Shown here in pieces: positions 1 to 64,000 of a stretch of DNA of 64,000 nt. The translations under genes and the position numbers were made by a program. The notes beneath the pieces were generated by a model. The model had not been told where the DNA came from. It did no database searches and saw nothing but the letters and a program-made list of their open reading frames with translations. The DNA is from an uncultured Candidatus Saccharibacteria bacterium. GTDB taxonomy: Bacteria; Patescibacteriota; Saccharimonadia; CAILAD01; BJGX01. Positions within the stretch are counted from its first letter, which is position 1. Every line of letters begins with the position of its first letter. The stretch lies in NCBI GenBank assembly GCA_964552475.1, contig CAZKFZ010000001.1:35347-99346 (forward strand), given 5' to 3'.

Positions 1-1044
1 GAGAATAAGACCAAATAGAGTAATAGTGTTTAGAGATATTCCAAATATATATAAAACACCTAGCGTCATGGTGAGTGTGCCTATCATACCAAGGGCCGCC
101 ACTATGCCAGCTCGCCAACTTATAAATAACATACAGACTAGCGCTACTATCAACAGCCCTTCTAACAGATTATCTTGCAAAAGATGAATTTGTTCTTTAA
201 TTGCGCTGGCTTGATCGGCGGCTACACTTCCGCTAATATCGCTAAACTCAGCCTGGCTATTTAGCTCGTCTAAGGCCGAACTTAGTTTTTCGTCAAACTT
301 AATTATATCGGTACCTTTAGGGTTTTTTATACCAATTATTACGCTACTTTCGGCTGGTGACAGTTCTGAATTTTGTCGAGTGGCTAAAAAATCAAAAGCT
401 TTTTGCTGTTTTACTTCTTGCCCAGTAAATGGATTGGTACCAACTTGAAAATTAGAGACCATCGTAGCAGTAGAGGGCGATATTTTGTTGTTTAATTTTG
501 CGACGTAGTTATTTGCTTGGGCCTCTAGTTGTTCAGGGTTAAGACTAGCGCTACGTACAGCCACCAAGGTGTCGTATTCGTTTAGAAATTTACTGGCATT
601 GATGGTTGTAAACTCTACCTTAGCTCCTTGAGGTAGGGAGTTATTTTTTTCTACTTGGTTTTTAATATCATTTGAGGCGGTATCGGCATTGGTACCATCG
701 GTGTATTGAACTACTATTGTAAAACCGTTATCTAAAGAAGTCGCGGTAGTTTTTTTTACCTTTGGGTTTTGTTTGGCCGTCTCTACAATTGGCTTAACTA
801 CCTCGCTATCAACCTTAGCTCTGTCGTTTACAAAATATGTGCCACTTACAGTACTAATTGGTACAGCCACGTCTGGAAAACCTTGACGTTGCATAAACTG
901 TAAATAACTAAGTAGCCCAAATATTACTATCACTACCCATACAACAGCGCTTATTCTAGGGTGGCGCACTGAGCGAAGCGATAGTTTTGCCAACCAGCCG
1001 GGCTTTTCACTTTTTAAATATTTATGATGGTTGGTGTTTTTCAT
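1..1044 (-). CDS. RND/MMPL-family efflux transporter permease, N-terminal part (5' partial, runs off the window)
   Basis: Reverse-strand frame is open from the ATG (rc of 1042-1044) to position 1. Translation MKNTNHHKYLKSEKPGWLAKLSLRSVRHPRISAVVWVVIVIFGLL...GVLYIFGISLNTITLFGLIL matches the AcrB-type N-terminus, TM1 and a TM-bundle motif (FGFSINTLTMFG-like). Absent from the ORF track because it reaches the edge. Confidence 0.7.
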   Translation of the reverse strand, partial: MKNTNHHKYLKSEKPGWLAKLSLRSVRHPRISAVVWVVIVIFGLLSYLQFMQRQGFPDVAVPISTVSGTYFVNDRAKVDSEVVKPIVETAKQNPKVKKTTATSLDNGFTIVVQYTDGTNADTASNDIKNQVEKNNSLPQGAKVEFTTINASKFLNEYDTLVAVRSASLNPEQLEAQANNYVAKLNNKISPSTATMVSNFQVGTNPFTGQEVKQQKAFDFLATRQNSELSPAESSVIIGIKNPKGTDIIKFDEKLSSALDELNSQAEFSDISGSVAADQASAIKEQIHLLQDNLLEGLLIVALVCMLFISWRAGIVAALGMIGTLTMTLGVLYIFGISLNTITLFGLIL

Positions 1045-1134
1045 AACTTAATAGTATTATCTCATAACGAGTAGCCAATCATAAAGCACAAGCAAGATGG
1101 ATGTTACAAGCAAATAATAGTACAATATATAAAT

Positions 1135-1527
1135 ATGAAGAAATTAAATAGTGTAAATCAACAAAAATTACTTATAGGCTTACTGATATTTAGTGGTTTA
1201 GCATCGGTAGCTGGTGGTATAGGTTTAATCACCGGCAAGGCGGGTGTGCCGAGCGTTTGGCTAGCATCTACGGGGTTTAATAGTTACTACTTTCCGGGCG
1301 TAATACTTATGGCAATAGTGGGTGGTAGCGCATTGCTCGCTGCAATAAGTTTATACAAAAAACAAGTTGGTGCAGGTATCGCTACGGTCTTGGCTGGTCT
1401 TATTATGTTAGTGTGGATAATTGGTGAGATAGCATCTATACGACACATTAATTTTTTACAGCTAGTATTTATTGTTATCGCTATCTCAATTATTGCTCTA
1501 GCACCGAGCGATAAAACAAAATCTTAA
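1135..1527 (+). CDS. small integral membrane protein (hypothetical)
   Basis: 130-aa ORF with about 4 hydrophobic helices and A-rich upstream context. Confidence 0.5.
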   Translation: MKKLNSVNQQKLLIGLLIFSGLASVAGGIGLITGKAGVPSVWLASTGFNSYYFPGVILMAIVGGSALLAAISLYKKQVGAGIATVLAGLIMLVWIIGEIASIRHINFLQLVFIVIAISIIALAPSDKTKS

Positions 1528-1534
1528 ATGTTAA

Positions 1535-1558
1535 AGCGCCCAGGGTTAGCTGGGCGCT
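1535..1558. terminator. GC-rich hairpin between convergent genes (putative bidirectional terminator)
   Basis: AGCGCCCAG-ggttag-CTGGGCGCT inverted repeat, 8 nt after the stop of the 1135-1527 gene and 20 nt before the stop of the minus-strand gene. The U-tract is weak. Confidence 0.45.
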
Positions 1559-1577
1559 TGGGTCTCAATCCTTTTAG

Positions 1578-2030
1578 TTAAAGAATTGGTTTGTGGGTGG
1601 GTGGTACCAACTCCGTGTTGGCCGCCTCCTCGTCGAGGTTTTGGGCGAGTTCTTCTAGTTCTTCTAGATCGTAGTTGGTGTATTTCTTCATTCTCGAAAT
1701 GATTAAACCCAACACCGAACAAACAAGCAGAGTGGTCGACATCACCAGTAAGATCACTCGCGGCAAGTTTGAAGGACTAGATACTTGATTGGTCCACCCA
1801 TAGGTGTCCACAATCACTTCGCTCTTGAAGTTGCTGTAGTAGTTGTTGCAATACCAAAGCACCGGGAAGATGAAAACTGCCAAGATCGCGTTGAAATTCC
1901 GCAATGAAGAGTGAAGCCGATCTAGCGACTCGTACTCAACTTCTTCAACTACTCGTAAGACCTTCTCATCGGTCCAATCGTTTGGAGTGTTCAACCTTTT
2001 CTCCTTATTGATAGGTGCGAACTGATACAT
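1578..2030 (-). CDS. hypothetical membrane protein
   Basis: 150-aa ORF with hydrophobic segments (FIFPVLWYC..., LLVMSTTLLVCSVLGLII). No recognisable motif. Confidence 0.5.
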   Translation of the reverse strand: MYQFAPINKEKRLNTPNDWTDEKVLRVVEEVEYESLDRLHSSLRNFNAILAVFIFPVLWYCNNYYSNFKSEVIVDTYGWTNQVSSPSNLPRVILLVMSTTLLVCSVLGLIISRMKKYTNYDLEELEELAQNLDEEAANTELVPPTHKPIL

Positions 2031-2082
2031 ATAATAGCATAAAAATACCTACTTTGTCAATAGGTTTTTAACTTCATTTAGT

Positions 2083-3138
2083 TTACAAACTATTTTTGAA
2101 AAAATTCACCAGTCGGCTATTTACTACTACTGCACTAACACTCAATTGGTGATCGTCACCTGGATAAGTGTAGTATTCTACTACCTTACCCGCAGCCTTT
2201 AGTGCGCTATCAAGACTCGCTGAAAAGCTTACCGGCACCGTGGTATCGCCAGTGGAGTGGTGTATTTGGCTTGGCCCAGTAATGCTACCCACATAGTTAA
2301 TAGCACTGACTGAGTTCCAAAAATCTGGGTTAGTTTTTGGAGTACCATATTGAGCCAGTAGTGCCTCTCGAGCTTGCTGAACAGTCGCTGGTAAATCGCT
2401 AGGCATTGGGCTGTTTGGCCAGTTGTATAATATGTCTTCTACACTACCCACTACACCGCTTAGGTAGGCAGTAGCTTTAATACTAGGGTTTACCACTGCT
2501 ACTCGCAAACTAGTATGCGCACCTAGGCTGTGCCCAAGTGTGCCCAAACGATTAGCATTAAGATTTAACACCGGGGTTTGAGCAATTGAGCTTATTAAAT
2601 TTAGATCGTCATAGGTATACACTGGTGAGAAGTGGCCGCCTTCTGGCACACCCTGACTACTACCATGGCCACGATAGTCTGGCTTTATTACTGCAATACC
2701 GTTACTAGTGAGCGCATTTGTTATACCACTATAGCTTCCGTCGTTAGTACGATACACGTTAGGGTTTATGTAGCCATGGTTAAGTATTACTATTGGCCAG
2801 CCACCAGCAGGAGCTGTGCCGTTTGGTGTAGTGAGTAGAGCGTATATTTTATAGCTATCAGACATGTACGATACTATGCTAGTGCTATTACCTAGTTGCT
2901 GTTCTACTACTATTGCACTACCCGGATAGCTACGAGCTTTTATGGCTTCAATCTGCAAGGGATTAAGTACTGGCGCGGGCGCAGGGTTGTTGGTTTGAGT
3001 ATTAGTGCTAGCTGGTGCCATAGCTTTTGGCGCCCGCCATCGCCAAACCAAAAACGCACTTAATAAAACAATAGCCACAAGCATTGCTGTTGCAATAGTG
3101 GTAGTCCAAAGCCTATTTTTTACCAAGAACTTTTGCAT
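2083..3138 (-). CDS. secreted alpha/beta-hydrolase fold esterase/peptidase
   Basis: 351 aa. N-terminal TM/signal (TTIATAMLVAIVLLSAFLVW). GHSLGAH nucleophile-elbow motif (GxSxG). Dienelactone-hydrolase/S9-like layout. Confidence 0.65.
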   Translation of the reverse strand: MQKFLVKNRLWTTTIATAMLVAIVLLSAFLVWRWRAPKAMAPASTNTQTNNPAPAPVLNPLQIEAIKARSYPGSAIVVEQQLGNSTSIVSYMSDSYKIYALLTTPNGTAPAGGWPIVILNHGYINPNVYRTNDGSYSGITNALTSNGIAVIKPDYRGHGSSQGVPEGGHFSPVYTYDDLNLISSIAQTPVLNLNANRLGTLGHSLGAHTSLRVAVVNPSIKATAYLSGVVGSVEDILYNWPNSPMPSDLPATVQQAREALLAQYGTPKTNPDFWNSVSAINYVGSITGPSQIHHSTGDTTVPVSFSASLDSALKAAGKVVEYYTYPGDDHQLSVSAVVVNSRLVNFFKNSL

Positions 3139-3199
3139 ATACCTTATTATAGCGCAAATATAAAAGCGACTAGTGCGAATGCGCTAGCCGCTTAAGTTA

Positions 3200-3499
3200 T
3201 TAGAACGAATCGAATGGATCCCAGCCACCACTTGGTTCTTTGGTAATGATCTCTTCGATCTGATTTTTAGCCCAAAGGGCCGGTGCACCGACCATGCTGG
3301 CACCAAAGAAGAGTAGTAACCAAGCGTACTCTTCAAACCATTGCTGTGCACCATCGACATTGTTATAGGCCCACAGGCCAATTCCAGCAACTACACCAAT
3401 CCAGAAGATCATTAGTAGAGAAAGACCAAGAATAGCTACACCATCACCCGTGGTTAGGGGTGGCCTAAGAGTGCTTTGTTCGCTTTTCGAGTCGGGCAA
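3200..3499 (-). CDS. small membrane protein (hypothetical)
   Basis: 99-aa ORF with two predicted TM helices. The overlapping 3184-3390 ORF is less protein-like. Confidence 0.45.
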   Translation of the reverse strand: MPDSKSEQSTLRPPLTTGDGVAILGLSLLMIFWIGVVAGIGLWAYNNVDGAQQWFEEYAWLLLFFGASMVGAPALWAKNQIEEIITKEPSGGWDPFDSF

Positions 3500-3635
3500 T
3501 TCTATGCTCCTTTTGGTACGTGGTTAGTTTTTTTACTAGACCTGCTGATGCATATATTATCATACTAAGTTATTTACGTCAATATTTAATAATGCTAGCA
3601 CTTACTTATTTCTCGTCTTAATAATTTTATTAAAG

Positions 3636-3666
3636 TAAAAAACCACGCAATGTTTAAAAATTGCGT
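3636..3666 (-). terminator. rho-independent terminator for the 3682-3933 gene
   Basis: Hairpin ACGCAAT-gtttaaaa-ATTGCGT followed on the minus strand by GGTTTTTTAC, 16 nt downstream of the stop. Confidence 0.55.
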
Positions 3667-3681
3667 AGTTTTAGTGTGGGT

Positions 3682-3933
3682 TTAATTTATCTTCTGCAAG
3701 AAGATACCGAATGCAATAAGAATAAGAGTTGGTAGCCAGAAAACACTATATAGAAAAATCTTCGCCAAGTATTTTGCTGTTAGCGCAGGAGGGTATAAGT
3801 GCGTAGGTATTTCTTCTTTTGAGCCAGCATATATTTTCTTTAGCCGTCTCACTTGTAGTGGACGACCTACGAGTATCCCAAAAAACATCCCGAGTGCACC
3901 AGCTATATAGACTGTAGCAACGAGCTCGAGCAT
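3682..3933 (-). CDS. small membrane protein (hypothetical)
   Basis: 83-aa ORF with two hydrophobic helices, followed by the terminator. Confidence 0.45.
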   Translation of the reverse strand: MLELVATVYIAGALGMFFGILVGRPLQVRRLKKIYAGSKEEIPTHLYPPALTAKYLAKIFLYSVFWLPTLILIAFGIFLQKIN

Positions 3934-4068
3934 TGTTAATTACCCCTGTTCTAGGTACACGGCCGGGTTTCATCCAGGCCGTCTTGTGCATATTATAATA
4001 CACTTTAAGTATTAAGTCAATATAATTAAATAACCCCAAGAAAGTTTATATTTCTTGGGGTGTAAGTG

Positions 4069-4584
4069 TTAGCTCACCGTGGTGAGATTATTTGTACCGT
4101 ACTGTTCGGCAGCTTTCTCGAGAGCTGTGAGCTCTCCCTTGAGTCGCTTCAACTCTTCGTTGCAACGGTTGATGTCGGTGACGTAGCCACCAAATGAAGC
4201 CCGATTTTTCTCGTAGGTACTACGTTTGATATGCACAGCCTTGATGGTGCTCGAAACAGTGTTTAGTTGTTGCAAAATACAAGCGGCGACCACTTGGCGC
4301 GAGTACTCGCCTAGACGAGTCATTAACTCGGGTCGCTCCTCAAACTGATCTACTAGCGCCAGTATGGCGTTAACTTCTACGTAGTGCTGAGTAGCTTGGC
4401 CTAGGCGAGCAACGGCTTGATCGATAGTACCTTCAAGTCTGTAGCTGCCCAGGTTGCGCAGTCGGTGGGCAATCACCATTAGGGTAATAACGATGGTAAC
4501 CACAGCTACCACAGCTAGGCTAGATAGTAGCGTTTCGGTACCTGTTAGGTCCATTCGCTTATCCTTTTCGTGTTGGGTGCTCAC
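4069..4584 (-). CDS. membrane-anchored coiled-coil protein (hypothetical)
   Basis: 171 aa. N-terminal TM (LLSSLAVVAVVTIVITLMVIA), the rest charged and helical. Confidence 0.5.
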   Translation of the reverse strand: MSTQHEKDKRMDLTGTETLLSSLAVVAVVTIVITLMVIAHRLRNLGSYRLEGTIDQAVARLGQATQHYVEVNAILALVDQFEERPELMTRLGEYSRQVVAACILQQLNTVSSTIKAVHIKRSTYEKNRASFGGYVTDINRCNEELKRLKGELTALEKAAEQYGTNNLTTVS

Positions 4585-4689
4585 TTTTGAACAGTCTGTT
4601 AGCTATTATACATAAATATGCCAAATAGTCAATGTAATTAAGTGCAGTCTGCTATAATAATACTTAAGATTAATTAAATAGGAGTAATT

Positions 4690-4899
4690 ATGGCAAAATC
4701 TACCAAAAATAAGGTAAAACAAAAAGCGTACGATGAAAGCACGATGGGCTTTGTGCTGTTTGTAGCTTGGTTTGGCGCCCTTTTTTACTTCGCCCATCAG
4801 GCTCAAGGCTTTGGTGGCTACATCCTAGCCTTTCTTAAGGCCTGTGTATGGCCAGCCTATCTTCTATATTACGCCTTACAAGCTTTAGGTGTAAGTTAG
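4690..4899 (+). CDS. small membrane protein (hypothetical)
   Basis: 69-aa ORF with GGAG RBS (aataggagtaattATG), two TM helices, and a terminator immediately downstream. Confidence 0.5.
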   Translation: MAKSTKNKVKQKAYDESTMGFVLFVAWFGALFYFAHQAQGFGGYILAFLKACVWPAYLLYYALQALGVS

Positions 4900-4900
4900 T

Positions 4901-4936
4901 AAAAAAGCCTATCTCATCTAAGAGATAGGCTTTTTT
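4901..4936. terminator. bidirectional rho-independent terminator
   Basis: AAAAAAGCCTATCTC-atctaa-GAGATAGGCTTTTTT. Perfect 11-bp stem flanked by an A-run and a T-run, between convergent genes. Confidence 0.75.
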
Positions 4937-4941
4937 GGTTT

Positions 4942-5307
4942 TTACCTACTCACTACTTCACCGGCGGCGGGCGCTCCAGCACAATTAGGCGAGTTGGGTA
5001 CAACTTCTAGGTTGGTTTCACTCCCGTAGACAATAATCACTCGTGTATTACCGTCACAAAAGATCTCAATATCACTGTAGTTGGTTGAGAAAGAAAAAAC
5101 CTCTGGGGTACCAGGCTCGGTAGGGTACAGTGGTTCGTCGTAGATCTCAGCATCTTGGTTTGGGTCTGGCACATCGCTCGTGGCATTGTTGCTGTTGGTG
5201 TTAGAACCAGAGTCGCTATCGCTACCACAAGCGGCCAGCGAGCCTATTAGTAGTACAGCGACAACTACACTCATTATTACAAATACAACACTTCGCCTGC
5301 TTGGCAT
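4942..5307 (-). CDS. lipoprotein (hypothetical)
   Basis: 121 aa. Signal peptide ending in lipobox LAAC|GSDSDSGS. Low-complexity S/D/N linker. Confidence 0.55.
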   Translation of the reverse strand: MPSRRSVVFVIMSVVVAVLLIGSLAACGSDSDSGSNTNSNNATSDVPDPNQDAEIYDEPLYPTEPGTPEVFSFSTNYSDIEIFCDGNTRVIIVYGSETNLEVVPNSPNCAGAPAAGEVVSR

Positions 5308-5433
5308 TGGTCTACTTTCTTCTATTAGGTTCTAAGTCGCTGTTATATTACTATAATATGTAGAGTATGTCAACAATAATACAAATTGCATTTCTGTAGA
5401 GTTATTAATGTATAAGTTGTAACATGGTAGTAA

Positions 5434-6303
5434 ATGACCAATACTACCAACCCCACCAAACAATCTAGTTCAAACCCGTCACAAACACCCACTACCAACC
5501 AAGATGGTAGCTACTCACATCCTTACAAAACTGTTTGTTTGCAAAAAGGTAGAAAAGTAAATCCCATAAGAGACGACATCAACGACGATGGTGGTGAGCC
5601 CCAAATACATCTCTTTTCGGCCGAAGATGCCTATGGCAAGTACGATATTCATAGGTACTATTTTACTTTTGAGCTACCCATTGCCAATCAACAGGTTTTT
5701 ATACGATCGCGTGCCTCTGGCAATCAATTTTTGCGTTTGCCTAGTCGGTCGCAAATATACAATGCCGAAGGCATTTTTGGCGACACCGCCGATCTGTACA
5801 TTGCCAAAGGCCAGCAAAACAACGCTCTCACTATTTTAGATCCCGACACCATGGCCGATATGCTCGAGCTACTTAAGACTTGCGATATAGAAATATATGG
5901 CCGTACTGTTTACATTGTCTACGGTGGTTTTAAAGAGAACGACCCTATAATGACAGAGGTAAAAAAGCTTGCGCAAGAGATGTATCGCGACGCCCAGAGG
6001 CGGCAAGATAAATCTAAGCCCTTGCCAGACGCCCACCTCGTAGAGAACCCACTCAAGTATTCTATTACCACAGCCGGCGGTACCAGCCCGGGCCGAATAG
6101 CCCAACTAGTTGCTATAATAGCCATTGGCTTTGTACTGGGGTTTTTCTTAAGAAAATATTTTGATCGTAGCACCTCTAAGCTAATTTTGCAGATTGTAGG
6201 TATAATATTTGGTATTACTATTATAATTATTGGCGAGAGGTTAGTTCGTCGCAGGCGCAACAAGTTAGATAGAGCTATCAAGCAAGACTTTAGCGATAAA
6301 TAG
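5434..6303 (+). CDS. hypothetical protein with C-terminal TM anchor
   Basis: 289-aa ORF. N-terminal T/S/N/P-rich region, C-terminal hydrophobic helix plus basic tail (RRRRNK). Confidence 0.5.
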   Translation: MTNTTNPTKQSSSNPSQTPTTNQDGSYSHPYKTVCLQKGRKVNPIRDDINDDGGEPQIHLFSAEDAYGKYDIHRYYFTFELPIANQQVFIRSRASGNQFLRLPSRSQIYNAEGIFGDTADLYIAKGQQNNALTILDPDTMADMLELLKTCDIEIYGRTVYIVYGGFKENDPIMTEVKKLAQEMYRDAQRRQDKSKPLPDAHLVENPLKYSITTAGGTSPGRIAQLVAIIAIGFVLGFFLRKYFDRSTSKLILQIVGIIFGITIIIIGERLVRRRRNKLDRAIKQDFSDK

Positions 6304-6364
6304 TCTTTTAAAAAGCACCTCTAATTGCTCTTGGTGCGTCTAGAAGAGTACAATAGGTAGTATT

Positions 6365-6712
6365 ATGGCAGAGATAAAAGATCTTCAAAAAGAAGTAGTT
6401 AAGTTTCGCGATGAGCGCGATTGGGCGCAATTTCATAACCCCAAAGATTCTGCAATTTCATTAGCGCTAGAGGCCGCCGAGGTACTCGAGCATTTTCAAT
6501 GGAAGAGTGCAGAGGAGATGCAGGCGCATGTAGAAATTAACAAGGTAGATGTGAGCGAAGAGCTAGCCGATGTTTTGTATTGGGTACTACTTATGTGTAA
6601 CGATTTAGATATTGATATATCTGAGGCTTTTATGGCTAAGCTCAAAAAGAATGCCAAGAAATACCCCATTGCTAAAGCAAAAGGAAATCATAAAAAATAT
6701 AGTGAGTTATAG
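6365..6712 (+). CDS. MazG-like nucleotide pyrophosphohydrolase (small all-alpha NTP-PPase)
   Basis: 115 aa. FRDERDWAQFHNPKD...EAAEVLEHFQWKS...ELADVLYWVLLMCNDLDIDI matches the MazG/YpjD-like core (EExxE/D acidic helices). Confidence 0.7.
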   Translation: MAEIKDLQKEVVKFRDERDWAQFHNPKDSAISLALEAAEVLEHFQWKSAEEMQAHVEINKVDVSEELADVLYWVLLMCNDLDIDISEAFMAKLKKNAKKYPIAKAKGNHKKYSEL

Positions 6713-6782
6713 CTGGCTCTATCTGTAGATCTGAAAAAGTGATATAATTGTGGCAAATTAAATCTGGAGCAAAGTATCAAGT

Positions 6783-9700
6783 ATGCCTGACAACTTACCC
6801 AAAATCAAAACTACGAAAGTAGTGTACCCGCAGATATATTCATATACTCTGCCTGAACATAAAGCCAATGAAGGCTCACAGAAGATAGGCTATACAGAAC
6901 GTAAAGATGTTGATGCTCGTATAAATGAACAAACTCACACTGCTGCAATTAAACTCAAGCCACAAAAGCTGTGGAGTGCACCATCTTTTTTTGCTGATAA
7001 TAAAAATGATTTCAACGACAAAACTTTTCATAAATTCTTAGTAAAAAATGGTGTAGAGAACAGGTTGGATTTGGGTAAGGAGTGGTTCTATTTTGATGGT
7101 ACGCCTGAGAAATCAAAAGAACTGTTTGATGCATTTCGTGAGCAAGGCTTTGCAGCTTTGCAAAATGTCGATAAAAAGATACCCTACTCTCTACGTACTG
7201 AGCAGCAAGCCGCAGTAACAATGGCAAAAAACTATTTTACAAAGCATAGTGGAGGTGAGGTATTATGGAATGCGAAGCCGAGATTTGGTAAAACTCTAGC
7301 TACGTACGATTTAGCCAAACAAATGCAAGCCAGAAAAGTATTGATTGTCACCAACCGACCTGCAATCGCTAACTCATGGCTGGATGATTTTGAGCAATTT
7401 GTCGAAGGTTATATGTTCATTTCTGAAACGTCTTCATTATCAAATCGCACCGCACTTACTAGAGAACAATTTGTCTCAACTTCTGTAGAGCTACCTCAAA
7501 TTACCTTTTTATCACTACAGGATATGAAAGGCTCAAGATATTTTGGTGGTGATTACGAAAAACTCGAGTGGGTTGCTGATCTCGAGTGGGATATGCTAGT
7601 GATCGATGAAGCCCATGAAGGGATCGATACAGAGCGTACTGACGCGGCCTTTGACATAGTCAAGCGAAAATATACACTGCATTTATCTGGCACGCCGTTT
7701 AAGGCTTTGGCAAATAATAAATTTCCTAAAGAAGCTATCTTTAATTGGACGTATCTTGATGAACAGAAAATCAAACAAGCAGAACTAGAAGAAAATGATA
7801 CGGGTGATCACACAGAACTACCAAACCTAAAGCTATATACATATAGAATTTCTGAGATGGTGGCGGATGAGGTGAATGAAGGAATAGAAATTGATAATGA
7901 AACACGTGATTTTGCATTTGATCTCAATGAATTTTTTGCTACTAAAGATCAGAAGTTTGTTCATGAAGAAGATGTACGGGAATTCTTAAAGAATCTTACT
8001 TCTAATACAAAATATCCTTTTTCAACCCCAGATCTACGTGAAGAACTACGCCATACATTTTGGTATGTTGGTAATAGAGTTGACTCAGTAAAAGCTCTTG
8101 AGCAGTTGTTAAAACAAGACGATATCCTTAAAGATTATAAGATAGTAGTAGCAGCCGGTGATGGTAAGTCATTTGAAGAAGAAGAAAATGACTTCTATGG
8201 CAACGAGAAATCGTTCGATAAAGTCAAGAAGGCTATTGCAGAAAACCCCAGAACCATTACTCTTTCTTGCGGTCAGCTCACAGCCGGTGTGACTATTAAA
8301 GAGTGGTCTGCCGTATTGATGCTTACCGATATAAAGACACCCGCTCAATATATGCAGGCAGCTTTTCGTGCTCAAAACCCACACAGATTTTATGAAGACG
8401 GTCAGCTAAAAGCAAAAGAATCTGCTTATCTATTTGACTTTGCACCAACAAGAGTATTGGAAATATACGACCAGTTTGCGAATGGATTGAATGGCAAAGC
8501 TGCTAATGGTGAAATAACAGAATCTGAACGCAAAGAAAATATCAAAGAGTTACTCAACTTTTTTCCTGTAATATCTGAAGATATAGATGGCAAGATGGTA
8601 GAGTTAGATGCAGAGAAGGTCCTTACATTCCCGAATGCACTAGCTGCAGCTGAAATCGTAAAAGCGCGCTTTATGACCAACTTGTTGTTCAATGACAATG
8701 TAAAAGGCGTATTTAGTTTTCCTAAAGAAGTAGAAGATATTCTCGACAAAATGCCAATAGAGAAAAACAAGCGTGCAGAAGTTGCTAAGAGTGTGCTAGA
8801 CCTTGATGATGCGCGTAAGTTTGAGCAGTCAAGAGAAGCCAAGATCAACGAAAACTCAGGTGTAATACTAGGCGAGAAGATATTCCGTTCGAATATCGAA
8901 CGAGTTGTAGACAACGCATTGAATGCCGAAACTACCGAAGAAATAATTGAAACATTGCCTGATAAGATTACCGAGCTAGCTGAGCCACTAATTGCAAAAT
9001 ACAAAGAAGTATACAAAGCAACAAACGCTGAGGTTGAAGAAATGAAAAAAGAAACAGATGAAAAGGTACGGCTAGTCGTTGCTGAATACGAAAGCTCTGA
9101 GATAAAAGACACGGCCAAGCTAAAAGAAAACCTTGCAAATGTAATTGAAAATGACCTGGTTATAGATAGAGTTGAACAAAAAGAAACAGAAGTAGTTGAG
9201 AAAGTTCAGAAGACAAAAGAAGAAGAAGTACGAGACCGTCTACGTTCGTTTACTCGCACTATACCAATGTTTATTATGGCGAACTCAACAAAAGAAACTA
9301 TCAACATAGATAATTTTGATGATCATATAGACGATAATGATTTTGAAGATCTTACCAATATCACTAAAGATGAGTTTTATAAGCTCAGAGATGGCTTTGA
9401 CTATGATGAGAATGGTGAACGCAAAACCTTTGGAGGGGTATTTGATCGCTACAAGTTCAATGCCTCAATAGCTGAGTTTGTAGCTGAGAAGCAAAAACGT
9501 GCTGACTACTTCAATACCCATGAGGATATATTCGAACTCATACCCAATCAGAAAAACAATCAGATATTTACACCTAGAAAAGTCGTGCAGATAATGATTA
9601 ACAGTTTAGAGAAAGAAAGCCCAGAACTTTTCGAAAGAACTGATAGTACTTTTATAGATCTATACATGAAGTCAGGTATGTATATTACTGAGATAGTCAA

Positions 9701-10997
9701 AAAGTTGTTTACCCATACTCGCAAGCACTATAATAGTGATACAGAGTGTTTAAAGCATATATTAGAAAATCAAGTATACGGTTTGGCACCCACCAAGGTG
9801 CTATATGATATTACCCAGTCGTATATATTTGGTTTCGATCAAAATAACAAAGTTAGTAACCACAATTTTGTTGAGCACGACTTACTGCCCGAGGCAAAAG
9901 ACGATACTGCAGCAAAGAAACTCGCACAATTATTTGGAAATGGAGGAAGTATGATGAAATTTGATGCCGTAGTGGGGAATCCACCGTATCAGGAAAATAG
10001 CGGAACAAGTGCCCGAGATGATGCTATATACAATTATTTTTACGACACTGCTGTACAGATAGCTGATAAATACTGCCTGATTTCGCCTGCACGCTTCTTA
10101 TTCAATGCCGGTAGTACCCCAAGACAATGGAATAAAAAAATGCTTAATGACACTCACTTGAAAATTATATCTTATGCGCACGACTCGTCAGCTGTTTTTC
10201 CTAATGTAGGTATTGCGGGTGGTGTAGTGATTATCTTTAGAGATGCTACTCAAGAATATGGAGCAATCGGTACATTTACAAGCTTTGATGAGCTAAATAG
10301 TATTGCGAGTAAAGTGAACACAGCCAGACAAGAAGCACTGACTAATATAATTTCAGGACGGGGTATATATAGGCTAACCCCGCAGCTGCATGAAGAACAC
10401 CCTGAAGTCAAAAATATGCAATCTGCTGGCCACAAAGACGATGTCGGGACGGGTGCATTTGATAAGTTTATCGGAATTATATTTTTTAAATCAAAACCGA
10501 ATGACGGAAAACATTACACACGCGTATACGGTAGGCTGGCCAATGAAAGAACTGATATGTGGATCAGGTCTGACTATATCAATAAACCATATGCAAATGA
10601 TAAGTATAGGGTCATTATTCCTAAAGCTTATGGTACTGGCATAACCGGAGTGGGTGTAACTGCAAGTTTGATTGGAAAACCTTTTGTTATTAAGCCTAAT
10701 GAAGCCTTTACAGAGATGTACATATCCATAGGCGATTTTGAGAGCGAACAAAGTGCTTTAAATGCTTTAAAATACGTAAAATCTAAGTTTGCGCGAGTGA
10801 TGCTAGCTGTCCTTAAGGTTACACAAGACAACACTAAAGAGAAATGGTCAAAAGTTCCACTCCAAGACTTCACATCGAACTCTGATATCGACTGGTCGAA
10901 ATCCATTCCAGAAATCGATCAGCAACTATATGCAAAGTATAAGTTATCAAAAGATGAAATAGAATTTATAGAGTCTCATGTTAAGCCCATGGTGTAG
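6783..10997 (+). CDS. single-polypeptide SNF2/DEAH-box helicase fused to Eco57I-type N6-adenine DNA methyltransferase (Type ISP-like restriction-modification or anti-restriction enzyme)
   Basis: 1404 aa. Helicase motifs: Walker A AKPRFGKT (motif I), VIDEAHEG (motif II DEAH), LHLSGTPF (motif III, SNF2/ResIII-like). A ~250-aa E/K-rich coiled-coil linker follows. MTase motifs: NQIFTPRKVV (motif X, FxxP) and VVGNPPYQ (motif IV NPPY, gamma-class N6-adenine). A ~250-aa C-terminal region could act as a target-recognition domain. The ~150-aa N-terminal domain has a possible GIY-YIG-like stretch (QIYSYTL...KIGYTERKDVDARINEQTH), unconfirmed. Confidence 0.8.
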   Translation: MPDNLPKIKTTKVVYPQIYSYTLPEHKANEGSQKIGYTERKDVDARINEQTHTAAIKLKPQKLWSAPSFFADNKNDFNDKTFHKFLVKNGVENRLDLGKEWFYFDGTPEKSKELFDAFREQGFAALQNVDKKIPYSLRTEQQAAVTMAKNYFTKHSGGEVLWNAKPRFGKTLATYDLAKQMQARKVLIVTNRPAIANSWLDDFEQFVEGYMFISETSSLSNRTALTREQFVSTSVELPQITFLSLQDMKGSRYFGGDYEKLEWVADLEWDMLVIDEAHEGIDTERTDAAFDIVKRKYTLHLSGTPFKALANNKFPKEAIFNWTYLDEQKIKQAELEENDTGDHTELPNLKLYTYRISEMVADEVNEGIEIDNETRDFAFDLNEFFATKDQKFVHEEDVREFLKNLTSNTKYPFSTPDLREELRHTFWYVGNRVDSVKALEQLLKQDDILKDYKIVVAAGDGKSFEEEENDFYGNEKSFDKVKKAIAENPRTITLSCGQLTAGVTIKEWSAVLMLTDIKTPAQYMQAAFRAQNPHRFYEDGQLKAKESAYLFDFAPTRVLEIYDQFANGLNGKAANGEITESERKENIKELLNFFPVISEDIDGKMVELDAEKVLTFPNALAAAEIVKARFMTNLLFNDNVKGVFSFPKEVEDILDKMPIEKNKRAEVAKSVLDLDDARKFEQSREAKINENSGVILGEKIFRSNIERVVDNALNAETTEEIIETLPDKITELAEPLIAKYKEVYKATNAEVEEMKKETDEKVRLVVAEYESSEIKDTAKLKENLANVIENDLVIDRVEQKETEVVEKVQKTKEEEVRDRLRSFTRTIPMFIMANSTKETINIDNFDDHIDDNDFEDLTNITKDEFYKLRDGFDYDENGERKTFGGVFDRYKFNASIAEFVAEKQKRADYFNTHEDIFELIPNQKNNQIFTPRKVVQIMINSLEKESPELFERTDSTFIDLYMKSGMYITEIVKKLFTHTRKHYNSDTECLKHILENQVYGLAPTKVLYDITQSYIFGFDQNNKVSNHNFVEHDLLPEAKDDTAAKKLAQLFGNGGSMMKFDAVVGNPPYQENSGTSARDDAIYNYFYDTAVQIADKYCLISPARFLFNAGSTPRQWNKKMLNDTHLKIISYAHDSSAVFPNVGIAGGVVIIFRDATQEYGAIGTFTSFDELNSIASKVNTARQEALTNIISGRGIYRLTPQLHEEHPEVKNMQSAGHKDDVGTGAFDKFIGIIFFKSKPNDGKHYTRVYGRLANERTDMWIRSDYINKPYANDKYRVIIPKAYGTGITGVGVTASLIGKPFVIKPNEAFTEMYISIGDFESEQSALNALKYVKSKFARVMLAVLKVTQDNTKEKWSKVPLQDFTSNSDIDWSKSIPEIDQQLYAKYKLSKDEIEFIESHVKPMV

Positions 10998-11000
10998 TTA

Positions 11001-11969
11001 GTGGTAGCCAAGCCTAGCATTGATATTTTTGAGAATTCTCTCCGCTCAAGAGGTAATTTACTAGATATATTACTTCTTGATCGTACTACTAAGAAAAATA
11101 TAATTTGGGCTACAGACTCATATAACAAAGCTCAAAAGAATAATAGTTTTTCACCGCGTAGGCAAATAAAACCAGAGCTTGTTACGGGCAAAGTTTATGG
11201 CCAACTTATACAACCAAGAGCTGCAAAACCACTATACGAGCAGCGTAAGCGTACCAAAGACAAAGCGGAGGTTTTCACACCATTACGTGTAGTAGACCAA
11301 ATGAACAAGCATATAGACTGGTCTAGTAGTTATCCACCAAACAAAGATAACTGGCAGGACTATGTGAAACAGCTAAAACTAGAGATAACATGTGGCGAAG
11401 CACCTTTTATGGTAGGAAGGTACAACCCAGATGCTCACACAGGTAAACTGATACAACTATACACTAAGACTGGCAAGCCAAACCGAGTAGGGTTTTTAGA
11501 TCGCAAGCTATACATAGTTTCAAAATATTGCAACAAGCATAGTCAGTGGGTACATTGGGCAAAAGAAGCATTTAAGGCAAGTTATGGATATGAGTGGCAG
11601 GGTGACAATATACTTATAGCTCGTGAGAATTTACTATATACATTTATAGATTTCTATGTAGATAAATTCAAACGTCGCCCATCGTTAAAATTACAAGAAG
11701 AGATTGCAGAGATAATAAGCTGGAATATATTTCAAATGGATGGGCTAAAATATGTAGTACCTATGAGCTGTAAACACATCAATAGAGTAATCCCCGGCGA
11801 GCTTACACTTTTTGGTGAGACACCAGACAGAGTAGAGAAAGACGAATGCGATGGATGTAAGTTACAAAAACCATACAAGCATAACGGTAAGTATGTAAAA
11901 ATAATGGATTGGGAGAAAAATACCACCATAAAGTTCGTTGATCTAATAACACAAAACGACGGCTTGTAA
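11001..11969 (+). CDS. hypothetical Cys-cluster protein translationally coupled to the helicase-MTase gene
   Basis: 322 aa. GTG start 3 nt after the upstream stop. Contains an AEVFTPLRVVDQM motif reminiscent of MTase motif X but no NPPY. C-terminal CKH...C-x2-C cluster (MSCKHIN...DECDGCK). Confidence 0.55.
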   Translation: MVAKPSIDIFENSLRSRGNLLDILLLDRTTKKNIIWATDSYNKAQKNNSFSPRRQIKPELVTGKVYGQLIQPRAAKPLYEQRKRTKDKAEVFTPLRVVDQMNKHIDWSSSYPPNKDNWQDYVKQLKLEITCGEAPFMVGRYNPDAHTGKLIQLYTKTGKPNRVGFLDRKLYIVSKYCNKHSQWVHWAKEAFKASYGYEWQGDNILIARENLLYTFIDFYVDKFKRRPSLKLQEEIAEIISWNIFQMDGLKYVVPMSCKHINRVIPGELTLFGETPDRVEKDECDGCKLQKPYKHNGKYVKIMDWEKNTTIKFVDLITQNDGL

Positions 11970-12052
11970 CCATCGTTTTGCTGGGAGGTGTAGCTTTTCT
12001 AGCGCTTTAGTACTGTCACTACCTAGCTCTCTATAAACCAGCTACTTTTCCA

Positions 12053-12277
12053 TTAACCTCTTGGTGGGAACGGGTCGTTACCGTAAGTCTCACGGTTTTC
12101 AATTGTACCATCTAATTTTTGAATAACTAATTCACTAGGTTGATTTTGTTTAGCAGTAAGTCTGCCTGTTTGCACAACTTTTATCTTTAGTGTATCCACG
12201 AAAAGTACCTTTTTATTATGTGTAAGCGCCCAGCTAGTTTTTGCTGGAGACACATAGTAGTATTTTCTCATCCACAC
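12053..12277 (-). CDS. hypothetical small protein
   Basis: 74-aa ORF, the only one in this gap, with no recognisable motif. The real start may be the second Met (MRKYYYV). Confidence 0.35.
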   Translation of the reverse strand: MWMRKYYYVSPAKTSWALTHNKKVLFVDTLKIKVVQTGRLTAKQNQPSELVIQKLDGTIENRETYGNDPFPPRG

Positions 12278-12531
12278 TCCTTTCTATTACAGAACAATGT
12301 TCACCCTCCCTGTAATTTACAAGGGTAGACTACGAAAGTCTAACGATATTATAGCAAAAATATACCGAACAATAAAATCATACACATCTTTAAATTTTAA
12401 GATCAGTTTTATGTAAATTGAATATAAAAATTACATAATCAACAGGGAATAGGTATAATATATTGTGTGGATATATAATATACAGAGTAATTTATATAAT
12501 TTAATATAAAGATTAAAAAAGGAATAAATAA

Positions 12532-12912
12532 ATGGCAAAGTATGTAGATGGGTTTGTACTAGTTGTGCCCAAAGGTAAAGAAACTGAGTACCAAGAAATG
12601 GCTAAAATGGGCAGAGACTCGTGGATGAAACACGGTGCTTTGCAATACTTTGAGTGCCGAGGTGACGACCTAGTACAACATGAGCAAGGCGACGAAAAAT
12701 CGCGAGATTTTAAAGAAATGGCTGGTGCGGGAGCCGACGAAAACGTATGGTTCTCTTTTATAGTTTTTAAATCTAAAGAGCATAGAGACGAAGTAAACAA
12801 AAAAGTAATGCAAGAGATGGGCGAGGAGTACAAAGACCAAACTGATTTTGAAATGCCCAACGACATGAAAAAAATGGCCTATGGCGGTTTTGAGGTTGTA
12901 GTAGAGGGTTAG
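12532..12912 (+). CDS. DUF1428 (YbaA-like) protein
   Basis: 126 aa. MAKYVDGFVLVVPKGKE...HGALQYFECRGDDL...KKMAYGGFEVVVEG matches the YbaA/DUF1428 fold end to end. AGGAA RBS. Confidence 0.8.
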   Translation: MAKYVDGFVLVVPKGKETEYQEMAKMGRDSWMKHGALQYFECRGDDLVQHEQGDEKSRDFKEMAGAGADENVWFSFIVFKSKEHRDEVNKKVMQEMGEEYKDQTDFEMPNDMKKMAYGGFEVVVEG

Positions 12913-12962
12913 TAAAAGAATCAATGATTGAATGTTCGTAGTATGTTTGGTATATTATATTT

Positions 12963-13790
12963 ATGAGCAACGAAACTAGCATAGCATTGTTTAATGACAA
13001 AGAAGTGCGCAAAACTCTGCATAAAAATGAGTGGTGGTTTTGTATTATTGACGTGGTAGAAATACTTACAGATTCTGTTGATGCTGGTGCATATTGGCGC
13101 AAACTTAAGCAAAGGCTTTTACAAGAGGGTGGCGACCAAACCGTGACAAATTGTCACAGTTTGAAAATGACAGCAAAAGACGGCAAACAACGCAACTTTG
13201 ATGCCATGAAGACAGAGGATATACTACGACTTATACAATCTATACCTTCACCCAAGGCCGAGCCGTTTAAGCGTTGGCTAGCACAAGTAGGTAGTGAGAG
13301 AATTGCTGAGATAGATAACCCCGAGCTTGCCACCGAACGTATGCGCAAGCTATATGAAGCCAAGGGGTACTCGAAAGGCTGGATAGATAAGCGTGTGCGA
13401 GGCATCAATGTACGAGACGAGCTAACAAGCGAATGGAAACAACGAGGCGTAAAAGAGGGCAGAGAGTACGCTATACTTACCAACGATATTTCAAAAGCAA
13501 CATTTGGTATGACAGCGACAGAATATAAAAAACATAAGAGCTTACAACTCGAGAATTTGCGTGATCATATGACAGATCTTGAGCTTATATTTACTATGCT
13601 TGGTGAAGCTGCCACTACAGAAATAGCGCGCAATAAAGATGCACAAGGTTTTTGGCAAAATAAAATGGCAGCTAATCAAGGCGGAAAGATAGCGGGTGAC
13701 GCGAGGGGCAAGCTAGAAAAAGAAAGTGGCAAAAGAGTTGTGAGTAAAGGTAACTACTTAGATAACAACGGCGCAAATAAACTCAAATAA
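12963..13790 (+). CDS. DinD/BRO-N-family protein (DNA-damage-inducible protein D-like)
   Basis: 275 aa. KRWLAQVGSERIAEIDNPELATERMRKLYEAKGYSKGWIDKRVRGI and the C-terminal ARNKDAQGFWQNKMAANQGGKIAGDARGKLEKESGKRVV resemble E. coli DinD and phage Bro-N/antirepressor proteins. Confidence 0.65.
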   Translation: MSNETSIALFNDKEVRKTLHKNEWWFCIIDVVEILTDSVDAGAYWRKLKQRLLQEGGDQTVTNCHSLKMTAKDGKQRNFDAMKTEDILRLIQSIPSPKAEPFKRWLAQVGSERIAEIDNPELATERMRKLYEAKGYSKGWIDKRVRGINVRDELTSEWKQRGVKEGREYAILTNDISKATFGMTATEYKKHKSLQLENLRDHMTDLELIFTMLGEAATTEIARNKDAQGFWQNKMAANQGGKIAGDARGKLEKESGKRVVSKGNYLDNNGANKLK

Positions 13791-13840
13791 CAAATTAGCA
13801 AAACGATACTTATCGCATTATTGATTGGTATAATAAAAAT

Positions 13841-14122
13841 ATGTCGTTTCAAGCCTACTTAGACAATATAGAAAAACAAACTGGCAAAACGCCGAATGAC
13901 TTTATTGCTATGGCCAAAACCAAAGGCTATGGTAAAGATACTAAGTCTAGCGAAATAATTGCTTGGCTTAAAGACGATTTTGGCTTGGGGCGTGGCCACG
14001 CCATGGCGCTAGTACATATAATAAAAAACGGTGCCAAAATAAGTGATAAACATGTGGGTTCGGCCGGTACTCATAGTGATGAAAGTGATACTCTACGGCT
14101 CGATGGCATTAAGAACCGATAG
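13841..14122 (+). CDS. DUF4287 domain protein
   Basis: 93 aa. MSFQAYLDNIEKQTGKTPNDF...IIAWLKDDFGLGRGHAMALVHII matches the DUF4287 signature. Confidence 0.7.
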   Translation: MSFQAYLDNIEKQTGKTPNDFIAMAKTKGYGKDTKSSEIIAWLKDDFGLGRGHAMALVHIIKNGAKISDKHVGSAGTHSDESDTLRLDGIKNR

Positions 14123-14143
14123 ACCTAGAACTATATTACAAAA

Positions 14144-14180
14144 AGAGCCCCGAGGTGAGTCGGGGACTCTCTCGGGGCTT
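14144..14180. terminator. GC-rich hairpin between convergent genes
   Basis: GAGCCCCGAG...CTCGGGGCT with a nested CCCCGAG/TCGGGG alternative. No clean U-tract. Confidence 0.35.
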
Positions 14181-14198
14181 GTGCGCCCATCTGGTGTA

Positions 14199-14621
14199 CT
14201 AGATACGAATAGAGAAATATGGCATGCCACCGGGTAGCATAGACCACATCTCCTTGGGAAGCTGGTAATGAACAAGGTCTAGCGCCACACCCATCACCAC
14301 TAGCTGTTCCATAATGGCATGCAAGCCAGTCCACAAGTTGCCGTGTCTATCGTTGCAGGCGTTGAGAAAGCTCCAGCCTCCACCACCGTTTTCGCGGAAC
14401 TCGTCGGGCAGTTCGGCCAGCAGAGCAGCAACTTCATCGCGATGACTCTCGAGGCGTTCGGGGTGAAGCCCGTAGTTGGCAACGATTCCCTCTACCATAA
14501 CGTGGTTGGAGGTATCCTCGCCGTCTTGGTAGAGACAGTCGAGAAAGATCTCTTCGACCTTCTTTGGGTTGAGCACCAAGGTATCGCTCACTTTGTATCC
14601 TTTCGCAGGTTTTTGGTACAC
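14199..14621 (-). CDS. hypothetical protein in a GC-rich patch
   Basis: 140-aa ORF with G/C-ending codons, unlike its neighbours. A similarly long ORF lies on the opposite strand (14319-14735). The minus frame was chosen because its translation is compositionally more protein-like. The strand is uncertain. Confidence 0.4.
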   Translation of the reverse strand: MYQKPAKGYKVSDTLVLNPKKVEEIFLDCLYQDGEDTSNHVMVEGIVANYGLHPERLESHRDEVAALLAELPDEFRENGGGGWSFLNACNDRHGNLWTGLHAIMEQLVVMGVALDLVHYQLPKEMWSMLPGGMPYFSIRI

Positions 14622-14789
14622 TCGGTTGAGACATGCGTTATTATACAGACTAGTATAGATTATGTCAAATATATTAGCTGGAGATGCAAAAATCTGCTAC
14701 ACACCCATACCACAAGGTGCAGTGCGTGTAGTTAGTTAATATAGTTAAACCAGGTGCTATAATATAAGTTATAAATAGGAGATCTCAAA

Positions 14790-15164
14790 ATGAAAATAGC
14801 CCAAAGTAATGTGGTGGCAAATGTAGCAGTAAAAGATATGGCCGAGAGCAAAAAGTTTTATGGTGAGACGTTGGGCCTCAAAGTAGACCAAGATGGCCCA
14901 GCTGGAGTAGCTTATAGCTGTGGAAGGGGCACATTGTTTGTATATGAGGCTCCAAGTGCTGGTAGTGGAGAGGCAACTTGTGCCACCTGGCAGGTAGAGG
15001 GTATAGAAGATGTAGTAAAAGAGCTGGCCGACAAAGGAGTGAAGTTTGAACACTACGAAATGCCCGGCGCACAGTGGCAAGGAGGTGTAGCGACTATGGG
15101 TAGTATGAAAGCTGCTTGGTTTAAAGACCCATCTGGCAATATTCTTGGTCTTTCAGAGATGTAG
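14790..15164 (+). CDS. VOC-family protein (glyoxalase/bleomycin-resistance fold)
   Basis: 124 aa. KKFYGETLGLKV...AWFKDPSGNILGL is typical of the glyoxalase I / VOC beta-alpha-beta-beta-beta module. GGAG RBS. Confidence 0.7.
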   Translation: MKIAQSNVVANVAVKDMAESKKFYGETLGLKVDQDGPAGVAYSCGRGTLFVYEAPSAGSGEATCATWQVEGIEDVVKELADKGVKFEHYEMPGAQWQGGVATMGSMKAAWFKDPSGNILGLSEM

Positions 15165-15181
15165 AAGGGTAACAAAAGATT

Positions 15182-15604
15182 ATGAACATGTTTAAACCTG
15201 TAAAGGCAAAAAATAGAGAAGAGTACATTAGCTCTTTAGTAGTGGAGAGAAAAGAAATAATTTTATCGCTAGATAAGCTTATTCAAAAGACCGTACCGGC
15301 CCTTAAGCCAAATTTTTTGTACAACATGCTGGGTTATGGTGAGTTTGACTATATTAATTACAAAAAAGATAAGATTAAATGGCCTATCATCGCTCTGGCT
15401 AGCCAAAAGAACTATGTGAGTTTGTACGTTTGTGCGTTGGTAGATGGAAAGTATTTGGCCGAAAAATACAAAGATGAGCTTGGCAAGGTAAGCGTAGGCA
15501 AGAGTTGTATAAAATTTAAGCGCCTTGCAGACCTTAATATCCATGTACTTAAAGAGCTATTAGTAGAAGCAGCTAAAAACCCGGGCTTAATAGTAAGTAA
15601 TTGA
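15182..15604 (+). CDS. DUF1801 (YdhG-like) domain protein
   Basis: 140 aa. EEYISSL...PALKPNFLYNMLGYGEF...YVSLYVC...IKFKRLADLNIHVLKELLVEA matches the YdhG/DUF1801 architecture. Confidence 0.65.
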   Translation: MNMFKPVKAKNREEYISSLVVERKEIILSLDKLIQKTVPALKPNFLYNMLGYGEFDYINYKKDKIKWPIIALASQKNYVSLYVCALVDGKYLAEKYKDELGKVSVGKSCIKFKRLADLNIHVLKELLVEAAKNPGLIVSN

Positions 15605-15895
15605 ATGTATAAATTTAGTACCAAAGTAAAAGTCTATCCAGGTGAGGCGGCTTGGTATTTTGCTACTCTACCAAAGAGTGTAGCTAGAGAGATAGACTTT
15701 AAACACGGCCACAGTAAGGCAGGCTTTGGCTCTTTACGCGTAAAGGTAAAAATAGGCACAACTAACTGGCAAACTTCAATTTTTACCGACACCAAAGCTA
15801 GTAGCTACATGTTGCCCTTAAAAGCTGAAGTGCGCAATGCAGAGAGTATAGAGGCAGGCGATACCGCGCAGATAGAGTTAGAAGTTTTAGTTTAG
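15605..15895 (+). CDS. DUF1905 domain protein
   Basis: 96 aa. MYKFSTKVKVYPGEAAWYFATLPKSVAREI matches the DUF1905 N-terminal signature. Start codon overlaps the upstream stop. Confidence 0.65.
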   Translation: MYKFSTKVKVYPGEAAWYFATLPKSVAREIDFKHGHSKAGFGSLRVKVKIGTTNWQTSIFTDTKASSYMLPLKAEVRNAESIEAGDTAQIELEVLV

Positions 15896-15896
15896 G

Positions 15897-16442
15897 TTAG
15901 TAAACTATTTTGAGCTGGCTGTTTGGCTCAATAACTGTAGTAAGGGCGTTGGGCGACTCTACACCATTAATATAAAAGCGCAATTGCTGTGCTGAGTTGG
16001 TACAAAAGGTTTGCTTGGTACCGGTAACTATACATTTGGTATCTACACTCATAGGTAGAGTAGTAAACAGATCACCCCAGGTAATGTTAGGTTTGGTAAC
16101 TACCACCTGTACCTGGCTAGAGCCTTCGGGCGGTATGTATACATCGGCCGATTTGTTGTGATAACGCGGGTCGGTAAATATGCGGGTTTCACCATTTATA
16201 ATAATTTGAAAAGTAGCTGTATATGGGGTAAATACCGGTACAGTCGTAGGTTGGCTATTGTTTTGGCTGGTGCTGGCTGGTGCAGTTGTTTTAGCTCTTG
16301 TGAGATACAAGTAGCCAGCAAGAACTATAATAATAGAAACAAAGATAGCAAAAGCTACTAAATACTTATTACTACGTCTTTTTTTTGCATTTTTCATACG
16401 GCTAGTATAGCAACAATTGGTAGTACATAAAACTATTGACAT
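15897..16442 (-). CDS. secreted/membrane-anchored hypothetical protein
   Basis: 181 aa. Basic N-terminus, one TM (LVAFAIFVSIIIVLAGYLYL), then a T/P/S-rich linker and a beta-rich C-terminal domain. Confidence 0.5.
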   Translation of the reverse strand: MSIVLCTTNCCYTSRMKNAKKRRSNKYLVAFAIFVSIIIVLAGYLYLTRAKTTAPASTSQNNSQPTTVPVFTPYTATFQIIINGETRIFTDPRYHNKSADVYIPPEGSSQVQVVVTKPNITWGDLFTTLPMSVDTKCIVTGTKQTFCTNSAQQLRFYINGVESPNALTTVIEPNSQLKIVY

Positions 16443-16464
16443 TTACGCTAGTTTGTGCTAGTAT
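16436..16464 (+). promoter_or_regulatory. sigma70-like promoter for the GC-rich gene at 16505
   Basis: TTGACA, 17 nt spacer, TAGTAT. A GAGAGA RBS sits 5 nt before the ATG at 16505. Confidence 0.5.
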
Positions 16465-16504
16465 AGTTAGGCTCAAGTAAATCTACTGAAAGAGAGATGA
16501 GCAC

Positions 16505-16921
16505 ATGAACATCGACATCAGTGATCTCGACCGTGCAGCCGTGTTGGCCGCGCTCTTCAATGGGGCACGGGCTCAGGGCCTCGGTTTCATCGCTCACCAG
16601 GACGGCGACATGACCGTCGAGCAGGCTCAGGCCATCCTCAACTCCGGTACGACCTACTTCGACTACCTGCAGGGTAGGGTGATGAAGGTCGACCTCTCCG
16701 GCGACTCGTTCGACCCCTGGGGCTACGACCGCGACAACGGCGAGGGCGCTGCCCACTCCGTCATCCGCTCGCTGCGGCAGACCGGCTCGGCCTCCAACGT
16801 GGAGACCAGGCATCTGCACCAGCACGGCATGGCCGCCGCAGCCGACGAGCTTCGGGAGCACTACGGCGACGATCTCGCCGACGAGCTGGTCGGCGCCCGC
16901 CGACCGGTCAGCGAAAGCTGA
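16505..16921 (+). CDS. hypothetical protein with high-GC (actinobacterial-like) codon usage
   Basis: 138-aa ORF with strong G/C third-position bias (atc gac ctc gcc ...), in sharp contrast to the ~40% GC neighbours. The translation is protein-like. The antisense ORF 16448-16960 is judged a high-GC artefact. Confidence 0.6.
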   Translation: MNIDISDLDRAAVLAALFNGARAQGLGFIAHQDGDMTVEQAQAILNSGTTYFDYLQGRVMKVDLSGDSFDPWGYDRDNGEGAAHSVIRSLRQTGSASNVETRHLHQHGMAAAADELREHYGDDLADELVGARRPVSES

Positions 16922-17095
16922 CAAAAAGGTTTGCCAGTTCCTTTCAAAAACTGGCTCCACCTAAGTGTTTAATGATATTAAATTGAAAATTTGGGTGGCA
17001 AAAGGTTCCTTGCTGAGTATTAATCTAATGCTAAGTAAGGAGCTTTTAGCAAATAAAAGCTTTGTACCTGTCCCCAAAAAAAAGGAAAATGCAAA

Positions 17096-17539
17096 ATGAG
17101 TCGACGCTCACTCATGCAGTTGTCGTTTGTGGTGTTTACTACCGCGCTCAGCGTGGCGTACTACCACATCTACATGTCGCTCGACACCTTGGCGCGTCAA
17201 GCGCTTATCGAGATGGGCGACACCACCTACTACCCGCCAGAGAATCAGCTCTGGGTAGCTACCAAGATCGTCGCAATCTCAGCTACCTTCGTGGGTGCTG
17301 GCATGGTGGCACTGATGTTTTTTGCCTACCTTCTCATTATGGCAATGTGCAACCAAGAGATCAACTCAGCCATTCGTGACTGCGAAGAACTTGGTGGCAC
17401 GCTCACCTCAGAACCCATTAAGGTGTGCCACTGGTACAGCTACGACTGGTCGCTAACCGGTGAGTTGCCCAGCGGCGAGGAGTACATTCGCTACAACGGC
17501 GACAACTTCTTCGAGGTTTTTCCGTTCGTACACCACTAG
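17096..17539 (+). CDS. hypothetical membrane protein (GC-rich)
   Basis: 147 aa. Three hydrophobic helices then a Cys-containing soluble tail. AGGAAA RBS. Elevated GC. Confidence 0.55.
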   Translation: MSRRSLMQLSFVVFTTALSVAYYHIYMSLDTLARQALIEMGDTTYYPPENQLWVATKIVAISATFVGAGMVALMFFAYLLIMAMCNQEINSAIRDCEELGGTLTSEPIKVCHWYSYDWSLTGELPSGEEYIRYNGDNFFEVFPFVHH

Positions 17540-17557
17540 GGCCAAGTAGGCCCGCAG

Positions 17558-17589
17558 GGCCCCAACAATTGTTGGGGCCCTTTACCTAT
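17558..17589. repeat. copy 1 of a 22-nt perfect palindrome plus conserved tail (terminator-like repeat element)
   Basis: GGCCCCAACAATTGTTGGGGCC followed by CTTTACCTAT. The same 32-nt element with one substitution recurs at 19803-19834. It can fold as a 9-bp stem, AATT loop and T-rich tail. Confidence 0.8.
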
Positions 17590-17597
17590 AAAACATC

Positions 17598-17626
17598 TTG
17601 CAAATTTATAAATTTACTAGTATAAT
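17598..17626 (+). promoter_or_regulatory. sigma70-like promoter for the flotillin-like gene
   Basis: TTGCAA, 17 nt spacer, TATAAT, about 45 nt upstream of the ATG at 17672. Confidence 0.55.
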
Positions 17627-17671
17627 ACTGCATCGGAATGTATTTCCTAAACGAAAGGTCCAACAAAGGAC

Positions 17672-19765
17672 ATGGTACCTTCCAATACATATGTACTAGG
17701 CGCATCTGAGGGACTCCCAATTGTGCCTATTGTGCTTGGAGTTGTTGCATTTATTGCGCTACTTATCGTGGCGCGATTTATCGTAAAGAGCTTCAATATG
17801 ATTGGCCCAGATGAGTTTGGGTTGGTAGAGAAGCGCCTGGGCAAGAAGTTGCCAGAGGGTCAGTTAATCGCTTTTAACGGCGAGGCCGGCTATCAGGCGG
17901 AGTTGCTTCAGCCAGGCTTACGCTTCAAGCTCTGGCCTCTGTATTGGGTCACTAAGTACCCTCTGGTGCAGGTTGCTGCCGGTGAGATTGGTCTTGTTGT
18001 GGCCCAGGCCGGTGGTGATTTACCCCCAGGCTTCAAGTCTGGTGTCTACAAAGACGAGTTTGGTCTTTTTGCCAACCTAGAAACGTTTATTCAGAACGGT
18101 GGACAGCGTGGCGTGCAGAGACAGGTTTTGCCTCCGGGTACAACCCAGCAGATGCACCCTATCGCATTCATTGTACGGACTCGGTCTGAGACTTTCGGCA
18201 CGGTTTTGTCGGAGTCGGCTGAGGAAGTGCTGAATAGAATTCCGCCCGAAAAATTGGTGCCGTTCACTATTGAACCCCAGGGTCATACCGACGTAGTGGG
18301 TGTGGTTACTACACTCGAAGGCGCTCCGGCCAAAGGCATCGCCAGTCGGCTTGGTAACTTCGACGATGTAGTAGAAGCTGAGGCAGCAGATACGGCGGCT
18401 AACACCATCATCACAACGGTGCTTGCGCCCAAAAACAACCTGCACAACAACTACCAGGATTTCCAGGCTTTTCTGGATGCTGGTGGGTGCATTGGCCTCC
18501 AGCACGATCCACTACTTTACGGGCAGTACATGCTAAACCCCTACCTGGTTTCAGTTGAGCTTCGCGAGATGCTCGTTGTGCGCCAGGGCGAGGTTGCTGT
18601 GGTTAAGGCCTACGTAGGCCTACCCACCGAAGATACGTCTGGCGAGGAGTTTAAGTTTGGCTCTATTGTAGAGCCAGGTCATCAGGGTATTTGGTCGGAG
18701 CCACTGCGCACCGGCAAGTACACCCTTAACCCACGCATTTACGAGGCCGAGATTGTACCGACCTCTATCCTTACACTCAACTGGGCCAATGCAACCAGCG
18801 AGGCTCACAACCTCGATGGTTCGTTGTCGTCGATTCACGCCAAGAGCAAGGAAGCGTTCGATTTTAGCATTGATCTGCAGGTGCAGATTCACGTGCCCGA
18901 CACTCGAGCACCCAAGGTTATTAGCATGGTTGGTACCATGCAGAACCTGGTTAATGAGGTTCTGCAGTCGGCGGTAGGCAACTACTTCCGTAATACACTG
19001 CAGTCTCTAGGCGCCGCTGAGTTCATTCAGAAGCGTGACGAAGTCCAGGCCCAGGCCGAGAACTACGTCATGGGTTACCTCTCGCGTTATGAGGTAGAGG
19101 TGCGCGGTGTTTACATCCAGGATGTGGTCTTCCCACCAGAGTTGGTAGAGGTGCTTACAACGCGAGAAATCGCAGCACAGCAGACTCAAACCTACCAGAG
19201 CCAGATGGTAGCCGAGCAGGCTCGAATTGACCTGGAGAACCAAAAGGGCGTGGCCGATGCCCAGGCCGATTTGGCAAGGGCTCGGGTTTCGGTGGATGTT
19301 AACGATGCCGAGGCTCAGGCTGCGGTTAAGCGTGCTGAAGGTGAGGCTGCGGTCGTGCGTCAACGCGGTCAGGCTGCTGCCGATGTTACAAAGCTGACAG
19401 GTGAGGCTGAGGCTGCTGCCACACAAGCTACTGGTTTGGCCGAGGCCAAGGCCACCGAGGCCAAGGGTCTCGCGGTCGCCAAGGGCTTCGATGCTCAGCA
19501 GCGGGCTATTGGCCGTCAGCAGACTGGTTTGGTTGCTGCACTCGAGCAGATTGGCAAGGGTGGAGTGGTACTCACTCCGCAGATTCAGGTTGGTGGTGAC
19601 TCAGTAGGCTCTGGTCTACTAAACACCCTAATGACCTTAGGTGTCGATAAGATGGTGAACGACAACGGCGAGGGTTCGCCCGAGCTGGAGGCCGTTGATG
19701 CGTCGTCCGATGCTGAAGCCTCGGCTGAGCCGAGCGATGAAGCACCGTCAACCAACGAAGACTAA
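17672..19765 (+). CDS. SPFH/band-7 flotillin-family protein
   Basis: 697 aa. N-terminal TM, SPFH core (KSFNMIGPDEFGLVEKRLGK...), long C-terminal A/E/Q-rich repeats (AEAQAAVKRAEGEAAVVRQRGQAAAD...) typical of flotillin. Acidic tail. Elevated GC. Confidence 0.75.
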   Translation: MVPSNTYVLGASEGLPIVPIVLGVVAFIALLIVARFIVKSFNMIGPDEFGLVEKRLGKKLPEGQLIAFNGEAGYQAELLQPGLRFKLWPLYWVTKYPLVQVAAGEIGLVVAQAGGDLPPGFKSGVYKDEFGLFANLETFIQNGGQRGVQRQVLPPGTTQQMHPIAFIVRTRSETFGTVLSESAEEVLNRIPPEKLVPFTIEPQGHTDVVGVVTTLEGAPAKGIASRLGNFDDVVEAEAADTAANTIITTVLAPKNNLHNNYQDFQAFLDAGGCIGLQHDPLLYGQYMLNPYLVSVELREMLVVRQGEVAVVKAYVGLPTEDTSGEEFKFGSIVEPGHQGIWSEPLRTGKYTLNPRIYEAEIVPTSILTLNWANATSEAHNLDGSLSSIHAKSKEAFDFSIDLQVQIHVPDTRAPKVISMVGTMQNLVNEVLQSAVGNYFRNTLQSLGAAEFIQKRDEVQAQAENYVMGYLSRYEVEVRGVYIQDVVFPPELVEVLTTREIAAQQTQTYQSQMVAEQARIDLENQKGVADAQADLARARVSVDVNDAEAQAAVKRAEGEAAVVRQRGQAAADVTKLTGEAEAAATQATGLAEAKATEAKGLAVAKGFDAQQRAIGRQQTGLVAALEQIGKGGVVLTPQIQVGGDSVGSGLLNTLMTLGVDKMVNDNGEGSPELEAVDASSDAEASAEPSDEAPSTNED

Positions 19766-19802
19766 TTCGTACCTAGTACATGTAGAATAAATTGTACCCA
19801 AA

Positions 19803-19834
19803 GGCCCCAACAATTGTTGGGGCCTTTTACCTAT
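19803..19834. repeat. copy 2 of the 22-nt perfect palindrome plus tail; also the likely terminator of the flotillin gene
   Basis: GGCCCCAACAATTGTTGGGGCC followed by TTTTACCTAT, 38 nt after the stop at 19765. Confidence 0.8.
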
Positions 19835-19972
19835 TTAAAATCCCAAAACACAAATATAACTATAATCTACTAGGTATAATGTAAGTTTTATAAAATCAAG
19901 ACTAAACTACCCTGGTCTATTTATAAGTAGTATAATATACATCAATACTAAAACAGTTAAGCTTTGTAAAAA

Positions 19973-20641
19973 ATGTATAATCTAATACCTAAAGAATTTC
20001 TAAGAATAATTTACTCGCAACACAGTAAAGAGTTGGGTAAAAATCTTGCTGGTATAGTGTTGTGCGGTAGTGCAGCCAACCATAGCCTAGATCGTGACTC
20101 CGATATAGACTATGTTGTGATAGTTAAAAATTTAGATAAAAATAGCTACAAAGTCTTGGCTGATTTACGGCTTGCACTAGAAAAGCAACTTGGTTTGCAG
20201 TGCAGTAATACTGTTGTTGAGTATCACTCTATTAGAGATTTAAAAAACAACTATATGTACTTAGACGGTAAAGCAGTACAAGCCTGTATTGACTCAAACG
20301 CACAAAATACTTTACTAAATAAGAGTTATGCCATACCTAAGCTAGATTCTAGTACGGTCCGAAAGTTTTCGGCTCTAGATTTTCATAAGCTAAAAGCTCT
20401 TACTATTAAACAACTAGTAAGAATGTCTAATCCAGCTAGCTACAGCGAGAGACGTAAAGTAATAAAATTAGCTTATATTTTATGTAAAGTTTATGCACAG
20501 GCTAGTACAACTACTCAAGAAAAAGAGTATATGGATAGCATTAGAGACTCACTAATGTCAATAAAAAACAATATTCGCAAATATAATGATAGTCAGCTTT
20601 TTGAGGTTATTGCTAGAATAATTTCTCTAAATCTTCACTAG
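19973..20641 (+). CDS. minimal nucleotidyltransferase (Pol-beta superfamily; KNTase/Lnu-like)
   Basis: 222 aa. LCGSAANHSLDRDSDIDYVVIV is the G[GS]-x(9-13)-D-x-[DE] nucleotidyltransferase signature. Helical C-terminal domain. Confidence 0.6.
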   Translation: MYNLIPKEFLRIIYSQHSKELGKNLAGIVLCGSAANHSLDRDSDIDYVVIVKNLDKNSYKVLADLRLALEKQLGLQCSNTVVEYHSIRDLKNNYMYLDGKAVQACIDSNAQNTLLNKSYAIPKLDSSTVRKFSALDFHKLKALTIKQLVRMSNPASYSERRKVIKLAYILCKVYAQASTTTQEKEYMDSIRDSLMSIKNNIRKYNDSQLFEVIARIISLNLH

Positions 20642-21698
20642 GCTCTATAAAAAATTTTAGTTTTTCCCATAATGACATTTGTGTATTTGCAAACAAATGA
20701 GAAAAAACAAGAGATAGTTTTTGGTCTTCAATACTCATCTTGCTTAGTATAAAAGTTGTAAGCAGGCGAAACGAAATCGCTAGACTGGCTTGATCTAAGT
20801 ATGTTTTATGGTTTGCAACACTTAGTTTATTTATGTAATACTCAACAAATTGCAAAACTAGTTCTTGCCTGCTTGAATCTATATTTACTTTAATATTATT
20901 ACTATATATAGAAAAACATTTTGGTTTGGTAGCTAGTTGTTGAGATGTTTCTTGGCTAGCCCATTTGGCATATTTTGGGCCAAAATAATTGCCGGCAAAT
21001 AAAGTATGCCATAAAAATGTAGCTATGTCGGTAGCAATATGATTAAACCCAGCACCCTCAAAATCAACTATCGCGCCGCTGGTAAAAATATTGCGCTCGT
21101 GTAAGTCTCCTTGAGAGGGAACACAAATACCCAAACTAAAATCCTGAACTCCAGTGGCGATGTTTGTAAAAAAATCCGACTCCAATTTGGTTTTATAATT
21201 GCCAATACTAGGTAGATAGTTATGAATATTGCTACTAAGTAAACTTTTTAACTCAGGCTTAAAAAGTCTAGGCAATCTATCTAAATAAAATAGCTGAGTA
21301 CCACCATTAGAGTTGGTTTTAGACCAATTGGTGTTGGCGATAGTAGCTAGCTCTTGCCACAGTGAACTTAAGTCTGGAGTTTGGCCTAGCGAGAGGGCAT
21401 CGCCAACAGTAGTGCTATTGGCGCCTACGTTTTGGTAGTGAATTTCTAAACCATCTTTGTTTATTGAGAGACGGTTTGGGATGTTTTTATAGTAATGGCT
21501 AATAAAATCGTAGCCATTTAGCTCTAAATTGAACTGCTTGGCAGAATCAAAACGTTTTGTCACCGTGGGCTGGTGACTGTTATTAAATTTGTTAGGCTTT
21601 ACACGAAGCATAATAAATAGTATAATATCGCATAATTTAACAATTATCAATATGGCTAAGACAATAATCGAAATTTCCGGTCCAGATTTTGTAGGCAA
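20613..21698 (-). CDS. APH/choline-kinase-family phosphotransferase
   Basis: Brenner motif GDLHERNIF (HGDLHxxN) and IVDFEGAGFNHIATDIA (DFE...D). The first Met gives 361 aa and overlaps the divergent kinase gene. The internal Met at 21611 (MLRVKP) gives 333 aa with no overlap and is the more likely start. Confidence 0.6.
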   Translation of the reverse strand: MPTKSGPEISIIVLAILIIVKLCDIILFIMLRVKPNKFNNSHQPTVTKRFDSAKQFNLELNGYDFISHYYKNIPNRLSINKDGLEIHYQNVGANSTTVGDALSLGQTPDLSSLWQELATIANTNWSKTNSNGGTQLFYLDRLPRLFKPELKSLLSSNIHNYLPSIGNYKTKLESDFFTNIATGVQDFSLGICVPSQGDLHERNIFTSGAIVDFEGAGFNHIATDIATFLWHTLFAGNYFGPKYAKWASQETSQQLATKPKCFSIYSNNIKVNIDSSRQELVLQFVEYYINKLSVANHKTYLDQASLAISFRLLTTFILSKMSIEDQKLSLVFSHLFANTQMSLWEKLKFFIEPSEDLEKLF

Positions 21699-22872
21699 AT
21701 CTACACAGGCCGAATTACTTACCTATGAGACCCAAGCTTTGCATGTACATAACTTCGGCTCTTTAGCTGGCTATTCTAAAAAAATGCCAGATAGTTTGAG
21801 CCCGCAAGAATTTTTTAAATGGTGGTTTGAAAAGAGTAGTTTTAATGAGCTTTGCAGTGCGCTAATAGATGCCTACAATAACAGGCTGGCTACCATAGAG
21901 AAAGCAGAAAATCTAGATATTGCAGTAGTAGAGAGAGGGCGAGATATGTTGCGAGCGCAACTAGTTGCAACCTTTTTAACCCGTGAAAACAAGAACACAA
22001 AAGACACAGTAGCACTAGAAAAAATTACCACAGCAGTTGAAAATAAGATCGCAAAATATATGGTAGATGTGCCTCGTGACAGTAGAGTAGAGATATTTTT
22101 AAAACCTTGCAAACCGTGGCAGAGTGAAATAGAGTGTTACCACAAAGTTTTACGATCGGCTCGTAGTGAAGGATCGAGTTTTAGCGGGAGCCAAAACAAG
22201 CTATATGCTAACTATCAAAAAAACTTAAGTACTGTTTTAGAGCTTCAAACAGAGAGTAATTCATCTATATTAGTTGATTGCCCGGCTGTTGATGTGCAAA
22301 ACGTTATTCGCGCACAAGTAAGGAAACATAATATACCACCGCTTTTTGCTAATAATCCGGTAATTGTTGGTTTGGCAGGCTTAAGCGAAACTGGCAAGGG
22401 CGCAGTAGCTCAGTTTTTGCAAGATAACTTTGCCTTTACCAGGCTTAAGATTGGTTTTTTTAACGAACACTCTCGCGACCATCAAAAAGCCTACGCCAAA
22501 CCATCAAAAACCGCGCTTACAATTACCCATTTTTTAGCAACCAATAGGCATATACAAAGAGCGACACTAGAGAGTTTGCACGGCACCGATATTAGCATAG
22601 CTCTTAAGCTAATATTAGGTGAACGTTGGGTGCCAACTCTACTGACGTCGCCAGATACTTTAAGAGTCCAGCGAAATAATAGCCAATTTACCAATACAGA
22701 CCCTACTAAGCTCAGACGTGATCAACAAAATAAAGACAAAACTAAGCTCAAGCAAGGATTGGCCGAGTATCAAGAGCATGCCGATATTGTAGTAGACAAC
22801 TCTGGTACAATAAAACAGACAGCTAACAAAATAGTAAAACATATAGGGCAAAAACGTGATAGAACCAAATAA
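21652..22872 (+). CDS. two-domain P-loop kinase (thymidylate-kinase-like N-terminal domain)
   Basis: IIEISGPDFVGKSTQAELL is a Walker A in Tmk-like context, with a VVERGRD lid-like segment. The second half has another Gly-rich loop (GLAGLSETGKGA). The ORF track starts at 21589; the start at 21652 (MAKTII) is preferred because it removes the overlap with the divergent gene. Confidence 0.5.
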   Translation: MAKTIIEISGPDFVGKSTQAELLTYETQALHVHNFGSLAGYSKKMPDSLSPQEFFKWWFEKSSFNELCSALIDAYNNRLATIEKAENLDIAVVERGRDMLRAQLVATFLTRENKNTKDTVALEKITTAVENKIAKYMVDVPRDSRVEIFLKPCKPWQSEIECYHKVLRSARSEGSSFSGSQNKLYANYQKNLSTVLELQTESNSSILVDCPAVDVQNVIRAQVRKHNIPPLFANNPVIVGLAGLSETGKGAVAQFLQDNFAFTRLKIGFFNEHSRDHQKAYAKPSKTALTITHFLATNRHIQRATLESLHGTDISIALKLILGERWVPTLLTSPDTLRVQRNNSQFTNTDPTKLRRDQQNKDKTKLKQGLAEYQEHADIVVDNSGTIKQTANKIVKHIGQKRDRTK

Positions 22873-23377
22873 CGAACCAAGAGAATTAGAATCGGGTGTT
22901 CAGCCACCTCCAGAGCCACTACTTAGATTGCAGGAAAAGTATGCCTTTATGCCCAGCCCTATTACTGAGAGACCCAAAAGATGCCGAGCGATTATATATA
23001 ATCAAACAGGTGATAAGGTTCTGGGTATAAATCGCGTCCGTCCTGGTAGAGACCCTTATGTGGTGTACCCTGGCGGCGGCTTAGAAGAATCAGACCAAAA
23101 AGCTGTTGATGGTATTTGGCGAGAGTTACAAGAAGAGCTTGGGATAAGTAGAGATGATATTATCCTAACTGGCTCAGTTATTGAGCTAGAAGGTGAGTTT
23201 TTTTACTTGGGCTATGAACGCCATAAAATAGTAAATCTAACTATTGGTGGTCCTGAGGCCGAGCGTGACACGGCGGTTTCGGGTAGTTATGAGCCAGCTT
23301 GGCACAACACCACCTCTCTAATAGTGGATAATATGTTTCCGTCTGAAATAAGCGAGAGAATTGAAGAAACTGCTTAA
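22856..23377 (+). CDS. Nudix hydrolase
   Basis: 173 aa. PGGGLEESDQKAVDGIWRELQEELGI is a complete Nudix box (Gx5Ex7REUxEExGU). Confidence 0.75.
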   Translation: MIEPNNEPRELESGVQPPPEPLLRLQEKYAFMPSPITERPKRCRAIIYNQTGDKVLGINRVRPGRDPYVVYPGGGLEESDQKAVDGIWRELQEELGISRDDIILTGSVIELEGEFFYLGYERHKIVNLTIGGPEAERDTAVSGSYEPAWHNTTSLIVDNMFPSEISERIEETA

Positions 23378-23387
23378 ATATAGCGTT

Positions 23388-23609
23388 TTATTCTACGGTA
23401 TCTTCAGATTCAACATGAGAAGATGATACGTGACTTTCGTCTTTAACCACATAAGCAACTATTAGTGCTAGTGGAAAGAAGAACAAACTAAAGACAAAGT
23501 ACCCCCAAAAACTGTGACCTTTACGACCAGCGACTCGGGCAGGCCAAAATGCAATAGCTATCCAAATAATACCGGCTATCACCCAATAAATTGCCTGAAA
23601 AAGACCCAT
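23388..23609 (-). CDS. small membrane protein (hypothetical)
   Basis: 73 aa with two TM helices. Confidence 0.45.
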   Translation of the reverse strand: MGLFQAIYWVIAGIIWIAIAFWPARVAGRKGHSFWGYFVFSLFFFPLALIVAYVVKDESHVSSSHVESEDTVE

Positions 23610-23701
23610 AATGTACTCCTAACCTATTAAATTATTACTACTATATTATACCATAAAGATATATCTACAACCTTAACACTCACTTAAACCAAAATTAAAA
23701 C

Positions 23702-23732
23702 AGCCTATCACCATCTATGAAGGTGATAGGCT
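23702..23732 (-). terminator. rho-independent terminator for the 23761-24228 gene
   Basis: AGCCTATCACC-atctatgaa-GGTGATAGGCT, perfect 11-bp stem. On the minus strand it is followed by GTTTTAATTTT. It shares its arm sequence with the 4901-4936 terminator. Confidence 0.6.
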
Positions 23733-23760
23733 TATTAAGTTTTAGTTAGCTTCCTTAAGC

Positions 23761-24228
23761 TTAGACGCGCTCTAGAAGGCTACAAACTCTCTCTTGTGAT
23801 GTCTGGTGCACTACACAGAGGCCGTAAAGAACCGAGACGAACGGGCGAGATACTGGGGTGTCAACCCTTAGCTTGTTGCCAGGGTTGAAATCGGTAAGTG
23901 GTCGCTCATAGCCATTGCCGTAGTTTGCGCGAATACGTTGTCTATAGCACTCGCTACCCACCATCTTCATAGTAGTTACCTGTACGCCATTTCGCACCCA
24001 GAATCGCACATTGGCTTGACAATACATTCCGCCATTATATACTCTGAACTTATAAAAAGGCGTATCGTAGGCGATCCTTTCCACGTGCTGGCCAGCCTGC
24101 ACTTCTGGTACAGACGACAAGCTTTCGTCTGCAGAGGTTTGTGCACTAGCCGACGGGCTAGGCAAGTTTGGTGCTAGTGTAAGCACCAGCGCCAAGGCTG
24201 TAAACAACAAAACACTCTTTGCTCGCAT
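23761..24228 (-). CDS. secreted hypothetical protein
   Basis: 155 aa. Signal peptide (LLFTALALVLTLAPNLPSPSASA), Cys-containing mature domain. Confidence 0.5.
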   Translation of the reverse strand: MRAKSVLLFTALALVLTLAPNLPSPSASAQTSADESLSSVPEVQAGQHVERIAYDTPFYKFRVYNGGMYCQANVRFWVRNGVQVTTMKMVGSECYRQRIRANYGNGYERPLTDFNPGNKLRVDTPVSRPFVSVLYGLCVVHQTSQERVCSLLERV

Positions 24229-24329
24229 TTCGTTACCTTTTTGGTAGGGGGCAATATTTTAGGTGCCACTTAACCCAGATATTTTAGCTTAAAACTCATT
24301 AATAGTCAAGTAAAATTCAAGCAAGTGGA

Positions 24330-24980
24330 TTAGCGCAAACTGCGCGACAACAATCGAGTAAGTAAAGGCATAGCAAAGAACAACATAAATGCTGCCTGAC
24401 CAATAAATATTGATCCCCCCACAACTAGTAGCGAGGTAACTACTGCGGCGGTGTTGCGGGCTTTGTTGTAGGCAATATCTTTATCGGTAAGGCTTTCGTC
24501 AAAACTAAAGTCGGTAGAGAGTGCATAGCGCCATTGCCAAGCACTCACAATCGTAATTAGTGCATAATTAATAGGCAGTAGCATTCTACCCAGCACCAAA
24601 CCACTGTAATTACCGGCTATGCTTGCTGTAAGAGGCATAAAAACTACCAACAGTAACCTGAAAGTATTAATAGCGACTAAGTGCATATCTACTTGTTTTA
24701 TTTTTTCAAACTGGCGCAAATGTACAGACCAGGCACTACCAAGCATTAAAAAACTCACCACAAAACTTACAAGCATTGTGGAGTTATTGGTAATGTTTTG
24801 CCAGAGCTGTGTGCTGGTGTTGGCGTTGCCAAATTCACCAAATTTGAGGCCCAAAACCAAGAGAGTCATAGCAATTGCAAATACACCGTCTGATAGTGCC
24901 TCTACTCTGCGTGTAGAATAAAATTGATTAGAGTTGGTGTCTTTTTTTACCATTAGTATTATTGTAACAATGTTTGGCAA
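24330..24980 (-). CDS. TMEM175/DUF1211-family membrane protein (putative K+ channel)
   Basis: 216 aa. RRVEALSDGVFAIAMTLLVLGLK matches the RxxxFSDGVFAIAxTLLV signature helix of the family, with 5-6 further TM segments. Confidence 0.65.
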   Translation of the reverse strand: MPNIVTIILMVKKDTNSNQFYSTRRVEALSDGVFAIAMTLLVLGLKFGEFGNANTSTQLWQNITNNSTMLVSFVVSFLMLGSAWSVHLRQFEKIKQVDMHLVAINTFRLLLVVFMPLTASIAGNYSGLVLGRMLLPINYALITIVSAWQWRYALSTDFSFDESLTDKDIAYNKARNTAAVVTSLLVVGGSIFIGQAAFMLFFAMPLLTRLLSRSLR

Positions 24981-25077
24981 TATTTGGCAGTATCACAGCA
25001 GGTACTTGCTAAAAGTGCATATTTATAGTATATTATTGTTGATTTTTTGATGCTTTCAAATTTGAAAGGTTTTAAAA

Positions 25078-25548
25078 GTGGACTATACCACAATATCAAG
25101 AAAAAGAACCTTACAGCAAAAGATGCGACGCATTCATTGGGGCATTAGCCGAGCCAAGAACAAAATTTTTGCAAACCTAAACGGATATTTTTGGATACCT
25201 TGTCCTATTTGTGGTACCCCTTTTGGTGGGCACGAATGGCAGAATGGTCAATCTATGAAACTCAAAGAAGGTAGCCAGACAAATCAGGGAATTTGCCCAC
25301 CATGTTCGTGGGAGTTGGGCGAAGAGTCTGCCCAGATTTGCGATGAGCTTGGGCACATGTTGGTGTCGTCTTGGAGCCCAGCCCAAAACCCAAGAGTTGA
25401 TGATGACGGCATTATGCATATTGTAATTGAATTTGATACGAGTAGAACGCCAGACCGAGTAATGTGTAGTCGTTGTTTTCGCTATTTTGACCCAGTTACC
25501 AATCAACCCTTACCTAGAAGTCTAAAAATCACTAGTTACAACAAGTAG
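25078..25548 (+). CDS. Cys-rich (zinc-ribbon-like) hypothetical protein
   Basis: 156 aa. CPICG...H, CPPCSWELGEE and CSRCFRY pairs. Terminator immediately downstream. Confidence 0.45.
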   Translation: MDYTTISRKRTLQQKMRRIHWGISRAKNKIFANLNGYFWIPCPICGTPFGGHEWQNGQSMKLKEGSQTNQGICPPCSWELGEESAQICDELGHMLVSSWSPAQNPRVDDDGIMHIVIEFDTSRTPDRVMCSRCFRYFDPVTNQPLPRSLKITSYNK

Positions 25549-25551
25549 CTT

Positions 25552-25580
25552 CAACCCCAGTTTGTCTGGGGTTTTTATTT
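25552..25580 (+). terminator. rho-independent terminator
   Basis: AACCCCAG-tttgt-CTGGGGTT followed by TTTATTTT, 4 nt after the stop. Confidence 0.7.
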
Positions 25581-25651
25581 TATTTATTCTTTTAAAAAGA
25601 GTATGATAGTACTTAAGTTTATATTAAAAGAATTAAAGATAGGTTTTAATT

Positions 25652-26155
25652 ATGGCAAAGAGAAAAAATAGTAACATTGGCAGTAAAATATCATCACTCG
25701 TACTACCTAGTATGTTTATATTGGCCTGGGTGTTTGCATTTAGTGGTATGTCGGCGCCAGGAGCAGTTTTGGGTGAGGGAGCGAATGTTAGTTATCTCAA
25801 GTGGATACTTTACTTTGCTGGCTGGGTGTTTTTGTTCTCTAGCATTATGCATTCGGTTTTTGCCAAGAAAATGGCTGCAAGTATTGGCTGGAAAACTAAT
25901 GGCTTTCAATACGAAATTGCTTTTGTAAGCCTAGGCTTGGCGCTTGGTTGTTTTTACGCTGTTTATTACGGGGTAGTAGAGGCTTGGGTAGCTATTAGTC
26001 TACCCGTAATATCATTCTTGTTTTTGGCTGGAGTTAATCACCTAATAGAAATTATTCGTAATAAAAACTATGCACCCAATAACACCCTAATACTAGTTTG
26101 GGATTTTGGTGTGCCACTCTCGCTAGTATTTTTATTACTATCGGTTGTTAAATAA
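25652..26155 (+). CDS. integral membrane protein (hypothetical)
   Basis: 167 aa, 5 TM helices. Its stop is 3 nt before the GTG of the next gene. Confidence 0.5.
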   Translation: MAKRKNSNIGSKISSLVLPSMFILAWVFAFSGMSAPGAVLGEGANVSYLKWILYFAGWVFLFSSIMHSVFAKKMAASIGWKTNGFQYEIAFVSLGLALGCFYAVYYGVVEAWVAISLPVISFLFLAGVNHLIEIIRNKNYAPNNTLILVWDFGVPLSLVFLLLSVVK

Positions 26156-26158
26156 TTT

Positions 26159-27154
26159 GTGGAACTTGTAGACGTACTAGATGAAAGTGGCAAGCCCACT
26201 GGCCAAAAAGCAACCATAGACGAGGTGTGTGACCAAGGTTATTGGCATAGCTCGGTTCACGCCATTATTATTACCAGCGATAATAAAATTGTGGCGCAAA
26301 AACGATCGCGTGAAATTATAATGAACCCCAATCTTATAGAATTATCAGCCGGAGGGGTAGTAAGCGCCGGTGAAAAGCCCGATCAAGCTATTAGGCGAGA
26401 AATAAAAGAGGAACTTGGTATCGATGTATTGGCTAGCGAAGTAATACCAATAAATATAAGAACCTATAATAAACACTACCCCAGACTCAATAAAACTGCT
26501 AAAACATTTTTACACACCTATGTAATAAAATTACAAAAACCAATTGCTCACACCCATTTACAGTCTAGTGAGTCAGCCCAGATTTACTTTTTGACGTTAC
26601 GAAATACTAAAAGACTAGTCAAACTCCATCGTTTAGTAAGAGTAGGTAGAGTTACGCCCTTTTATACCTATTGGAACTTCTCGTTAAATGAAGCCATTAA
26701 ATATATTCACCCAATTGTGCATTTTGTGTGTCGCGGTAATACTTTTAGAAGCCGTTTGGCAGAAGCTTATTTTAATAAAGTAAAAAGTGAGCGAATTAAG
26801 GTAATATCTAGTGGAATACAGGCTAGTGAAAACCAAAATGGGCACATAAGCTACTTGGGTAAATATATACTTAAAAAGCATCATTATAAAAACTACAAAA
26901 AAAGCTGGACCCAAACTACTCAAGCAAACATTGATGCCTCTACGATAGTTATTTTTGTCTCACCTACGGTATTTACTGACGCTCAAGATATGTTCGATTT
27001 GAGCGCCACGAAGTATCAAGTGTGGAGTATACCAGACGTACGCCAAGGTGAATACGCAAATAGCGAGGCCAAGGCAGAGGAAGTGTATAAGATGTTGGTT
27101 GGTAATATTAATAAACTAAAAGATCAAAGAGAGTTTAAGCATTTTCTACTATAA
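26159..27154 (+). CDS. fusion protein: N-terminal Nudix hydrolase plus C-terminal low-molecular-weight phosphotyrosine-phosphatase/ArsC-like domain
   Basis: 331 aa. Nudix box AGGVVSAGEKPDQAIRREIKEELGI. The C-terminal domain carries the P-loop VCRGNTFRSRLAEAYF (C-x5-R, LMW-PTP CxGNxCRS-like) and a downstream SIPDV acid-loop candidate. Confidence 0.65.
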   Translation: MELVDVLDESGKPTGQKATIDEVCDQGYWHSSVHAIIITSDNKIVAQKRSREIIMNPNLIELSAGGVVSAGEKPDQAIRREIKEELGIDVLASEVIPINIRTYNKHYPRLNKTAKTFLHTYVIKLQKPIAHTHLQSSESAQIYFLTLRNTKRLVKLHRLVRVGRVTPFYTYWNFSLNEAIKYIHPIVHFVCRGNTFRSRLAEAYFNKVKSERIKVISSGIQASENQNGHISYLGKYILKKHHYKNYKKSWTQTTQANIDASTIVIFVSPTVFTDAQDMFDLSATKYQVWSIPDVRQGEYANSEAKAEEVYKMLVGNINKLKDQREFKHFLL

Positions 27155-27183
27155 CTAGTAACTCAATAGTATTTTAATGACAC

Positions 27184-28809
27184 CTAGTATCTTATACTAC
27201 TGTATCTGATACCGCTTTCTTTTGGTGGTGTACTGGTGCTATCTACCACCATCCTACTGGCTACATTGTTAAAGACATCGTCAATGACAGCCCAATCCTT
27301 AACTTGACTGCGTGCTAAGTAAGCAATACCAGTTTTAGTACGTGTGCCGCTCCATTTGTTCTTTTTAAATAATATATTTTTTATCTCATACCCTGGCTCA
27401 AGAGTAGGGCGATCTTTTGCATACTTGTCGCCGAGAATAGCCAATTGCTGTACTTGCTCGTTTAGTATGAATGAATTATTTTCAATCCAGAAATTATTTG
27501 CTCTAAAAGACTGAGCCGTGTTGTCTGTGTATGAGTTACTTCGTATTTCAAGTACGGCATTTCTATTGTTACCACCTACAACCGTCATATTTGAGTTGTG
27601 TAGACGCACACTTCTTGCATCACCAACCGAGAAAAGAGCAACCTTTCTATATGATCCACTATCGTTGATATTTATATTATTAAACCCAATATCAACTGAG
27701 CGCTCACCAATATCAACCGGCCAAACTTCATTTAGATTACAACTTGAAGGATTTGCACAACCTTTTGGTATGTAACGTAAATTTATATTCTTAAATGAAC
27801 TTTGAGAAGAGGCCATTTTTATCTCTATAGCACGTCCGGTATACGTAGCATTAATATCAGAAAAAATATTTTTTACTAAGGCGTTCATGGCCATGGGTGT
27901 TACAATATTTTCAAAATCTACTTGCTTAACAAAACAGGCGTAACAAAGACTGCCACCTAGACCAGCCTCGCCACCACGAAAAGTGATACCACTTATTTCT
28001 ACCCACTGAGCAGCTTGCCATGGAATATCTTTACCCATAACATAGCTCCAGAATGGACTTCTTCCTTCTACTTTGCAAATCTGTGGGTTTGGAATAGCAT
28101 TAAGTGCTTTGTCGGCAAACTCTATTTTATTGCCATTAATAGCACGTATTTTATTAAACTGAACAAAGTCTGGTTGCTCGTAATCTCCTACTTTAAAACC
28201 TACCTCAGATCTGATACACGCTATCTCGCCAACAGCTAGCTTGCTAGCTTCATTGCTATTTTTTAGATTGAGTGATGTTGAATCTTTTGCCCAGCTAGTT
28301 TGGGCAACCGCTATATTGGTAAATACTTGATTTCTACCTTGTGCGTCGGTCGCATTTCGCTCATCAAATGCCCACGGGTGCGCTACCCCTAAAAGAATAT
28401 GGGTCATTTTATTTCGTCCATCTGGAGTATTAGGGGCAACATTTACAATAACAGATTGACCACGGGTACCTCTGAACTGCACAAACGACTTCATAATTAA
28501 TGGCCTTGTAATATTATAGGTACCTGGCGGCAATGTAAGTTCTTGGGAGCGGTTAGCGGCTGTGCCCGAGGCCGATACTGTGTCTATTGCTGTTTGTAAA
28601 GCCTCAGTATCGTCGGTAACACCGTTACCTACCGCCCCAAACTCCTTAACAGATCTCGGTGGAGCACTGGCGTTAGTTACAAAAAATACTAGAATGCCCA
28701 AAACAACAACAGTTCCTACTACAAACAAAATTTGCCAAGTCTTGAAACTAAAATTTCTTATAGTGGTTTTTTTATTGGTTCTCTTAGTTCTTTTTTTAGG
28801 CATAATCAC
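27184..28809 (-). CDS. secreted right-handed beta-helix protein (pectate-lyase-superfamily / tailspike-like glycosidase)
   Basis: 541 aa. Basic N-terminus plus TM/signal. VKEFGAVGNGVTDDTEALQTAIDT is the hallmark start of Pectate_lyase_3/GH28-like beta-helix domains. Confidence 0.65.
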   Translation of the reverse strand: MIMPKKRTKRTNKKTTIRNFSFKTWQILFVVGTVVVLGILVFFVTNASAPPRSVKEFGAVGNGVTDDTEALQTAIDTVSASGTAANRSQELTLPPGTYNITRPLIMKSFVQFRGTRGQSVIVNVAPNTPDGRNKMTHILLGVAHPWAFDERNATDAQGRNQVFTNIAVAQTSWAKDSTSLNLKNSNEASKLAVGEIACIRSEVGFKVGDYEQPDFVQFNKIRAINGNKIEFADKALNAIPNPQICKVEGRSPFWSYVMGKDIPWQAAQWVEISGITFRGGEAGLGGSLCYACFVKQVDFENIVTPMAMNALVKNIFSDINATYTGRAIEIKMASSQSSFKNINLRYIPKGCANPSSCNLNEVWPVDIGERSVDIGFNNININDSGSYRKVALFSVGDARSVRLHNSNMTVVGGNNRNAVLEIRSNSYTDNTAQSFRANNFWIENNSFILNEQVQQLAILGDKYAKDRPTLEPGYEIKNILFKKNKWSGTRTKTGIAYLARSQVKDWAVIDDVFNNVASRMVVDSTSTPPKESGIRYSSIRY

Positions 28810-28918
28810 TAGTTTAAGTGTTAGCGTTCTTAAACACTATTGTAGACCAATATATTCACAAGCACAAGTAGTATCGACAAAATAGGGTATAATAGAAGTA
28901 ATAAAAAAGGAGATATTT

Positions 28919-29173
28919 ATGGCCAATAAATCGCAGCGCACCGAAGAATTTAAGGTAAACGGTGAAGACCTACTTAAAAAAGTAAAAAATCTTATTGCCG
29001 AAGGAAATATTAGACGTATTACTATTCGCAACAAAGAAGGGAAAAGTATAGTAGAGCTTCCCCTTACAGTTGGTGTGGTAGGGGCAGTATTGGCGCCCCC
29101 ACTAGCTGCAGTAGGAGCTATTGCTGCTTTAGTAACAGAGTGCACAATTGTTGTGGAGAGAGAAGGTAAATAA
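28919..29173 (+). CDS. DUF4342 domain protein
   Basis: 84 aa. FKVNGEDLLKKVKNLIAEGNIRRITIRNKEGKSIVELPLTVGVVGAVLAPPLAAVGAIAALVTECTIVVER matches DUF4342 throughout. GGAG RBS. Confidence 0.7.
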   Translation: MANKSQRTEEFKVNGEDLLKKVKNLIAEGNIRRITIRNKEGKSIVELPLTVGVVGAVLAPPLAAVGAIAALVTECTIVVEREGK

Positions 29174-29184
29174 ATAAGTTTAGA

Positions 29185-29688
29185 ATGAAGCGGTCGGGGA
29201 AAAATACCAATTCGTCAAAAATCGTCGCTATATTTGTAGTGATTGTAATAATTTTTGCTATTTTTATTGCTTTGGCTATTGGTAGTTTTGTGTTGAGGTA
29301 CTACTCAAGCCCAGCTCTTAGAGATCAACAAAAAGTTACCACCGAAGTCGCTCTAGACATTGAGACCTATCCAGATTCCTATACTTCGTCGGGGTTGCCA
29401 CAATACCCAAATGCTAAACTTACTAATTTAAGCAAAAAAAACTCCACAGCAAAGGATGGTGTAAGTGTATTGCTATACTCTAATGATGCTCCGGCAGTTG
29501 TTGCCAAATATTATGACGAACAGCTAAAATCATTAGGTTGGAGTATGGCAGGATACACTAGTAAATACACAGACATGCCTTATTCACAAGAGTATAAAAA
29601 AGGCGATGAGTCGTTTATTGTCTTGGTTAACTCCTCAGACACTGGTGATTATAAAACTGCAATTTCAATAACCTGGAAAATATTCTAA
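29185..29688 (+). CDS. membrane-anchored hypothetical protein
   Basis: 167 aa. N-terminal TM, extracytoplasmic domain. Confidence 0.5.
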   Translation: MKRSGKNTNSSKIVAIFVVIVIIFAIFIALAIGSFVLRYYSSPALRDQQKVTTEVALDIETYPDSYTSSGLPQYPNAKLTNLSKKNSTAKDGVSVLLYSNDAPAVVAKYYDEQLKSLGWSMAGYTSKYTDMPYSQEYKKGDESFIVLVNSSDTGDYKTAISITWKIF

Positions 29689-29700
29689 TAAAAGGTAGTA

Positions 29701-30528
29701 ATGAGCTTATTTGGTAATTTTGGTGTTCAAACTATAAAGTGGTTGAAATCTATATTCAAGCCACGGCATTTACTTAACATTAAAATTATTGAAGGCCCTG
29801 GTGAGCCAATTGTTTTTTTACATGGCTTAGCGAGCAATATCGAGTTTTGGAATAATGTTGTAGAACCACTAAGAGGTCGGCACAAGATGGTGCTTGTAGA
29901 TTTGCTGGGTTTTGGTGCATCGCCTCGTCCTACCGATAGTGAATATACGGTAGATGATCATGTAGATGCTATTGTGCATACACTTAAAAAAGCGCACATA
30001 TGGCAAAGGTCTATAATAGTGTCGCATTCAATGGGAGGAATTATTGCAGCACGTTTCGCAGTTCGTTTTCCAGACAAAGTGAAAAATATGCTACTTTGCA
30101 GTATTCCAATTTATAAGCGATCTGAGCTTAACGATAAAAAACTTCTACAATGGCAGAGTACATCTGACGAGCTATACTTTAAAGCTTATAGAAAGTTACG
30201 AGCCAACCCAGACTGGGCCATTAAAGGCTCTGATATGCTGAAAAAACTAAATATTAAAGGTATGGATGTAACCACAGAAAGTTGGCCGGCTTTTCATGAG
30301 AGCCTACATAACACTATTGAGAAACAACGTACTAGTACTGATCTTGCAGGCCTTCACATCCCTATCAAAATTATTTACGGTAGATTTGACGTTTTGGTAG
30401 TGAGTCGTAATATTACAGCTTTGAGTAAAAACCACGCCAATATAACTGTTCGAAAAATTAATGCTGGCCACGAGCTAACACCAGGATTTAGTAAAATAAT
30501 TGTGGGTGAAATAGAAAAAATCATTTAA
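29701..30528 (+). CDS. alpha/beta hydrolase
   Basis: 275 aa. VFLHGL...VSHSMGG (GxSxG). C-terminal GHEL region typical of the fold. Confidence 0.7.
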   Translation: MSLFGNFGVQTIKWLKSIFKPRHLLNIKIIEGPGEPIVFLHGLASNIEFWNNVVEPLRGRHKMVLVDLLGFGASPRPTDSEYTVDDHVDAIVHTLKKAHIWQRSIIVSHSMGGIIAARFAVRFPDKVKNMLLCSIPIYKRSELNDKKLLQWQSTSDELYFKAYRKLRANPDWAIKGSDMLKKLNIKGMDVTTESWPAFHESLHNTIEKQRTSTDLAGLHIPIKIIYGRFDVLVVSRNITALSKNHANITVRKINAGHELTPGFSKIIVGEIEKII

Positions 30529-30542
30529 GCTATAATGTATAT

Positions 30543-32120
30543 ATGATTACACTAAGCAAATCTGAATATATAATGTATCTTAAGCATCCGGCGTGGTTGT
30601 GGCTAAAAAAACATGACAAAAAAATGTTGCCAGAAGTTGACGACAACCTACAGGCGCGTTTTGATGCCGGTAATTTGTTTGAAGAGTATGCCGAGAAACG
30701 TTTCAAAGATGTTTTACGAGTTGGTTTTAATGGCTATCAAGAATATTCGAGTATGCCCGAGCGTACCCAAAAGGCTCTCAAAGATGGCGCCAAAACACTA
30801 TCTCAAGGTAGATTTGAGGCTAATTTTGCTGGTGAGCAGATTACTTGTATTGTAGACATTGTTGAGTTGGTGGGGGATAAAACCTTCGATTTGTATGAGA
30901 TAAAATCTAGCACCAAAGTAAAGCCCGAACATATTGACGACCTGGCTTTTCAGGTAGTTGTGCTAGAGAGCGCCGGTTACAGCGTGAGAAATATTGGTGT
31001 AGTTTATTGCAATAACCAATATGTGCGTAGTGGCGCGCTAGATGAGCTCTCGCTGAGCGTAAAACAAGATGTAACTAGCAAGGTAGAACAAAAGCTTGAG
31101 TCTACCAAACGTAATATTGAGGCCGCACTAACGGTAGTTGGGGCTAGCGACATGCCAGACCCTACGCCTCGTCGCACCAAGATGGGGGCTATTAAAGACT
31201 GGTTAGAAATATATTTAGCCCTTAGACCCACTCAAGATAAATACTCTATTTACAATCTATGCTCGGCCGCGGCCGAACAATTGGGGCAACTAGAAGATTT
31301 GCATATTAGTAGTATTGCCGATATTCCAGATAATTTTGCTCTAAAACCCAAACAAAAAAGACAAGTAGAAGCTACCAAGCAAGCCAGCCCAATCGTAAAT
31401 ATTGCTAAAATTAAAAAATTTATAAATTCTTTGCAGTATCCATTGTACTTTTTAGACTACGAAACCCTCAGCTCTATCGTGCCGCCCTTTGATGGGCTCA
31501 AGCCGTTTGATCAACTACCCTTTCAGTACTCACTACACATTATACAAGAGCCAGGCGGCGATTTGTTGCACAAAGAGTTTTTGCATACACTCGCTACCAA
31601 CCCAGTACCAGAGCTGCTACAACAATTGCAAGCCGACATTGGTGAGTCTGGCACAGTTTTGGTATGGTGGGAGGGCTTTGAGAAGAGCTGTAATGAGCTA
31701 ATGGGTAAACTTATGCCCGAGCACCTTACTTTTTTAGAAGATGTTAATAGTCGAGTAATTGACTTAATGAAACCATTTAGTGAAGGTTACTATATAGATC
31801 GCGATTTTATGGGCTCGGCTAGTATCAAAAATGTTCTGCCAGTAATTGCGCCCGAACTAAGCTACAAAGACCTAGACATACAAGAGGGTGGCTCGGCCCA
31901 AAGACTATGGATGCAAGCCGTTTACGAAGATAAGTTCGACCAATCAGAGAAAGCAAAGCTAATGGAGAGCTTACGGCAGTATTGCGAGCTAGACACCTAC
32001 GCAATGGTACGAATTTTTGAGTTTTTAGTTGCCTTAGATGTTGGTGGTACTAAACCTAGAGGTGACTCTAGTGTAGGTCAAGTTACTAATCAAGATTTTG
32101 AACAACAACAGCTCTTTTAG
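30543..32120 (+). CDS. DUF2779-family protein (PD-(D/E)xK nuclease-like N-terminus plus C-terminal domain)
   Basis: 525 aa. LSKSEYIMYLKHPAWLWL start, DIVELVGDKTFDLYEIKSS (D...EIK nuclease-like motif), and C-terminal YPLYFLDYETLSSIVPPFDGLKPFDQLPFQYSLHI, all characteristic of DUF2779. Confidence 0.5.
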   Translation: MITLSKSEYIMYLKHPAWLWLKKHDKKMLPEVDDNLQARFDAGNLFEEYAEKRFKDVLRVGFNGYQEYSSMPERTQKALKDGAKTLSQGRFEANFAGEQITCIVDIVELVGDKTFDLYEIKSSTKVKPEHIDDLAFQVVVLESAGYSVRNIGVVYCNNQYVRSGALDELSLSVKQDVTSKVEQKLESTKRNIEAALTVVGASDMPDPTPRRTKMGAIKDWLEIYLALRPTQDKYSIYNLCSAAAEQLGQLEDLHISSIADIPDNFALKPKQKRQVEATKQASPIVNIAKIKKFINSLQYPLYFLDYETLSSIVPPFDGLKPFDQLPFQYSLHIIQEPGGDLLHKEFLHTLATNPVPELLQQLQADIGESGTVLVWWEGFEKSCNELMGKLMPEHLTFLEDVNSRVIDLMKPFSEGYYIDRDFMGSASIKNVLPVIAPELSYKDLDIQEGGSAQRLWMQAVYEDKFDQSEKAKLMESLRQYCELDTYAMVRIFEFLVALDVGGTKPRGDSSVGQVTNQDFEQQQLF

Positions 32121-32205
32121 TATTTAAAACACTACGTAAGCAAAATGAATTAAAACTATTGTAAACTTATGCGAGTTGTGACATAATAATAAGCAATTAG
32201 TAACG

Positions 32206-32240
32206 CAAGCGCGATATAATTGTCGCGCTGTTATTTTTTA
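32206..32240 (+). promoter_or_regulatory. palindromic element upstream of typA (terminator of the upstream gene, or operator overlapping a -10-like box)
   Basis: AGCGCG-atataattgt-CGCGCT followed by GTTATTTTTT. The loop contains a TATAAT. Confidence 0.35.
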
Positions 32241-32247
32241 GATTATT

Positions 32248-34074
32248 ATGAGTGACCAGACCCAAGACCCTCAAAAAATACGCAATATCGCCATTATTGC
32301 TCACGTAGACCATGGAAAAACCACCTTGGTAGATGGGTTATTAAAGCAATCGCAAACTTTTAGAGACAACCAAGCCGAAATGAGCCAAAGTCTCATAATG
32401 GACAGTGGCGACCAAGAGCGCGAGCGTGGCATTACTATTACTGCTAAAACTACTGCAGTGGTTCACGATCGCTATAGAATAAACATCATCGATACGCCTG
32501 GCCACGCTGATTTTAGTGGCGAGGTAGAACGTACCCTAAATATGGCCGACGGTTGTTTGCTAATAGTCGATGCCCAAGAAGGACCAATGCCACAAACCAA
32601 GTTTGTATTGCAAAAGGCTTTAGTGGGTAATCTTAAACCCATAGTAGTAATTAATAAAATAGATAAGCCAGGTAGTAGAGTAGCTGAGGTAGAAGAAGAG
32701 CTTGCCGACTTATTTCTAGAACTTGCCGTGCACGAAGATCAACTGCATTACCCTGTGTATTATGCTATAAGTCGTGAGGGTAAGGCTTGGCATGAGATCC
32801 CTAGTGACGTTAACACAGAGGCCAATTTAGATGTGTTATTTGATGCTATTGTAGAGCAGGTGCCAGCCCCAAAAGTAGAGTTAGATGGGCCTTTTCAAAT
32901 GCTTGTAACAGCACTGCGCTGGGATAACTTCAAAGGGAAATATGCTATTGGTAGAGTAAATAGGGGTAGCGTAAAGCCAGGTGAGGGAGTTGTGCTGTGT
33001 AAAAAAGACGGTTCGAAAACCAAAACTAGCATCGACAATGTATTTATAAGTAGAGGTCTTACCAGTGTAGAAGCCAAGGTCGCAATTGCTGGTGATATTG
33101 TACAGCTTACAGGTGTAGCCGATGCTCAAATTGGCGAAACTATTGCCGATATTAATAAACCCCAAGCTCTGCCAGTGCTAGAGGTAGAAGCCCCAACTCT
33201 CAAAATATATATAGGCCCCAACACTAGCCCTGTAAAAGGCACAGAAGGCGAGTTTACTACGTCACGCCAAATAGGCGATAGGCTACAAAAAGAACTCGAA
33301 ACCAATGTGGGCTTGCAAATAGAGCCAAGCGATATTGGGTATTTGGTGAGCGGTAGGGGCGAGCTGCACCTAAGCGTGCTTATTGAATCGCTAAGACGAG
33401 AAGGATTTGAGTTAGAGGTGGGTCGCCCGCAAGTGGTAACCAAACAAGAAGACGGCAAAACTATGGAGCCTGTAGAGGAGCTGATTATTGAAGTTCCGCC
33501 AGAAAATGTGGGTACAGTTCAAATGGAGTTGGGTACCCGTAGAGCCACACTAAAAGAACAATTTAGTAGCTCAAAAGGCGTATCAAAACTCGTGTACGAA
33601 CTACCTACTCGCGCGCTTCTTGGTCTGCGTAATGTACTAATGACTACCACTAAAGGTGCTGCGGTAATAAATAGTCTAATGATAGGTTACACCGAGCAGA
33701 CACCGGCACTCAAACAACTACGTAATGGTGCGCTTATATCTTTTGAGGCCGGTAGCGCCACAGCTTACTCACTACAAAAAGTAGAGGAGCGTGGTACATG
33801 TTTTGTAGAGCCAGGCCAAAAAGTCTATGCTGGGCAAATAATTGGTCTTAATAACCGCAGTGAAGATATGGAAATTAACATCTGTAAGGGTAAACAACTA
33901 ACCAATATGCGTACTAGCTCTAGTGACGGAGTGGTACAACTTATGCCAGCGGTAAAAATGAGCTTAGAGGAATGTATTGATTTTATAGAAGACGATGAAC
34001 TTTTAGAGGTCACACCAAAGTCGTTACGACTACGTAAGCGCGAACTCGACCCCAACAAGCGCAAACGCAAATAG
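32248..34074 (+). CDS. typA: translational GTPase TypA/BipA
   Basis: 608 aa. [20 protein letters not shown] (G1), DTPGHADF (G3), NKIDKP (G4). Collinear with BipA over its whole length. Confidence 0.9.
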
Positions 34075-34158
34075 TAATTATATATATTCTTATGCTTGAG
34101 TTTTACAGGAGTTTAGTTTAAAGTTGGTTTGTCTATATTAATTATCGGAAGGCTACCG

Positions 34159-34557
34159 ATGAGCAGTGACGACGTAGTAAAAGTTTGGGACAATACTGGT
34201 GGCGAGAGTCCAGACGAAAAACCACATAACTGGAGTCACGCAAAGACCCCTTGGCCAACTGGTCCATTTGACGGAATAGAGTACCTTTTTCCACCTGATG
34301 ACCCAAGGAGTAGGATACTTTTACGTGCAAAACAAAGAATGGACCTTGGCGATAAAGGTAGATGGGTGTTAGTAGAAGAGTTTGAAATTACTGCGATTCT
34401 GAATCTTAGGATTTGTCGTAGTTCTCATACATTTGCTCCAGCAGAATTAGATCTAACACATGACTTTACTGCATACTGTGTATTGCAAGCTGGTCACGCC
34501 GGTCATCATAGTAACGGCACTCTACGTTGGAGACCCCAACTGATTGTAGTCACTTAA
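34159..34557 (+). CDS. hypothetical protein
   Basis: The ORF track gives 34129-34557. The start at 34159 (MSSDDVV) is preferred because a GGAAGG RBS sits 6 nt upstream. No recognisable domain. Confidence 0.4.
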   Translation: MSSDDVVKVWDNTGGESPDEKPHNWSHAKTPWPTGPFDGIEYLFPPDDPRSRILLRAKQRMDLGDKGRWVLVEEFEITAILNLRICRSSHTFAPAELDLTHDFTAYCVLQAGHAGHHSNGTLRWRPQLIVVT

Positions 34558-34568
34558 GTTATAAACAG

Positions 34569-34595
34569 CTTACCACTTCGGTAGGCTCTTTTAAT
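34569..34595 (+). terminator. rho-independent terminator
   Basis: AGCTTACC-acttc-GGTAGGCT (one G-U pair) followed by CTTTT. Confidence 0.5.
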
Positions 34596-35757
34596 TGCCT
34601 ACAATGTAGAGTTCTTCTTCGGCGCGAGTTACTGCAGTGTAGAGCCAACGACGCCAGTCGTCGTCGCTCATTTGTGAAAATCTTTCTTCAAAAAGCAGCA
34701 CTCTTTGAGCCTGCGAGCCTTGAGCCTTGTGTACCGTAAGAGCATAACCAAAATCAAATAAGCCAATAAGGTCGGTTTTTTTACGCTTAGGCAAACGCGA
34801 CATGGTATTTAGTGCACCAAACTGCTCACGTGGTGCGTAGCCTTCAAACTTTGTTCCATCAAAATTGGCCTGCAGATACCACCATTGTTTTTTAATATCG
34901 TCATCGGCTTCGCCGATATATTTTATTACCCCAACTTGACCGTTACTAAGACCACTCTCGCGACTATTTCGCAAGCATACAATAGTGTCGCCAACCATAG
35001 GATTTGGCGACTCAAACTCTTTTAATTCTCTTATGTAGCTGTTGAGTTTTTGACGAGTATGATTGTAGCCACATAGCACTAAGCTGTCGTCGCCATGCCG
35101 GCGCAAAATCTCTTCTACAATCTCGCCAGTTTCACTATTCGATTTTTGTAATTTTTTAACTACTGGAGAGTAATTGGCTACCATTACCTCGCCATTTATA
35201 CGAGCATTGGTAGCAATCTTAATTATTGGGCTAGTGGCCGATTGTCTAAAGATTTGTTCTAAGCGAATTTGGGGCTCGGCCATAAGGTTGAAATCTGAGT
35301 TTATTGGGGGCAATTGTCCGTGATCACCAACAGCAAGTATAGGTATGCCAAAACTTAGCAAATCTTGCCATATGTCTTGGCCAATCATGCTGGCCTCATC
35401 AGCAATTATAAGGTCGTACTTAAGGCTTTCGCGCTTACGCCAACTAACAGGCTGATCTTTTTTAGAGTTTGAGTAATACATAAGCCCATGAATTGTAGAT
35501 ATAGAATCAACTCTTTTAGTAGCTTTTTGTGCTCGTAAGTGCTTTTTAAGTACCTGAGTAGCTTTACCAGTATAGGCAACAAAAGCCAAACGCATATCGG
35601 GCCGGTTCTTAGCGAGTATCTCGCGCAAAGCCGCAATAAGCGTGGTCTTGCCGGTACCAGCATAACCGCCTAGCGTTAAAAAGGGCTGGTCTTTTGATTT
35701 GAGCCAAGTGCCAATAGCACCCAAGGCCTCAGCTTGTTGAGTAGAAAGTTTTTGCAT
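34591..35757 (-). CDS. RecD/Pif1-like SF1 ATP-dependent DNA helicase
   Basis: 388 aa. Walker A GGYAGTGKTT, LIIADEASM (motif II) and C-terminal ALTVHKAQGSQAQRVLL (UvrD_C_2-like). Confidence 0.75.
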   Translation of the reverse strand: MQKLSTQQAEALGAIGTWLKSKDQPFLTLGGYAGTGKTTLIAALREILAKNRPDMRLAFVAYTGKATQVLKKHLRAQKATKRVDSISTIHGLMYYSNSKKDQPVSWRKRESLKYDLIIADEASMIGQDIWQDLLSFGIPILAVGDHGQLPPINSDFNLMAEPQIRLEQIFRQSATSPIIKIATNARINGEVMVANYSPVVKKLQKSNSETGEIVEEILRRHGDDSLVLCGYNHTRQKLNSYIRELKEFESPNPMVGDTIVCLRNSRESGLSNGQVGVIKYIGEADDDIKKQWWYLQANFDGTKFEGYAPREQFGALNTMSRLPKRKKTDLIGLFDFGYALTVHKAQGSQAQRVLLFEERFSQMSDDDWRRWLYTAVTRAEEELYIVGN

Positions 35758-35810
35758 TGAGTTTCTATTGTATCAGAAACTTTTAGATGCAGTTTGAAAT
35801 AATGTATATC

Positions 35811-36191
35811 CTAGTGTTGTTCGTGGGGGTCGGCCATGGCATCGGCTTTGGTGGCGTGAACGGTGCCGTCAGGGTGTTCGGGTGGTGAGTAAATAGTGTA
35901 GAGTTTGAGCTTGTCGTCGCCAGTATTTACAATATTGTGTTCTACGCCTGCCGGAATAATTACACAGCTACCATCTTCTAATACTGATTCCTCGCCGTTT
36001 AAGATAGCCTTAGCACTGCCTTTATCTACTCTTATAAACTGATCGTGCTCTGGGTGAGTTTCTAGGCCAATTTCTTCTCCTGCTTCTAGGCTCATCACCA
36101 CAAGTTGCATGTTTTTGGCGGTGTAAAGTACCTTGCGAAAATTGTCGTTTTCGAGAGTATCCTTTTCTATATTAGTTACAAATCCAGTCAT
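35811..36191 (-). CDS. cupin-domain protein
   Basis: 126 aa. GLETHPEHDQFIRVDKG...IIPAGVEHNIVN is a two-motif cupin signature. Confidence 0.7.
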   Translation of the reverse strand: MTGFVTNIEKDTLENDNFRKVLYTAKNMQLVVMSLEAGEEIGLETHPEHDQFIRVDKGSAKAILNGEESVLEDGSCVIIPAGVEHNIVNTGDDKLKLYTIYSPPEHPDGTVHATKADAMADPHEQH

Positions 36192-36285
36192 AATTGTACT
36201 CCTTATTTATCTATACTAATTATACCACAGCCTTGGTAATAGAACTTGTGCTACAATAACTAAATAAAACTAATGGAGGGTAATT

Positions 36286-37062
36286 ATGAGTGAATCTAAA
36301 ATTTCTTTTAGCAAACTTCGCAATCTCAATCTTGTTGCTGCAGGTTTGCATTTTGCCCAGGCTGGATTAATTCTGTACTTAAGCAAAAGTTTTACTTTGC
36401 CAGTAACGACTTCTTTTTTGCGATTTAATTATAATACTCAATCTTTAGAACCAGCTACAAAAACACTGTTTAATATCAACCTAGCATACTTGGTGGTGGC
36501 ATTTTTGTTTATGAGCGGCATTGCTCACCTAGTAATTACTACGGTTTGGCGCAAGGGCTATGAGGCCGATCTGGTAAAAGGTATTAACCGCGCCCGCTGG
36601 ATAGAATACAGCATTAGTGCCAGCACCATGATAGTGGCAATAGCCATGCTTACTGGTATATACGATATAGTAACGCTACTAGCGCTATTTGCACTAACAG
36701 CGGTAATGAACTTGTGTGGTCTAATAATGGAGGTACACAACCAGACTACCAAAAGAACCAACTGGTTGAGTTACTATGTTGGTTGTTTGGCCGGCATAGT
36801 GCCCTGGATAGGTATAGCGCTAACATTTTGGGCTTCGGCACAATTTAGTATTGGCGATGCCCAAATACCTACTTTTGTTTACTACATATTTGTTAGCTTG
36901 TTTATATTCTTTAACTGCTTTGCAATAAATATGGTGTTGCAATACAAAAAAATTGGTCCCTGGCGTGATTACTTATATGGAGAGAGGGTTTATATTATTC
37001 TTAGCTTAGTAGCCAAATCAGCCTTGGCTTGGCAAGTTTTTGCAGGTACGTTAAGACCATAA
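36286..37062 (+). CDS. heliorhodopsin (retinal-binding 7-TM photoreceptor, inverted topology)
   Basis: 258 aa, 7 hydrophobic helices. The stretches RWIEYSISASTMIVAIA, GCLAGIVPWIGI and GERVYIILSLVAKSALAWQVFAG (retinal Lys in TM7) match the conserved heliorhodopsin blocks as recalled from memory. GGAGGG RBS 7 nt upstream. Confidence 0.7.
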   Translation: MSESKISFSKLRNLNLVAAGLHFAQAGLILYLSKSFTLPVTTSFLRFNYNTQSLEPATKTLFNINLAYLVVAFLFMSGIAHLVITTVWRKGYEADLVKGINRARWIEYSISASTMIVAIAMLTGIYDIVTLLALFALTAVMNLCGLIMEVHNQTTKRTNWLSYYVGCLAGIVPWIGIALTFWASAQFSIGDAQIPTFVYYIFVSLFIFFNCFAINMVLQYKKIGPWRDYLYGERVYIILSLVAKSALAWQVFAGTLRP

Positions 37063-37120
37063 TATTTCATGCAAAATTTAATATAAATAAGAGACTATAC
37101 TTTGATATAATATAACTTCT

Positions 37121-38053
37121 ATGAGCGAAAAAACTAACAAAATTTATGACGTAATAATTATTGGCGCTGGCCCGGCTGGCTACACAGCAGCAATTTATGC
37201 TTCACGCGCTAATCTTGGTACGCTAATGATTGCTGGCGATACACCTGGTGGCCAACTGCTACTTACATCTGAGGTGGAGAACTTTCCTGGTTTTAAAGAC
37301 GGCATTATGGGCCCAGAGCTGATGGAGCAAATGAAGGCCCAGGCGCTACGATTTGGCACCGAATTTAGAGCCGACTTTGTAACCAAGATTGATTTAAAAG
37401 CTCAACCCAAAAAGATCTGGGTAGGCAATGATATGTATAGCGCCAAAACCGTTATTATATCAACTGGTGCAAGTGCTAACTGGCTGGGCCTAAAAAACGA
37501 ACAACGCCTAATGGGCAAGGGCATATCGGCCTGTGCTACTTGCGATGGTTTTTTCTTTACCGACAAGCACGTAGTAGTGGCTGGTGGTGGAGACAGTGCT
37601 ATGGAGGAAGCTCTCACATTAGCCAAATTTGCAAGTAAGGTAACTATTGTGCACCGCAGAGACGAATTTAGGGCGAGTAAGATTATGCAAGATCGTGTAA
37701 AAGAACACAAAAAAATTGATATTATTTGGAATGCTCAAGTAGTAGATGTGCTCGGCAAAGACTTTGTAGAGGGTGTAAGGCTCAAAGATACAGTAACTAG
37801 TAAAGAGCGCGACTTGGCTTGTGGCGGACTGTTTGTGGCTATTGGTCACACTCCAGCCACCAAGCTTTTTGATGGTGTACTAAATAGAGATGAAAAAGGC
37901 TATCTTACGCCCAAGGCTAATACTAGTACTGAAATACCTGGCGTATACGCTGCGGGTGATGTAGCTGACTCGCGCTATAGACAAGCAATTACCGCCGCTG
38001 GCGATGGTTGCCGTGCAGCACTAGAGGCCGAGCACTTTATTGCAAACCTTTAA
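37121..38053 (+). CDS. trxB: thioredoxin-disulfide reductase
   Basis: 310 aa. IIGAGPAGYTAAIYASRANL (FAD), redox-active CATCDG, GGGDSAMEEA (NADPH) and YAAGDVAD. Confidence 0.9.
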   Translation: MSEKTNKIYDVIIIGAGPAGYTAAIYASRANLGTLMIAGDTPGGQLLLTSEVENFPGFKDGIMGPELMEQMKAQALRFGTEFRADFVTKIDLKAQPKKIWVGNDMYSAKTVIISTGASANWLGLKNEQRLMGKGISACATCDGFFFTDKHVVVAGGGDSAMEEALTLAKFASKVTIVHRRDEFRASKIMQDRVKEHKKIDIIWNAQVVDVLGKDFVEGVRLKDTVTSKERDLACGGLFVAIGHTPATKLFDGVLNRDEKGYLTPKANTSTEIPGVYAAGDVADSRYRQAITAAGDGCRAALEAEHFIANL

Positions 38054-38091
38054 TTGCTTACTATTGTTGTAACAAAGTATAATATTATTAG

Positions 38092-38571
38092 ATGGCAGAT
38101 ATTGTTATAAAAAAAATACCAATTTTTCATAGTGGCAGACTATATTATCTTTTTGATCAAGCGCTTGAAAAAGATTTTGCCTATTTTTCACCCTCTTATC
38201 GTCAAAATGTGCGCCGTACCAATAATATTAATAAACTTAGGCTAGGTACTATTCATCCTTACAGGCTGTTTATGGGAGTGTATCAGAACAATGAATTAAA
38301 AGGCTATTCTATATCTGGAATTCAAAAAAGTAATATGAGAGCTTTTTTATATTGGCTCTATATAGTACCGGCACTAAGAAAAAAACAACTCGGTCAGTTA
38401 CTGCTGAGCGAAACAGAGAGGGGACTAAAAGCCAAGAAGGTTGACTCAATCGAACTAGTAACTCACAATCAACAGCTTTTCTATGAACGATCTGGCTATG
38501 ATATTAATAAAATTCTTACAGAGGTAGATACAGACGTAGACATGTATCTAATGTCTAAGGTGGGTATATGA
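38092..38571 (+). CDS. GNAT-family N-acetyltransferase (putative)
   Basis: 159 aa. LYIVPALRKKQLGQLLL (acetyl-CoA P-loop-like R/Q-x-x-G-x-G/A) and C-terminal YERSGY. Confidence 0.5.
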   Translation: MADIVIKKIPIFHSGRLYYLFDQALEKDFAYFSPSYRQNVRRTNNINKLRLGTIHPYRLFMGVYQNNELKGYSISGIQKSNMRAFLYWLYIVPALRKKQLGQLLLSETERGLKAKKVDSIELVTHNQQLFYERSGYDINKILTEVDTDVDMYLMSKVGI

Positions 38572-40025
38572 AAAAAGTGTCGCACAAAAGAACTACTCAC
38601 CAACATAAGAGTACCTCACACTTGGTTACTACAGCGCAAAAGCCTACTAAAAGCAAAATAAGTAAAAAATTTTATATAATTATTGCAGTAGAAATAGTTC
38701 TTATGATTGCTATTGCCGGTTTTCTTAGATGGCAAGCGTACAAGAACTCAAACAAAGTTATTTACTCGCCACCCGCCAAACAACTTGAATCTACCAAGCC
38801 TCCCAAAATTGACACAGGTAAGATAGTTTCTAGCGAACCTGCGCAAAACTTTACAGCCGCTCAAACACTAGAACGTATTAAGCAAACTAATCGTAATTTT
38901 GACTTACCAGTTACGCAAGGTCACACCAAACAAACCTACGTATATACCAGTTCTGATGGCATAGTAAATGACGTGCCAATTTATGCTAGAGTATATATTC
39001 CTTCAAATATAGGCACAAAAAAACTACCAGTTTTAGCGTTTGCACCAGGTACAATCGGTATTGGAGACGCTTGTGGAGGCAGTTTAGAGCAACCCGCTAA
39101 ACGCAACTGGGCAAATTATGATAGTTTGATGGCTGCCTATGCCAGCCAAGGCTATATGGTGGTTATTACCGATTACGAGGGCTTGCGTGACCCCAATAGA
39201 ATTCATCATTATATGGTGGGTGATATTGAAGGCAGAGCCGTATTAGATAGTATTCGCTCACTTGAAAATCTTGAGTTGTCAAAGAACAGTATCGATGAAA
39301 ATGTTGTATTTACTGGTGGTTATAGTCAAGGTGGACATGCTGCTTTTTGGGCCGACGCGATTGCCTCTAAATATGCACCAGACATCAAATTACGTGGTGC
39401 AATTGGTTTTGGCCCGGTGACTAGCGTAAACGAAACCCTTACCGATGCCATCACCAATAACGCCAATATAAACTGGTTTGGACCATTTGTACTCACAAGC
39501 TATCAAGATTGGTACAAGCGAGAGTATCCAGTAAATAGAATACTTTTGCCGCAGTGGACTAAGTCTCTTCAGACCGACGTGTCGCGCGAGTGTATTGACA
39601 CAGTTAACAGATATTGGCCAAATAATCTTGGCGTAAATAGATCGGCAAATATTTATACCCAAGAGTTTATATCTGCTGCCAAAACTGGAAATCTCGCCAG
39701 TAATAAAATATATGCTCAATTTATGGCCGACATGGAAAGTAACATTGTGGGCCCAATAAAAACTGATACACCCAAACTTATTAATCAAGGTATGCATGAT
39801 AACGTAGTATTGCCTCGCCAAAACCAAGCTGGCTATGCCAGATTATGTGCGGCAGGAAATACAACCAACCTTAAAGAGTACACTACCAGTAAGTATGCAA
39901 TACAAAGTTATAACCCCCAAGGGCTCGTTGATCATTACCAGACTATGAATGCGAGTTTTAGAGACACTCTTGTCTGGATGAGTGAGCGTATAAGCGGTGT
40001 TATTGTCTCTGGCTCTTGCAAATAA
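38568..40025 (+). CDS. secreted lipase-family alpha/beta hydrolase
   Basis: 485 aa. N-terminal TM/signal. GGYSQGGHAA (GxSxG). Size and layout resemble the secretory lipase (LIP) family. Start overlaps the upstream stop (ATGA). Confidence 0.6.
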   Translation: MKKVSHKRTTHQHKSTSHLVTTAQKPTKSKISKKFYIIIAVEIVLMIAIAGFLRWQAYKNSNKVIYSPPAKQLESTKPPKIDTGKIVSSEPAQNFTAAQTLERIKQTNRNFDLPVTQGHTKQTYVYTSSDGIVNDVPIYARVYIPSNIGTKKLPVLAFAPGTIGIGDACGGSLEQPAKRNWANYDSLMAAYASQGYMVVITDYEGLRDPNRIHHYMVGDIEGRAVLDSIRSLENLELSKNSIDENVVFTGGYSQGGHAAFWADAIASKYAPDIKLRGAIGFGPVTSVNETLTDAITNNANINWFGPFVLTSYQDWYKREYPVNRILLPQWTKSLQTDVSRECIDTVNRYWPNNLGVNRSANIYTQEFISAAKTGNLASNKIYAQFMADMESNIVGPIKTDTPKLINQGMHDNVVLPRQNQAGYARLCAAGNTTNLKEYTTSKYAIQSYNPQGLVDHYQTMNASFRDTLVWMSERISGVIVSGSCK

Positions 40026-40122
40026 GTAATATAGAAGCTCGTGCATTACATTACTTGAACAATTTTTAGACGTTTGCTATTATACTTAACTACAAAGTAT
40101 AGTACCTATAGAAAGAGATAAA

Positions 40123-40524
40123 ATGCGACTTAAGTCAAGGGTACAACTTACCCGTATGGTCAAAAGAGTTGTGTCGGAATATCGCATAGACAATACCAAT
40201 TTACCAATTGATGTGGCTACAGAAATTAAACGCCCCTCTCTTAAAAAAGAGTGGACATGGCATGCCTGGTACATACATCAAGATGATAAACCTAATGAAA
40301 ATGGTTTTTGGAAAAGAGCTTTTACACTACACATGTGTGTACGTGGAGGACTTATTCCTAATCCATTTTCTTGGGGCGAAAGTTCCGTAGGTGGAACTTG
40401 TAGGAGTGAAAAGGAAGCCAATATCCAATCAGCATATGCAAAGACTCTATTGCTCGAAGCTATTGCACCAATTCATGCTCTGAGCGTATATCACGAACTC
40501 AGCGAAGAGAGTGTAATGTCGTGA
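40123..40524 (+). CDS. hypothetical protein, paralog A of a tandem pair
   Basis: 133 aa. Shares VKRxV, TEIK, WxW and QSAYAxxL blocks with the next gene. Confidence 0.5.
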   Translation: MRLKSRVQLTRMVKRVVSEYRIDNTNLPIDVATEIKRPSLKKEWTWHAWYIHQDDKPNENGFWKRAFTLHMCVRGGLIPNPFSWGESSVGGTCRSEKEANIQSAYAKTLLLEAIAPIHALSVYHELSEESVMS

Positions 40525-40886
40525 ACTTCTATACAAAGTGGCGTCTGCATCGAGCTGTTAAACGAGCTGTAAAGACCTACAATATTTACTACAGTTACCC
40601 ACCACACAGTGTAAGAACTGAGATCAAAATAATTGGTAAAAGGTGGTGTTGGGAGACTAGGTTTATAGAAGATCCTAACAAACGGGGTAGTATGCGTGAG
40701 GTTTTTAGAACTATGTATGGGTATCACAGCTTAGGCTTGAGCCATAGCGGGGTGGTTGGTAACTCTGTAAGAAGTAAACAAAAGGCCCTTGTTCAATCTG
40801 CATATGCCGAAAAACTTATGAATATAGCTTTGTCGCAAGAATTACTACCCAAGGTAGCACAATATCGTTTTATTACCGATAGTTAA
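40521..40886 (+). CDS. hypothetical protein, paralog B of a tandem pair
   Basis: 121 aa. GTG start overlapping the upstream stop (GTGA). The same conserved blocks as paralog A. Confidence 0.5.
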   Translation: MNFYTKWRLHRAVKRAVKTYNIYYSYPPHSVRTEIKIIGKRWCWETRFIEDPNKRGSMREVFRTMYGYHSLGLSHSGVVGNSVRSKQKALVQSAYAEKLMNIALSQELLPKVAQYRFITDS

Positions 40887-40890
40887 AATA

Positions 40891-40918
40891 AAACCACCAT
40901 ATACTTGGTGGTTTTTTA
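40891..40918. terminator. bidirectional rho-independent terminator
   Basis: AAAACCACCA-tatact-TGGTGGTTTTTT between the convergent paralog-B and rplU genes. Confidence 0.75.
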
Positions 40919-40937
40919 CTTTTACGTTATTAGTATT

Positions 40938-41246
40938 TTAGGCCTTTATATCGGTAATAGTAATCGCTGAGTACTTTTGACGGTGGCCCGTTTTGGTACT
41001 TTGGCGTTTTTTGGCCTTGTAGTGCAAAATAACTTGTTTTTTACCTTTTACAATTTCATCAGCAACAGTAGCCTTAACTACTGCTCCCGACACTATTGGC
41101 TTACCAACTTTTACGTTTTCACCATCAATTAAAAGAAGCGGTTTAAACTCCACAGCAGGTTTATCGTTATGTAAAAGCTCTACCTCAAGGGTTTGGCCTT
41201 TTTCTACTAAGTATTGTTTTGATCCGGTTTCTATTACTGCTAACAT
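40938..41246 (-). CDS. rplU: 50S ribosomal protein L21
   Basis: 102 aa. MLAVIETGSKQYLVEKGQTLEVE...GHRQKYSAITITDI matches the L21 consensus (GGKQ, GHRQ). Confidence 0.85.
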   Translation of the reverse strand: MLAVIETGSKQYLVEKGQTLEVELLHNDKPAVEFKPLLLIDGENVKVGKPIVSGAVVKATVADEIVKGKKQVILHYKAKKRQSTKTGHRQKYSAITITDIKA

Positions 41247-41441
41247 GACTTTTTATAAATATCTACTTTAAGATCTTTCTTATCTATTACTAAGGCATTA
41301 TTTTAGCAAAATATAGTAAGTTTGTAAAGTATAAATCTAAAGATTAACCTGTTCGAAAGGTGTTCGTATTATTTGAAATAACTCTTAAACTTATGCTAAA
41401 ATTAACTTAACAATAATACTGCGAGGGAGGAAAAACAAAAA

Positions 41442-42212
41442 GTGGCGCATTGTATTGCAATTGCGAATCAAAAAGGAGGTGTTGGCAAAACCACAACCGC
41501 AATTAACCTAGCGGCCTATTTGGCAAAAATGGGTCGATCAACTCTCTTAATCGACCTCGATCCACAAGGAAACAGTAGTAGCGGGTTGGGCATAAATAAA
41601 GCTGAAGTGAGTCAAACTGTTTACGATGTACTTCGTGGAAGTGCAAACATTATGCAAAGTCTGGTAAAAACGCAGTACAGTGGCTTGAGTGTGTTACCTG
41701 CCAACTCAGATTTGGCAGCAGCCGAGATTGAACTTGCCGCTCGTCCCCATAGAGAATTTGTTTTAAAAACAGCCCTGCAAAGCCTTAATTTTGAATATAT
41801 TATTATTGATTGTCCGCCATCGCTTGGACTACTTACTATTAACGGCTTGGTAGCTGCTCAAATGCTAATTATACCCGCCCAGGCAGAATATTATGCTTTA
41901 GAAGGCCTTGGCCAGCTATTAAACACTGTAAAGAGAGTTCGTTCGGCTCTCAATCCTAGTTTGAAGTTATTGGGTGTTGTGGTAACAATGCACGATGGTC
42001 GCACTAGCCTTAGCTCGGCGGTTATGGCCGAACTAAACAAGCATTTTGGTAAGCTTTTATTTGACACCACTATACCACGCAATATACGATTAGCAGAAGC
42101 ACCATCGCATGGTAAACCCATTTATGCTTATGACCGTTTCTGTAGAGGTGCATTTGCTTATAAAAAACTTTCAAAGGAGGTGAGTCGTCGTGTCGAACAA
42201 CCCAACCAGTAA
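41442..42212 (+). CDS. parA: chromosome-partitioning ATPase ParA/Soj
   Basis: 256 aa. Deviant Walker A IANQKGGVGKTTTAINLAA, IIDCPPSLG. GTG start with GAGGGAGG RBS. Confidence 0.9.
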   Translation: MAHCIAIANQKGGVGKTTTAINLAAYLAKMGRSTLLIDLDPQGNSSSGLGINKAEVSQTVYDVLRGSANIMQSLVKTQYSGLSVLPANSDLAAAEIELAARPHREFVLKTALQSLNFEYIIIDCPPSLGLLTINGLVAAQMLIIPAQAEYYALEGLGQLLNTVKRVRSALNPSLKLLGVVVTMHDGRTSLSSAVMAELNKHFGKLLFDTTIPRNIRLAEAPSHGKPIYAYDRFCRGAFAYKKLSKEVSRRVEQPNQ

Positions 42213-43110
42213 CAGTCGTCTTGGTAAAGGCCTAGACTCACTTATACCTAGTCAAATTGGTGAAGTAGACGAATTTGCAGCACCTAGCTTACCCGAACAA
42301 GTTAGAGTAAGTAGCAAAACCGTTACCGAAGTACCGATTGAAAATATTGATGCTAATCCTTATCAACCACGCACCGAGTTTGAACAAGCAGAACTGCAGG
42401 AGCTGGCAGATAGTATTAAAGAACATGGCATTATTCAGCCTTTAATTGTAACCGCCGAGAACGACTGGAAATACAAGTTGGTCGCGGGTGAAAGGCGGTT
42501 AAGAGCTGCTAAAATCGCTGGCCTCACCCAGGTACCAGTTATTGTTCGTACCTATAACGAACAGCAACAACTAGAAGTTGCTCTTATCGAAAATGTGCAG
42601 AGATCCGATCTCAAACCTCTAGAAGAATCGGTGGCTTATCAAAAGCTTGTTGACCAGTTCAATATGACCCATGAGCAGATTGGTAAGGCGGTAGGTAAAG
42701 CAACTTCTACAATTACCAATATTATTCGCTTGCAAAATCTTACTCATAAAGCCAAGACTGCACTTAATGACGGAATAATCACCGAAGGGCATGCTAGAAC
42801 CCTACTATCTTTAACCGACCCCATTAAACAAGATCAGTTTTTGAACTATATAATTAAGCACAACCTCACCGTTAGGCATGCCGAGACACTAATTAGAGAA
42901 TTCAAGGGCGGGGTAGAAATAAAACGTAGCAAGGTAAAAGAAGCTGAGGCACCTCAGCGCAAACTCACCCAAGACTTAGGCAAATATCTAGGCACCAAGG
43001 TAAGTCTACACAAGACAGCCAAAGGTGGTAAATTACAAATAGAATACTATTCAGATGAAGAGTTGGCTAGAATATTCTCTCAAATCACTGGTTCTGAACC
43101 CAGTATTTAG
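42190..43110 (+). CDS. parB: chromosome-partitioning protein ParB/Spo0J
   Basis: 306 aa. GKGLDSLIP, NPYQPR, GERRLRAAKIAG ParB box. The HTH region overlaps the parA 3' end. Confidence 0.9.
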   Translation: MSNNPTSNSRLGKGLDSLIPSQIGEVDEFAAPSLPEQVRVSSKTVTEVPIENIDANPYQPRTEFEQAELQELADSIKEHGIIQPLIVTAENDWKYKLVAGERRLRAAKIAGLTQVPVIVRTYNEQQQLEVALIENVQRSDLKPLEESVAYQKLVDQFNMTHEQIGKAVGKATSTITNIIRLQNLTHKAKTALNDGIITEGHARTLLSLTDPIKQDQFLNYIIKHNLTVRHAETLIREFKGGVEIKRSKVKEAEAPQRKLTQDLGKYLGTKVSLHKTAKGGKLQIEYYSDEELARIFSQITGSEPSI

Positions 43111-43142
43111 TATTTAAAGTTGTCTTACAATTTAATTTTGGT

Positions 43143-43958
43143 TTAATAACTAGGGTCGGTCACTAGCTTGAGAGTATTGACAGGGAGTAGACGCAAACTG
43201 GCAAAACCAGTAATGTTACTTTGTGGTAATTGACCCCACTCACGTGAGTCAAAGCTTCCACCCGGGCTTCGATTGTCTCCCATTACAAATACCATGCCTG
43301 GTTCTACTATCTCGTCTATGTCACCTTGTGTAGTAAATTGGGGGTCTATATATGATTCTTTTAAAACCATTCCCTCGGGGTGTTCGGTGTTATAGATAGT
43401 TACCACACCATTTTTTAGCGTAACGCGCTCGCCCGGCAAGGCAATGGCGCGCTTAATAAAGAAAGTTTCGGGTGCTTTAGGATATCTAAAAACCAGTACA
43501 TCACCGCGTTTAATGTTTATTTCTTTTTGTCCGAAAAACTTACCAACATCATACATAGTTAGCGGAATTTTTGAGATTATTAAATAGTCATTATCGTGAA
43601 AACCAGGCTCCATACTGCTACCCGATACATAAAAAGCTTGAAATATAAAATTCTGAATAATTAATACTATTGCAATAGTAACACCTGCCCATATTAGTAG
43701 CTCCTTAATGATTGAGCGTTTTTTTTCTGGCTCTGGTTCTTCTAATTGATTGTTATTTGGCTCATGAAGGCTATTAATATCTTCATCGTAGCGCTCATTT
43801 TCTGTTACCATTATGTGGTTTTTAATGTGGTCGCTTGGCTCGTCTTCTTTTTCGGCACGTGGCTTAATAGGTACACCAAGTTGAATATTTTGTGGTTCAG
43901 TGTGGTGAGTCTGCTTTTCATCGCCATCAACATTAGGGGTTTGGTTTTTACTGTCCAT
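43143..43958 (-). CDS. lepB: signal peptidase I
   Basis: 271 aa. TM anchor, GSSMEPGF (Ser box), RGDVLVF, KRAIALPGE (Lys box) and GDNRSPGGSFDSREWG. Long acidic N-terminal extension. Confidence 0.85.
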   Translation of the reverse strand: MDSKNQTPNVDGDEKQTHHTEPQNIQLGVPIKPRAEKEDEPSDHIKNHIMVTENERYDEDINSLHEPNNNQLEEPEPEKKRSIIKELLIWAGVTIAIVLIIQNFIFQAFYVSGSSMEPGFHDNDYLIISKIPLTMYDVGKFFGQKEINIKRGDVLVFRYPKAPETFFIKRAIALPGERVTLKNGVVTIYNTEHPEGMVLKESYIDPQFTTQGDIDEIVEPGMVFVMGDNRSPGGSFDSREWGQLPQSNITGFASLRLLPVNTLKLVTDPSY

Positions 43959-44065
43959 TTATAGTATTATACGCAGATACAGACAATAAAGTCGAGTACA
44001 ATGTTTTTTGTTGTACATATCAATACGGTAATAACTAACATCATAATGGCCTTATATTAATAAAT

Positions 44066-45415
44066 ATGAAATTACAAAGAAAAAATAGTAAAGATGAGTC
44101 CGTTAAGAAAAAAAGAATCTGGTTAAGAGTAGTACTGGCTGTACTACTTGTTGGAGTGTTAGCAACGGGCGCGTATGCTTATCGTACCTACCAGACAATT
44201 AGTAAAGTAATACAAAAAAACACCGGTACTGTCGCGGAGGGTTTGAAAGCCGAAGATATAAAACCCGAAACTCTTAAAGGTGAGGGAGCTGGTAGAGTAA
44301 ATATTTTATTGATGGGTGTAGGTGATGTAGGGCATGAAGGTGAGCAACTTAGCGACACTCTAATAGTCGCAAGTTATGATCCCAAGACTCACGACGTTGC
44401 TATGCTCGGAATACCAAGAGACTTATACGTAAAAATTGGCAACAACGGATTCAGTAAAATAAACAATGCCAATGCTTTTGGCGAGCAAAACAAAAAAGGT
44501 GGTGGACCTGAGCTAGCTAAACAGACTGTCTCAGACGTCCTTGGCATACCTATTCATTACTACATTCGAACCGACTTTACGGCATTAAAACAAACTGTAG
44601 ATATGGTGGGTGGCGTAGATGTGGTAGTCAAAGAAAGCTTGGTTGATCCAGATTACCCCTGCAGTAAGAATGAAGGCATGGTTTGTGGATTTAGTTTACA
44701 AGCTGGACCCCAACATCTCAATGGTAGTGCAGCTCTTAAATATGCTCGATGTCGAAAGGGCAATTGTGGTGATGACTTTGGCCGTGCAAGCCGACAACAA
44801 GATGTTATTGTGGCGTTACGAGAAAAGGCCGAGAAGCAAAACATTCTAAAAAACCCAGCTAAAATCAACGAACTACTCGGTATAGTCGGTGAAAATGTCA
44901 GAACCGACCTGCAACTAAAAGAAATTGAAAGACTAGCACAAATTGCTCGCGAGGTAGATACTAGTAAAATAGTCACCCATGTTCTAGATAACACCACAAA
45001 TAATTTGGTAGTAACCGATACTATTGGAGGCGCTAGTGTGGTTGTGCCAAGTACTGGCGTGGGAAAATATGCCGCTATACAGACCTATGTAAGGAGTATA
45101 TTTATAGATGGATATATAAAACAAGAAGCCGCCTCTATACAAATCGCCAATGGTACACCTAATGAGTTAAAGGCAAAGCTAGCCTATGAGCTACTAAAAA
45201 GCTATAATTATAATGTAATAGGTATTGTTGCGGCACCGACGAGCACGGTAAAGAATACGCAAATTGTCGACAATACTGGTGGAAAAAAGCCCTACACGTT
45301 GCAGTATTTAGAGAAGCGACTGGGTGTTACTGCTACAGTTGTTGAGCCATTGAATGGCACGATTCCACCGGCCGATATTAGCGTAATAATTGGAGCAGAT
45401 TATCAAACTCAGTGA
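44066..45415 (+). CDS. LytR-CpsA-Psr (LCP) family cell-wall glycopolymer transferase
   Basis: 449 aa. TM anchor, VNILLMGVGDVGHEGEQLSDTLIVASYDP...LGIPRDLYVKI is the LCP core. C-terminal LytR_C-like domain. Confidence 0.8.
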   Translation: MKLQRKNSKDESVKKKRIWLRVVLAVLLVGVLATGAYAYRTYQTISKVIQKNTGTVAEGLKAEDIKPETLKGEGAGRVNILLMGVGDVGHEGEQLSDTLIVASYDPKTHDVAMLGIPRDLYVKIGNNGFSKINNANAFGEQNKKGGGPELAKQTVSDVLGIPIHYYIRTDFTALKQTVDMVGGVDVVVKESLVDPDYPCSKNEGMVCGFSLQAGPQHLNGSAALKYARCRKGNCGDDFGRASRQQDVIVALREKAEKQNILKNPAKINELLGIVGENVRTDLQLKEIERLAQIAREVDTSKIVTHVLDNTTNNLVVTDTIGGASVVVPSTGVGKYAAIQTYVRSIFIDGYIKQEAASIQIANGTPNELKAKLAYELLKSYNYNVIGIVAAPTSTVKNTQIVDNTGGKKPYTLQYLEKRLGVTATVVEPLNGTIPPADISVIIGADYQTQ

Positions 45416-46211
45416 TCAACTAAAACGAATAGAAGTTTTTACCCACGACCAACGACTTATTTTGGCCGCAGGTTCTGGCTTAACTATTTTGTCAATTGCC
45501 TTATTGTATTATTCTGCATACCCAATACTAATACTGCCCTTGGCGATTACCGTGAATTATTGGGTGTTAAGCAGAATATTAATTAGCCCTAAAAGGGCTC
45601 ATATACTAGCATCACTTATAAGGCCAAGCATGTGGTTACTTTTTTTGTATGGATACATATATACCATACATGTGATTTTCTTAATACCAATAGGCTGGTT
45701 TATACTGCTATGTATTTTGGTAGGTGTGGGCTATATGGGTCTACTTTTACAAGAGGTACGCAACAAACCAAATGTAATTTTTGTGAATATCTTGCACGTT
45801 GTACTACTCACTCTTGGTCTTAGCCTGGCTAGTCTTATGTTGGCATATTGGCACTGGCCGGTGGTACTTGTTATGTTGGGTGTATGGCTGAGTATGTTCT
45901 TCTTATCTCTTGCTTGGCTACTAAGTTTCACGAACAAACCCTATGTTATAGCAAGTGTGTGGTCGTTAATTGTGCTAGAAATATTTTGGATAACTACTCT
46001 TTGGATAAACCTATATCACATACCTCAGACCAACCTACTGCTTAGCCAGTCTTCTCTCGTTGTGGCCGCACTTGCGTATGGTTTTGGCGGTCTTTACTAC
46101 CATTTTAAAGAAAATACTTTACGAAGAAGTCTTCTTTTTGAATACATTAGTGTTACCGCAGTGGTGTTTATTGCCCTACTACTGCTTAGTAAGTGGGCGG
46201 TAGCCCTATAG
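45390..46211 (+). CDS. polytopic membrane protein (hypothetical)
   Basis: 273 aa, 7 or more TM helices. Overlaps the LCP 3' end. Confidence 0.5.
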   Translation: MEQIIKLSDQLKRIEVFTHDQRLILAAGSGLTILSIALLYYSAYPILILPLAITVNYWVLSRILISPKRAHILASLIRPSMWLLFLYGYIYTIHVIFLIPIGWFILLCILVGVGYMGLLLQEVRNKPNVIFVNILHVVLLTLGLSLASLMLAYWHWPVVLVMLGVWLSMFFLSLAWLLSFTNKPYVIASVWSLIVLEIFWITTLWINLYHIPQTNLLLSQSSLVVAALAYGFGGLYYHFKENTLRRSLLFEYISVTAVVFIALLLLSKWAVAL

Positions 46212-46266
46212 AATATAATGTATGACTTAAGGCAATTCTCAGATATTTTTTGTTATTATATGTAAT

Positions 46267-47418
46267 ATGTCACAAGAAAATAAGCAACATAACAACTCTC
46301 ATAGAAAAAACAGTATTATAAAATACGCAATTATTTTGGTGTTAGCATCTTTGTTATTTGGATTTGTTGGCGCTGCTGGTTTTAATTGGTGGGGCACTCA
46401 TCAACCCAATTCAAGATTTGGCACTTCACAGAGCAAGAACGTAGTTATAAGTGAACAAAACGCAACTATTAATGTTGCAAAAAAGGTAAGCCCAAGCGTA
46501 GTAAGTATCACTACCTCCACTATTGGTAGTGATGTGTTTGGTAGAAGTACTCAGGGTAAAGGGGCTGGTACCGGTATAGTAATATCGGCCGATGGATTAA
46601 TACTTACCAATAAGCACGTAGTGGAGAGTGGTAGTTCTTTCGTGATAGTAAGATATGATGGTCAAGAGTACTCAAAGGTAAAGCTTGTAGCTAAAGATCC
46701 TGTTAACGACATAGCATTTTTAAAAGTTGAAGGTGTAAGCGATTTAGTGCCGGCCGAGATCGGCGATAGCAGTAAGGTAGAGGTGGGGTCATTTGTAGTT
46801 GCAATTGGTAATGCCCTAGGTCAGTTTCAAAATACTGTTACAACCGGCGTTATTTCTGGCAAGTCGCGCCCTATTACAGCCGCCGATGGTGGTGGTACTG
46901 AAAGTCTTCAGAATCTATTCCAAACCGATGCAGCTATCAATCCTGGCAACTCTGGCGGACCACTTGTAAATGTAGAAGGCCAGGTAATTGGTATTAACAC
47001 GGCAGTAGCAGGTGAGGGCTCACAAAATATTGGCTTTGCCATACCAATAAATGAGGTTAAACGAGATATTTCGACAGTAGAGCAAAATGGCAAAATCGTG
47101 CGAGCTTTTGTAGGGGTTCGATATGTGGCTATCACACCTGAAATTGCCAAGGCCAATAATCTCGGCGTAGATTATGGCGCTTACATACAGGGTAGTCAAG
47201 GAGAGAGTGGCGTGCAAAGTGGGAGTCCGGCCGACAAAGCAGGCTTAAAAGATGACGACATTATTTTAAAAGTTGATGGTACAAAAATAGATGCTAGTAA
47301 TTCACTCTCAAGCTTGGTCAATCAGCATAACGTAGGTGATACCGTTACTCTTACAATCTATAGAGATGGTAAAGAAAGCCAAGTAAAAGTCACGTTGGCC
47401 GAAGCACCACAAAACTAG
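46267..47418 (+). CDS. htrA: HtrA/DegP-family serine protease with PDZ domain
   Basis: 383 aa. TM anchor, LTNKHVV (His), DIAFLKV (Asp), GNSGGPLVN (Ser), C-terminal PDZ. Confidence 0.85.
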   Translation: MSQENKQHNNSHRKNSIIKYAIILVLASLLFGFVGAAGFNWWGTHQPNSRFGTSQSKNVVISEQNATINVAKKVSPSVVSITTSTIGSDVFGRSTQGKGAGTGIVISADGLILTNKHVVESGSSFVIVRYDGQEYSKVKLVAKDPVNDIAFLKVEGVSDLVPAEIGDSSKVEVGSFVVAIGNALGQFQNTVTTGVISGKSRPITAADGGGTESLQNLFQTDAAINPGNSGGPLVNVEGQVIGINTAVAGEGSQNIGFAIPINEVKRDISTVEQNGKIVRAFVGVRYVAITPEIAKANNLGVDYGAYIQGSQGESGVQSGSPADKAGLKDDDIILKVDGTKIDASNSLSSLVNQHNVGDTVTLTIYRDGKESQVKVTLAEAPQN

Positions 47419-47430
47419 TATTATTTAGAA

Positions 47431-48252
47431 CTACAATTTTTTAAATCCTAAAATAAGATAGTCTTCTAAGGCAAGTCTCAACCCTATCTTTGAAGCAATT
47501 TCTTTTAATTTGTCGTGCTGCCAGGGGTCCGATTCGTGATATACAAGTGTACCCTTTTTTAAGTGTCCAGGAATCTGCATATAAAACTTTCTGTAGAGGT
47601 CTAGCCCATCTCCAGAGCCACCAAAGAGCGCTATAGATGGTTCTTTTTTTACCTCTGGCTTCATTTGTGGTAAAAAATCTTTAGAGACATAGGGTAGATT
47701 GGTAACAATAGTGTCGAATCTATCTTTAATATTTTCAAAAATATCACTTAACACAAATTCTATTTTATTGTCTTTACCTAGTATCTTTATGGCATTAGTC
47801 TTTGCAACATTTAGTGCATCGGCAGACACTTCGGTTGCGGTAATTTTAATATCGGGGCGGTGTTTGGCAATAGCAATTGCGATAGCACCAGAACCAGTAC
47901 CTATGTCTATTAGCTTAGATCTATTGGGTGCAAATTCTACAGCTTGTTCTACGATCAATTCGGTTTCTACTCTCGGTGCAAGCACTCTATTGTCTACATA
48001 GAAATCAATACCATAAAATTCTATTCTATTGGTAATATAACACACTGGTTCGCGTGCTAATCTGCGTGAAACATAATCGTTATAGGTAGATATTTCACCA
48101 TCTGATAGCTCTCTGTTGTTGTGGGCTATTAAATATTCGCGAGGTTGGTCAAGCACATGCGCGAGCAAAAGCTCGGCATCAAGGCGCGGTGAGGGTATTT
48201 TTTCAGATTTAAACTTACTCTCGGTATTTATAATAGCTTCTTGGATGATCAA
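47431..48252 (-). CDS. prmC: release-factor glutamine N5-methyltransferase PrmC/HemK
   Basis: 273 aa. DIGTGSGAIAIAIA (SAM motif I), IVTNLPYV (NPPY-type motif IV), directly downstream of prfA on the same strand. Confidence 0.8.
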   Translation of the reverse strand: MIIQEAIINTESKFKSEKIPSPRLDAELLLAHVLDQPREYLIAHNNRELSDGEISTYNDYVSRRLAREPVCYITNRIEFYGIDFYVDNRVLAPRVETELIVEQAVEFAPNRSKLIDIGTGSGAIAIAIAKHRPDIKITATEVSADALNVAKTNAIKILGKDNKIEFVLSDIFENIKDRFDTIVTNLPYVSKDFLPQMKPEVKKEPSIALFGGSGDGLDLYRKFYMQIPGHLKKGTLVYHESDPWQHDKLKEIASKIGLRLALEDYLILGFKKL

Positions 48253-48266
48253 ATTTTATTACTCAC

Positions 48267-49322
48267 TCAGTCTTTAAGGGCTTTATCTACAGCGGCACTA
48301 CGCAATGCTTCAAAAATAATATCAAGATCTCCATCAATTATTTTAGCCAAACCATGCGTAGTAAAAGATATTCTATGATCAGTTACTCGGTCTTGCGGGA
48401 AATTATAGGTACGAATTTTTTCAGACCTATCGCCGGTTCCTATTTGCATACGACGATTTTCCCCGAGTTGTTTGGCTTCTTCTTGCTGTTGTTGGTCTAG
48501 TAGACGAGAACGTAGTACACTCATGGCCTTTAATTTATTTTTTAGTTGTGACTTTTCATCTTGGCAAGTTGCTACAATTCCAGTAGGGATATGGGTAATA
48601 CGTACCGCGCTATCGGTGGTATTAACGCTTTGTCCGCCATGACCACCACTTCTAAAAACGTCTATACGTAAATCGGCTGGGTTTATTTCTATCTCAGACT
48701 CTTCGGCCTCAGGTAGTACAGCAACTGTAGCGGTACTAGTGTGTATACGACCAGCACTTTCGGTAGCTGGAATACGTTGCACTCTATGCACACCACTCTC
48801 GTATTTAAGTAACCCATAAGCTCTATCACCACTAATAAGTACTATTACTTCTTTGTAGCCACCACTACTACCAAGACTTTCGCTAAGTAATTCCACTTTA
48901 AGACCGTGAGTTTCACCATAACGTGTGTACATACGTAGCAACTCACCAGCAAACAGGCTAGATTCATCTCCCCCAGCACCTGCACGGATTTCTACAATTG
49001 CGTTTTTGTACTCATTAGGGTCGGTGGGCAATAAAGCTACCTTAGCTTCGGCAATTAAATTTTCTAGTTTTGGACCTAAGTCGCTCAACGTCTCTTCGGC
49101 CAAATCTTTCATTTCGGGCTCACTTAACATCTGTTTAGCTTCAGCAATATCATTTTGAGTCTTTTGAATTTGCAAAAATAGCTCTAATTTAGCTTTAATA
49201 TCGCGTTGTTTATTGACAATTGCTGAAGCTCTGGGGCTGGCATAGATGTCTGGTTTGGCGAGTTCTGCCTCGACTTCTTTAAGGCCTTCTTGTAGTTTGA
49301 TTATCTGATCTTTAGTTTCCAT
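48267..49322 (-). CDS. prfA: peptide chain release factor 1
   Basis: 351 aa. RIPATES (PxT codon-recognition tripeptide, RF1-type) and [24 protein letters not shown] (GGQ). Confidence 0.9.
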
Positions 49323-49387
49323 AGTTTAAATAAAAAACAACTGCTTATATTATACTCTATAGCAGTTATTTATTAAGAATATATTAG

Positions 49388-49741
49388 TTATTTGTCGGTA
49401 GTATTTTTATCTTTTAATGCTTCTTTGGTTGAAGTAGTATTTTGTTTACTAATTTGTTCGTCGGCTTTCAGCATAGCCTCAGCTTCGGCCTTGTTTAGGG
49501 CTTTTTGACCCTTTTTAGTAAGAGCGTCTTTTTTGGCGTTAGCGGCAGCTTGCTTAGCCTTAAACCTATCTACTCGCCCAGCGGTATCTACTAGTTTTTG
49601 CTTGCCGGTATAAAAGGGGTGGCAATTACTACAAACATCTACATGTATTTCAGAAACAGTACTGTTTGAATCAAAAGTAGTACCACAACCTGCACAGGTT
49701 ACTTTGGTTTTTACATAATCTGGATGAATTTTGGCTTTCAT
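49388..49741 (-). CDS. rpmE: 50S ribosomal protein L31 with a Lys/Ala-rich C-terminal extension
   Basis: MKAKIHPDY...CAGCG...[12 protein letters not shown]...GRVDRF is the L31 zinc-ribbon core. The ORF track starts at 49801, but the 49741 ATG gives the canonical N-terminus and avoids the upstream terminator hairpin. About 50 extra C-terminal residues are rich in K, A and E. Confidence 0.8.
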
Positions 49742-49781
49742 ATCTATAGAATAATAGCATATTGATAAGATAAAAACAAGT

Positions 49782-49836
49782 CTAAAATGAATAAACCCCA
49801 CCTTGTTTTAGTTACTTTACTAACAAGATGGGGTGG
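49782..49836 (-). terminator. terminator hairpin for the 49857-50567 gene
   Basis: CCCCACCTTGTT...AACAAGATGGGG long stem (one mismatch) with a U-rich run after it on the minus strand. Confidence 0.5.
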
Positions 49837-49856
49837 TGGGCCTTTAAGCTCCATTA

Positions 49857-50567
49857 CTATATTTCTATACCAGCTTCCGCAGCATACTGGTCGAAGTTGG
49901 GTGCAGATCGATAGTTCAATGGAATATCTTGTCCTGCACCAGACCGTATGCCTTCGATGAGCATATTGGCATATTCACGTGGTGTTATGGTATTGCTACC
50001 AATAATTCGGTCGAGGTACTCTGGGTGAGTTAGAGCTCTGGGATAGAAGTGACTGATAGCTAGGCTAAATAAGTCTCTATCAAGATCTCTGAACTTTTGT
50101 GAGTACTCGATGTACGCCACTGCATCTTGAACTGCCTCTGGTGCATCACGCGCCTCGGCGTATTCAATTGCAGGCGGGAACAAATATTTTGCTCCGTTTT
50201 CTTGCCCTGGCACTCCGTTCCACGTTCCATAAGTGTACTGGTACTTGCCCGTTGCCGATGAGCCTGGAGCGTCTGCCAACGGGTTGCCTCGACTTTCATT
50301 GTAAGCGATTACTTGTAGAAACCGCTCAACTTCGTTTACCGTAATCTCTGGTGCTTCAAACTCAGATGATGAGCCAGCTTCAGTATCTGTGGCTTCTTCA
50401 TTACTTTGAGTATCTATGCTTTGGCTTGGCAGGTACGGCTTGGGCCATATCCACGAAACAAGCATAGGAAAAATGCAAAAAAAGATAACTACACCCACTA
50501 CCTTTTTTAGGTAATATTCTTTGGTGTACGTATCTTTATTAATACCTCTTGCTATACTGCTAGTCAT
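49857..50567 (-). CDS. membrane-anchored transglycosylase-like (Rpf/SLT-related) protein, divergent
   Basis: 236 aa. TM anchor, then AYNESRGNP...GSSATGKYQYTYGTWNG, which resembles the catalytic-Glu region and GxxQ...TW block of Rpf/lysozyme-like transglycosylases. Native low-GC composition. Confidence 0.5.
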   Translation of the reverse strand: MTSSIARGINKDTYTKEYYLKKVVGVVIFFCIFPMLVSWIWPKPYLPSQSIDTQSNEEATDTEAGSSSEFEAPEITVNEVERFLQVIAYNESRGNPLADAPGSSATGKYQYTYGTWNGVPGQENGAKYLFPPAIEYAEARDAPEAVQDAVAYIEYSQKFRDLDRDLFSLAISHFYPRALTHPEYLDRIIGSNTITPREYANMLIEGIRSGAGQDIPLNYRSAPNFDQYAAEAGIEI

Positions 50568-50856
50568 CCGATTTCAGGTTGAGAGCTCGTAAGACGAAGT
50601 ACAACAGAAACAGGCCAGACAAACCAAGCCCAACACAGATCAACACTTGGTATGCAACGTGGTGATATTGTTGTACCTGGGTGTGATTTGCATGCGCAAA
50701 GATGTTAAACCACCTAATTGCGCATCCTGCGAAGAGCAGGCAAATTACCAAGAGATAGGCGGTGAGTTTGGTAAAAACAGTATGCGCAACATTGAGTGCA
50801 AACGTTTTACAGATCGTCGCCATGTTCTTATTGAGATCAACTCCTGGCTGAGCCAT
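50560..50856 (-). CDS. small membrane protein (hypothetical)
   Basis: 98 aa with two TM helices. 8-nt overlap with the downstream gene. Confidence 0.45.
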   Translation of the reverse strand: MAQPGVDLNKNMATICKTFALNVAHTVFTKLTAYLLVICLLFAGCAIRWFNIFAHANHTQVQQYHHVAYQVLICVGLGLSGLFLLYFVLRALNLKSDD

Positions 50857-50974
50857 TTTGTTCTCCTTTTGAGAAATGTATAGGGTGCTAGTTGATTATT
50901 ATGCTATAAAGCAAACAAATCTTGGTTATTTTAGCACTAAAAACAATAATAGTCAATAGTCGTATCAAGTTGGC

Positions 50975-53698
50975 TTGATAAGTTATCTTGTAAAAGAGTA
51001 CAATCATAAGCATATTATGAAAACAACTACATCACATGATGATTTTGATAAAAAAGCTAATTTGACAAATAAGTCGCATAGTGAAGATATTCAAGGTAGT
51101 GCATCTATCAAAAAATCGCATCACCATCTTCTTAAAGAGCACTCTAGACACAAAAAGCATCGAAATCGCCTGCTTATAGTGTTGTGTATATTACTAGCAA
51201 TACTTACAGTGGTGGCTATTTTAGCAGCCATAAGATTTTACAAAATAAGAACAGCCCGAAACGACGCTTCAAAATCTCTTCAAAATGCCGTCAATCTCAA
51301 CCAAGCCTCAAAAAGCGTTCAGGTAATACACTCAAAACTAGGCTTTATGCTAAGTTACAGCAAGCAAATTTTGTCCGCCAACGCTACAATATTGCAAAAT
51401 GACGAAAAGACAGTAATAGTAACTGGCGACGATCTCAGTAAGTCTGACGACTACTCTATAGTAAATATCTATCCAAATAGCGCCGAACAAACCACTTTTC
51501 TAGATAGCCAAAGCATTAAAGTTACCGAACTTCAATTTTCTACCAATAACAGGAAAAACTTTTTTGATCTACGCAAAGAACAATTTGGTAACTTGAGCGA
51601 TCTAGACTTAACTATAAAGCATTTTGCACCGAAGGCAGACGACAAAACAACTGTAGAGCTTACTAAGCAAGAAGACGTAACTATCGCCGGCACAAACTAT
51701 AAAAAATTAACCTACAATATTACAAATACAGAATTTATTACCACAACAAATACCACTGTTCAGTATATAACGGTCCAAAATAGCCGGCCCTATGTAATAA
51801 GTATCAAAAATACCAACTTAGCCGATAGCGCACAATTGGCGAATCTCGAGGCAGTTCTTGAGACTGTTCAATACTCAAAGCCAGACAGTGATGCCAAATT
51901 TGTGAACCTTAGCCTACCTGGCGATATTGCTCTGGCTGCTAACACTGATACCACCAGTTCGCATTCAGAAATGCAACACCATAGTACTACTAACATTGTT
52001 TCGTCACAAACTACCAAAACTATCACCGACTTGGTGAATGAGACTGCGTTAAGAGTAGTAGCCAAAAACCAACCCGCCGTTGTGCGTATAGGTTCAATTA
52101 TCTGTATGAATTTTAGTATATTGTCGCCCAACAAACAGGTTGGGTTTAGTGCTTCTGATGCTTGTAATGCTGTGGCTGGTAGTGGTGCGATTGTTTCGAG
52201 CGATGGGTATATAAGCACTAACGGTCATGTCGTAACCGATATTCCAGCAAGGGTATTACAAACCTATCTAGTTTTGTCGTCTAATGCCAAGAACTTTGAA
52301 CCTTTAAAAAACTACCTAAAGTATCTTGTGAGCGCAAATATTATGAGTGCCAGCCAAGTAGATGCCTTGGTGACTGCACTTGCCAAGAATGACCCAACGG
52401 CGTCAGAAAAAATACTACAATCTACACTACTAATACCACCGGCAAATTTTCAAGTTACAAAAACCACCAGTCAATTTGGTGTACAGTTAAGTAACGAGCC
52501 TTTAAAAGTTACAATTAATGGTAGTAATCTTAGTTTTATAAATACCAGCACAAATGTTGTGGCGAAGCTAATTGGAGAAGATTTTGATGAAAGTTCTTTG
52601 CAACAAGAAGTGGCCGATCTAAGTAATTCTACCAGTTCTGACGTTGCACTACTAAAAATTGAAGGCAATAATTTTCCAGTTGCCAATCTAGGAACTATTG
52701 ATGAACTAAAAACTGCCAGCATTGTTACGGCTATGGGGTTTCCTGGATTTGTAGATGGCGGACTAACTACCAAGCAAACCACCACTATTCCTTCGGCTAC
52801 GCAAGGTAGGGTAGAAAACATTATTTTTGATTCGAAGACTAAACAGCGTAAAATTATCGAAACTACCGTACCAATAGCCGAGGGTAATTCTGGTGGACCT
52901 GGTTTTGCTGAGTCGGGGAATATTGTTGGCTTAGCTACGTATGCATTGCCATCTTCAGACCTAGAATCTGGTGTAAGTAAATTTTCCTCTGGCGGAATAC
53001 TGCGCGATATAGCTGATTTTAAGGCATTGCTTAGCAAAAAGAATATTACCTTAAATACCACTAGCCCAACCTCACAGTCATGGTTTGCTGGCATAGATGC
53101 TTTTGCGCAAGCTCATTATTCTAAAGCGTCACAGTATTTTGCCGAATCTCAAAAACAATATCCTGCAAACTATTTAGCAGCAGGTCTAATCTCTACAGCC
53201 AATTCAAAAGTTGCAGCCGGACAAGATTTACAAGAGACATCAAACACCACCATTTACTTGGTACTCGGTATAATTGTGGTGCTTATTGTGGCAATTATTG
53301 TTGTGGTAGTTGCTATTATGCATCATCATAAAAAAGCTAAGTTTATCGCGAATACTCTACCGCCCACAAACGATAGTGCTGCAGTTTCGCAGGCCATGAC
53401 AGGTGCAACACAAAATACTGCTAGCCCGAATAATTTACCCACTCAAACAACTACTGGATTAGATCCTATGGGTAGCGACAAGACCGTTACATTTGCTCCC
53501 TCAGCTAGCCTACAAACTCAGCAACCACAGCCTCCACAAGCGCCTACTACTCCACCATTACCATCTAATGAGCAATCTCTACATCCACAGCAATCTCAAC
53601 AAGAACTCCAGCAGCAAAATTCGCCTATCAATATTCCGCCGGATCCTCCAAACAGCGCCAAACCTAACGACCCAAAGCCCAACCAACTAGATAACTAG
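50975..53698 (+). CDS. two-TM membrane-anchored trypsin-like (S1) serine protease with a Pro/Gln-rich C-terminal tail
   Basis: 907 aa. TM1 (LLIVLCILLAILTVVAILAAI). Full triad in context: STNGHVV (His), SDVALLKI (Asp), AEGNSGGPGF (Ser). TM2 (IYLVLGIIVVLIVAIIVVVVAI). C-terminal tail PQPPQAPTTPPLP...QQ. Confidence 0.7.
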   Translation: MISYLVKEYNHKHIMKTTTSHDDFDKKANLTNKSHSEDIQGSASIKKSHHHLLKEHSRHKKHRNRLLIVLCILLAILTVVAILAAIRFYKIRTARNDASKSLQNAVNLNQASKSVQVIHSKLGFMLSYSKQILSANATILQNDEKTVIVTGDDLSKSDDYSIVNIYPNSAEQTTFLDSQSIKVTELQFSTNNRKNFFDLRKEQFGNLSDLDLTIKHFAPKADDKTTVELTKQEDVTIAGTNYKKLTYNITNTEFITTTNTTVQYITVQNSRPYVISIKNTNLADSAQLANLEAVLETVQYSKPDSDAKFVNLSLPGDIALAANTDTTSSHSEMQHHSTTNIVSSQTTKTITDLVNETALRVVAKNQPAVVRIGSIICMNFSILSPNKQVGFSASDACNAVAGSGAIVSSDGYISTNGHVVTDIPARVLQTYLVLSSNAKNFEPLKNYLKYLVSANIMSASQVDALVTALAKNDPTASEKILQSTLLIPPANFQVTKTTSQFGVQLSNEPLKVTINGSNLSFINTSTNVVAKLIGEDFDESSLQQEVADLSNSTSSDVALLKIEGNNFPVANLGTIDELKTASIVTAMGFPGFVDGGLTTKQTTTIPSATQGRVENIIFDSKTKQRKIIETTVPIAEGNSGGPGFAESGNIVGLATYALPSSDLESGVSKFSSGGILRDIADFKALLSKKNITLNTTSPTSQSWFAGIDAFAQAHYSKASQYFAESQKQYPANYLAAGLISTANSKVAAGQDLQETSNTTIYLVLGIIVVLIVAIIVVVVAIMHHHKKAKFIANTLPPTNDSAAVSQAMTGATQNTASPNNLPTQTTTGLDPMGSDKTVTFAPSASLQTQQPQPPQAPTTPPLPSNEQSLHPQQSQQELQQQNSPINIPPDPPNSAKPNDPKPNQLDN

Positions 53699-53699
53699 C

Positions 53700-54086
53700 T
53701 TATTTGGCAGCTTCGGGTTTTCCGATTTTGGCTTGTAAAACTACCGCACGAGTTTCACCGAGATCATCGGTTACCTGTGTGGCATTGGTCTCTTTGTAAT
53801 GGCTAATGAGATAGTGACTAAGTATTTCTTGTAGGTCTTTTAGCTTAAGCCGTTCGTCATCGAGATCAGCGCTAACTTTCTGGTAATCTTTGTCGTCTAA
53901 AAGAGCTTTTTTGGCTGCCAATCGCTTCTCGCTAAGCGCTTTTATCTCTTCGGCTAATTGCTTGTATTCATCGTTTTGCTCGGTTACGTCTTTTAGCTGT
54001 TCTCTCAAGGTCTTTACCTTGTTTTGAGTATCTCGTATTTCTGGCATTAAGTGATGTATAGCTTCGAGTGGCGTTCGGTCTTCCAT
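53700..54086 (-). CDS. coiled-coil hypothetical protein
   Basis: 128 aa, highly charged with heptad-like repeats. Confidence 0.45.
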   Translation of the reverse strand: MEDRTPLEAIHHLMPEIRDTQNKVKTLREQLKDVTEQNDEYKQLAEEIKALSEKRLAAKKALLDDKDYQKVSADLDDERLKLKDLQEILSHYLISHYKETNATQVTDDLGETRAVVLQAKIGKPEAAK

Positions 54087-54165
54087 GTTTGTATTCCTAT
54101 TGTTAATTTATATAAGTTTTGATTTTATCAAAATAGAACTCGATTATAACAAACTTATGCTACAC

Positions 54166-54194
54166 TTGCCAAAAGTATATAATAATGCTACAAT
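54166..54194 (+). promoter_or_regulatory. sigma70-like promoter
   Basis: TTGCCA, 17 nt spacer, TACAAT. GAGG RBS before the ATG at 54226. Confidence 0.5.
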
Positions 54195-54225
54195 ATGTCG
54201 AGTGCCCTTAGATCAGAGGTAAAAA

Positions 54226-54657
54226 ATGACAAAGGCGTACCCTGATGGATACCTTAACCCAACAGATATAGAAGTTTACTATGAAATGAATTCTGAACTC
54301 TATGATGCGATAATGGATGCTTTGAAGAATATGCCCGATGGCGTAATTTCGGCTTGGGACCTAGTTCATAGAAGTGAAGTGTATACAAAGTACGGTGAAA
54401 GGTCGGTTATTGCTCTTATGTCTTTGGAATCGCTCGGTCTTCTTCGATCAGTGATTAAGAAAAGGGCAATACGCCAGGATCGTTGGCGGCAATTTAAAAA
54501 CTGGAAGACAATCCAGAACGCACTTGCTTTTTTTAAAGCAATCTTGCCACACAGGCTAAAGGATAGCTCTGACCTTATTGGTTACCAAGTTACCCGAAAA
54601 GGCATAGATTTAATACAGATTCGTTATGTAGAAGGTAAATTCCCACCGAATCATTGA
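54226..54657 (+). CDS. hypothetical protein
   Basis: 143-aa ORF with promoter and RBS. No recognisable motif. Confidence 0.5.
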   Translation: MTKAYPDGYLNPTDIEVYYEMNSELYDAIMDALKNMPDGVISAWDLVHRSEVYTKYGERSVIALMSLESLGLLRSVIKKRAIRQDRWRQFKNWKTIQNALAFFKAILPHRLKDSSDLIGYQVTRKGIDLIQIRYVEGKFPPNH

Positions 54658-54772
54658 AAGCACACCACTCCCCTGATAAATTCAGGGGAGTTATTTATAC
54701 AACCCAACATTGCGTCAATTGACTCTGTATTGGTGTGTGAGATACGATAAGTGATATAAGTGGAGCAAACAT

Positions 54773-55606
54773 ATGACAATGCCCATAGATCTAGTTCTTG
54801 TTCGTCACGGTCAAAGTGAAGGCAATGTTGCAGTTAAGACTGCTGAGTCTGGTGATAATCGTCATTTTACTGAGGAGTATCGCAGAAGACACAATTCGGT
54901 TTTGCGATTGTCGGACAAAGGCATTGCGCAAGCTAAATCTGCTGGCGATTTTATAAAACAGCATGTAGGTGACATGTTTGATAGACAATACATGTCGCAC
55001 TACTTGCGTGCTCAAGAGACAGCTCTACATTTAAATTTGCCCAATGAGCGCTGGCGAGAAGATATATTTATTCGCGAAAGGAGTTGGGGTGATTTCGATA
55101 GCATACCAGCCGATGAGCGCGAACAGGTTAGTGTACGCGCGGCAATCGAAAAAGATACCAATCCATTTTATTGGCGACCACCCAATGGCGAATCTATTGC
55201 CGATGTTGCTCAGAGACTAAAATCAACCATTATAGACACCCTGCACCGAGAATGCAGCGATATGCGGGTGGTTATGGTTTGTCATGGCGAAATAATGTGG
55301 GCATTTAGATTTTTACTTGAGGGTATGACGGTTGGATATTATCACAAAACTGAAGCTAGCCGCGACCCCAAAAATCGAATGCGTAATTGCCAGGTGTTGT
55401 GGTATACGCGTCGTGATAGTAGTGCTAGAGTAACACCTAAGTTTCAAAGTGTTACTATGGTGTGCCCGTGGGATTACGACCCCAAAACTTTTAAAGATCA
55501 GCTAACACTAGATATTAATTACGAACATGGTCGAGGCAACGTATCTACTGCACAGATTAGTAAATTACTCAATGATCATCCTAGAATAATTAATGACCAA
55601 ATTTGA
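54773..55606 (+). CDS. histidine-phosphatase (phosphoglycerate-mutase-like) family protein
   Basis: 277 aa. LVLVRHGQSEGN (RHG motif), downstream His in VCHGEIMWAF. Confidence 0.75.
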   Translation: MTMPIDLVLVRHGQSEGNVAVKTAESGDNRHFTEEYRRRHNSVLRLSDKGIAQAKSAGDFIKQHVGDMFDRQYMSHYLRAQETALHLNLPNERWREDIFIRERSWGDFDSIPADEREQVSVRAAIEKDTNPFYWRPPNGESIADVAQRLKSTIIDTLHRECSDMRVVMVCHGEIMWAFRFLLEGMTVGYYHKTEASRDPKNRMRNCQVLWYTRRDSSARVTPKFQSVTMVCPWDYDPKTFKDQLTLDINYEHGRGNVSTAQISKLLNDHPRIINDQI

Positions 55607-55690
55607 TATTGTATTTGCAATTACATAAATAATACAGTATAATATCTTAATAGATTTTGTACCTGTTAATTAAGAGAAAAGAGGACATAA

Positions 55691-56020
55691 GTGGCTACTA
55701 TTAGAGATAGTTGCCAAGCCTGTGGCGAAGTCGAATTTACATCTGATGATATTCAGGTAAAAATTGAAAATCAGGATGGTTCAGGCAGTTACATATTTGT
55801 TTGTCCTAGGTGCCAAGAGTTAGTTATTAAGTCGGCCAATTCTAAGACCATCGACCTGCTTATGGCGAGTGGAGTAGAGGAAGTAGATATTCCACTAGAG
55901 TTTTTAGAACCAAAAGACGGTTTGCCAGTCTGCCATGACGATCTCATTGATTTTCATGATCATTTAGACCATCTGCCCACTAATTGGATCGATGAGCTTG
56001 TACCACATCATACCGAATAA
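55691..56020 (+). CDS. zinc-ribbon hypothetical protein
   Basis: 109 aa. CQACGE...CPRCQE Cys pairs. Acidic, His-rich C-terminus. Confidence 0.45.
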   Translation: MATIRDSCQACGEVEFTSDDIQVKIENQDGSGSYIFVCPRCQELVIKSANSKTIDLLMASGVEEVDIPLEFLEPKDGLPVCHDDLIDFHDHLDHLPTNWIDELVPHHTE

Positions 56021-56063
56021 ATATCCCGAGCAAATAATGCTCGGGATTTTAATATTGAACCAA

Positions 56064-56762
56064 TTAAATTCTCACCTGTGCATTGTGGGCAATTTGCACA
56101 ACAGTCTCAATATCGTCGGTGATTGTATACAGACTAGTATCTTCGGGGTCTATAGCCATAAGGTCTGGCGAGAGCATTTGGGTTTGGTGCAAGCCAATAT
56201 CGATTGGCTCCCAAAACTTAGCGCCCACACAAACGATAGGTACGGTATGAATCTTGTGGTTTTGTACTAGAGACAAGATCTCATAAAATTCATTGAGCGT
56301 GCCATATCCACCGGGAAAAAATATATACAAACGAGCTGCAAAAGCCATAACTACCTTACGAGTGAAAAAGTAATGAAAAGGTAGCGCTACGGTTTGGTAA
56401 GGGTTCGACTTTTGTTCTTTGGGCAATTCAATGTTTAGTCCTATAGAATGTCCGCCCGCCTCTTTTGCGCCGCGATTAGCGGCTTCCATTATGCCGGGGC
56501 CACCACCAGTGAGAACAGTATAATCTAACTCTTTTACTAGTCTATAAGCAATCTTTCGCGCCTTAATGTATTCTGGGTGATTCTCCTTTACTCGAGCTGA
56601 GCCAAATATTGTAACTTTTTTTGGATAGCGCTGAACAATATTTAGGCCCTGGCTAATTTCTTCATTAATAAGACAGACTTTTTCACTAGTTTCGTCGTTG
56701 GTTTTGCTATCGCAACTAGTCATTATTTCTTCGAGGGTATGGGGTTTGAAGGCATTGTCCAT
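56064..56762 (-). CDS. LOG-family (TIGR00730) Rossmann-fold nucleotide-binding protein
   Basis: 232 aa. VTIFGSARV, TGGGPGIMEAANRGA, PGGYGTLNEF (PGGxGTxxE). Confidence 0.8.
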   Translation of the reverse strand: MDNAFKPHTLEEIMTSCDSKTNDETSEKVCLINEEISQGLNIVQRYPKKVTIFGSARVKENHPEYIKARKIAYRLVKELDYTVLTGGGPGIMEAANRGAKEAGGHSIGLNIELPKEQKSNPYQTVALPFHYFFTRKVVMAFAARLYIFFPGGYGTLNEFYEILSLVQNHKIHTVPIVCVGAKFWEPIDIGLHQTQMLSPDLMAIDPEDTSLYTITDDIETVVQIAHNAQVRI

Positions 56763-56898
56763 GTTTAAATATTATATTGCTTACGGTATAAAAAATCTAG
56801 TCAAACCTCTCAATGTCTAGACACTTTTACCTTGACTATAGCACTAAATTGTAGTAATATTACGTCAGTTCGCCCAATCAGGCGATAGAGATAGTACT

Positions 56899-57711
56899 TT
56901 GAAAAAACCGAAAGGCGAAAAAGTGCCTACCAACAAATTAATTCGCGGTGAGGTTTTTAGAGGATCTACAGACGAGTGCTTTAAGGCATTTGTGAATAGA
57001 TTTGATAAGCCTCGCGAACAAAAGCTGTTTGCTCAGCTAATTAATGTTAGCTACCACTCTACATTAAGAGTATGGATTCGTAATGGTTTCAACACTCAGG
57101 GTGAGATTCTGTTGCGTGTTCGCGTAGTGCTAGAGCTATTTGGCTACAATTGTACGGAATGGGAAGATCTTGCCGACGAAGACAGAATAATTGCCTATGC
57201 AGTTGGTCTTGGTGTGTGTAGTGCTGCAGATGCTAGTGAGGCTCTAGCCTATGCTAGAACTAAGCAGTATCTAAGGTACATCCTACAAAGAACTGGACGC
57301 ACCAAAGACAAGGACGAGTTGGCTAAAGTATATGCTGAGATTGTCTTTTCAACAACTCAGCTACACATCGCCGAGTTTTGGGATAATGATGTAAAACAAA
57401 GCCCGGTGCTCTATAGAGCTAAGCCAGTTGCAACTAATGACGAATCAACTCTTATCGTATCTGCCCCAGACGAGACAACTCTATCTGTAGCAGAAGTTGA
57501 GAATGTCTTTGTTGCTTCGGTACAGGCTCTTTTACCTCTGGCTCGCTACTTCAATAGCGACGCGGTGAGCGAAGAGCAGCGTCGAGGCTTAAGAAAACGC
57601 GTAGGTTACGACGGTATTAGCGAGCTTAGTAGCTTGTTTGATTCACTCAGTAACGAACAAAGTCGTCGCAAGATTCGTGCCAACAGGAGCGAAGAGAGGA
57701 TTGTACGCTGA
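56899..57711 (+). CDS. HTH (XRE-like) domain protein, translationally coupled to a GHKL ATPase
   Basis: 270 aa. QKLFAQLINVSYHSTLRVWIRNG looks like a helix-turn-helix. TTGACT, 17 nt spacer, TAATAT promoter-like element at 56832-56860. Stop overlaps the next start (TGATG). Confidence 0.5.
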   Translation: MKKPKGEKVPTNKLIRGEVFRGSTDECFKAFVNRFDKPREQKLFAQLINVSYHSTLRVWIRNGFNTQGEILLRVRVVLELFGYNCTEWEDLADEDRIIAYAVGLGVCSAADASEALAYARTKQYLRYILQRTGRTKDKDELAKVYAEIVFSTTQLHIAEFWDNDVKQSPVLYRAKPVATNDESTLIVSAPDETTLSVAEVENVFVASVQALLPLARYFNSDAVSEEQRRGLRKRVGYDGISELSSLFDSLSNEQSRRKIRANRSEERIVR

Positions 57712-59378
57712 TGGCTAAACTCAAACCTCACGTAGGAGCGGCCATTATGGCCGCGGCCGAAACTTACCCATACGTATTTGCGGTTATCCTAGAGGCTATC
57801 CAGAACGCCATGGATGCCGATGCTCAGAACGTTTGGGTAGATATCAATCGTAAGAAGCGTGAAGTTCGCGTTTACGACGATGGCGTAGGTGTTACCAAAG
57901 AGAAGTTCGATATTGCTTTGCAAACCGTTGGACGAAGCATTAAGGGTGAGCAAGTAGATGCCTATGGTCAATTTGGCCGCGGCTTGGTGGCTCCTTTGGG
58001 CAAGTGTGATTACTTCACATTTACTTCTAATGGTCTGGAGTGGACCTTTGTTACCGAAGACATCGAAAACTCGGCTGACGAAGTGGATGTTCCCGAAAAA
58101 GAAGTAGAGATTGTTTTTTCTAAGAGTCAACAAAAACGTCAAAAACACCCAGTAAACCCCAATTGGCGTACCCGCATGGTGATGTATGGTGTCACCAAAG
58201 ACCGCAAGACGTCGGAGTTTGATGTGAACAAGTTGGCTGCTACCGCGGTTACCAACTTCCGCACCAAGATGCTTCGAAACGAAACAGTCTTGCGCTTTAC
58301 CGTACAACCCCTGAAGGGCCCAGAATACACCTTTACAACGGTGGCTGAGCCTTATAGTGGCACTAAGCTTGATCCGTTCGTTTTCGAGCCGAGGCGAGAC
58401 AAATTGGTAGAGATCAAGCTGTTCTTGGCACTTCATATTGAAGGTAAGTATAGCGGTAGTGTTTCTACTGGTACCCTGGCTACACCTTACCGCGTACCAT
58501 TTGAGACTCTCTTAAAAAACCAAAGAAGCCTTACAGATCTACTAGACGACGAGATCGTTCAGGCGCTTTGTTCGGGAATTTTTGAAGGAGAGTTGCTTAG
58601 CAACACTCTTACTTTGAGCCCCGAGCGAGTAAGCTATGAAGACAACGATGGTTTTGTAGAGTTCTGTATGGCACTAGAGAACTGGTATGAGCATACTGGT
58701 AGGGAATACTACCAAGAGGCTCTTAGCCGAGAAGACTCTGAAAGATTTGAAAAAAATGCCGAAAAAGCTTTAGATGCTCTCAACAAGCTTTTTGAAGACC
58801 CATCTATGAGAATGTATGCTGATCTCGTTGGTCGGTTTCCTGCCGATCTCCCTGGTACAGGGGCGCAAGGCCCCGACCCAACCGGTGACGACGAAGAAAC
58901 TGATGTGCCTGCCAGCAAAACACCTAGCCCAAAGAAGACCGGTGAGGGTGGTAGCCCTGGTGGCGGAAACGGTACTGGAGGCGACAACCCAACACCTGGC
59001 GGTGGGGGTGGTGGTAAAAATGGAGGAAATGGTCGAACCACCGATGGTGGCGAAACAAAGGTTCCGGATCCATCTGGTAAGGAGCGTAAAACCGTCAAGG
59101 CGAAGTCGTTTGGCTTGCGCCTAGGTGAAACTCAACACCTAAGTGGACCTTGGCAACTAGATTTACGAGTTGGTGTTTTGTGGATTAACACCAAGCACCC
59201 CTTGTACTTACAGTGCGCCGACTACAGTCGAAACCCCGACCTTTGTATTCGTCGCTATCAACAGCACGTGGCCATTCAGGCTCTTAGCCTGCATTGTTCA
59301 CCTGAAGAATCACAAAAGCACGCAGCCGAGGTGCTCGACACCGAGCTTGCTGCCTTTGTTATCTTGCTAACTCAGTAG
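57711..59378 (+). CDS. MORC/MutL-like GHKL (Bergerat-fold) ATPase, HATPase_c_3-type
   Basis: 555 aa. N-box ILEAIQNAMDA, G1 VYDDGVGVT, G2 YGQFGRGLVAPLGKCDYFTFTS. C-terminal Gly-rich low-complexity segment (GEGGSPGGGNGTGGDNPTPGGGGGGKNGGNG). No MutL endonuclease motif. Confidence 0.7.
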   Translation: MAKLKPHVGAAIMAAAETYPYVFAVILEAIQNAMDADAQNVWVDINRKKREVRVYDDGVGVTKEKFDIALQTVGRSIKGEQVDAYGQFGRGLVAPLGKCDYFTFTSNGLEWTFVTEDIENSADEVDVPEKEVEIVFSKSQQKRQKHPVNPNWRTRMVMYGVTKDRKTSEFDVNKLAATAVTNFRTKMLRNETVLRFTVQPLKGPEYTFTTVAEPYSGTKLDPFVFEPRRDKLVEIKLFLALHIEGKYSGSVSTGTLATPYRVPFETLLKNQRSLTDLLDDEIVQALCSGIFEGELLSNTLTLSPERVSYEDNDGFVEFCMALENWYEHTGREYYQEALSREDSERFEKNAEKALDALNKLFEDPSMRMYADLVGRFPADLPGTGAQGPDPTGDDEETDVPASKTPSPKKTGEGGSPGGGNGTGGDNPTPGGGGGGKNGGNGRTTDGGETKVPDPSGKERKTVKAKSFGLRLGETQHLSGPWQLDLRVGVLWINTKHPLYLQCADYSRNPDLCIRRYQQHVAIQALSLHCSPEESQKHAAEVLDTELAAFVILLTQ

Positions 59379-59388
59379 TTAATACACA

Positions 59389-59418
59389 AGCCCCTAGGAC
59401 ATTATTCTAGGGGCTTTT
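59389..59418 (+). terminator. rho-independent terminator
   Basis: AGCCCCTAG-gacattatt-CTAGGGGCT followed by TTTT, 11 nt after the stop. Confidence 0.7.
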
Positions 59419-59430
59419 ACTTATGTGGCA

Positions 59431-59459
59431 TTGACATACACCAATTTTGTTGCTACAAT
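59431..59459 (+). promoter_or_regulatory. consensus sigma70 promoter
   Basis: TTGACA, 17 nt spacer, TACAAT, 43 nt upstream of the 59502 start. Confidence 0.6.
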
Positions 59460-59501
59460 CTCAAAGACCATTTTGTCGGGTGAATTGCCCGCAGAACAAA
59501 G

Positions 59502-60167
59502 GTGGATCTTTTGACAGATAAGAAGAAAACTAGACTTCACAACGAAGATGAGTGGATTAAGATACTTAACAAGGTCTTAAGGGCCCTACAAGCCATGCCG
59601 GGCGATGAGTCTGGTAACCGAGTATTTACCCTCAGAGAACTCCTAGAGCCACTTGATCTATATGGCCACAGAGCTACTATTTCGCGCCATCTTAGCTATA
59701 TGCGAGTGATGGTAAAGGGCGATAAGCAGCCTACTGGCAGATATTTATGGCACGTAGACATGACCAAGAAGCGCATTACCGCTAACGATCTTCGAAATGC
59801 ACGCGAGCGTCACACCAAGAGAATCTATGCAACTCAAAACATCAAGCCAAAAACTAGAGCGCCTAAGAAGCCGGTAAAGACACAGTCGAGTCCGGGAGTG
59901 GTTGATGCAACTGCAAAGTCAGAAGGTGTTGAACCAGCAGAAGACGCAAATGATGGTTTTCCAAACCTTGTGGCTTTGGCATCTGAGCTTCAGGCTAAGG
60001 TAGACGAAATCGTAAGCAGGCTCCGCGCTTTGAATGCTGAGATTGTAGCAGAAGAGAGGTCCCTTGCTGCCAAGCGTACGCTTTACGCAGAGCTGGAGTC
60101 GGAATATATTCCGCTCAGCGAAGCTGTTCGGAATGCTACAGCTAGCTTAATGAAAGCTAGCTCGTAA
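59502..60167 (+). CDS. hypothetical protein (basic N-terminal region, coiled-coil C-terminus)
   Basis: 221 aa. GTG start at 59502, or TTG at 59511. Own promoter and terminator. Confidence 0.5.
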   Translation: MDLLTDKKKTRLHNEDEWIKILNKVLRALQAMPGDESGNRVFTLRELLEPLDLYGHRATISRHLSYMRVMVKGDKQPTGRYLWHVDMTKKRITANDLRNARERHTKRIYATQNIKPKTRAPKKPVKTQSSPGVVDATAKSEGVEPAEDANDGFPNLVALASELQAKVDEIVSRLRALNAEIVAEERSLAAKRTLYAELESEYIPLSEAVRNATASLMKASS

Positions 60168-60174
60168 ACCCCGC

Positions 60175-60201
60175 AAAACCCCTACTACCGTAGGGGTTTT
60201 T
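60175..60201 (+). terminator. rho-independent terminator
   Basis: AACCCCTAC-tacc-GTAGGGGTT followed by TTT. Confidence 0.7.
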
Positions 60202-60250
60202 ACTTTGCCAAAAACACTACATATAGCATTAAAAACTTGTGCTTTAGCTA

Positions 60251-60280
60251 TTTACAAGCTTATTTGCAAAGGCGTATAAT
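60251..60280 (+). promoter_or_regulatory. sigma70-like promoter for the small ORF
   Basis: TTTACA, 18 nt spacer, TATAAT. Confidence 0.5.
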
Positions 60281-60344
60281 CATAAGCACGAACATGTTTA
60301 GTAAGTAGCTAAACATTAAATAAAACAAAAGGAGGGTTATTTAA

Positions 60345-60443
60345 GTGCCAGAAACGAACAAGATCAACGATGAAGAGTGGGATAAACCCATGGTTTGCCC
60401 GATAAACCCAGAAGAATTGGCCGAATGTGAGGTTTGCCAGTAG
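60345..60443 (+). CDS. 32-aa Cys-containing small protein (not in the ORF track)
   Basis: GGAGG RBS 9 nt before the GTG. Translation VPETNKINDEEWDKPMVCPINPEELAECEVCQ (C-x9-C-x2-C). Own promoter upstream and a terminator 55 nt downstream. Confidence 0.45.
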   Translation: MPETNKINDEEWDKPMVCPINPEELAECEVCQ

Positions 60444-60497
60444 CTTCTAAAGTTAAGAAAAGCGCATTACATTGAATTTATACTAAAAAGAGATAGT

Positions 60498-60525
60498 AAA
60501 AAAGACCAGTTATCTGGTCTTTTTT
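60498..60525. terminator. bidirectional rho-independent terminator
   Basis: AAAAAGACCAG-ttat-CTGGTCTTTTTT. Confidence 0.7.
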
Positions 60526-60537
60526 AGTAGATAAAAT

Positions 60538-60576
60538 AAAAATACCCAATTCTATTTAGAATAGGGTATTGTTTTT
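60538..60576. terminator. hairpin terminator for the minus-strand pyrE-like gene
   Basis: ATACCCAATTCTA/TAGAATAGGGTAT imperfect inverted repeat flanked by A- and T-runs, immediately downstream of the 60583 stop. Confidence 0.45.
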
Positions 60577-60582
60577 ATTCAC

Positions 60583-61317
60583 TTAAAGGAGCTCTACAAA
60601 ACCACCAGGATAGTTGGGGTTGTCTAGTCGCCACGCTTGGCCCTTGCCAAGAGCTGGGTCAACAACCATAGGTGTATGCGATTCACATAGCGGGCATTCA
60701 CCGGCATCAAATTGTTGCATGTTGATATTAACTACGGCGTAAAGATACGGTACGCCCAAGTCTTCTGCAGTAACGCCGCCACGACTCACAAAGCAGACCA
60801 CACCAATTACGTTACCGCCAGCTTGGCGAACACATTCAATTACCTCTAGTGTGCTAGTACCAGAATTGAGTACATCTTCAACCACCAGTACACTTTTACC
60901 ATCGCAAGCCTTAGCAAAACCGGTGCGTTCTAAGGCAAAAGTGCCATCAGATAGCTTGTCGGCAAAAACGTGCAAAACTTGGTCAGGAAAAGACCCGGGT
61001 CGCGTGCCCATATCGGCATTTTTATAGGCTATTCGCTCATTGTATTTATCGGCAACCATCAAACCAAAGCTAATTGCGCCCACCGCTGGGTCGGCAACAA
61101 CATCTGGAATGTAATGTCTGGTGTCGCCAATGGCGCGTACCATCTTGGTTGCGATAGTCGCAATAGCTACAGGTTGGTACAATACAGGGTCAACATTGAT
61201 ATAGGCATGTCCATGCTTGCCAGACTTATATACAAAATGTTTACCCTCAAATACTAAACAACCAAAGTTGCTTAGCATATCTTGAGTTTGTTGTGATAAT
61301 GCGCCTCGGCTAGACAT
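60583..61317 (-). CDS. pyrE: orotate phosphoribosyltransferase-like type I PRTase
   Basis: 244 aa. VLVVEDVLNSGTS (PRPP-binding motif). N-terminal FEGKHFVYKSGKHGHAYIN is similar to the OPRTase N-terminus. Adjacent to pyrF. C-terminal extension with CPLC. Confidence 0.65.
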   Translation of the reverse strand: MSSRGALSQQTQDMLSNFGCLVFEGKHFVYKSGKHGHAYINVDPVLYQPVAIATIATKMVRAIGDTRHYIPDVVADPAVGAISFGLMVADKYNERIAYKNADMGTRPGSFPDQVLHVFADKLSDGTFALERTGFAKACDGKSVLVVEDVLNSGTSTLEVIECVRQAGGNVIGVVCFVSRGGVTAEDLGVPYLYAVVNINMQQFDAGECPLCESHTPMVVDPALGKGQAWRLDNPNYPGGFVELL

Positions 61318-61319
61318 TC

Positions 61320-62186
61320 TTATGGTCTCCGTTCGTTGAGGTGGAACTGAATTTGCTGAGTAAGTTTGTAAGTCTCAGCCCTAGCGACTTCAGCAAAATC
61401 CTTACCACTACTGGCAAAAATAATACCCCTACTAGAGTTAATTACAAATCCTCCCTCATCTGTAGCTGCATTAAGCACCGAAGCTTTTAATTCGCCACCT
61501 TGGGCACCAACGCCTGGTATAAGCAGAGGAGTAGTAGGAGCATACAATCTGACTTCGGCAATCTCTTGAGGAGTGGTAGCACCGGTCACTAGACCGCAGT
61601 TGTGGTTCGTATTCCAAGATGTCTCTACTCTATATGCCACCTCGGTAAACACTCTAACGCCCCGGGCATTGTCCATACCACTTAGCTCTAAGTCTTGAAA
61701 CTCATCTGCACCATCGTTACTAGTGCGACAAAGTACAAAGATTAGTTTATCAGGATTGTCCAAGAAGGGCTGATTAGCCACTAGTCCCATGTAGCTGTGA
61801 ATTGTAAGAGCATCGGCCCCACAAAACTCAAAAGCGAACTGAACATAGCCCAAGTTCGTATTGCCAATATCGCCAAACTTGGCATCGAGAATTACTACTA
61901 CATCTGGGAATCTTGCATGTATATATGCAATAGTTTCTCTAAGAGCCTCAAGCCCGTCGGGGTTGTACAGATAGAAAGCAAGGTTGAGCTTAAAAGCTGC
62001 AGCCATGTTACCATTAGCATCGCTAATTTGTTGATTGAACTCAACTTGCTCGTCTGCACCCACTGGCCATGGATTCCTATTAGCAATATGATCAGGCAGT
62101 TTAGAAATATCGCTATCTAAACCAACACATACAAACTTGCCTTCAGCCCATTTGGCCTTTAGCTTATCTAATGCTGTTGTCACCAA
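61320..62186 (-). CDS. pyrF: orotidine-5'-phosphate decarboxylase (type 2, long form)
   Basis: 288 aa. FVCVGLDSD, ILDAKFGDIGNT (catalytic Lys), PGVGAQGG. Confidence 0.75.
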   Translation of the reverse strand: MVTTALDKLKAKWAEGKFVCVGLDSDISKLPDHIANRNPWPVGADEQVEFNQQISDANGNMAAAFKLNLAFYLYNPDGLEALRETIAYIHARFPDVVVILDAKFGDIGNTNLGYVQFAFEFCGADALTIHSYMGLVANQPFLDNPDKLIFVLCRTSNDGADEFQDLELSGMDNARGVRVFTEVAYRVETSWNTNHNCGLVTGATTPQEIAEVRLYAPTTPLLIPGVGAQGGELKASVLNAATDEGGFVINSSRGIIFASSGKDFAEVARAETYKLTQQIQFHLNERRP

Positions 62187-62309
62187 TTAGCCTTTCGTTT
62201 GAAGGTACGGATAAATCTTGTATATTGTTACAACTATAGGCTTAAACATCAAGCATGAGCTTAATGGTGTCTTGAATAATAATAGCCGAGGTGCTACATT
62301 AGAGCTGTT

Positions 62310-62786
62310 TTGTACGTAAAAAAAGCGGAGAGTGTTGTGTCTGATTGTACCGAGGTAATTGCCAAGGCCCGAGAGCGAAGTTTGGCTGTAGTGTTAGAAA
62401 AAGACGACTTGGGCCACGAAATGCGCGACAAGTGGGCTATTGCTCGCTCTAGGCTAGGCCTAAGTGATCCAATAGGTGTTCGAGACTTTCAAGCGGAAAT
62501 TACAGCATCTTTTAAGCCCTACATAGGGCAAAGGTGTACTGTTCGACATCCTAATCCTTCTAAGCCTAGCCATACCAACTATTCCACCATGGGCTGGTTG
62601 TGGCGAGTAGAATTTGTAGGCAACGTACCTGGAGAGGCAGCCTACTTAGTTGTGGCTACTAGCATTCGCGAGCTACCCAATTACAAAACTAAGGCGCTAG
62701 CAGTGGCGCGTATTGCATTTTCTACCATTACTGCAGTAGAGTTTGATCTCTCAGATTGGTGGCTAGATTTCGACTATCGGCTCTAG
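62310..62786 (+). CDS. hypothetical protein
   Basis: The ORF track starts at TTG 62310. GTG at 62337 (VSDCTEV) with a GGAGAG RBS 5 nt upstream is the more likely start. Confidence 0.45.
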   Translation: MYVKKAESVVSDCTEVIAKARERSLAVVLEKDDLGHEMRDKWAIARSRLGLSDPIGVRDFQAEITASFKPYIGQRCTVRHPNPSKPSHTNYSTMGWLWRVEFVGNVPGEAAYLVVATSIRELPNYKTKALAVARIAFSTITAVEFDLSDWWLDFDYRL

Positions 62787-62827
62787 GTGTAACAACCTAG
62801 AGCTTTTTATATACAAAAAGCCCCCGT

Positions 62828-62856
62828 TTATAGGGAGCTTTTTGCTTTTGTTTTAG
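62828..62856. terminator. imperfect hairpin with T-run between convergent genes
   Basis: AGCCCCC-gtttat-AGGGAGCT followed by TTTTT. Confidence 0.35.
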
Positions 62857-62878
62857 CTTATCTGTTTAGAACAGCTGC

Positions 62879-63484
62879 TTATAACAATCCAAGCTTACGC
62901 GCACAGGCAGGCCATGGAGACCAACCGCGAGCGGCTTGAGTGGCACGAGCCTTGGCATCTTGCACCTCTGGAGGAGCAAGGTCAGGGCGGGCATAGCCAC
63001 CGTAGTTACCCCAGGTACGCATATCGTACTGGTAGGCACCATAGTAACCGTTACCGGTGTTTTTGTTATAGTCACCACCAGCTTCACAGTATCGTAACTG
63101 AGCAAAAGCGTCGTCACCACCGATAACCAGTTTAGCCTTAGCTGGAGCAGCACTTACGCGCGCAACAGTAGCAGCTTGGTTGGCAGCAGCTTGAGCTTCT
63201 GCAGCTTTTTGGGCTTCAGCAGCTTTGGCAGCTTGAGCGGCCTTAAGAGGAGCAACGACATCAGTGTCGAATGATCCCTTATTGGCTTTTAGCTCAAGAG
63301 CACCAGGAGCTTTTGTGTTAATTGTCAATGTGTAGTTACTTGGTACAACAGTTGTGGCTTCGGCAGCCTTAGCTGTTTCGGTGAGTGGTACTTGTACCGT
63401 GGCAATCACCTGTTGTGCAATCATTGCGATAGCAATGGCTGCTTGGGGTATTAGGCGCATAGTTGTTGAATACGTCGATCTCAA
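62879..63484 (-). CDS. resuscitation-promoting-factor (Rpf) family muralytic transglycosylase, membrane-anchored
   Basis: 201 aa. TM anchor, Ala-rich linker (AAQAAKAAEAQKAAEAQAAANQAA), C-terminal LRYCEAGGDYNKNTGNGYYGAYQYDMRTWGNYGG...GWSPWPACARKLGL, a near-consensus Rpf domain (CESGG...NTGNGYYGGLQF..TW...GW..WP.C..KLGL). Locally GC-enriched, partly from Ala codons. Confidence 0.8.
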   Translation of the reverse strand: MRSTYSTTMRLIPQAAIAIAMIAQQVIATVQVPLTETAKAAEATTVVPSNYTLTINTKAPGALELKANKGSFDTDVVAPLKAAQAAKAAEAQKAAEAQAAANQAATVARVSAAPAKAKLVIGGDDAFAQLRYCEAGGDYNKNTGNGYYGAYQYDMRTWGNYGGYARPDLAPPEVQDAKARATQAARGWSPWPACARKLGLL

Positions 63485-63817
63485 TAAATTGAGAGTGGCG
63501 GTTCAGCTGACGCGTCGTACTCCTTTCGATTAATGTTATTTCAACTGTCCTGTACAGGGTCTTAAATAAGGCCCATCTACAGAACGACCGCTAGTATACC
63601 AAACATAAGCACTTTTGTCAATAGTTATTTTGTGAATTATACGTATCTACAGGTTAGATATTAAGTACCATTTATGCTTGACAGACTAAAATAGCCTTAA
63701 AATCACATAAATAACAAATACTGGTAATATGTTATAATTGGGTTATCTAATCGCACCTATAGATATAAGGAGAACGTCCTTGCTATACAATGAGACCAAC
63801 TCAAACGTGGTGGAGTT

Positions 63818-64000
63818 ATGGAAGATACTCTAAAAACCATCCATACCTCTGGGGGTAGATTGCCAGCTACTGCTGAGATTCTTGCTCTAGATACAGAAGA
63901 CTCAATAAAACTAAAGCTTATTAAGTCTAAACGGGTATTTTGGATTGCTTTTACTGCGCAGATCGTAATTCTTATTATCATAACTTCAGTGTCTATTTCT
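63818..64000 (+). CDS. hypothetical membrane protein, 5' part (3' partial at window edge)
   Basis: GGTGGAG RBS then ATG. MEDTLKTIHTSGGRLPATAEILALDTEDSIKLKLIKSKRVFWIAFTAQIVILIIITSVSIS, open to the end of the window. Confidence 0.4.
   Translation, partial: MEDTLKTIHTSGGRLPATAEILALDTEDSIKLKLIKSKRVFWIAFTAQIVILIIITSVSIS

What the first reader, a model, noticed from the sequence alone, without database searches (positions are those of the whole stretch)
6783..11969. Single-chain SNF2/DEAH helicase fused to an NPPY adenine methyltransferase, with a coupled Cys-cluster partner: candidate defence or anti-restriction module
One 1404-aa polypeptide carries, in order: an unassigned ~150-aa N-terminal domain, a complete SF2 helicase core (AKPRFGKT, DEAH, SGTP), a ~250-aa E/K-rich coiled-coil linker, a gamma-class N6-adenine MTase (FTPRKVV ... 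NPPYQ), and a ~250-aa C-terminal region that could specify the target. A 322-aa gene follows with only a 3-nt gap. This is the domain order of Type ISP single-polypeptide restriction-modification enzymes (LlaGI-like: nuclease, helicase, MTase, TRD). It also overlaps BREX PglX, DISARM DrmD/DrmMI and phage DarB-like helicase-methylases. Two things do not fit the canonical Type ISP layout: the N-terminal domain is not a recognisable Mrr-type PD-(D/E)xK nuclease (a weak GIY-YIG-like pattern is visible), and there is an extra coupled partner gene. The module sits at the edge of an accessory stretch (a DinD/BRO-N gene, DUF genes and GC islands follow), next to a MazG-like NTP-pyrophosphohydrolase that could be functionally related. 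In a small-genome episymbiont this could be a previously uncharacterised defence architecture.
Basis: partly seen in the sequence, partly recalled or inferred. Interest (0 to 1): 0.8.

Follow-up and report, generated by a model that had tools for sequence, protein, structure and literature searches.

The report
Helicase-nuclease restriction enzyme with split methylase
The two genes most likely encode an ATP-driven restriction-modification enzyme whose DNA adenine methylase is split, with the catalytic and target-reading half fused to a nuclease-helicase and the cofactor-binding half made as the separate 322-aa protein; the family is widespread, catalogued as restriction-modification, and I found no experimental study of it.

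Summary
Both ORFs and all quoted motifs are present as described. The 1404-aa protein reads, in order: T5orf172/GIY-YIG-type nuclease, SF2 (ResIII) helicase, coiled linker, a degenerate methylase N-half ("pN"), then a methylase C-half (MKFD..NPPYQ) with a hypervariable target-recognition segment.

The 322-aa partner is not a nuclease or a plain zinc finger. It is the SAM-binding N-half (motifs X, I, II, III) of an Eco57I/TaqI-type gamma adenine methylase, and it lacks NPPY.

Relatives show the same three modules in every order:
- partner fused to the C-half (about 650 aa) next to a Res protein that ends at pN (Akkermansia);
- three separate genes;
- the partner placed before or after a Res::C-half fusion.

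Big genes that seemed to lack a partner have a canonical N-half ORF directly upstream. Nothing else is conserved around the pair, including the MazG gene.

Best reading: a Type ISP/Type III-like ATP-dependent R-M system with a GIY-YIG-type nuclease and a methylase assembled in trans. This is a new variant of a known kind. PADLOC's restriction-modification models hit both proteins. No activity has been tested, and the trans-assembly is inferred.

The parts
6783..10997 (+). Big gene (1404 aa): a Res-like nuclease-helicase fused in frame to the methylase C-half plus TRD
   Evidence: ORF. Domain hits. HMM mapping gives nuc-hel-coil-pN-Chalf.
6837..7109 (+). T5orf172 / GIY-YIG-superfamily nuclease domain (residues 19-109), the predicted restriction nuclease
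   Evidence: PF10544 scores 25.8 bits against a cutoff of 20. The same hit reaches the cutoff in 8 of 9 divergent relatives. Y19, Y21, Y37 and R46 are conserved at 90% or more; H83 and E100 are invariant. T5orf172 is a GIY-YIG member, and phage ICP1 Gp88, which carries it, is described as a nuclease (PMC8263062).
7188..8732 (+). SF2 helicase-like ATPase (residues 136-650): Walker A NAKPRFGKT, DEAH, SGTP, QAAFRAQ
   Evidence: ResIII, E 3e-14. The motif residues are invariant across 41 homologs.
8733..9542 (+). E/K-rich helical linker (residues 651-920), a putative coupler
   Evidence: Composition seen. Only a weak DUF4407 hit. Moderately conserved, 0.45-0.8 pairwise identity.
9543..9953 (+). 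pN (residues 921-1057): a degenerate methylase N-half. Motif X is IFTPRKVV, motif I is DLYMKSGMY, motif II is possibly YGLAPT with no acid, motif III is HDLL. In relatives it is the C-terminal domain of Res.
   Evidence: Alignment of three subfamilies. Res proteins of L139, L155, Akkermansia and B. longum end just after this domain. hhalign to canonical N-halves is weak: probability 40.6%, E 3e-4.
9954..10292 (+). Methylase C-half, catalytic part (residues 1058-1170): MKFDAVVGNPPYQ and following, motifs IV onward
   Evidence: PADLOC MTase_II PDLC03375 covers 1058-1403. Stand-alone C-half genes start MKFDIIVGNPPYQ or MKFDFAIGNPPYQ. D1061 and G1065-Y1069 are invariant.
10293..10682 (+). Variable target-recognition segment (residues about 1171-1300)
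10683..10994 (+). Conserved C-terminal tail (residues 1301-1404), ..DIDWSKSI.EIDQQLY.KY.L..EEI.FIE..
   Evidence: Pairwise identity 0.62-0.68. The same tail is present in stand-alone C-half proteins and in fused methylases.
11001..11969 (+). Partner gene (322 aa): the stand-alone SAM-binding N-half of the split gamma adenine methylase, with a zinc-ribbon-like insert
11256..11408 (+). Partner motif X (KAEVFTP, residues 88-94) and motif I (LEITCGEAPF, residues 127-136)
   Evidence: Invariant residues E90-P94, E128, C131-E133, P135, F136. These align to FGEVFTPE and FEPTCGNGNF of canonical N-halves.
11580..11744 (+). Partner motif II (SYGYEWQGDN, with E198) and motif III (WNIFQMDG, with D247)
   Evidence: Invariant or at least 90% conserved. 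These align to VYAVDIQEDN and IIVGNTL of canonical N-halves.
11769..11888 (+). Cys/His cluster (C257, H259, C283, C286, H294), a zinc-ribbon-like insert that is dispensable in some lineages
   Evidence: Conserved in 40 close homologs. Absent from the Akkermansia, phage FNU4 and gut-phage forms and from the canonical N-half forms.

Best explanation
The two genes encode one ATP-dependent restriction-modification enzyme built from three modules.

1. Res module (big protein, residues 1 to about 1057). An N-terminal T5orf172/GIY-YIG-type nuclease, an SF2 helicase-like motor, a helical coupler, and a degenerate methylase-like domain (pN).
2. Methylase C-half (big protein, residues 1058-1404). It carries the NPPY catalytic loop, a variable TaqI-type target-recognition segment and a conserved tail. 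In this genome it is fused in frame to the end of Res.
3. Methylase N-half (the 322-aa partner). It carries the SAM-binding motifs X, I, II and III.

Inferred mechanism. The partner docks on the C-half to complete a gamma-class N6-adenine methylase that marks the host's copies of the site read by the TRD. When the TRD binds an unmodified site, the helicase translocates DNA using ATP and the GIY-YIG-type domain cuts, much as Type ISP and Type I/III enzymes do.

Shown here by computation: the domain identities, the split and its permutations, the strict gene linkage, and the TRD hypervariability. Inferred only: assembly in trans, m6A formation, ATP-driven translocation, cleavage, and the role of pN (probably a coupler or docking domain).
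For: Domains.
- T5orf172 reaches the cutoff in the window protein and in 8 of 9 divergent relatives; ResIII and Eco57I both pass.
- The catalytic-type residues of nuclease, ATPase and NPPY are invariant or nearly so.

The partner is a methylase N-half.
- PADLOC MTase_II, E 2.6e-88.
- hhalign to ORFs with canonical FGEVFTPE / FEPTCGNGNFL / VYAVDIQEDN / IIVGNTL motifs gives probability 97.8%, E 1e-12, motif for motif.

Split and fusion.
- The phage PTm1 'methylase' of 345 aa starts MKFDIIVGNPPYQ, so it is a C-half only. It is accompanied by a partner homolog.
- In phage FNU4 and in representatives of about 650-710 aa, the partner is fused to that C-half and Pfam Eco57I spans the junction.

Permutations across 246 loci.
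- Res-Chalf | partner: 44+29 loci.
- partner | Res-Chalf: 15+13+18 loci.
- partner | Chalf | Res: 16 loci.
- partner-Chalf fusion | Res: 6 loci.
- partner | Res | Chalf: 3 loci.
- Stand-alone Res proteins end exactly where the window protein continues into MKFD.

Linkage.
- The partner is adjacent to a big homolog in 72 of 81 genome loci; most of the other nine are cut by a contig end, and one (L051) has 10 kb of upstream room and no big gene. No third gene is conserved.
- Nine of the twelve big loci that seemed to lack a partner have a canonical N-half ORF directly upstream; L133 has no upstream sequence and L153 and L165 were not examined.

R-M hallmarks.
- A hypervariable TRD in an otherwise roughly 80% identical protein, while the partner has no variable segment.
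- Passenger genes of the kind I recall from Type I operons (DUF1016-, RhuM-, BRO-N/DinD- and AlbA_2-like by sequence inspection; only the window's BRO-N gene was scanned) inserted in the operon.
- A Cro/C1-type HTH regulator upstream in a plasmid and a phage.
- The system makes up about half of the 10-kb plasmid pRS5.

Module evolution. The C-half stays 47-52% identical where Res, including pN, is almost unrecognisable.
Against: - No biochemical or methylome evidence exists for any member that I could find (paper searches).
- The big protein carries its own N-half-like domain directly before NPPY, and Pfam Eco57I aligns over it (996-1139 to profile 1-171). It could therefore be a self-sufficient methylase.
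- The claim that pN lacks the motif II acid depends on alignment register. hhalign prefers IFGFD, with invariant D1019, in this subfamily.
- AlphaFold models are weak exactly at the junction. The partner model has pLDDT 68. The fused homolog has pTM 0.49, with residues 257-342, including NPPY, below 50. The packing of N-half against C-half is therefore not shown.
- No complex prediction was possible.
- NCBI annotators call some partner homologs 'restriction endonuclease'.
- The analogous B. subtilis DnmA-YeeB-YeeC cluster showed no restriction in the tests reported (PMC9973331).
Confidence: 0.6

Rival explanations
1. The big protein is a self-sufficient Type ISP-like enzyme whose own pN plus C-half form the active methylase. 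The partner is then an accessory subunit: a SAM sensor or allosteric regulator, a dimerisation partner comparable to an inactive methylase paralog, or a zinc-ribbon DNA clamp. It would not be part of the catalytic fold.
For: Pfam Eco57I aligns across pN and the C-half as one domain. pN keeps motif X (FTP), a G-containing motif I and motif III (D1033), and possibly an acid at D1019. pN is conserved in all Res subfamilies.
Against: In 25 loci pN sits at the C-terminus of a Res protein with no C-half attached, while the C-half is fused or adjacent to the partner. Stand-alone C-half genes begin at MKFD with no N-half at all, so they need one in trans. Motif I in pN has K where canonical N-halves have the first glycine, in all three subfamilies. 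Partners with fully canonical SAM motifs accompany big proteins.
Confidence: 0.2
2. The module does not restrict. It is a helicase-coupled methylase used for epigenetic marking or for anti-restriction protection of a mobile element (DarB-like), or a decayed R-M relic like the one proposed for B. subtilis DnmA-YeeB-YeeC.
For: Methylase-only versions (partner plus C-half) sit in phage genomes. The B. subtilis analog showed no restriction. There is no direct evidence of cleavage.
Against: The nuclease-type and ATPase residues are invariant or nearly so over thousands of homologs in many phyla. The TRD is hypervariable, as in active R-M systems. Passenger genes of the kind seen in R-M operons, and a Cro/C1-type HTH regulator, accompany the genes. 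In Vibrio, deleting dnmA or yeeB homologs increased phage sensitivity, according to PMC9973331.
Confidence: 0.1
3. The 322-aa partner is the restriction endonuclease, as some NCBI records name it. The big protein would supply modification and translocation.
For: Homologs are annotated 'restriction endonuclease'. An HTH regulator lies directly upstream of the partner homolog in a plasmid and a phage, as it does for C-R gene pairs. One relative (P0241) carries a PD-(D/E)xK-like C-terminal extension. A Cys/His cluster is present.
Against: No nuclease family or fold was found. The motifs and the profile alignment are those of a methylase N-half. The Cys/His cluster is missing in many functional-looking relatives. 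In phage PTm1 its only companion is a C-half that cannot bind SAM alone. A conserved nuclease domain already exists in the big protein.
Confidence: 0.05

Closest known systems
Type ISP restriction-modification enzymes (LlaGI, LlaBIII)
   Different: The nuclease is T5orf172/GIY-YIG-type, not Mrr PD-(D/E)xK. There is no detectable sequence similarity to LlaBIII. A second gene encoding the methylase N-half is linked in almost every locus with enough flanking sequence. The modules occur as two or three separate genes in relatives.
Type III R-M (EcoP15I-type Mod + Res)
   Same: Relatives such as Akkermansia have a two-gene Mod (653 aa) plus Res (1110 aa, Pfam ResIII) layout. The methylase carries its own TRD.
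   Different: From my own knowledge, Type III Mod is beta-class with a central TRD, and Res has its PD-(D/E)xK nuclease at the C-terminus. Here the methylase is gamma-class with a C-terminal TRD, and the nuclease is GIY-YIG-type at the N-terminus.
DnmA(YeeA)-YeeB-YeeC cluster of B. subtilis and its Vibrio relatives
   Same: The same three activities are linked: an MmeI-like gamma adenine methylase, an SF2 helicase and a T5orf172 protein (PMC9973331).
   Different: There they are three separate proteins with a complete methylase, and T5orf172 sits at a C-terminus. Homology to the present proteins was not tested here. No split methylase is described there.
M.TaqI / CamA / M.BseCI (TaqI-type gamma adenine methylases) and Pfam Eco57I (PF07669)
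   Different: In the window the fold is divided between two polypeptides at the motif III/IV boundary. The N-half carries about 90 extra N-terminal residues and a zinc-ribbon-like insert.
Type IIG enzymes (Eco57I, MmeI, BpuSI), the label PADLOC's models give it
   Same: The PADLOC REase_MTase_IIG model hits the C-terminal third, E 3e-46. A nuclease and a methylase sit in one chain.
   Different: From my own knowledge, Type IIG enzymes have no ATPase motor and use a PD-(D/E)xK nuclease. Only residues 924-1403 match the model well.

Membership tests
Type ISP R-M | All activities reside in one polypeptide, with no other subunit | tested here: not met
   A separate N-half gene is adjacent in 72 of 81 genome loci (one locus, L051, lacks the big gene despite 10 kb of room). 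Nine of the twelve big-gene loci that seemed to lack a partner have a canonical N-half ORF upstream. Whether the gene is actually required remains an inference.
Type ISP R-M | N-terminal Mrr-family PD-(D/E)xK nuclease | tested here: not met
   Residues 19-109 match T5orf172 (GIY-YIG clan) at or above the cutoff. No PD-(D/E)xK hit appears.
Type ISP R-M | SF2 helicase-like DEAH ATPase between the nuclease and the methylase | tested here: met
   ResIII, E 3e-14. Walker A, DEAH, SGTP and motif VI are invariant.
Type ISP R-M | Gamma-class N6-adenine methylase followed by a C-terminal TRD | tested here: met
   NPPYQ is followed by a hypervariable segment. The fold matches LlaBIII and TaqI-type methylases. 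The SAM-binding half, however, lies on the partner.
Type ISP R-M | Sequence homology to LlaGI or LlaBIII | tested here: not met
   phmmer and a profile search against all PDB chains, which include 4xqk, gave no hit at E <= 0.1 and E <= 1.
Type ISP R-M | ATP-driven translocation with cleavage on collision of two enzymes | not testable with these tools
   This needs biochemistry.
Type III R-M | Beta-class Mod with a central TRD; Res with an N-terminal helicase and a C-terminal PD-(D/E)xK nuclease | tested here: not met
   The motif order is X-I-II-III-IV...TRD, which is gamma-class. The nuclease is N-terminal and GIY-YIG-type. Only the ResIII helicase hit is shared.
Type IIG R-M | Single-chain nuclease-methylase without an NTPase motor | tested here: not met
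   A full SF2 ATPase is present. The PADLOC IIG model matches mainly residues 924-1403.
BREX / DISARM | PglX or DrmMI-type methylase together with PglZ/BrxC or DrmA/B/C genes | tested here: not met
   No BREX or DISARM model hit in PADLOC. Only two genes are conserved across 81 loci.
GIY-YIG superfamily, T5orf172 family (PF10544) | Profile match at or above Pfam's cutoff, and conserved Y..Y / (K)IGxT / R / H / E-W-F residues | tested here: met
   25.8 bits against a cutoff of 20. 8 of 9 divergent relatives score 22-29 bits. Y19, Y21, Y37 and R46 are at least 90% conserved; H83 and E100 are invariant. Nuclease activity itself was not tested.
Eco57I/TaqI-type gamma N6-adenine DNA methylase (partner plus C-half taken together) | Motifs X, I, II, III, then IV (NPPY) to VIII, then the TRD, forming one Rossmann-type fold | tested here: met
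Eco57I/TaqI-type gamma N6-adenine DNA methylase | SAM binding and m6A formation | not testable with these tools
   This needs a methylome or enzymology.
DnmA-YeeB-YeeC cluster | Homology of the methylase, helicase and T5orf172 proteins to YeeA, YeeB and YeeC | not tested
   Only the shared domain types are known, from PMC9973331. The sequences were not compared.

The most novel reading that the evidence does not exclude
The enzyme may switch between modification and restriction by exchanging methylase halves. The free N-half (the partner) and the built-in degenerate N-half (pN) at the end of the motor protein would compete for the single catalytic C-half. Partner-bound enzyme would methylate; pN-bound enzyme could not, and would translocate and cut.

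Phages may exploit this. About 45 gut viral contigs encode an orphan partner-like N-half with no C-half or Res gene nearby. Such a protein could plug into the host enzyme and push it towards methylating phage DNA.
Probability: 0.12. Interest if true: 0.85.

Novelty: new variant of a known kind. Interest (0 to 1): 0.62.

Why it matters
If the reading holds, this is a large and unstudied branch of ATP-dependent restriction-modification. There are more than 8000 homologs of each protein and 1986 partner-family representatives at 50% identity. Hosts include CPR bacteria, Bacteroidota and Akkermansia muciniphila, and the genes also sit on Enterococcus, Lactobacillales and Bifidobacterium plasmids.

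Three features stand out:
- The restriction nuclease is GIY-YIG/T5orf172-type, not PD-(D/E)xK.
- The methylase is naturally split at the boundary between the SAM-binding and catalytic subdomains.
- Nature has shuffled the three modules into at least five gene orders and fusions.

That makes it a good natural system for asking how modification and restriction are coupled to a motor. It may also be a practical barrier to transforming gut and CPR organisms. Defence-system annotators currently label it 'Type IIG plus Type II methylase', which hides its composition.

Tried and rejected
- PDB sequence searches with both proteins and with both family profiles gave no real hits. The IRE1 matches at E 0.06 are chance.
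- BLASTP and hhalign of the partner against the big protein's own methylase region showed no significant similarity (probability 1.4%). The partner is therefore not a recent duplicate of pN.
- I first thought the partner's C-terminal IKFVDL might be strand beta-4 just before NPPY. I rejected this because fused proteins have both ..IIKFF.. and a separate MKFDFVIGNPPYQ.
- I considered the Cys/His cluster as an HNH-like nuclease. I rejected it as a core function because the cluster is absent from the Akkermansia, FNU4 and gut-phage forms and from canonical N-half forms.
- MazG linkage is rejected: 1 of 80 loci.
- BREX and DISARM are rejected. DarB was not tested directly.
- Stop-codon readthrough of the in-frame stop between the genes is unlikely. 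The gaps in relatives are 7-60 nt and often not multiples of three.
- Promoter and terminator scans of 6200-12600 were no better than shuffled sequence.
- AlphaFold of the partner and of a fused homolog gave usable folds but low confidence at the junction, so they do not settle how the halves pack.
- Literature searches found no paper describing this family.


Full report
**1. Observation**

The window holds ORF 6783..10997 (+, 1404 aa) and ORF 11001..11969 (+, GTG start, 322 aa). They are separated by a TAG stop and 3 nt, and lie in the same frame.

Pfam gives ResIII at 136-306 (E 3e-14) and Eco57I methylase at 996-1139 (E 6e-21). SNF2-rel_dom stays below its cutoff, at 22.4 against 24.9 bits. 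Scanned alone, residues 19-109 match T5orf172 (PF10544, GIY-YIG clan) at 25.8 bits against a cutoff of 20. The same hit reaches the cutoff in 8 of 9 N-termini taken from divergent relatives.

T5orf172 belongs to the GIY-YIG superfamily. The T5orf172 protein Gp88 of phage ICP1 is described as a nuclease in PMC8263062. Across 41 homologs the residues expected for a GIY-YIG-type site are invariant or at least 90% conserved: Y19, Y21, Y37, R46, H83, E100. So are the Walker A, DEAH, SGTP and motif VI residues and D1061/GNPPY. Only the 'SNF2' label fails.

**2. The C-terminus is a target-recognition region**

Pairwise identity among 41 homologs is about 0.8 through the helicase. It is 0.75-0.82 around the methylase motifs. 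It falls to 0.27-0.36 in residues 1171-1260 and recovers to 0.62-0.68 in the last 100 residues. A hypervariable cassette inside an otherwise highly conserved protein is what specificity-swapping R-M enzymes show. The partner has no such segment.

**3. What the partner is**

- Pfam and NCBIfam find nothing.
- PADLOC's restriction-modification model MTase_II (PDLC03390) hits it over its full length at E 2.6e-88.
- The invariant residues fall into the motifs of the SAM-binding half of such enzymes: KAEVFTP (X), LEITCGEAPF (I), SYGYEWQGDN (II, E198) and WNIFQMDG (III, D247). There is no NPPY. A Cys/His cluster sits after motif III.

**4. Relatives show that it is half of a split methylase**

(a) In Tenacibaculum phage PTm1 the annotated 345-aa 'methylase' begins MKFDIIVGNPPYQ. 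It therefore starts at motif IV and has no SAM-binding half. Its tail is the same as the window protein's, and Pfam Eco57I covers only profile positions 73-171. An HTH gene and a partner homolog follow it.

(c) Akkermansia muciniphila carries the fused 653-aa form next to a 1110-aa ResIII protein, on more than 1000 contigs.

(d) HMM mapping of six modules over 246 loci gave these arrangements:
- Res-Chalf | partner: 44+29 loci, the window type.
- partner | Res-Chalf: 15+13+18 loci.
- partner | Chalf | Res: 16 loci.
- partner-Chalf fusion | Res: 6 loci.
- partner | Res | Chalf: 3 loci.
- Methylase-only pairs in phages.

(e) Where Res is a separate protein it ends ...NFRQLDALPYAKDG...*. That is exactly where the window protein runs on into ..GGSMMKFDAVVGNPPYQ. 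Stand-alone C-half genes start at that Met. The 1404-aa protein is therefore a Res::C-half gene fusion.

(f) Twelve big-gene loci with room on both sides seemed to lack a partner. Nine of them have, directly upstream, a 250-340-aa ORF with textbook N-half motifs (FGEVFTPEFIV, VFEPTCGNGNFLVEIL, NVYAVDIQEDNV, IIVGNTL) and no NPPY. Of the other three, L133 has no upstream sequence and L153 and L165 were not examined. hhalign aligns these ORFs to the partner family motif for motif, at probability 97.8% and E 1e-12.

**5. The domain between the linker and NPPY (pN, residues 921-1057)**

pN looks like a degenerate N-half. It has FTP, then D-L-Y-M-K-S-G-M-Y where canonical proteins have E-P-x-C-G-x-G-x-F. 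The xKSGx(Y/F) form is kept in three subfamilies that are only 25-35% identical.

In the register implied by the Pfam hit's coordinates, the motif II acid is replaced: YGLAPT, YVLCKSP or YSIPTSP. hhalign to canonical N-halves is weak (probability 40.6%) and prefers IFGFD with D1019 in this subfamily. This point is therefore uncertain.

pN belongs to Res in every arrangement. It diverges together with Res, whereas the C-half stays 47-52% identical where Res is almost unrecognisable. I read pN as a coupler or docking domain. That is an inference.

**6. Context**

Only the two genes are conserved across 81 genome loci. MazG occurs in 1 of 80.

Genes that look like RhuM, DUF1016/YhcG, BRO-N/DinD and AlbA_2-type proteins are inserted between or beside the two genes in several loci. 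From my own knowledge, such passenger genes are typical of Type I R-M operons. I named these clusters by reading their sequences; only the window's own BRO-N gene (12963-13790), which belongs to the recurring BRO-N cluster, was scanned against Pfam.

A Cro/C1-type HTH gene precedes the system on an Enterococcus faecium conjugative plasmid and in phage PTm1. On the 10-kb Pediococcus plasmid pRS5 the two genes make up about half of the replicon. Extra or inverted C-half cassettes (L113, L169, L193) and the integrases beside the Akkermansia locus hint at specificity switching. PADLOC gives no BREX or DISARM hit.

**7. Mechanism**

Most likely (0.6): an ATP-dependent R-M enzyme. The TRD on the C-half reads an asymmetric site. 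The partner supplies the SAM pocket, so that the assembled gamma methylase marks host DNA. At unmodified sites the SF2 motor translocates and the GIY-YIG-type domain cuts.

Shown here: domain identities, linkage, permutations and TRD variability. Inferred: assembly in trans, all enzymatic activities, and the role of pN.

Rivals:
- The big protein is self-sufficient and the partner is regulatory (0.2).
- The system does not restrict: epigenetic, anti-restriction, or a relic (0.1).
- The partner is the endonuclease (0.05).

**8. Comparison and novelty**

The architecture works like Type ISP and, in the Akkermansia form, like a Type III Mod/Res pair. It fails defining features of both. The nuclease is not Mrr-type. 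There is no sequence homology to LlaBIII. An extra subunit is linked in almost every locus with enough flanking sequence. The methylase is gamma-class with a C-terminal TRD, and the nuclease is N-terminal.

The B. subtilis DnmA-YeeB-YeeC cluster links the same three activities as separate proteins. PADLOC's restriction-modification models label the pieces 'Type IIG' and 'Type II methylase', so the genes are catalogued. Seven literature searches found no description of the family, of its split methylase, or of its module permutations.

I rate it a new variant of a known kind, with interest about 0.6.

**9. Limits**

There are no experimental data. The AlphaFold models are weak at the N-half/C-half junction. 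No complex prediction was possible. The recognition motif is unknown. The motif II register in pN is ambiguous.

Noticed in passing
L201-L246 (IMG/VR gut viral contigs), e.g. L206 7989-8771 and L210 7962-8789: About 45 phage-like contigs encode an orphan partner-like methylase N-half of 260-275 aa. It has motifs X and I-III and no Cys cluster. No C-half or Res gene lies within the 5-8 kb fetched on either side. This could be an anti-restriction device that plugs into a host enzyme, or the other half may lie further away.
   Followed up: partly
L113 10237-12675; L169 12153-14300; L193 about 12933; L247-L249 4100-6850: Additional C-half/TRD cassettes lie beside the system, some on the opposite strand. 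Tyrosine integrases sit next to the Akkermansia locus. Together these suggest recombinational switching of specificity.
   Followed up: no
window 6783-11969 compared with L005-L033: Mosaic evolution. Loci whose partner is at least 60% identical to the window's have a Res part that is nearly unrecognisable: helicase 33%, nuclease, linker and pN about 0-6%. Their C-half stays 47-52% identical. The methylase halves and the motor module therefore have different histories.
   Followed up: partly
window 12963-13790 (+): This BRO-N / DinD-like gene (Pfam Bro-N; phrog_15286, E 9e-96) belongs to a cluster that recurs beside the system in 7 loci. In L039 it lies between the big and partner genes, together with genes that look RhuM- and DUF1016-like by eye.
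   Followed up: partly
P0241 (552 aa, metagenome): A close partner homolog carries an extra C-terminal region of about 240 aa with a PD-(D/E)xK-like pattern (..VDYVLPEIAIEVKE..). This would be a different nuclease attached to the N-half.
   Followed up: no
window 6365-6712 (+): A MazG-like NTP pyrophosphohydrolase (PF12643, E 8.5e-19) lies directly upstream. It accompanies the system in only 1 of 80 loci, so it is probably unrelated.
   Followed up: yes
window 16000-20000 and 57000-60000: GC-rich islands, 0.47-0.53 against about 0.40 for the rest of the window. The first holds a 697-aa ORF (17672-19765) with an Ala/Glu-rich C-terminal half.
   Followed up: no
window 10995-11003: The partner ORF is in the same frame as the big ORF, separated by TAG plus one codon. 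Gaps in relatives are 7-60 nt and often out of frame, so readthrough fusion is unlikely to be the rule.
   Followed up: yes

Follow-up and report, generated by a model that had tools for sequence, protein, structure and literature searches.

Two adjoining genes on the forward strand are described here. The first, an ORF at 6783-10997 that ends with a TAG stop at 10995-10997, encodes a protein of 1404 aa; the second, at 11001-11969, starts with GTG and encodes a 322-aa protein that we call P. The genes lie in one reading frame and are separated by 3 nt, with no terminator-like site found between them, and promoter and terminator scans around the operon gave scores not above those of shuffled sequence. 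By the window we mean the whole stretch of DNA that was analyzed, 64 kb in length—it is chromosomal and not phage, as the presence of a TypA/BipA gene at 32248-34074 indicates, and no tRNA genes were found in it. The operon has a GC content of ~38% and its flanking regions 42-52%; it is preceded by a MazG-like gene and followed by small genes without assigned function.

The 1404-aa protein combines nuclease (candidate), helicase, methyltransferase, and target-recognition domain (TRD) parts in one chain. Its modules, called Mid, XIII, and Q where no family name applies, are given below together with the features of P, whose motifs were named from established knowledge of M.TaqI and HsdM and from fold evidence.

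6783..7172, + strand: T5orf172 domain (PF10544; GIY-YIG superfamily), aa 1-130, candidate nuclease
7173..8642, + strand: SF2 helicase/translocase (ResIII), aa 131-620; PF04851, E=3.1e-14
8643..9518, + strand: helical linker "Mid", coupler-like, aa 621-912; recovered in relatives, no family match
9519..9950, + strand: XIII, compact second N-half, aa 913-1056, with non-canonical motifs X', I', II', and III'
9951..10997, + strand: Q, catalytic C-half and TRD, aa 1057-1404 plus stop; MKFDAVVGNPPYQ, motif IV onward
11001..11969, + strand: P gene, probable separately encoded SAM-binding N-half of a gamma-class N6-adenine DNA methyltransferase, 322 aa
11265..11303, + strand: P motif X, AEVFTPLRVVDQM, aa 89-101, with the EVFTP core at aa 90-94
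11379..11408, + strand: P motif I variant, LEITCGEAPF, aa 127-136, on strand beta-1
11418..11507, + strand: P insertion between beta-1 and beta-2, with R140, Y141, R162, G164, D167, and K169
11580..11633, + strand: P motif II, SYGYEWQGDNILIARENL, aa 194-211, on strand beta-2, with the ribose-binding acid E198
11721..11747, + strand: P motif III, WNIFQMDGL, aa 241-249, on strand beta-3
11760..11912, + strand: putative CCCH zinc-knuckle insertion of P (C257, C283, C286, H294), after motif III, where motif IV would follow

P begins with a helical region, which is followed by motifs X, I, II, and III and then by the putative zinc knuckle. Residue conservation was counted over 215 diverse relatives. 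The first-pass annotation of this DNA had likened an FTP motif in P to methyltransferase motif X, and the comparison is borne out; E90, V91, F92, T93, and P94 are kept in 202-210 of the 215 relatives, with E90, T93, and P94 at ~98%. That annotation had seen no SAM-binding loop, however, and here it needs correcting: LEITCGEAPF (family pattern L127-E-x-x-C-G-E-A-P-[YF]136) is a variant SAM loop in which the first Gly is retained and the second is replaced by Ala. Five of its residues are kept in at least 214 of the 215 relatives (C131 and E133 in all; E128, G132, and P135 in 214), and we take it to be similar to LEPACAHGPF of M.TaqI. Motif II follows the pattern Y195-G-[YF]-[ED]198-x-Q-G-D202, then A207-R208-E209-N210 (YGYEWQGD..AREN in the window copy); position 198 is acidic in every relative (183 E, 32 D), G201, D202, and R208 are each found in 215/215, and E209 and N210 are found in 174/215 and 188/215. 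In motif III, N242 and Q245 are present throughout (215/215), followed by M246 (214/215), D247 (211/215), and G248 (209/215). Judged by position in these motifs, E128, E/D198, and D247 would be the three acidic SAM contacts of an N-half.

Conservation extends to residues elsewhere in P. Those of the insertion between beta-1 and beta-2 are each kept in 212-215 of the 215 relatives, and this segment may contact DNA or a partner protein. P254 and W304 are near-invariant (W304 in 213/215), and beyond the SAM motifs a set of basic residues is invariant—R73, K76, R84, R140, R162, K169, and R208. The catalytic motif IV, (N/D)PP(Y/F/W), is not in the P sequence; the earlier observation that NPPY is missing was correct, and DPPY is missing as well. 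Motif IV is located instead in the upstream protein, with NPPY at aa 1066-1069 (GNPPY at aa 1065-1069). Set against a complete methyltransferase, P has motifs X and I, the motif II acid, and the motif III Asp, but lacks motif IV, the seven-strand fold, and a TRD.

The Cys/His cluster near the C-terminus (C257-K-H259 ... C283-D-G-C286 ... H294 in the window copy) had been described from the start as a probable zinc knuckle. What stands is a co-conserved cluster of metal-binding type; what does not is the choice of ligands, which would be CCCH, as H259 (the His of "CKH") is variable, with 16% conservation among the 215 relatives. C257, C283, C286, and H294 occur together in ~73% of the relatives (pattern C?CCH) and are jointly absent in the rest. 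The knuckle is lacking in the natural P-Q fusions P0297, P0303, P0305, P0310, and P0311, and it is present in 71 of 76 stand-alone P proteins of window-type loci versus 3 of 28 in loci where Q is free or fused to P—raw counts, uncorrected for phylogeny. The model pLDDT is low over this region, as may be expected if a metal site is modelled without its metal. As an insertion between motifs III and IV, the knuckle would serve a structural and not a catalytic purpose.

P had no match in Pfam, NCBIfam, or PHROGs, and searches of PDB sequences with the single sequence and with a profile gave nothing useful. It does match the PADLOC model PDLC03390 "MTase_II" (REBASE-derived; E=2.6e-88, 294 bits). 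When 36 members of the P family were compared with Pfam, the only real match was P0216, a truncated P-Q protein that includes the start of Q; here Pfam N6_Mtase aligns without a break over motif III of P and NPPY of Q. Fold searches were clearer: the matches of P are gamma-class N6-adenine methyltransferases only, in agreement with the methyltransferase derivation proposed at first. P has a methyltransferase fold and all of the cofactor-contact motifs of an N-half. No nuclease fold or motif was recognizable in it among PD-(D/E)XK, HNH, GIY-YIG, and PLD.

Modelled alone, P has exactly three Rossmann strands, beta-1 to beta-3 (E126-130 at motif I, E194-198 at motif II, E243-245 at motif III), and no TRD (pLDDT 65.2, pTM 0.68). 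We then joined window P to window Q in the order of the natural fusions, with an alignment made up of natural P-Q fusions, P-only homologues, and Q-only homologues. The chimera model (pLDDT 80.9, pTM 0.76) has the full seven-strand class I fold, which is complete only with Q appended, and loops of P that are disordered in the P-alone model become ordered. Its significant matches in a viral structure library are almost exclusively adenine methyltransferases. The model shows P and Q as predicted to be compatible as two halves of one fold—compatibility and not assembly, the fusion being artificial.

The T5orf172 domain of the 1404-aa protein is matched by PF10544 with E=1.4e-5 and 25.9 bits (cut-off 20). 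The same match was found in 29 of 30 homologues, and among 142 helicase proteins whose N-terminus is intact, 139 carry a T5orf172-like domain. Nuclease activity has been documented for the T5orf172 domain of ICP1 Gp88/Odn (PMC8263062), and Iyer et al. place T5orf172 among the restriction nucleases of adenine-modifying systems (PMC4738411). At the other end of the protein, Q is matched by Pfam Eco57I (E=5.9e-21) and by PADLOC PDLC03375 "MTase_II" over aa 1058-1403 (profile positions 9-348 of 348).

XIII, which lies between the helicase-linked region and Q, reads X' IFTPRKVV, I' FIDLYMKSGMY, II' VYGLAPT (acid absent), and III' FVEHDLL in the window; its family consensus is ..TP..V.. / ILEINSKSGLY / NIYxxCxS / ..DL.. 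/ MKFDAVVGNPPYQ. In a HMMER alignment with DrdV, a conserved Lys of XIII stands opposite the first Gly of DPATGTG (the GxG loop), and the acid is absent at the motif II acid position. Judged by standard criteria, SAM binding seems to be impaired in XIII. It is conserved both with and without attached Q. The resemblance noticed at first between the FTP motif of P and NQIFTPRKVV of the upstream enzyme (aa 925-934) is real, in that hhalign pairs motif X of P with X'; this pairing is the only one between the P and XIII-Q profiles (E=0.044), and a paralogous relationship between P and XIII is not demonstrable by sequence, as the profile comparison joins motif X alone. A role for XIII as a mere helicase adaptor is weakened by loci in which P adjoins XIII-Q without a helicase (L132).

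The modules of related loci were mapped by iterative profile searches on stop-to-stop ORFs. P relatives of 630-710 aa consist of P followed directly by MKFD..GNPPYQ and the same C-terminal module, an order that restores motifs X-I-II-III-IV in one polypeptide; such P-Q fusions account for 45 of the 150 best family representatives (50%-identity clusters), about 30%. Free Q proteins of 339-348 aa start exactly at MKFD..GNPPYQ, and XIII-terminal helicase proteins without Q end exactly before the same point. Each system has one Q, which is fused to XIII, fused behind P, or free. The layouts below were counted in ~140 non-redundant loci, where rarer variants are also present (hyphens join modules of one protein, slashes separate genes; Hel, helicase).

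P / Hel-XIII-Q: 28 loci
Hel-XIII-Q / P (window type): 27 loci
P / Q / Hel-XIII: 17 loci
P / Hel-Q: 12 loci
P-Q / Hel-XIII: 10 loci
P / Hel-XIII / Q: 3 loci

P had been proposed as a coupled partner of the upstream helicase-methylase. A lack of conserved linkage, which would have refuted this, was not found: searches from either side show the two to be linked. The reverse search, with an XIII-Q profile, found P in 41 of 50 non-redundant loci; of the nine without P, five are at contig ends, two are truncated remnants, and two look intact (L098 and L151, whose XIII-Q genes have the same KSG motif and no P nearby). P is almost always encoded beside Q-bearing genes. Phages contribute two further arrangements: Fusobacterium phage FNU4 encodes P and Q as one fused protein and has no helicase gene nearby, and phage PTm1 has Q, an HTH gene, and P. 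The latter was considered as a clean case of Q and P only, which is ruled out by a frame-broken XIII just upstream of Q.

The modules also differ in how they evolve. Measured against the window copy, mean identity is highest for P (58%), ahead of the helicase (46%), T5orf172 (41%), Q (39%), and XIII (34%); no other module of the system is as well conserved as P. An earlier description of P as possibly degenerate does not agree with this ranking (58% versus 34-46%), nor with the retention of every SAM-contact motif of an N-half. Within the T5orf172-helicase-XIII block, pairwise identities rise and fall together (Spearman 0.56-0.71), as do those of the Q catalytic half and the TRD (0.38), whereas XIII is uncorrelated with the adjoining Q catalytic half (0.04) and P is uncorrelated with every other module (0.07-0.17; 0.07 with the TRD). 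Because of these correlations, we consider that three units are reshuffled independently, with the breakpoint at the motif III/IV joint. On this comparison Q has the character of a specificity cassette, and P that of a universal subunit. Two P proteins share 83% identity, one encoded on an E. faecium plasmid with Q fused to XIII, the other in E. faecalis with Q as a gene of its own; P therefore has the same job in both layouts.

The explanation that we favor, which we hold to be about evenly poised between right and wrong, is that the methyltransferase of a Type ISP-like restriction-modification system is split and that P supplies its SAM-binding subunit. P would be the separate SAM-binding half of a gamma-class (Eco57I/TaqI-like) N6-adenine DNA methyltransferase, and the system would comprise three modules: a T5orf172-helicase-coupler-XIII protein; Q, the NPPY half with its TRD, as an exchangeable cassette; and P. 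Docking of P on Q would create a SAM-competent active site, and methylation that protects the host would depend on P. XIII, in which neither the first Gly of motif I nor the motif II acid is present, would serve as a helicase-linked pseudo-half, and the T5orf172-helicase protein would translocate and cleave in the manner of Type ISP enzymes, with T5orf172 as the presumed nuclease. We infer that P and Q assemble in trans in the window system, that P binds SAM, and that the knuckle forms a zinc site.

Several observations tell against a split enzyme and agree instead with XIII-Q being a complete, active methyltransferase to which P is an accessory or regulatory pseudo-half—a knuckle-capped, SAM-binding cofactor sensor or assembly factor that could, for example, make restriction or methylation SAM-dependent. 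Inactive partners that support active ones are familiar from METTL3-METTL14 and DNMT3A-DNMT3L. Window Q is covalently joined to XIII, whose motif spacing is canonical and which would be expected to complete the fold in cis; Pfam Eco57I is matched end to end over the Q-proximal part of XIII and Q (aa 996-1139, profile 1-171), and the X', I', and IV regions of XIII-Q align with DrdV. The P-less XIII-Q genes of L098 and L151 suggest that XIII-Q may be self-sufficient, and the enrichment of the knuckle in stand-alone P could mean that such a P caps itself and stays unpaired with Q. The SAM contacts conserved in P would be needed by a sensor too. Against the split enzyme in particular, the chimera is artificial and its alignment included natural P-Q fusions, P falls below every curated methyltransferase family threshold, and its comparison with the XIII-Q profile yields motif X only. 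Nevertheless, we think a regulatory P, one of the roles first suggested for it, unlikely, if a serious candidate: the motif II acid and the first motif I Gly are missing from XIII, P is fused straight to Q in ~30% of clusters and free Q genes adjoin P, closely similar P proteins (83% identity) serve both layouts, and a three-strand half-sheet would not be expected to hold up by itself in the 27% of members that have no knuckle. The two N-halves might also share Q. In such a scheme, which we consider improbable, Q with the SAM-competent P methylates, and Q with XIII, which would be SAM-incompetent and is tethered to the helicase and nuclease, only recognizes its site and licenses translocation and cleavage. 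If Q does alternate in this way, modification or restriction would be chosen by exchanging half of an enzyme fold, and the motif III/IV break would double as the recombination joint by which Q cassettes move between systems.

The first-pass annotation had also offered a nuclease or a DNA-recognition module as identities for P, and we give little credence to either. As a restriction endonuclease subunit, P would cut through its Cys/His region, in an HNH-like manner, or through acids such as D167, E198, and D202. Names in NCBI and in phage records point this way (members of the family are called "restriction endonuclease," "type II restriction endonuclease," or "restriction endonuclease subunit M"), and the representative P0121 has a C-terminal D..ExK-like extension; yet the names appear to be derived from context, no NCBIfam model matches P, and "restriction endonuclease" is usually a database misnaming in this family. 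Every structural neighbor of P is a methyltransferase, with no significant match to a nuclease family or fold; the proposed catalytic acids are standard SAM-contact positions, the Cys/His module is missing in ~27% of members, and the partner proteins already have T5orf172 (139/142). A C-protein-like HTH gene, which is not present at the window operon, stands immediately before P in about a dozen loci, as might suit a toxic gene product; however, the same kind of gene heads ~14 related operons whichever gene comes first, and the argument is not specific to P. It is just as hard to credit that P is a methyltransferase-derived module through which the target specificity of the upstream enzyme is set or extended. 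The many invariant basic residues outside the SAM motifs and the putative zinc knuckle, of a kind often used in nucleic-acid contact, would suit such a role, but it is Q, with its TRD, that varies: P is ~50-70% identical across systems in which Q/TRD is 26-69% identical, its identities are unrelated to those of the TRD (Spearman 0.07), and it is nearly constant where Q differs.

With P read as half of a split methyltransferase, several known systems invite comparison. A single methyltransferase fold is also divided between two genes in the C5-cytosine methyltransferases M.AquI and M.EcoHK31I; these differ in their chemistry, in the break point, and in having no known helicase-nuclease partner or duplicated N-half. 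Relative to gamma-class enzymes such as Eco57I, M.TaqI, and HsdM, P keeps the order of motifs X, I, II, and III and the usual acidic SAM contacts, but in the window system the fold is divided over separate genes or modules; the break falls between motifs III and IV, and most P members have a CCCH knuckle there. The closest known architecture is that of the Type ISP enzymes (LlaGI, LlaBIII; PDB 4XQK), in which an Mrr-type nuclease is part of a single polypeptide (PMC3553950, PMC2790908). The window protein resembles them in the succession of an SF2 helicase motor and a gamma methyltransferase with TRD; it differs in that its nuclease domain is T5orf172 and not an Mrr-family PD-(D/E)XK, that the large protein carries a non-canonical methyltransferase N-half, and that a second, canonical N-half (P) is a separate gene in nearly all loci. 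In DnmA(YeeA)-YeeB-YeeC of Bacillus subtilis and Vibrio, a methyltransferase, an SF2 helicase, and T5orf172 are encoded together in defense islands (PMC9973331). The parts list is the same, the MmeI/Eco57I-like adenine methyltransferase included—a comparison by parts and not by homology—whereas there the three are separate proteins, the methyltransferase is intact, and no P-like half-methyltransferase is described (PMC9973331). Both halves are already catalogued in PADLOC (PDLC03390 and PDLC03375) as separate putative methyltransferases; the models make no mention of half-enzyme status or of a helicase-linked, three-module organization. Our partial coverage of the literature found no published description of such a half-methyltransferase subunit or system.

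Reading P as half of a methyltransferase corrects its annotation and alters the typing of such loci. It would also describe a restriction-modification architecture in which the methyltransferase fold is itself divided: the NPPY half would travel with the specificity domain as a shuffled cassette, and the SAM-binding half would be the conserved, universal subunit. Two N-halves for each C-half in a system pose a puzzle as to how self-protection is separated from attack in helicase-coupled restriction enzymes. The main interest lies in the split fold, the shuffled catalytic and specificity cassette, and the pair of N-halves.

The family concerned is large. A search of a 5.8-billion-protein collection returned relatives of P in more than 8000 clusters at 90% identity, and an exhaustive search at 50% clustering gave 1434 representatives. 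Among the relatives listed, identity to P is 65-85%; most are from Patescibacteria and metagenomes, and they are unnamed or called "restriction endonuclease." In a collection with one genome per species, P relatives occur in at least 583 genomes from many phyla; the family spans Patescibacteria to Firmicutes and includes members in phages and plasmids.

The joint between the non-canonical second N-half of the large protein (XIII) and the part that follows it (Q, the NPPY catalytic half with its target-recognition domain) lies at window positions 9948-9953, at the boundary between motifs III and IV. Across 49 compared loci the divergence of XIII shows no correlation with that of the catalytic half of Q next to it (Spearman 0.04), despite the two being contiguous in one polypeptide; within the large protein, this motif III/IV boundary has the behaviour of a recombination breakpoint.

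In Tenacibaculum phage PTm1 (L012) XIII is broken by a frame change 5' of the annotated methyltransferase gp277, the frame-interrupted part occupying positions 5095-5600 of the locus. The annotated start of gp277 is at MKFD..NPPY, and as annotated the protein is therefore only half a methyltransferase. The copy of P, the separately encoded SAM-binding N-half, is gp279 in this phage, annotated as "restriction endonuclease subunit M".

The nearest 50%-cluster representative to P, P0121 (552 aa), consists of P joined to a C-terminal extension of 235 aa. Pfam gives no match for this extension, which includes a D..ExK-like stretch (VDYVLPEIAIEVKE) and may be a nuclease domain taken from a neighbouring gene.

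A small HTH (C-protein-like) gene heads the operon in about 14 loci (L011, L019, L023, L045, L049-L051, L055, L059, L069, L071, L077, L085, and L091), with either main gene first, and the window holds no C-protein-like HTH gene of this kind. Here the restriction-modification operon is directly preceded by two genes, all on one strand:

5434-6303, + strand (that of the operon): 289-aa gene, no family
6365-6712, + strand (that of the operon): gene for a MazG-like nucleotide pyrophosphatase (PF12643, E=8.5e-19)

Elsewhere, this gene order was found only in three near-identical metagenome contigs.

Several other genes of the window, and its composition, deserve mention:

12963-13790: Bro-N domain protein gene (very strong match to phrog_15286, an uncharacterised phage family, E=8.8e-96)
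17672-19765: SPFH/Band_7 protein gene, 697 aa
30543-32120: DUF2779 protein gene, about 19 kb from the operon
57711-59378: 555-aa protein with a HATPase_c_3 domain (E=4.5e-12)

The Bro-N gene, 1 kb downstream of P, has surroundings that are otherwise chromosomal. GC content is 0.50-0.52 at 16000-20000, the stretch that contains the SPFH/Band_7 gene, versus 0.38 in the operon region. DUF2779 genes also occur 3-6 kb from the homologous operons of two Patescibacteria genomes (L004, 12339-13823; L008, 14720-16165), and DUF2130 genes are likewise recurrent in these two genomes. The 555-aa HATPase_c_3 protein may be a further defence-type gene.

Follow-up and report, generated by a model that had tools for sequence, protein, structure and literature searches.

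A palindromic hairpin on either side of a flotillin-like gene in a Saccharibacteria genome: probably a copied terminator rather than a mobile-element scar

Short palindromes 3′ of genes and short direct repeats around a gene are features of several described bacterial systems, and the two elements that flank a flotillin-like gene in the 64-kb stretch of Saccharibacteria DNA analysed here (the whole of which is referred to as the window) share traits with each of them. As in intrinsic terminators, a GC-rich stem-loop with a C-rich 5′ arm and a G-rich 3′ arm is located a few tens of nucleotides past a stop codon, compensatory and G·U changes keep the pairing, the tail is like those of other terminators of this genome, and the downstream element (copy 2) has an A-run on its 5′ side and a T-run on its 3′ side. 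Unlike in typical intrinsic terminators, the U-run is limited to 3-4 nt, with a conserved ACCUAU behind it, and two neighbouring genes possess virtually the same terminator, an arrangement with no other example in the window. REP elements and BIMEs are also short palindromes in 3′ intergenic regions and can stabilise or terminate transcripts; however, REPs are imperfect and RAYT-linked and are repeated tens to hundreds of times, whereas the palindromes of this locus are perfect, are present in two copies and are accompanied by no transposase. Integron cassettes likewise combine a palindrome, attC, 3′ of successive co-oriented genes with breaks at the 3′ end of the element and a high gene turnover. 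In contrast to the palindrome described here, which is perfect over 22-28 nt, an attC site is an imperfect palindrome that includes extrahelical bases and R''/L''-L'/R' boxes, and the other genes of this locus end in unrelated hairpins; neither an imperfect boxed palindrome nor an array beside intI was found here, and no intI-type recombinase is encoded by the genes called in the examined loci (±10 kb). Finally, the att repeats of prophages and genomic islands are, as here, direct repeats of about 30 nt that bracket a compositionally foreign gene, but the present locus has no integrase, no tRNA and no exact empty site, and its repeat does not bound the GC-rich region.

The features of the locus are given below; loci from other assemblies are denoted by L numbers.

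16505..16921, + strand: 138-aa gene, GC 0.662, left start of the GC-rich stretch; 91% amino acid identity to the L012 gene call at 8836-9255
17096..17539, + strand: open reading frame of the 147-aa gene, 54% GC, owner of terminator copy 1
17556..17589, + strand: terminator copy 1 (predicted), 26-nt perfect palindrome, 11-bp stem, AAUU loop, tail to ...TTTACCTAT
17598..17626, + strand: flotillin promoter candidate, TTGCAA-17-TATAAT (consensus scan)
17672..19765, + strand: flotillin-like gene, 697 aa, SPFH/Band-7 (YqiK/flotillin-like; Pfam PF01145, E = 5.7e-20), 55% GC
19800..19834, + strand: terminator copy 2 (predicted), 28-nt perfect palindrome, 12-bp stem, AAUU loop, tail to ...TTTACCTAT
19835..19921, + strand: AT-rich orphan spacer with promoter-like TATAAT boxes, in the place of the 65-aa gene of L012, L013 and L025
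19973..20641, + strand: 222-aa nucleotidyltransferase-domain gene (Pfam PF01909), 33% GC, the next gene downstream; 81% amino acid identity to L012 12580-13248

The 138-aa gene had no Pfam match, the 147-aa gene has few homologues (P0121-P0127), and PADLOC returned nothing for either of them or for the flotillin gene. A plasmid database search gave no match, and nothing relevant was found in a literature search.

The 22-nt palindrome GGCCCCAACAATTGTTGGGGCC occurs at 17558-17579 and 19803-19824; these were the only two matches in the 64-kb window when up to 3 mismatches were allowed, while none is expected in shuffled sequence (100 shuffles). Each 22-mer is followed by the tail (C/T)TTTACCTAT, giving two 32-nt units in direct orientation (GGCCCCAACAATTGTTGGGGCC plus YTTTACCTAT) at 17558-17589 and 19803-19834 with a sole difference, C at 17580 and T at 19825. 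A sequence-only reading of this DNA had described just such a duplicated 22-nt palindrome with a 10-nt tail and a single differing base, and this description was confirmed, except that the palindromes are in fact longer: since the C/T difference in the tail is matched by G/A across the stem, they extend to 26 nt in copy 1 (aG and Ct around the 22-mer, 17556-17581) and to 28 nt in copy 2 (aaA and Ttt, 19800-19827). The apparent tail difference is thus the 3′ half of a compensated pair, G-C in copy 1 and A-T in copy 2. The distance of 82 nt from the end of copy 1 to the flotillin ATG (17672) stood as previously given, and that from the flotillin stop (19765) to the 22-mer of copy 2 was measured as 37 nt instead of 38. 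Ungapped similarity between the copies reaches 40 nt at 90%, but past the tail it is only marginal, with 53 of 2000 shuffles reaching as high a score, and no extension of the repeat was found 5′ of the hairpin; extension of the repeat into the flanks was consequently rejected. The same layout is seen in independent assemblies, with L028 and L029 matching the window at copy 1 and L012, L013, L014 and L025 carrying both copies, and the duplicated hairpin is therefore not an assembly artefact.

Both elements are most likely Rho-independent (intrinsic) terminators, or at least 3′-end stem-loops, of the sense strand, with a presumed termination activity. The hairpins start 17 nt past the stop codon of the 147-aa gene and 35 nt past that of the flotillin gene, on the coding strand both times. 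RNA folding yielded −27.5 kcal/mol (z = −4.8) for copy 1 and −21.7 kcal/mol (z = −4.4) for copy 2, with 0 of 200 shuffles as stable in either case; each copy is a stable GC-rich stem-loop closely 3′ of a stop. Across the 4 distinct hairpin variants, the only ones at hand, 97.7% of the cells are paired. Pairs altered on both sides (n = 2) are the stem-base G-C, which is A-U in copy 2, and an A-U that is G-C in L018, and the one-sided changes (n = 3) all result in G·U, which is paired in the sense strand only. Among these 4 variants it is the pairing rather than the sequence that is conserved in the transcribed strand. The L013 ortholog of copy 2, GGCTTC...GGGGCC (TTTTACTTAT), keeps its G·U pairs in the sense strand only, and its sense and antisense folds differ (−17.7 vs −12.2), as do those of the L018 hairpin (−21.1 vs −16.5). 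This strand asymmetry of folding favours an RNA hairpin rather than a symmetric DNA site.

The asymmetric tail is of the kind usual for terminators of this genome: T{3,}AC[CT]T was found on 6 of the 30 post-ORF hairpins in the window, for instance in GGGGCTTTTACTTAT at 59388-59423, with about 0.15 expected from a background of 4.1e-4 per nt. Many copies at ordinary gene ends, which the sequence-only reading had named as the mark of a generic terminator family, were thus observed for the tail but not for the hairpin. A point against a terminator is the short U-tract, CUUU for the first copy and UUUU for the second, each followed by ACCUAU; the sequences 3′ of the stems are CUUUACCUAU and UUUUACCUAU, and neither hairpin is listed by a simple terminator scan requiring at least 5 T in 8. 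An Rfam search with the hairpin gave a sub-threshold sRNA-like match only. The position after two co-oriented stops, the sense folding, the compensatory and wobble changes and the tail shared within the genome all support the duplicated terminator that had been proposed earlier as one of the possibilities.

As judged from its occurrence in relatives, copy 1 is most likely the native, long-standing terminator of the 147-aa gene family. In L017, which is without flotillin, the 147-aa gene is followed by the identical 32 nt as a single copy and then by a cation ATPase, and in L024, also without flotillin, by a single copy of the same hairpin with one tail change and then by a 127-aa-type gene. 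The flotillin-less loci L018-L023 possess a compensated orthologous hairpin after the 147-aa gene; in L018, where the 127-aa gene is next, the central 12 nt and the loop are altered with the pairing kept. Copy 1 is identical in L013, L017, L025, L028 and L029. The identity covers 32 of 32 positions, loop and tail included, even in lineages in which the neighbouring 147-aa gene has a nucleotide identity of no more than 74-84%. This identity is tighter than pairing alone needs, which hints at an additional sequence-specific constraint and counts against a plain terminator.

Copy 2 was found only in the window and the L012/L013/L025 lineages. The flotillins of L006 and L015 (71-72% amino acid identity) end in unrelated hairpins. 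The -10 box of the promoter candidate and the 5′ UTR behind it are conserved in L013 and in L006, and the UTR less closely in L015. Flotillin is followed by the 65-aa gene in L013 and by a 69-aa gene in L006; these two are homologues (64% aa), and the block of flotillin and small gene, which has a different hairpin in L006, is therefore older than copy 2. The closing A-U pair and the tail T of copy 2 are common to the window and L013, and the copying therefore predates the split of these two, whose flotillin genes are 80% identical in nucleotide sequence. The spacer at 19835..19921 does not align significantly with L013 7084-7496 (an equal score is reached by 920 of 1000 shuffles), and alignment to L013 resumes from 19922, the NTP_transf_2 promoter region; the right flank is TTAAAATCCC in the window and AAAAAGTGATATAAT in L013. 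A candidate second duplicated pair, the two hairpins that flank flotillin in L006 and share the tail TTTTCATTTACAG, was not accepted as a sign of duplication: tails of this type occur on other terminators of L006 and L017, and the upstream one of the two hairpins is that of a 228-aa gene which is also present in the flotillin-less L018.

We consider it probable that no mobile element left these two hairpins, and that they are ordinary terminators of which the second was copied from that of the upstream gene. Copy 1 would then end the transcript of the 147-aa gene and insulate the flotillin promoter, and copy 2 would end the flotillin transcript. Some 34-38 nt of the 147-aa terminator would have been copied, presumably in the direction from the 147-aa gene to flotillin, and copy 2 would have taken over as the terminator of flotillin in an ancestor that the window lineage shared with the L012/L013/L025 lineage. 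The setting would be a hypervariable gene-flux locus in which neighbouring genes are swapped and between-lineage homology breaks just past the terminator tails. One candidate route is a tandem duplication of terminator, promoter and flotillin, after which the second flotillin copy was lost together with the old terminator; a second is recombination of the short-homology or illegitimate type in the course of module shuffling. Against this account, the copy comprises the terminator alone, without flanking gene sequence, which is not what a simple segmental duplication leaves, and between-lineage homology repeatedly stops exactly at the tail end, as junction-specific recombination would predict as well.

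It is unlikely, in our view, that the flotillin promoter and gene were inserted at the 147-aa terminator with duplication of a target of about 34 nt, either an att-like core or a long target-site duplication, so that the copies mark the ends of the insert. Such an event would fit the direct 32-nt repeats at both ends of exactly one promoter and gene unit, the break of homology exactly at the tail end, the polymorphic presence of flotillin among related lineages, and the foreign appearance of the gene, with 55% GC vs 41% in the window and the nearest outside homologues being Actinomycetota-type at 62-69%. Flotillin-less relatives do have a single copy beside the same upstream gene, as had been anticipated for an empty site, but the matching right flank is missing: a search with homologues of the 147-aa and 65-aa genes (in which L026 and L027 end before the terminator) revealed no locus with one copy and the same flanks on both sides. 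L017, L024 and L018 share the left flank only, and their right flanks all differ. To the right of the single copy lies the cation ATPase (L017) or the 127-aa gene (L024, L018); neither the 65-aa gene nor the 222-aa gene nor the spacer of the window is ever located there. Moreover, the linkage of flotillin to the 65/69-aa gene in L013 and L006 places copy 2 inside a block and not at its edge, and the flotillins of L006 and L015 occur without the repeat. The segment between the repeats holds only flotillin, and no integrase or transposase was called within ±10 kb in L012, L013 and L025 or among the window ORFs tested. Nor do the repeats lie at the boundary of GC-rich DNA, which starts at 16505, about 1 kb left of copy 1, and includes the 138-aa gene (GC 0.66) and the 147-aa gene (GC 0.54). 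The wobble changes also point to selection on RNA and not on a symmetric DNA site. The att-like or MITE-like scar of an insertion that brought in GC-rich cargo, as suggested by the sequence-only reading, is thus not supported, there being no exact empty site, no recombinase within 10 kb in close relatives and no dispersed copies, and the GC-rich DNA starting left of copy 1.

Every between-lineage homology break that we examined is located 0-4 nt from the end of a terminator tail. Because of these breaks, and of a terminator copied without flanking gene sequence, it might be speculated, at a rather slim probability, that terminator hairpins and their tails serve as favoured joining points at which promoter-gene-terminator modules are shuffled within a hypervariable, defence-rich Saccharibacteria locus, in an integron-like manner without a dedicated integrase. 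Natural transformation and short-homology joining would perhaps drive such shuffling, and the duplicated terminator may then be the footprint of one joining event.

We regard as very unlikely a role of the 22-nt palindrome as a symmetric operator or activator site, bound by a dimeric regulator that co-regulates the flotillin promoter and the boxes after flotillin. In favour of such a site, the palindrome is perfect and its loop is self-complementary, TATAAT boxes follow both copies at a distance of about 45-60 nt, and copy 1 is invariant in four lineages; yet the spacing from copy to -10 box is not equal in the two copies, and the palindrome of L017 and L024 stays with the upstream gene, the promoters and genes behind it being unrelated. 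In addition, copy 2 of L013 (GGCTTC/GGGGCC) loses the DNA symmetry and keeps the RNA pairing, and the altered central 12 nt and loop of L018 also retain pairing.

The exact 22-mer was found at 3 loci in 185,579 species genomes (one per species), in a syntenic Saccharibacteria MAG and in two Bacteroidota genomes, where the preceding 124-aa gene is unrelated and the tail is absent. With a degenerate 22-mer, two matches in metagenome contigs were rejected as unrelated terminator-like hairpins, and viral contigs gave no matches. That a small mobile palindromic element of the MITE or REP type landed at two gene ends, as its short palindromic form 3′ of genes and the same 22-mer after an unrelated gene in two Bacteroidota might suggest, is most improbable, given that many dispersed copies were found neither in the 64-kb window (just 2 at up to 3 mismatches) nor in the related MAG of the genome collection (one exact match only) nor, in any related form, in the metagenome or viral collections, that the copies have neither a target-site duplication nor a RAYT or IS200/IS605-type gene nearby, and that the tailless, mutually orthologous Bacteroidota copies fit convergent terminators.

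The homologues of the flotillin comprise a few Saccharibacteria-type loci at 71-87% and then hundreds at 62-69%, and those of the latter with a source name are from Acidimicrobiales/Actinomycetota. By this distribution, the flotillin gene looks to have been acquired from Actinomycetota, the phylum of the known Saccharibacteria hosts. Co-transfer with the 147-aa gene was rejected, as an unrelated gene is located upstream of the Acidimicrobiales flotillin and no such hairpins are present there. Two genes that share one terminator sequence are, taken alone, an ordinary feature; their value is that of a marker, here of a 147-aa gene terminator re-used by the flotillin gene in a locus that turns over fast between related epibiont genomes. 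The lineage-typical tail of a T-run and ACYT could, furthermore, help to predict terminators and operons more accurately in these uncultivated bacteria.

The palindrome GGCCCCAACAATTGTTGGGGCC occurs exactly twice in the window, at 17558-17579 and 19803-19824, and is directly followed by (C/T)TTTACCTAT in both copies; allowing up to three mismatches brought out no further copy in the window, and shuffled sequence is expected to contain none. The pair described in the sequence-only reading is real, but the length of 22 nt given there is too short, as the palindromes span 26 and 28 nt. Therefore, the sole difference in the 'tail' is one half of a compensated G-C/A-T pair. The ungapped similarity between the copies covers 40 nt at 90%; past the tail it is marginal, with 53 of 2000 shuffles scoring equally well, and 5' of the hairpin none was found. 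Both copies are also present in independent assemblies (L012, L013, L014 and L025), and at copy 1 two further independent assemblies (L028 and L029) do not differ from the window. The elements are arranged as follows.

16505-16921: upstream gene, 138 aa, GC 0.66
17096-17539: upstream gene, 147 aa, GC 0.54
17556-17581: copy 1 palindrome, aG[22]Ct, 26 nt
17598-17626: candidate promoter TTGCAA-17-TATAAT, 3' of copy 1
17672-19765: gene between the repeats, 697-aa SPFH/Band-7 (YqiK/flotillin-like) protein
19800-19827: copy 2 palindrome, aaA[22]Ttt, 28 nt
19835-19921: orphan spacer; homology with L013 resumes at 19922
19973-20641: downstream gene, 222-aa nucleotidyltransferase-domain protein

Both hairpins lie on the coding strand, starting 17 nt (copy 1) and 35 nt (copy 2) past a stop codon, and have stems of 11-12 bp capped by an AAUU loop. 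Their fold energies are -27.5 and -21.7 kcal/mol, respectively, and none of 200 shuffles was equally stable. Across four distinct hairpin variants, a small sample, 97.7% of the cells are paired; two pairs have changed on both sides, and each of the three one-sided changes results in a G.U pair in the sense strand. In copy 2 of the L013 lineage CC has changed to TT, which preserves G.U pairing in RNA of the flotillin sense (-17.7 kcal/mol) but not in the antisense strand (-12.2). In these four variants, the pattern of two-sided and one-sided changes and the preference for sense over antisense folding speak for selection at the level of an RNA hairpin rather than a symmetric DNA site. We therefore favor one of the two explanations originally offered, a duplicated, putative intrinsic terminator, with which the position and strand of the hairpins, their stability, the maintained pairing and a tail usual for this genome agree. 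Transcription termination as such is something we infer only, because the U-run is short and a consensus scan flagged neither copy.

The asymmetric tail is not confined to the pair. Among the 30 hairpins of the window that lie no more than 120 nt past the end of an ORF, 6 are followed by T{3,}AC[CT]T, where about 0.15 would be expected by chance (background rate 4.1e-4 per nt); thus, it is the tail usual for terminators in this genome. Hairpins with this motif include:

59388-59423: tail-motif example, GGGGCTTTTACTTAT
40890-40925: further tail-motif hairpin
60175-60210: further tail-motif hairpin
3639-3672, minus strand: further tail-motif hairpin
4900-4949: seventh tail-motif hairpin

The motif is strongly enriched after hairpins and may belong to the termination signal or serve as a processing site. 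In contrast to the T-run and AC(C/T)T of the window, the recurrent terminator tail in L006 and L017 is TTTT(C)ATTTA(C/G)A (in L006 at hairpins 4663, 7806, 10135 and, on the minus strand, 13124).

The 147-aa gene has few homologues, which occur in flotillin-less contexts. In L017 (76% amino acid identity) the identical 32 nt are located directly 3' of the gene, followed by unrelated sequence and a cation ATPase. In L024 (80%) the same hairpin, with CTTTCCCTAT, precedes the promoter that belongs to a 127-aa-type gene. In L018-L023 (62%) the homologue is followed by GGGCCCCGA-tgaaatat-TCGGGGTCC TTTTCTAT, an orthologous hairpin in which an A-U pair has become G-C, one pair is G.U and the loop differs. 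As the same or an orthologous hairpin follows the gene without flotillin, copy 1 is its native, long-standing terminator. Copy 1 is identical at 32 of 32 positions across lineages whose 147-aa genes share 74-84% nucleotide identity, a conservation beyond that needed for pairing. In L024 (1-960), the 147-aa gene is directly preceded by a reverse-transcriptase gene (RVT_1, E = 3e-11), which may be of the defence type; Rfam detected no group II intron RNA on this contig.

Copy 2 is limited to the window and the L012/L013/L014/L025 lineage, where it reads GGCTTCAACAATTGTTGGGGCC TTTTACTTAT. Among named relatives, the closest is a MAG of an uncultured Candidatus Saccharibacteria bacterium (L003/L013); it is syntenic with the window and matches positions 15897-19834 at 82.5% identity. 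Flotillin genes whose products share 71-72% amino acid identity (L006-L011, L015) have unrelated hairpins at their 3' ends. The flotillin neighborhood of L006 is that of the window, with a DUF1905 gene and a 181-aa gene on the left and TMEM175, a 73-aa gene, DUF6790 and a 541-aa gene on the right. The gene immediately upstream of the L006 flotillin, encoding 228 aa, is non-homologous to that of the window, and its hairpin is also found 3' of the same gene in the flotillin-less L018. The small genes after flotillin in L013 (65 aa) and L006 (69 aa) are homologous (64% amino acid identity); therefore, the block of flotillin and small gene predates copy 2, which lies inside it. Copy 2 is thus best regarded as a terminator replacement and not as a block boundary, and the 65-aa gene has since been lost from the window.

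The copied portion is the terminator alone, about 34-38 nt, without flanking gene sequence. In every comparison made, homology between lineages stops at the end of the tail or no more than 4 nt from it (window/L013 at 19834, window/L017 at 17589, window/L024 at 17593, L018/L006 at L006 7840). Intergenic regions of 80-130 nt must hold terminator, promoter and 5' UTR, and selection alone would therefore put surviving breakpoints there; a junction-specific process is a less likely source of the breaks. The flotillin 5' UTR is conserved among lineages with differing upstream genes (window 17627-17671, L013 4875-4917, L006 7955-8000), with the pattern tataata.tgcatcggaa.gtatt.cct...gaaaGGTCC....aGGACatg and a small GTCC/GGAC stem beside the start codon.

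The other explanation, an att- or MITE-like insertion, was not supported. Flotillin-less relatives do carry a single copy after the 147-aa gene (L017, L024), but an exact empty site was not found among these lineages, because what lies to the right of the single copy is different in each. Apart from the two copies in the window, the palindrome is not dispersed, occurring at three loci in 185,579 species genomes, namely the syntenic MAG and two Bacteroidota genomes. In the latter (a Flagellimonas genome, L001 5865-5886, and a Bacteroidia MAG, L002 202-223) the identical 22 nt follow an unrelated 124-aa lipoprotein-like gene and have ordinary T-rich tails instead of that of the pair, and the similarity is probably a convergent terminator sequence. 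A metagenome collection yielded unrelated hairpins only, viral contigs none, and Rfam and a plasmid collection no match; neither integrases nor transposases were found among the called genes within 10 kb on either side in L012, L013 and L025, nor tRNA genes in the window. That the repeats bound a GC-rich cargo is contradicted by the per-gene GC values (flotillin gene 0.55; around it and the 138- and 147-aa genes 0.33-0.42), by which the GC-rich stretch already starts about 1 kb to the left of copy 1.

At 66% GC, the 138-aa gene has the highest value in the region; it is 91% conserved at the amino acid level in L012, adjoins the 147-aa gene in most relatives, is completely overlapped by a 170-aa antisense ORF (16448-16960) and had no Pfam or PADLOC match. 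The 222-aa protein has weak PADLOC matches to PDC-S09 and oligonucleotide cyclase (E = 1e-6 to 8e-4); its gene and a convergent ORF of 361 aa (20613-21698), which has a faint APH-like match, overlap by 29 nt at their 3' ends. Left of the repeats, the locus (window 6783-13790 and matching parts of L006, L012, L019, L024 and L025) is variable and of defence type:

6783-10997: type IIG restriction-methylase
11001-11969: type II methylase
12963-13790: PDC-S13 candidate (E = 4e-120), absent from L003

The counterparts are type I R-M and DUF3800 in L012, type I R-M and a Shedu-like SduA_C gene in L025, a methylase and an NgoFVII-type nuclease in L006, and another methylase in L019.

Homologues of the flotillin comprise a handful of Saccharibacteria-type loci at 71-100% identity, followed by hundreds of proteins at 62-69%, of which those with a named source are from Acidimicrobiales/Actinomycetota. 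A protein (P0001) retrieved by homology search, on an NCBI contig of 205,628 nt, is 100% identical over the full length; an exact-sequence look-up nevertheless returned no record, which looks like an index gap. The identity of the homologues and a GC content of 55% in a genome of 41% (window GC about 41%) suggest acquisition from Actinomycetota, the phylum of the known Saccharibacteria hosts. The locus is of modest side interest, for its apparently Actinomycetota-derived flotillin, its hypervariable, defence-rich neighborhood and its lineage-typical terminator tail.
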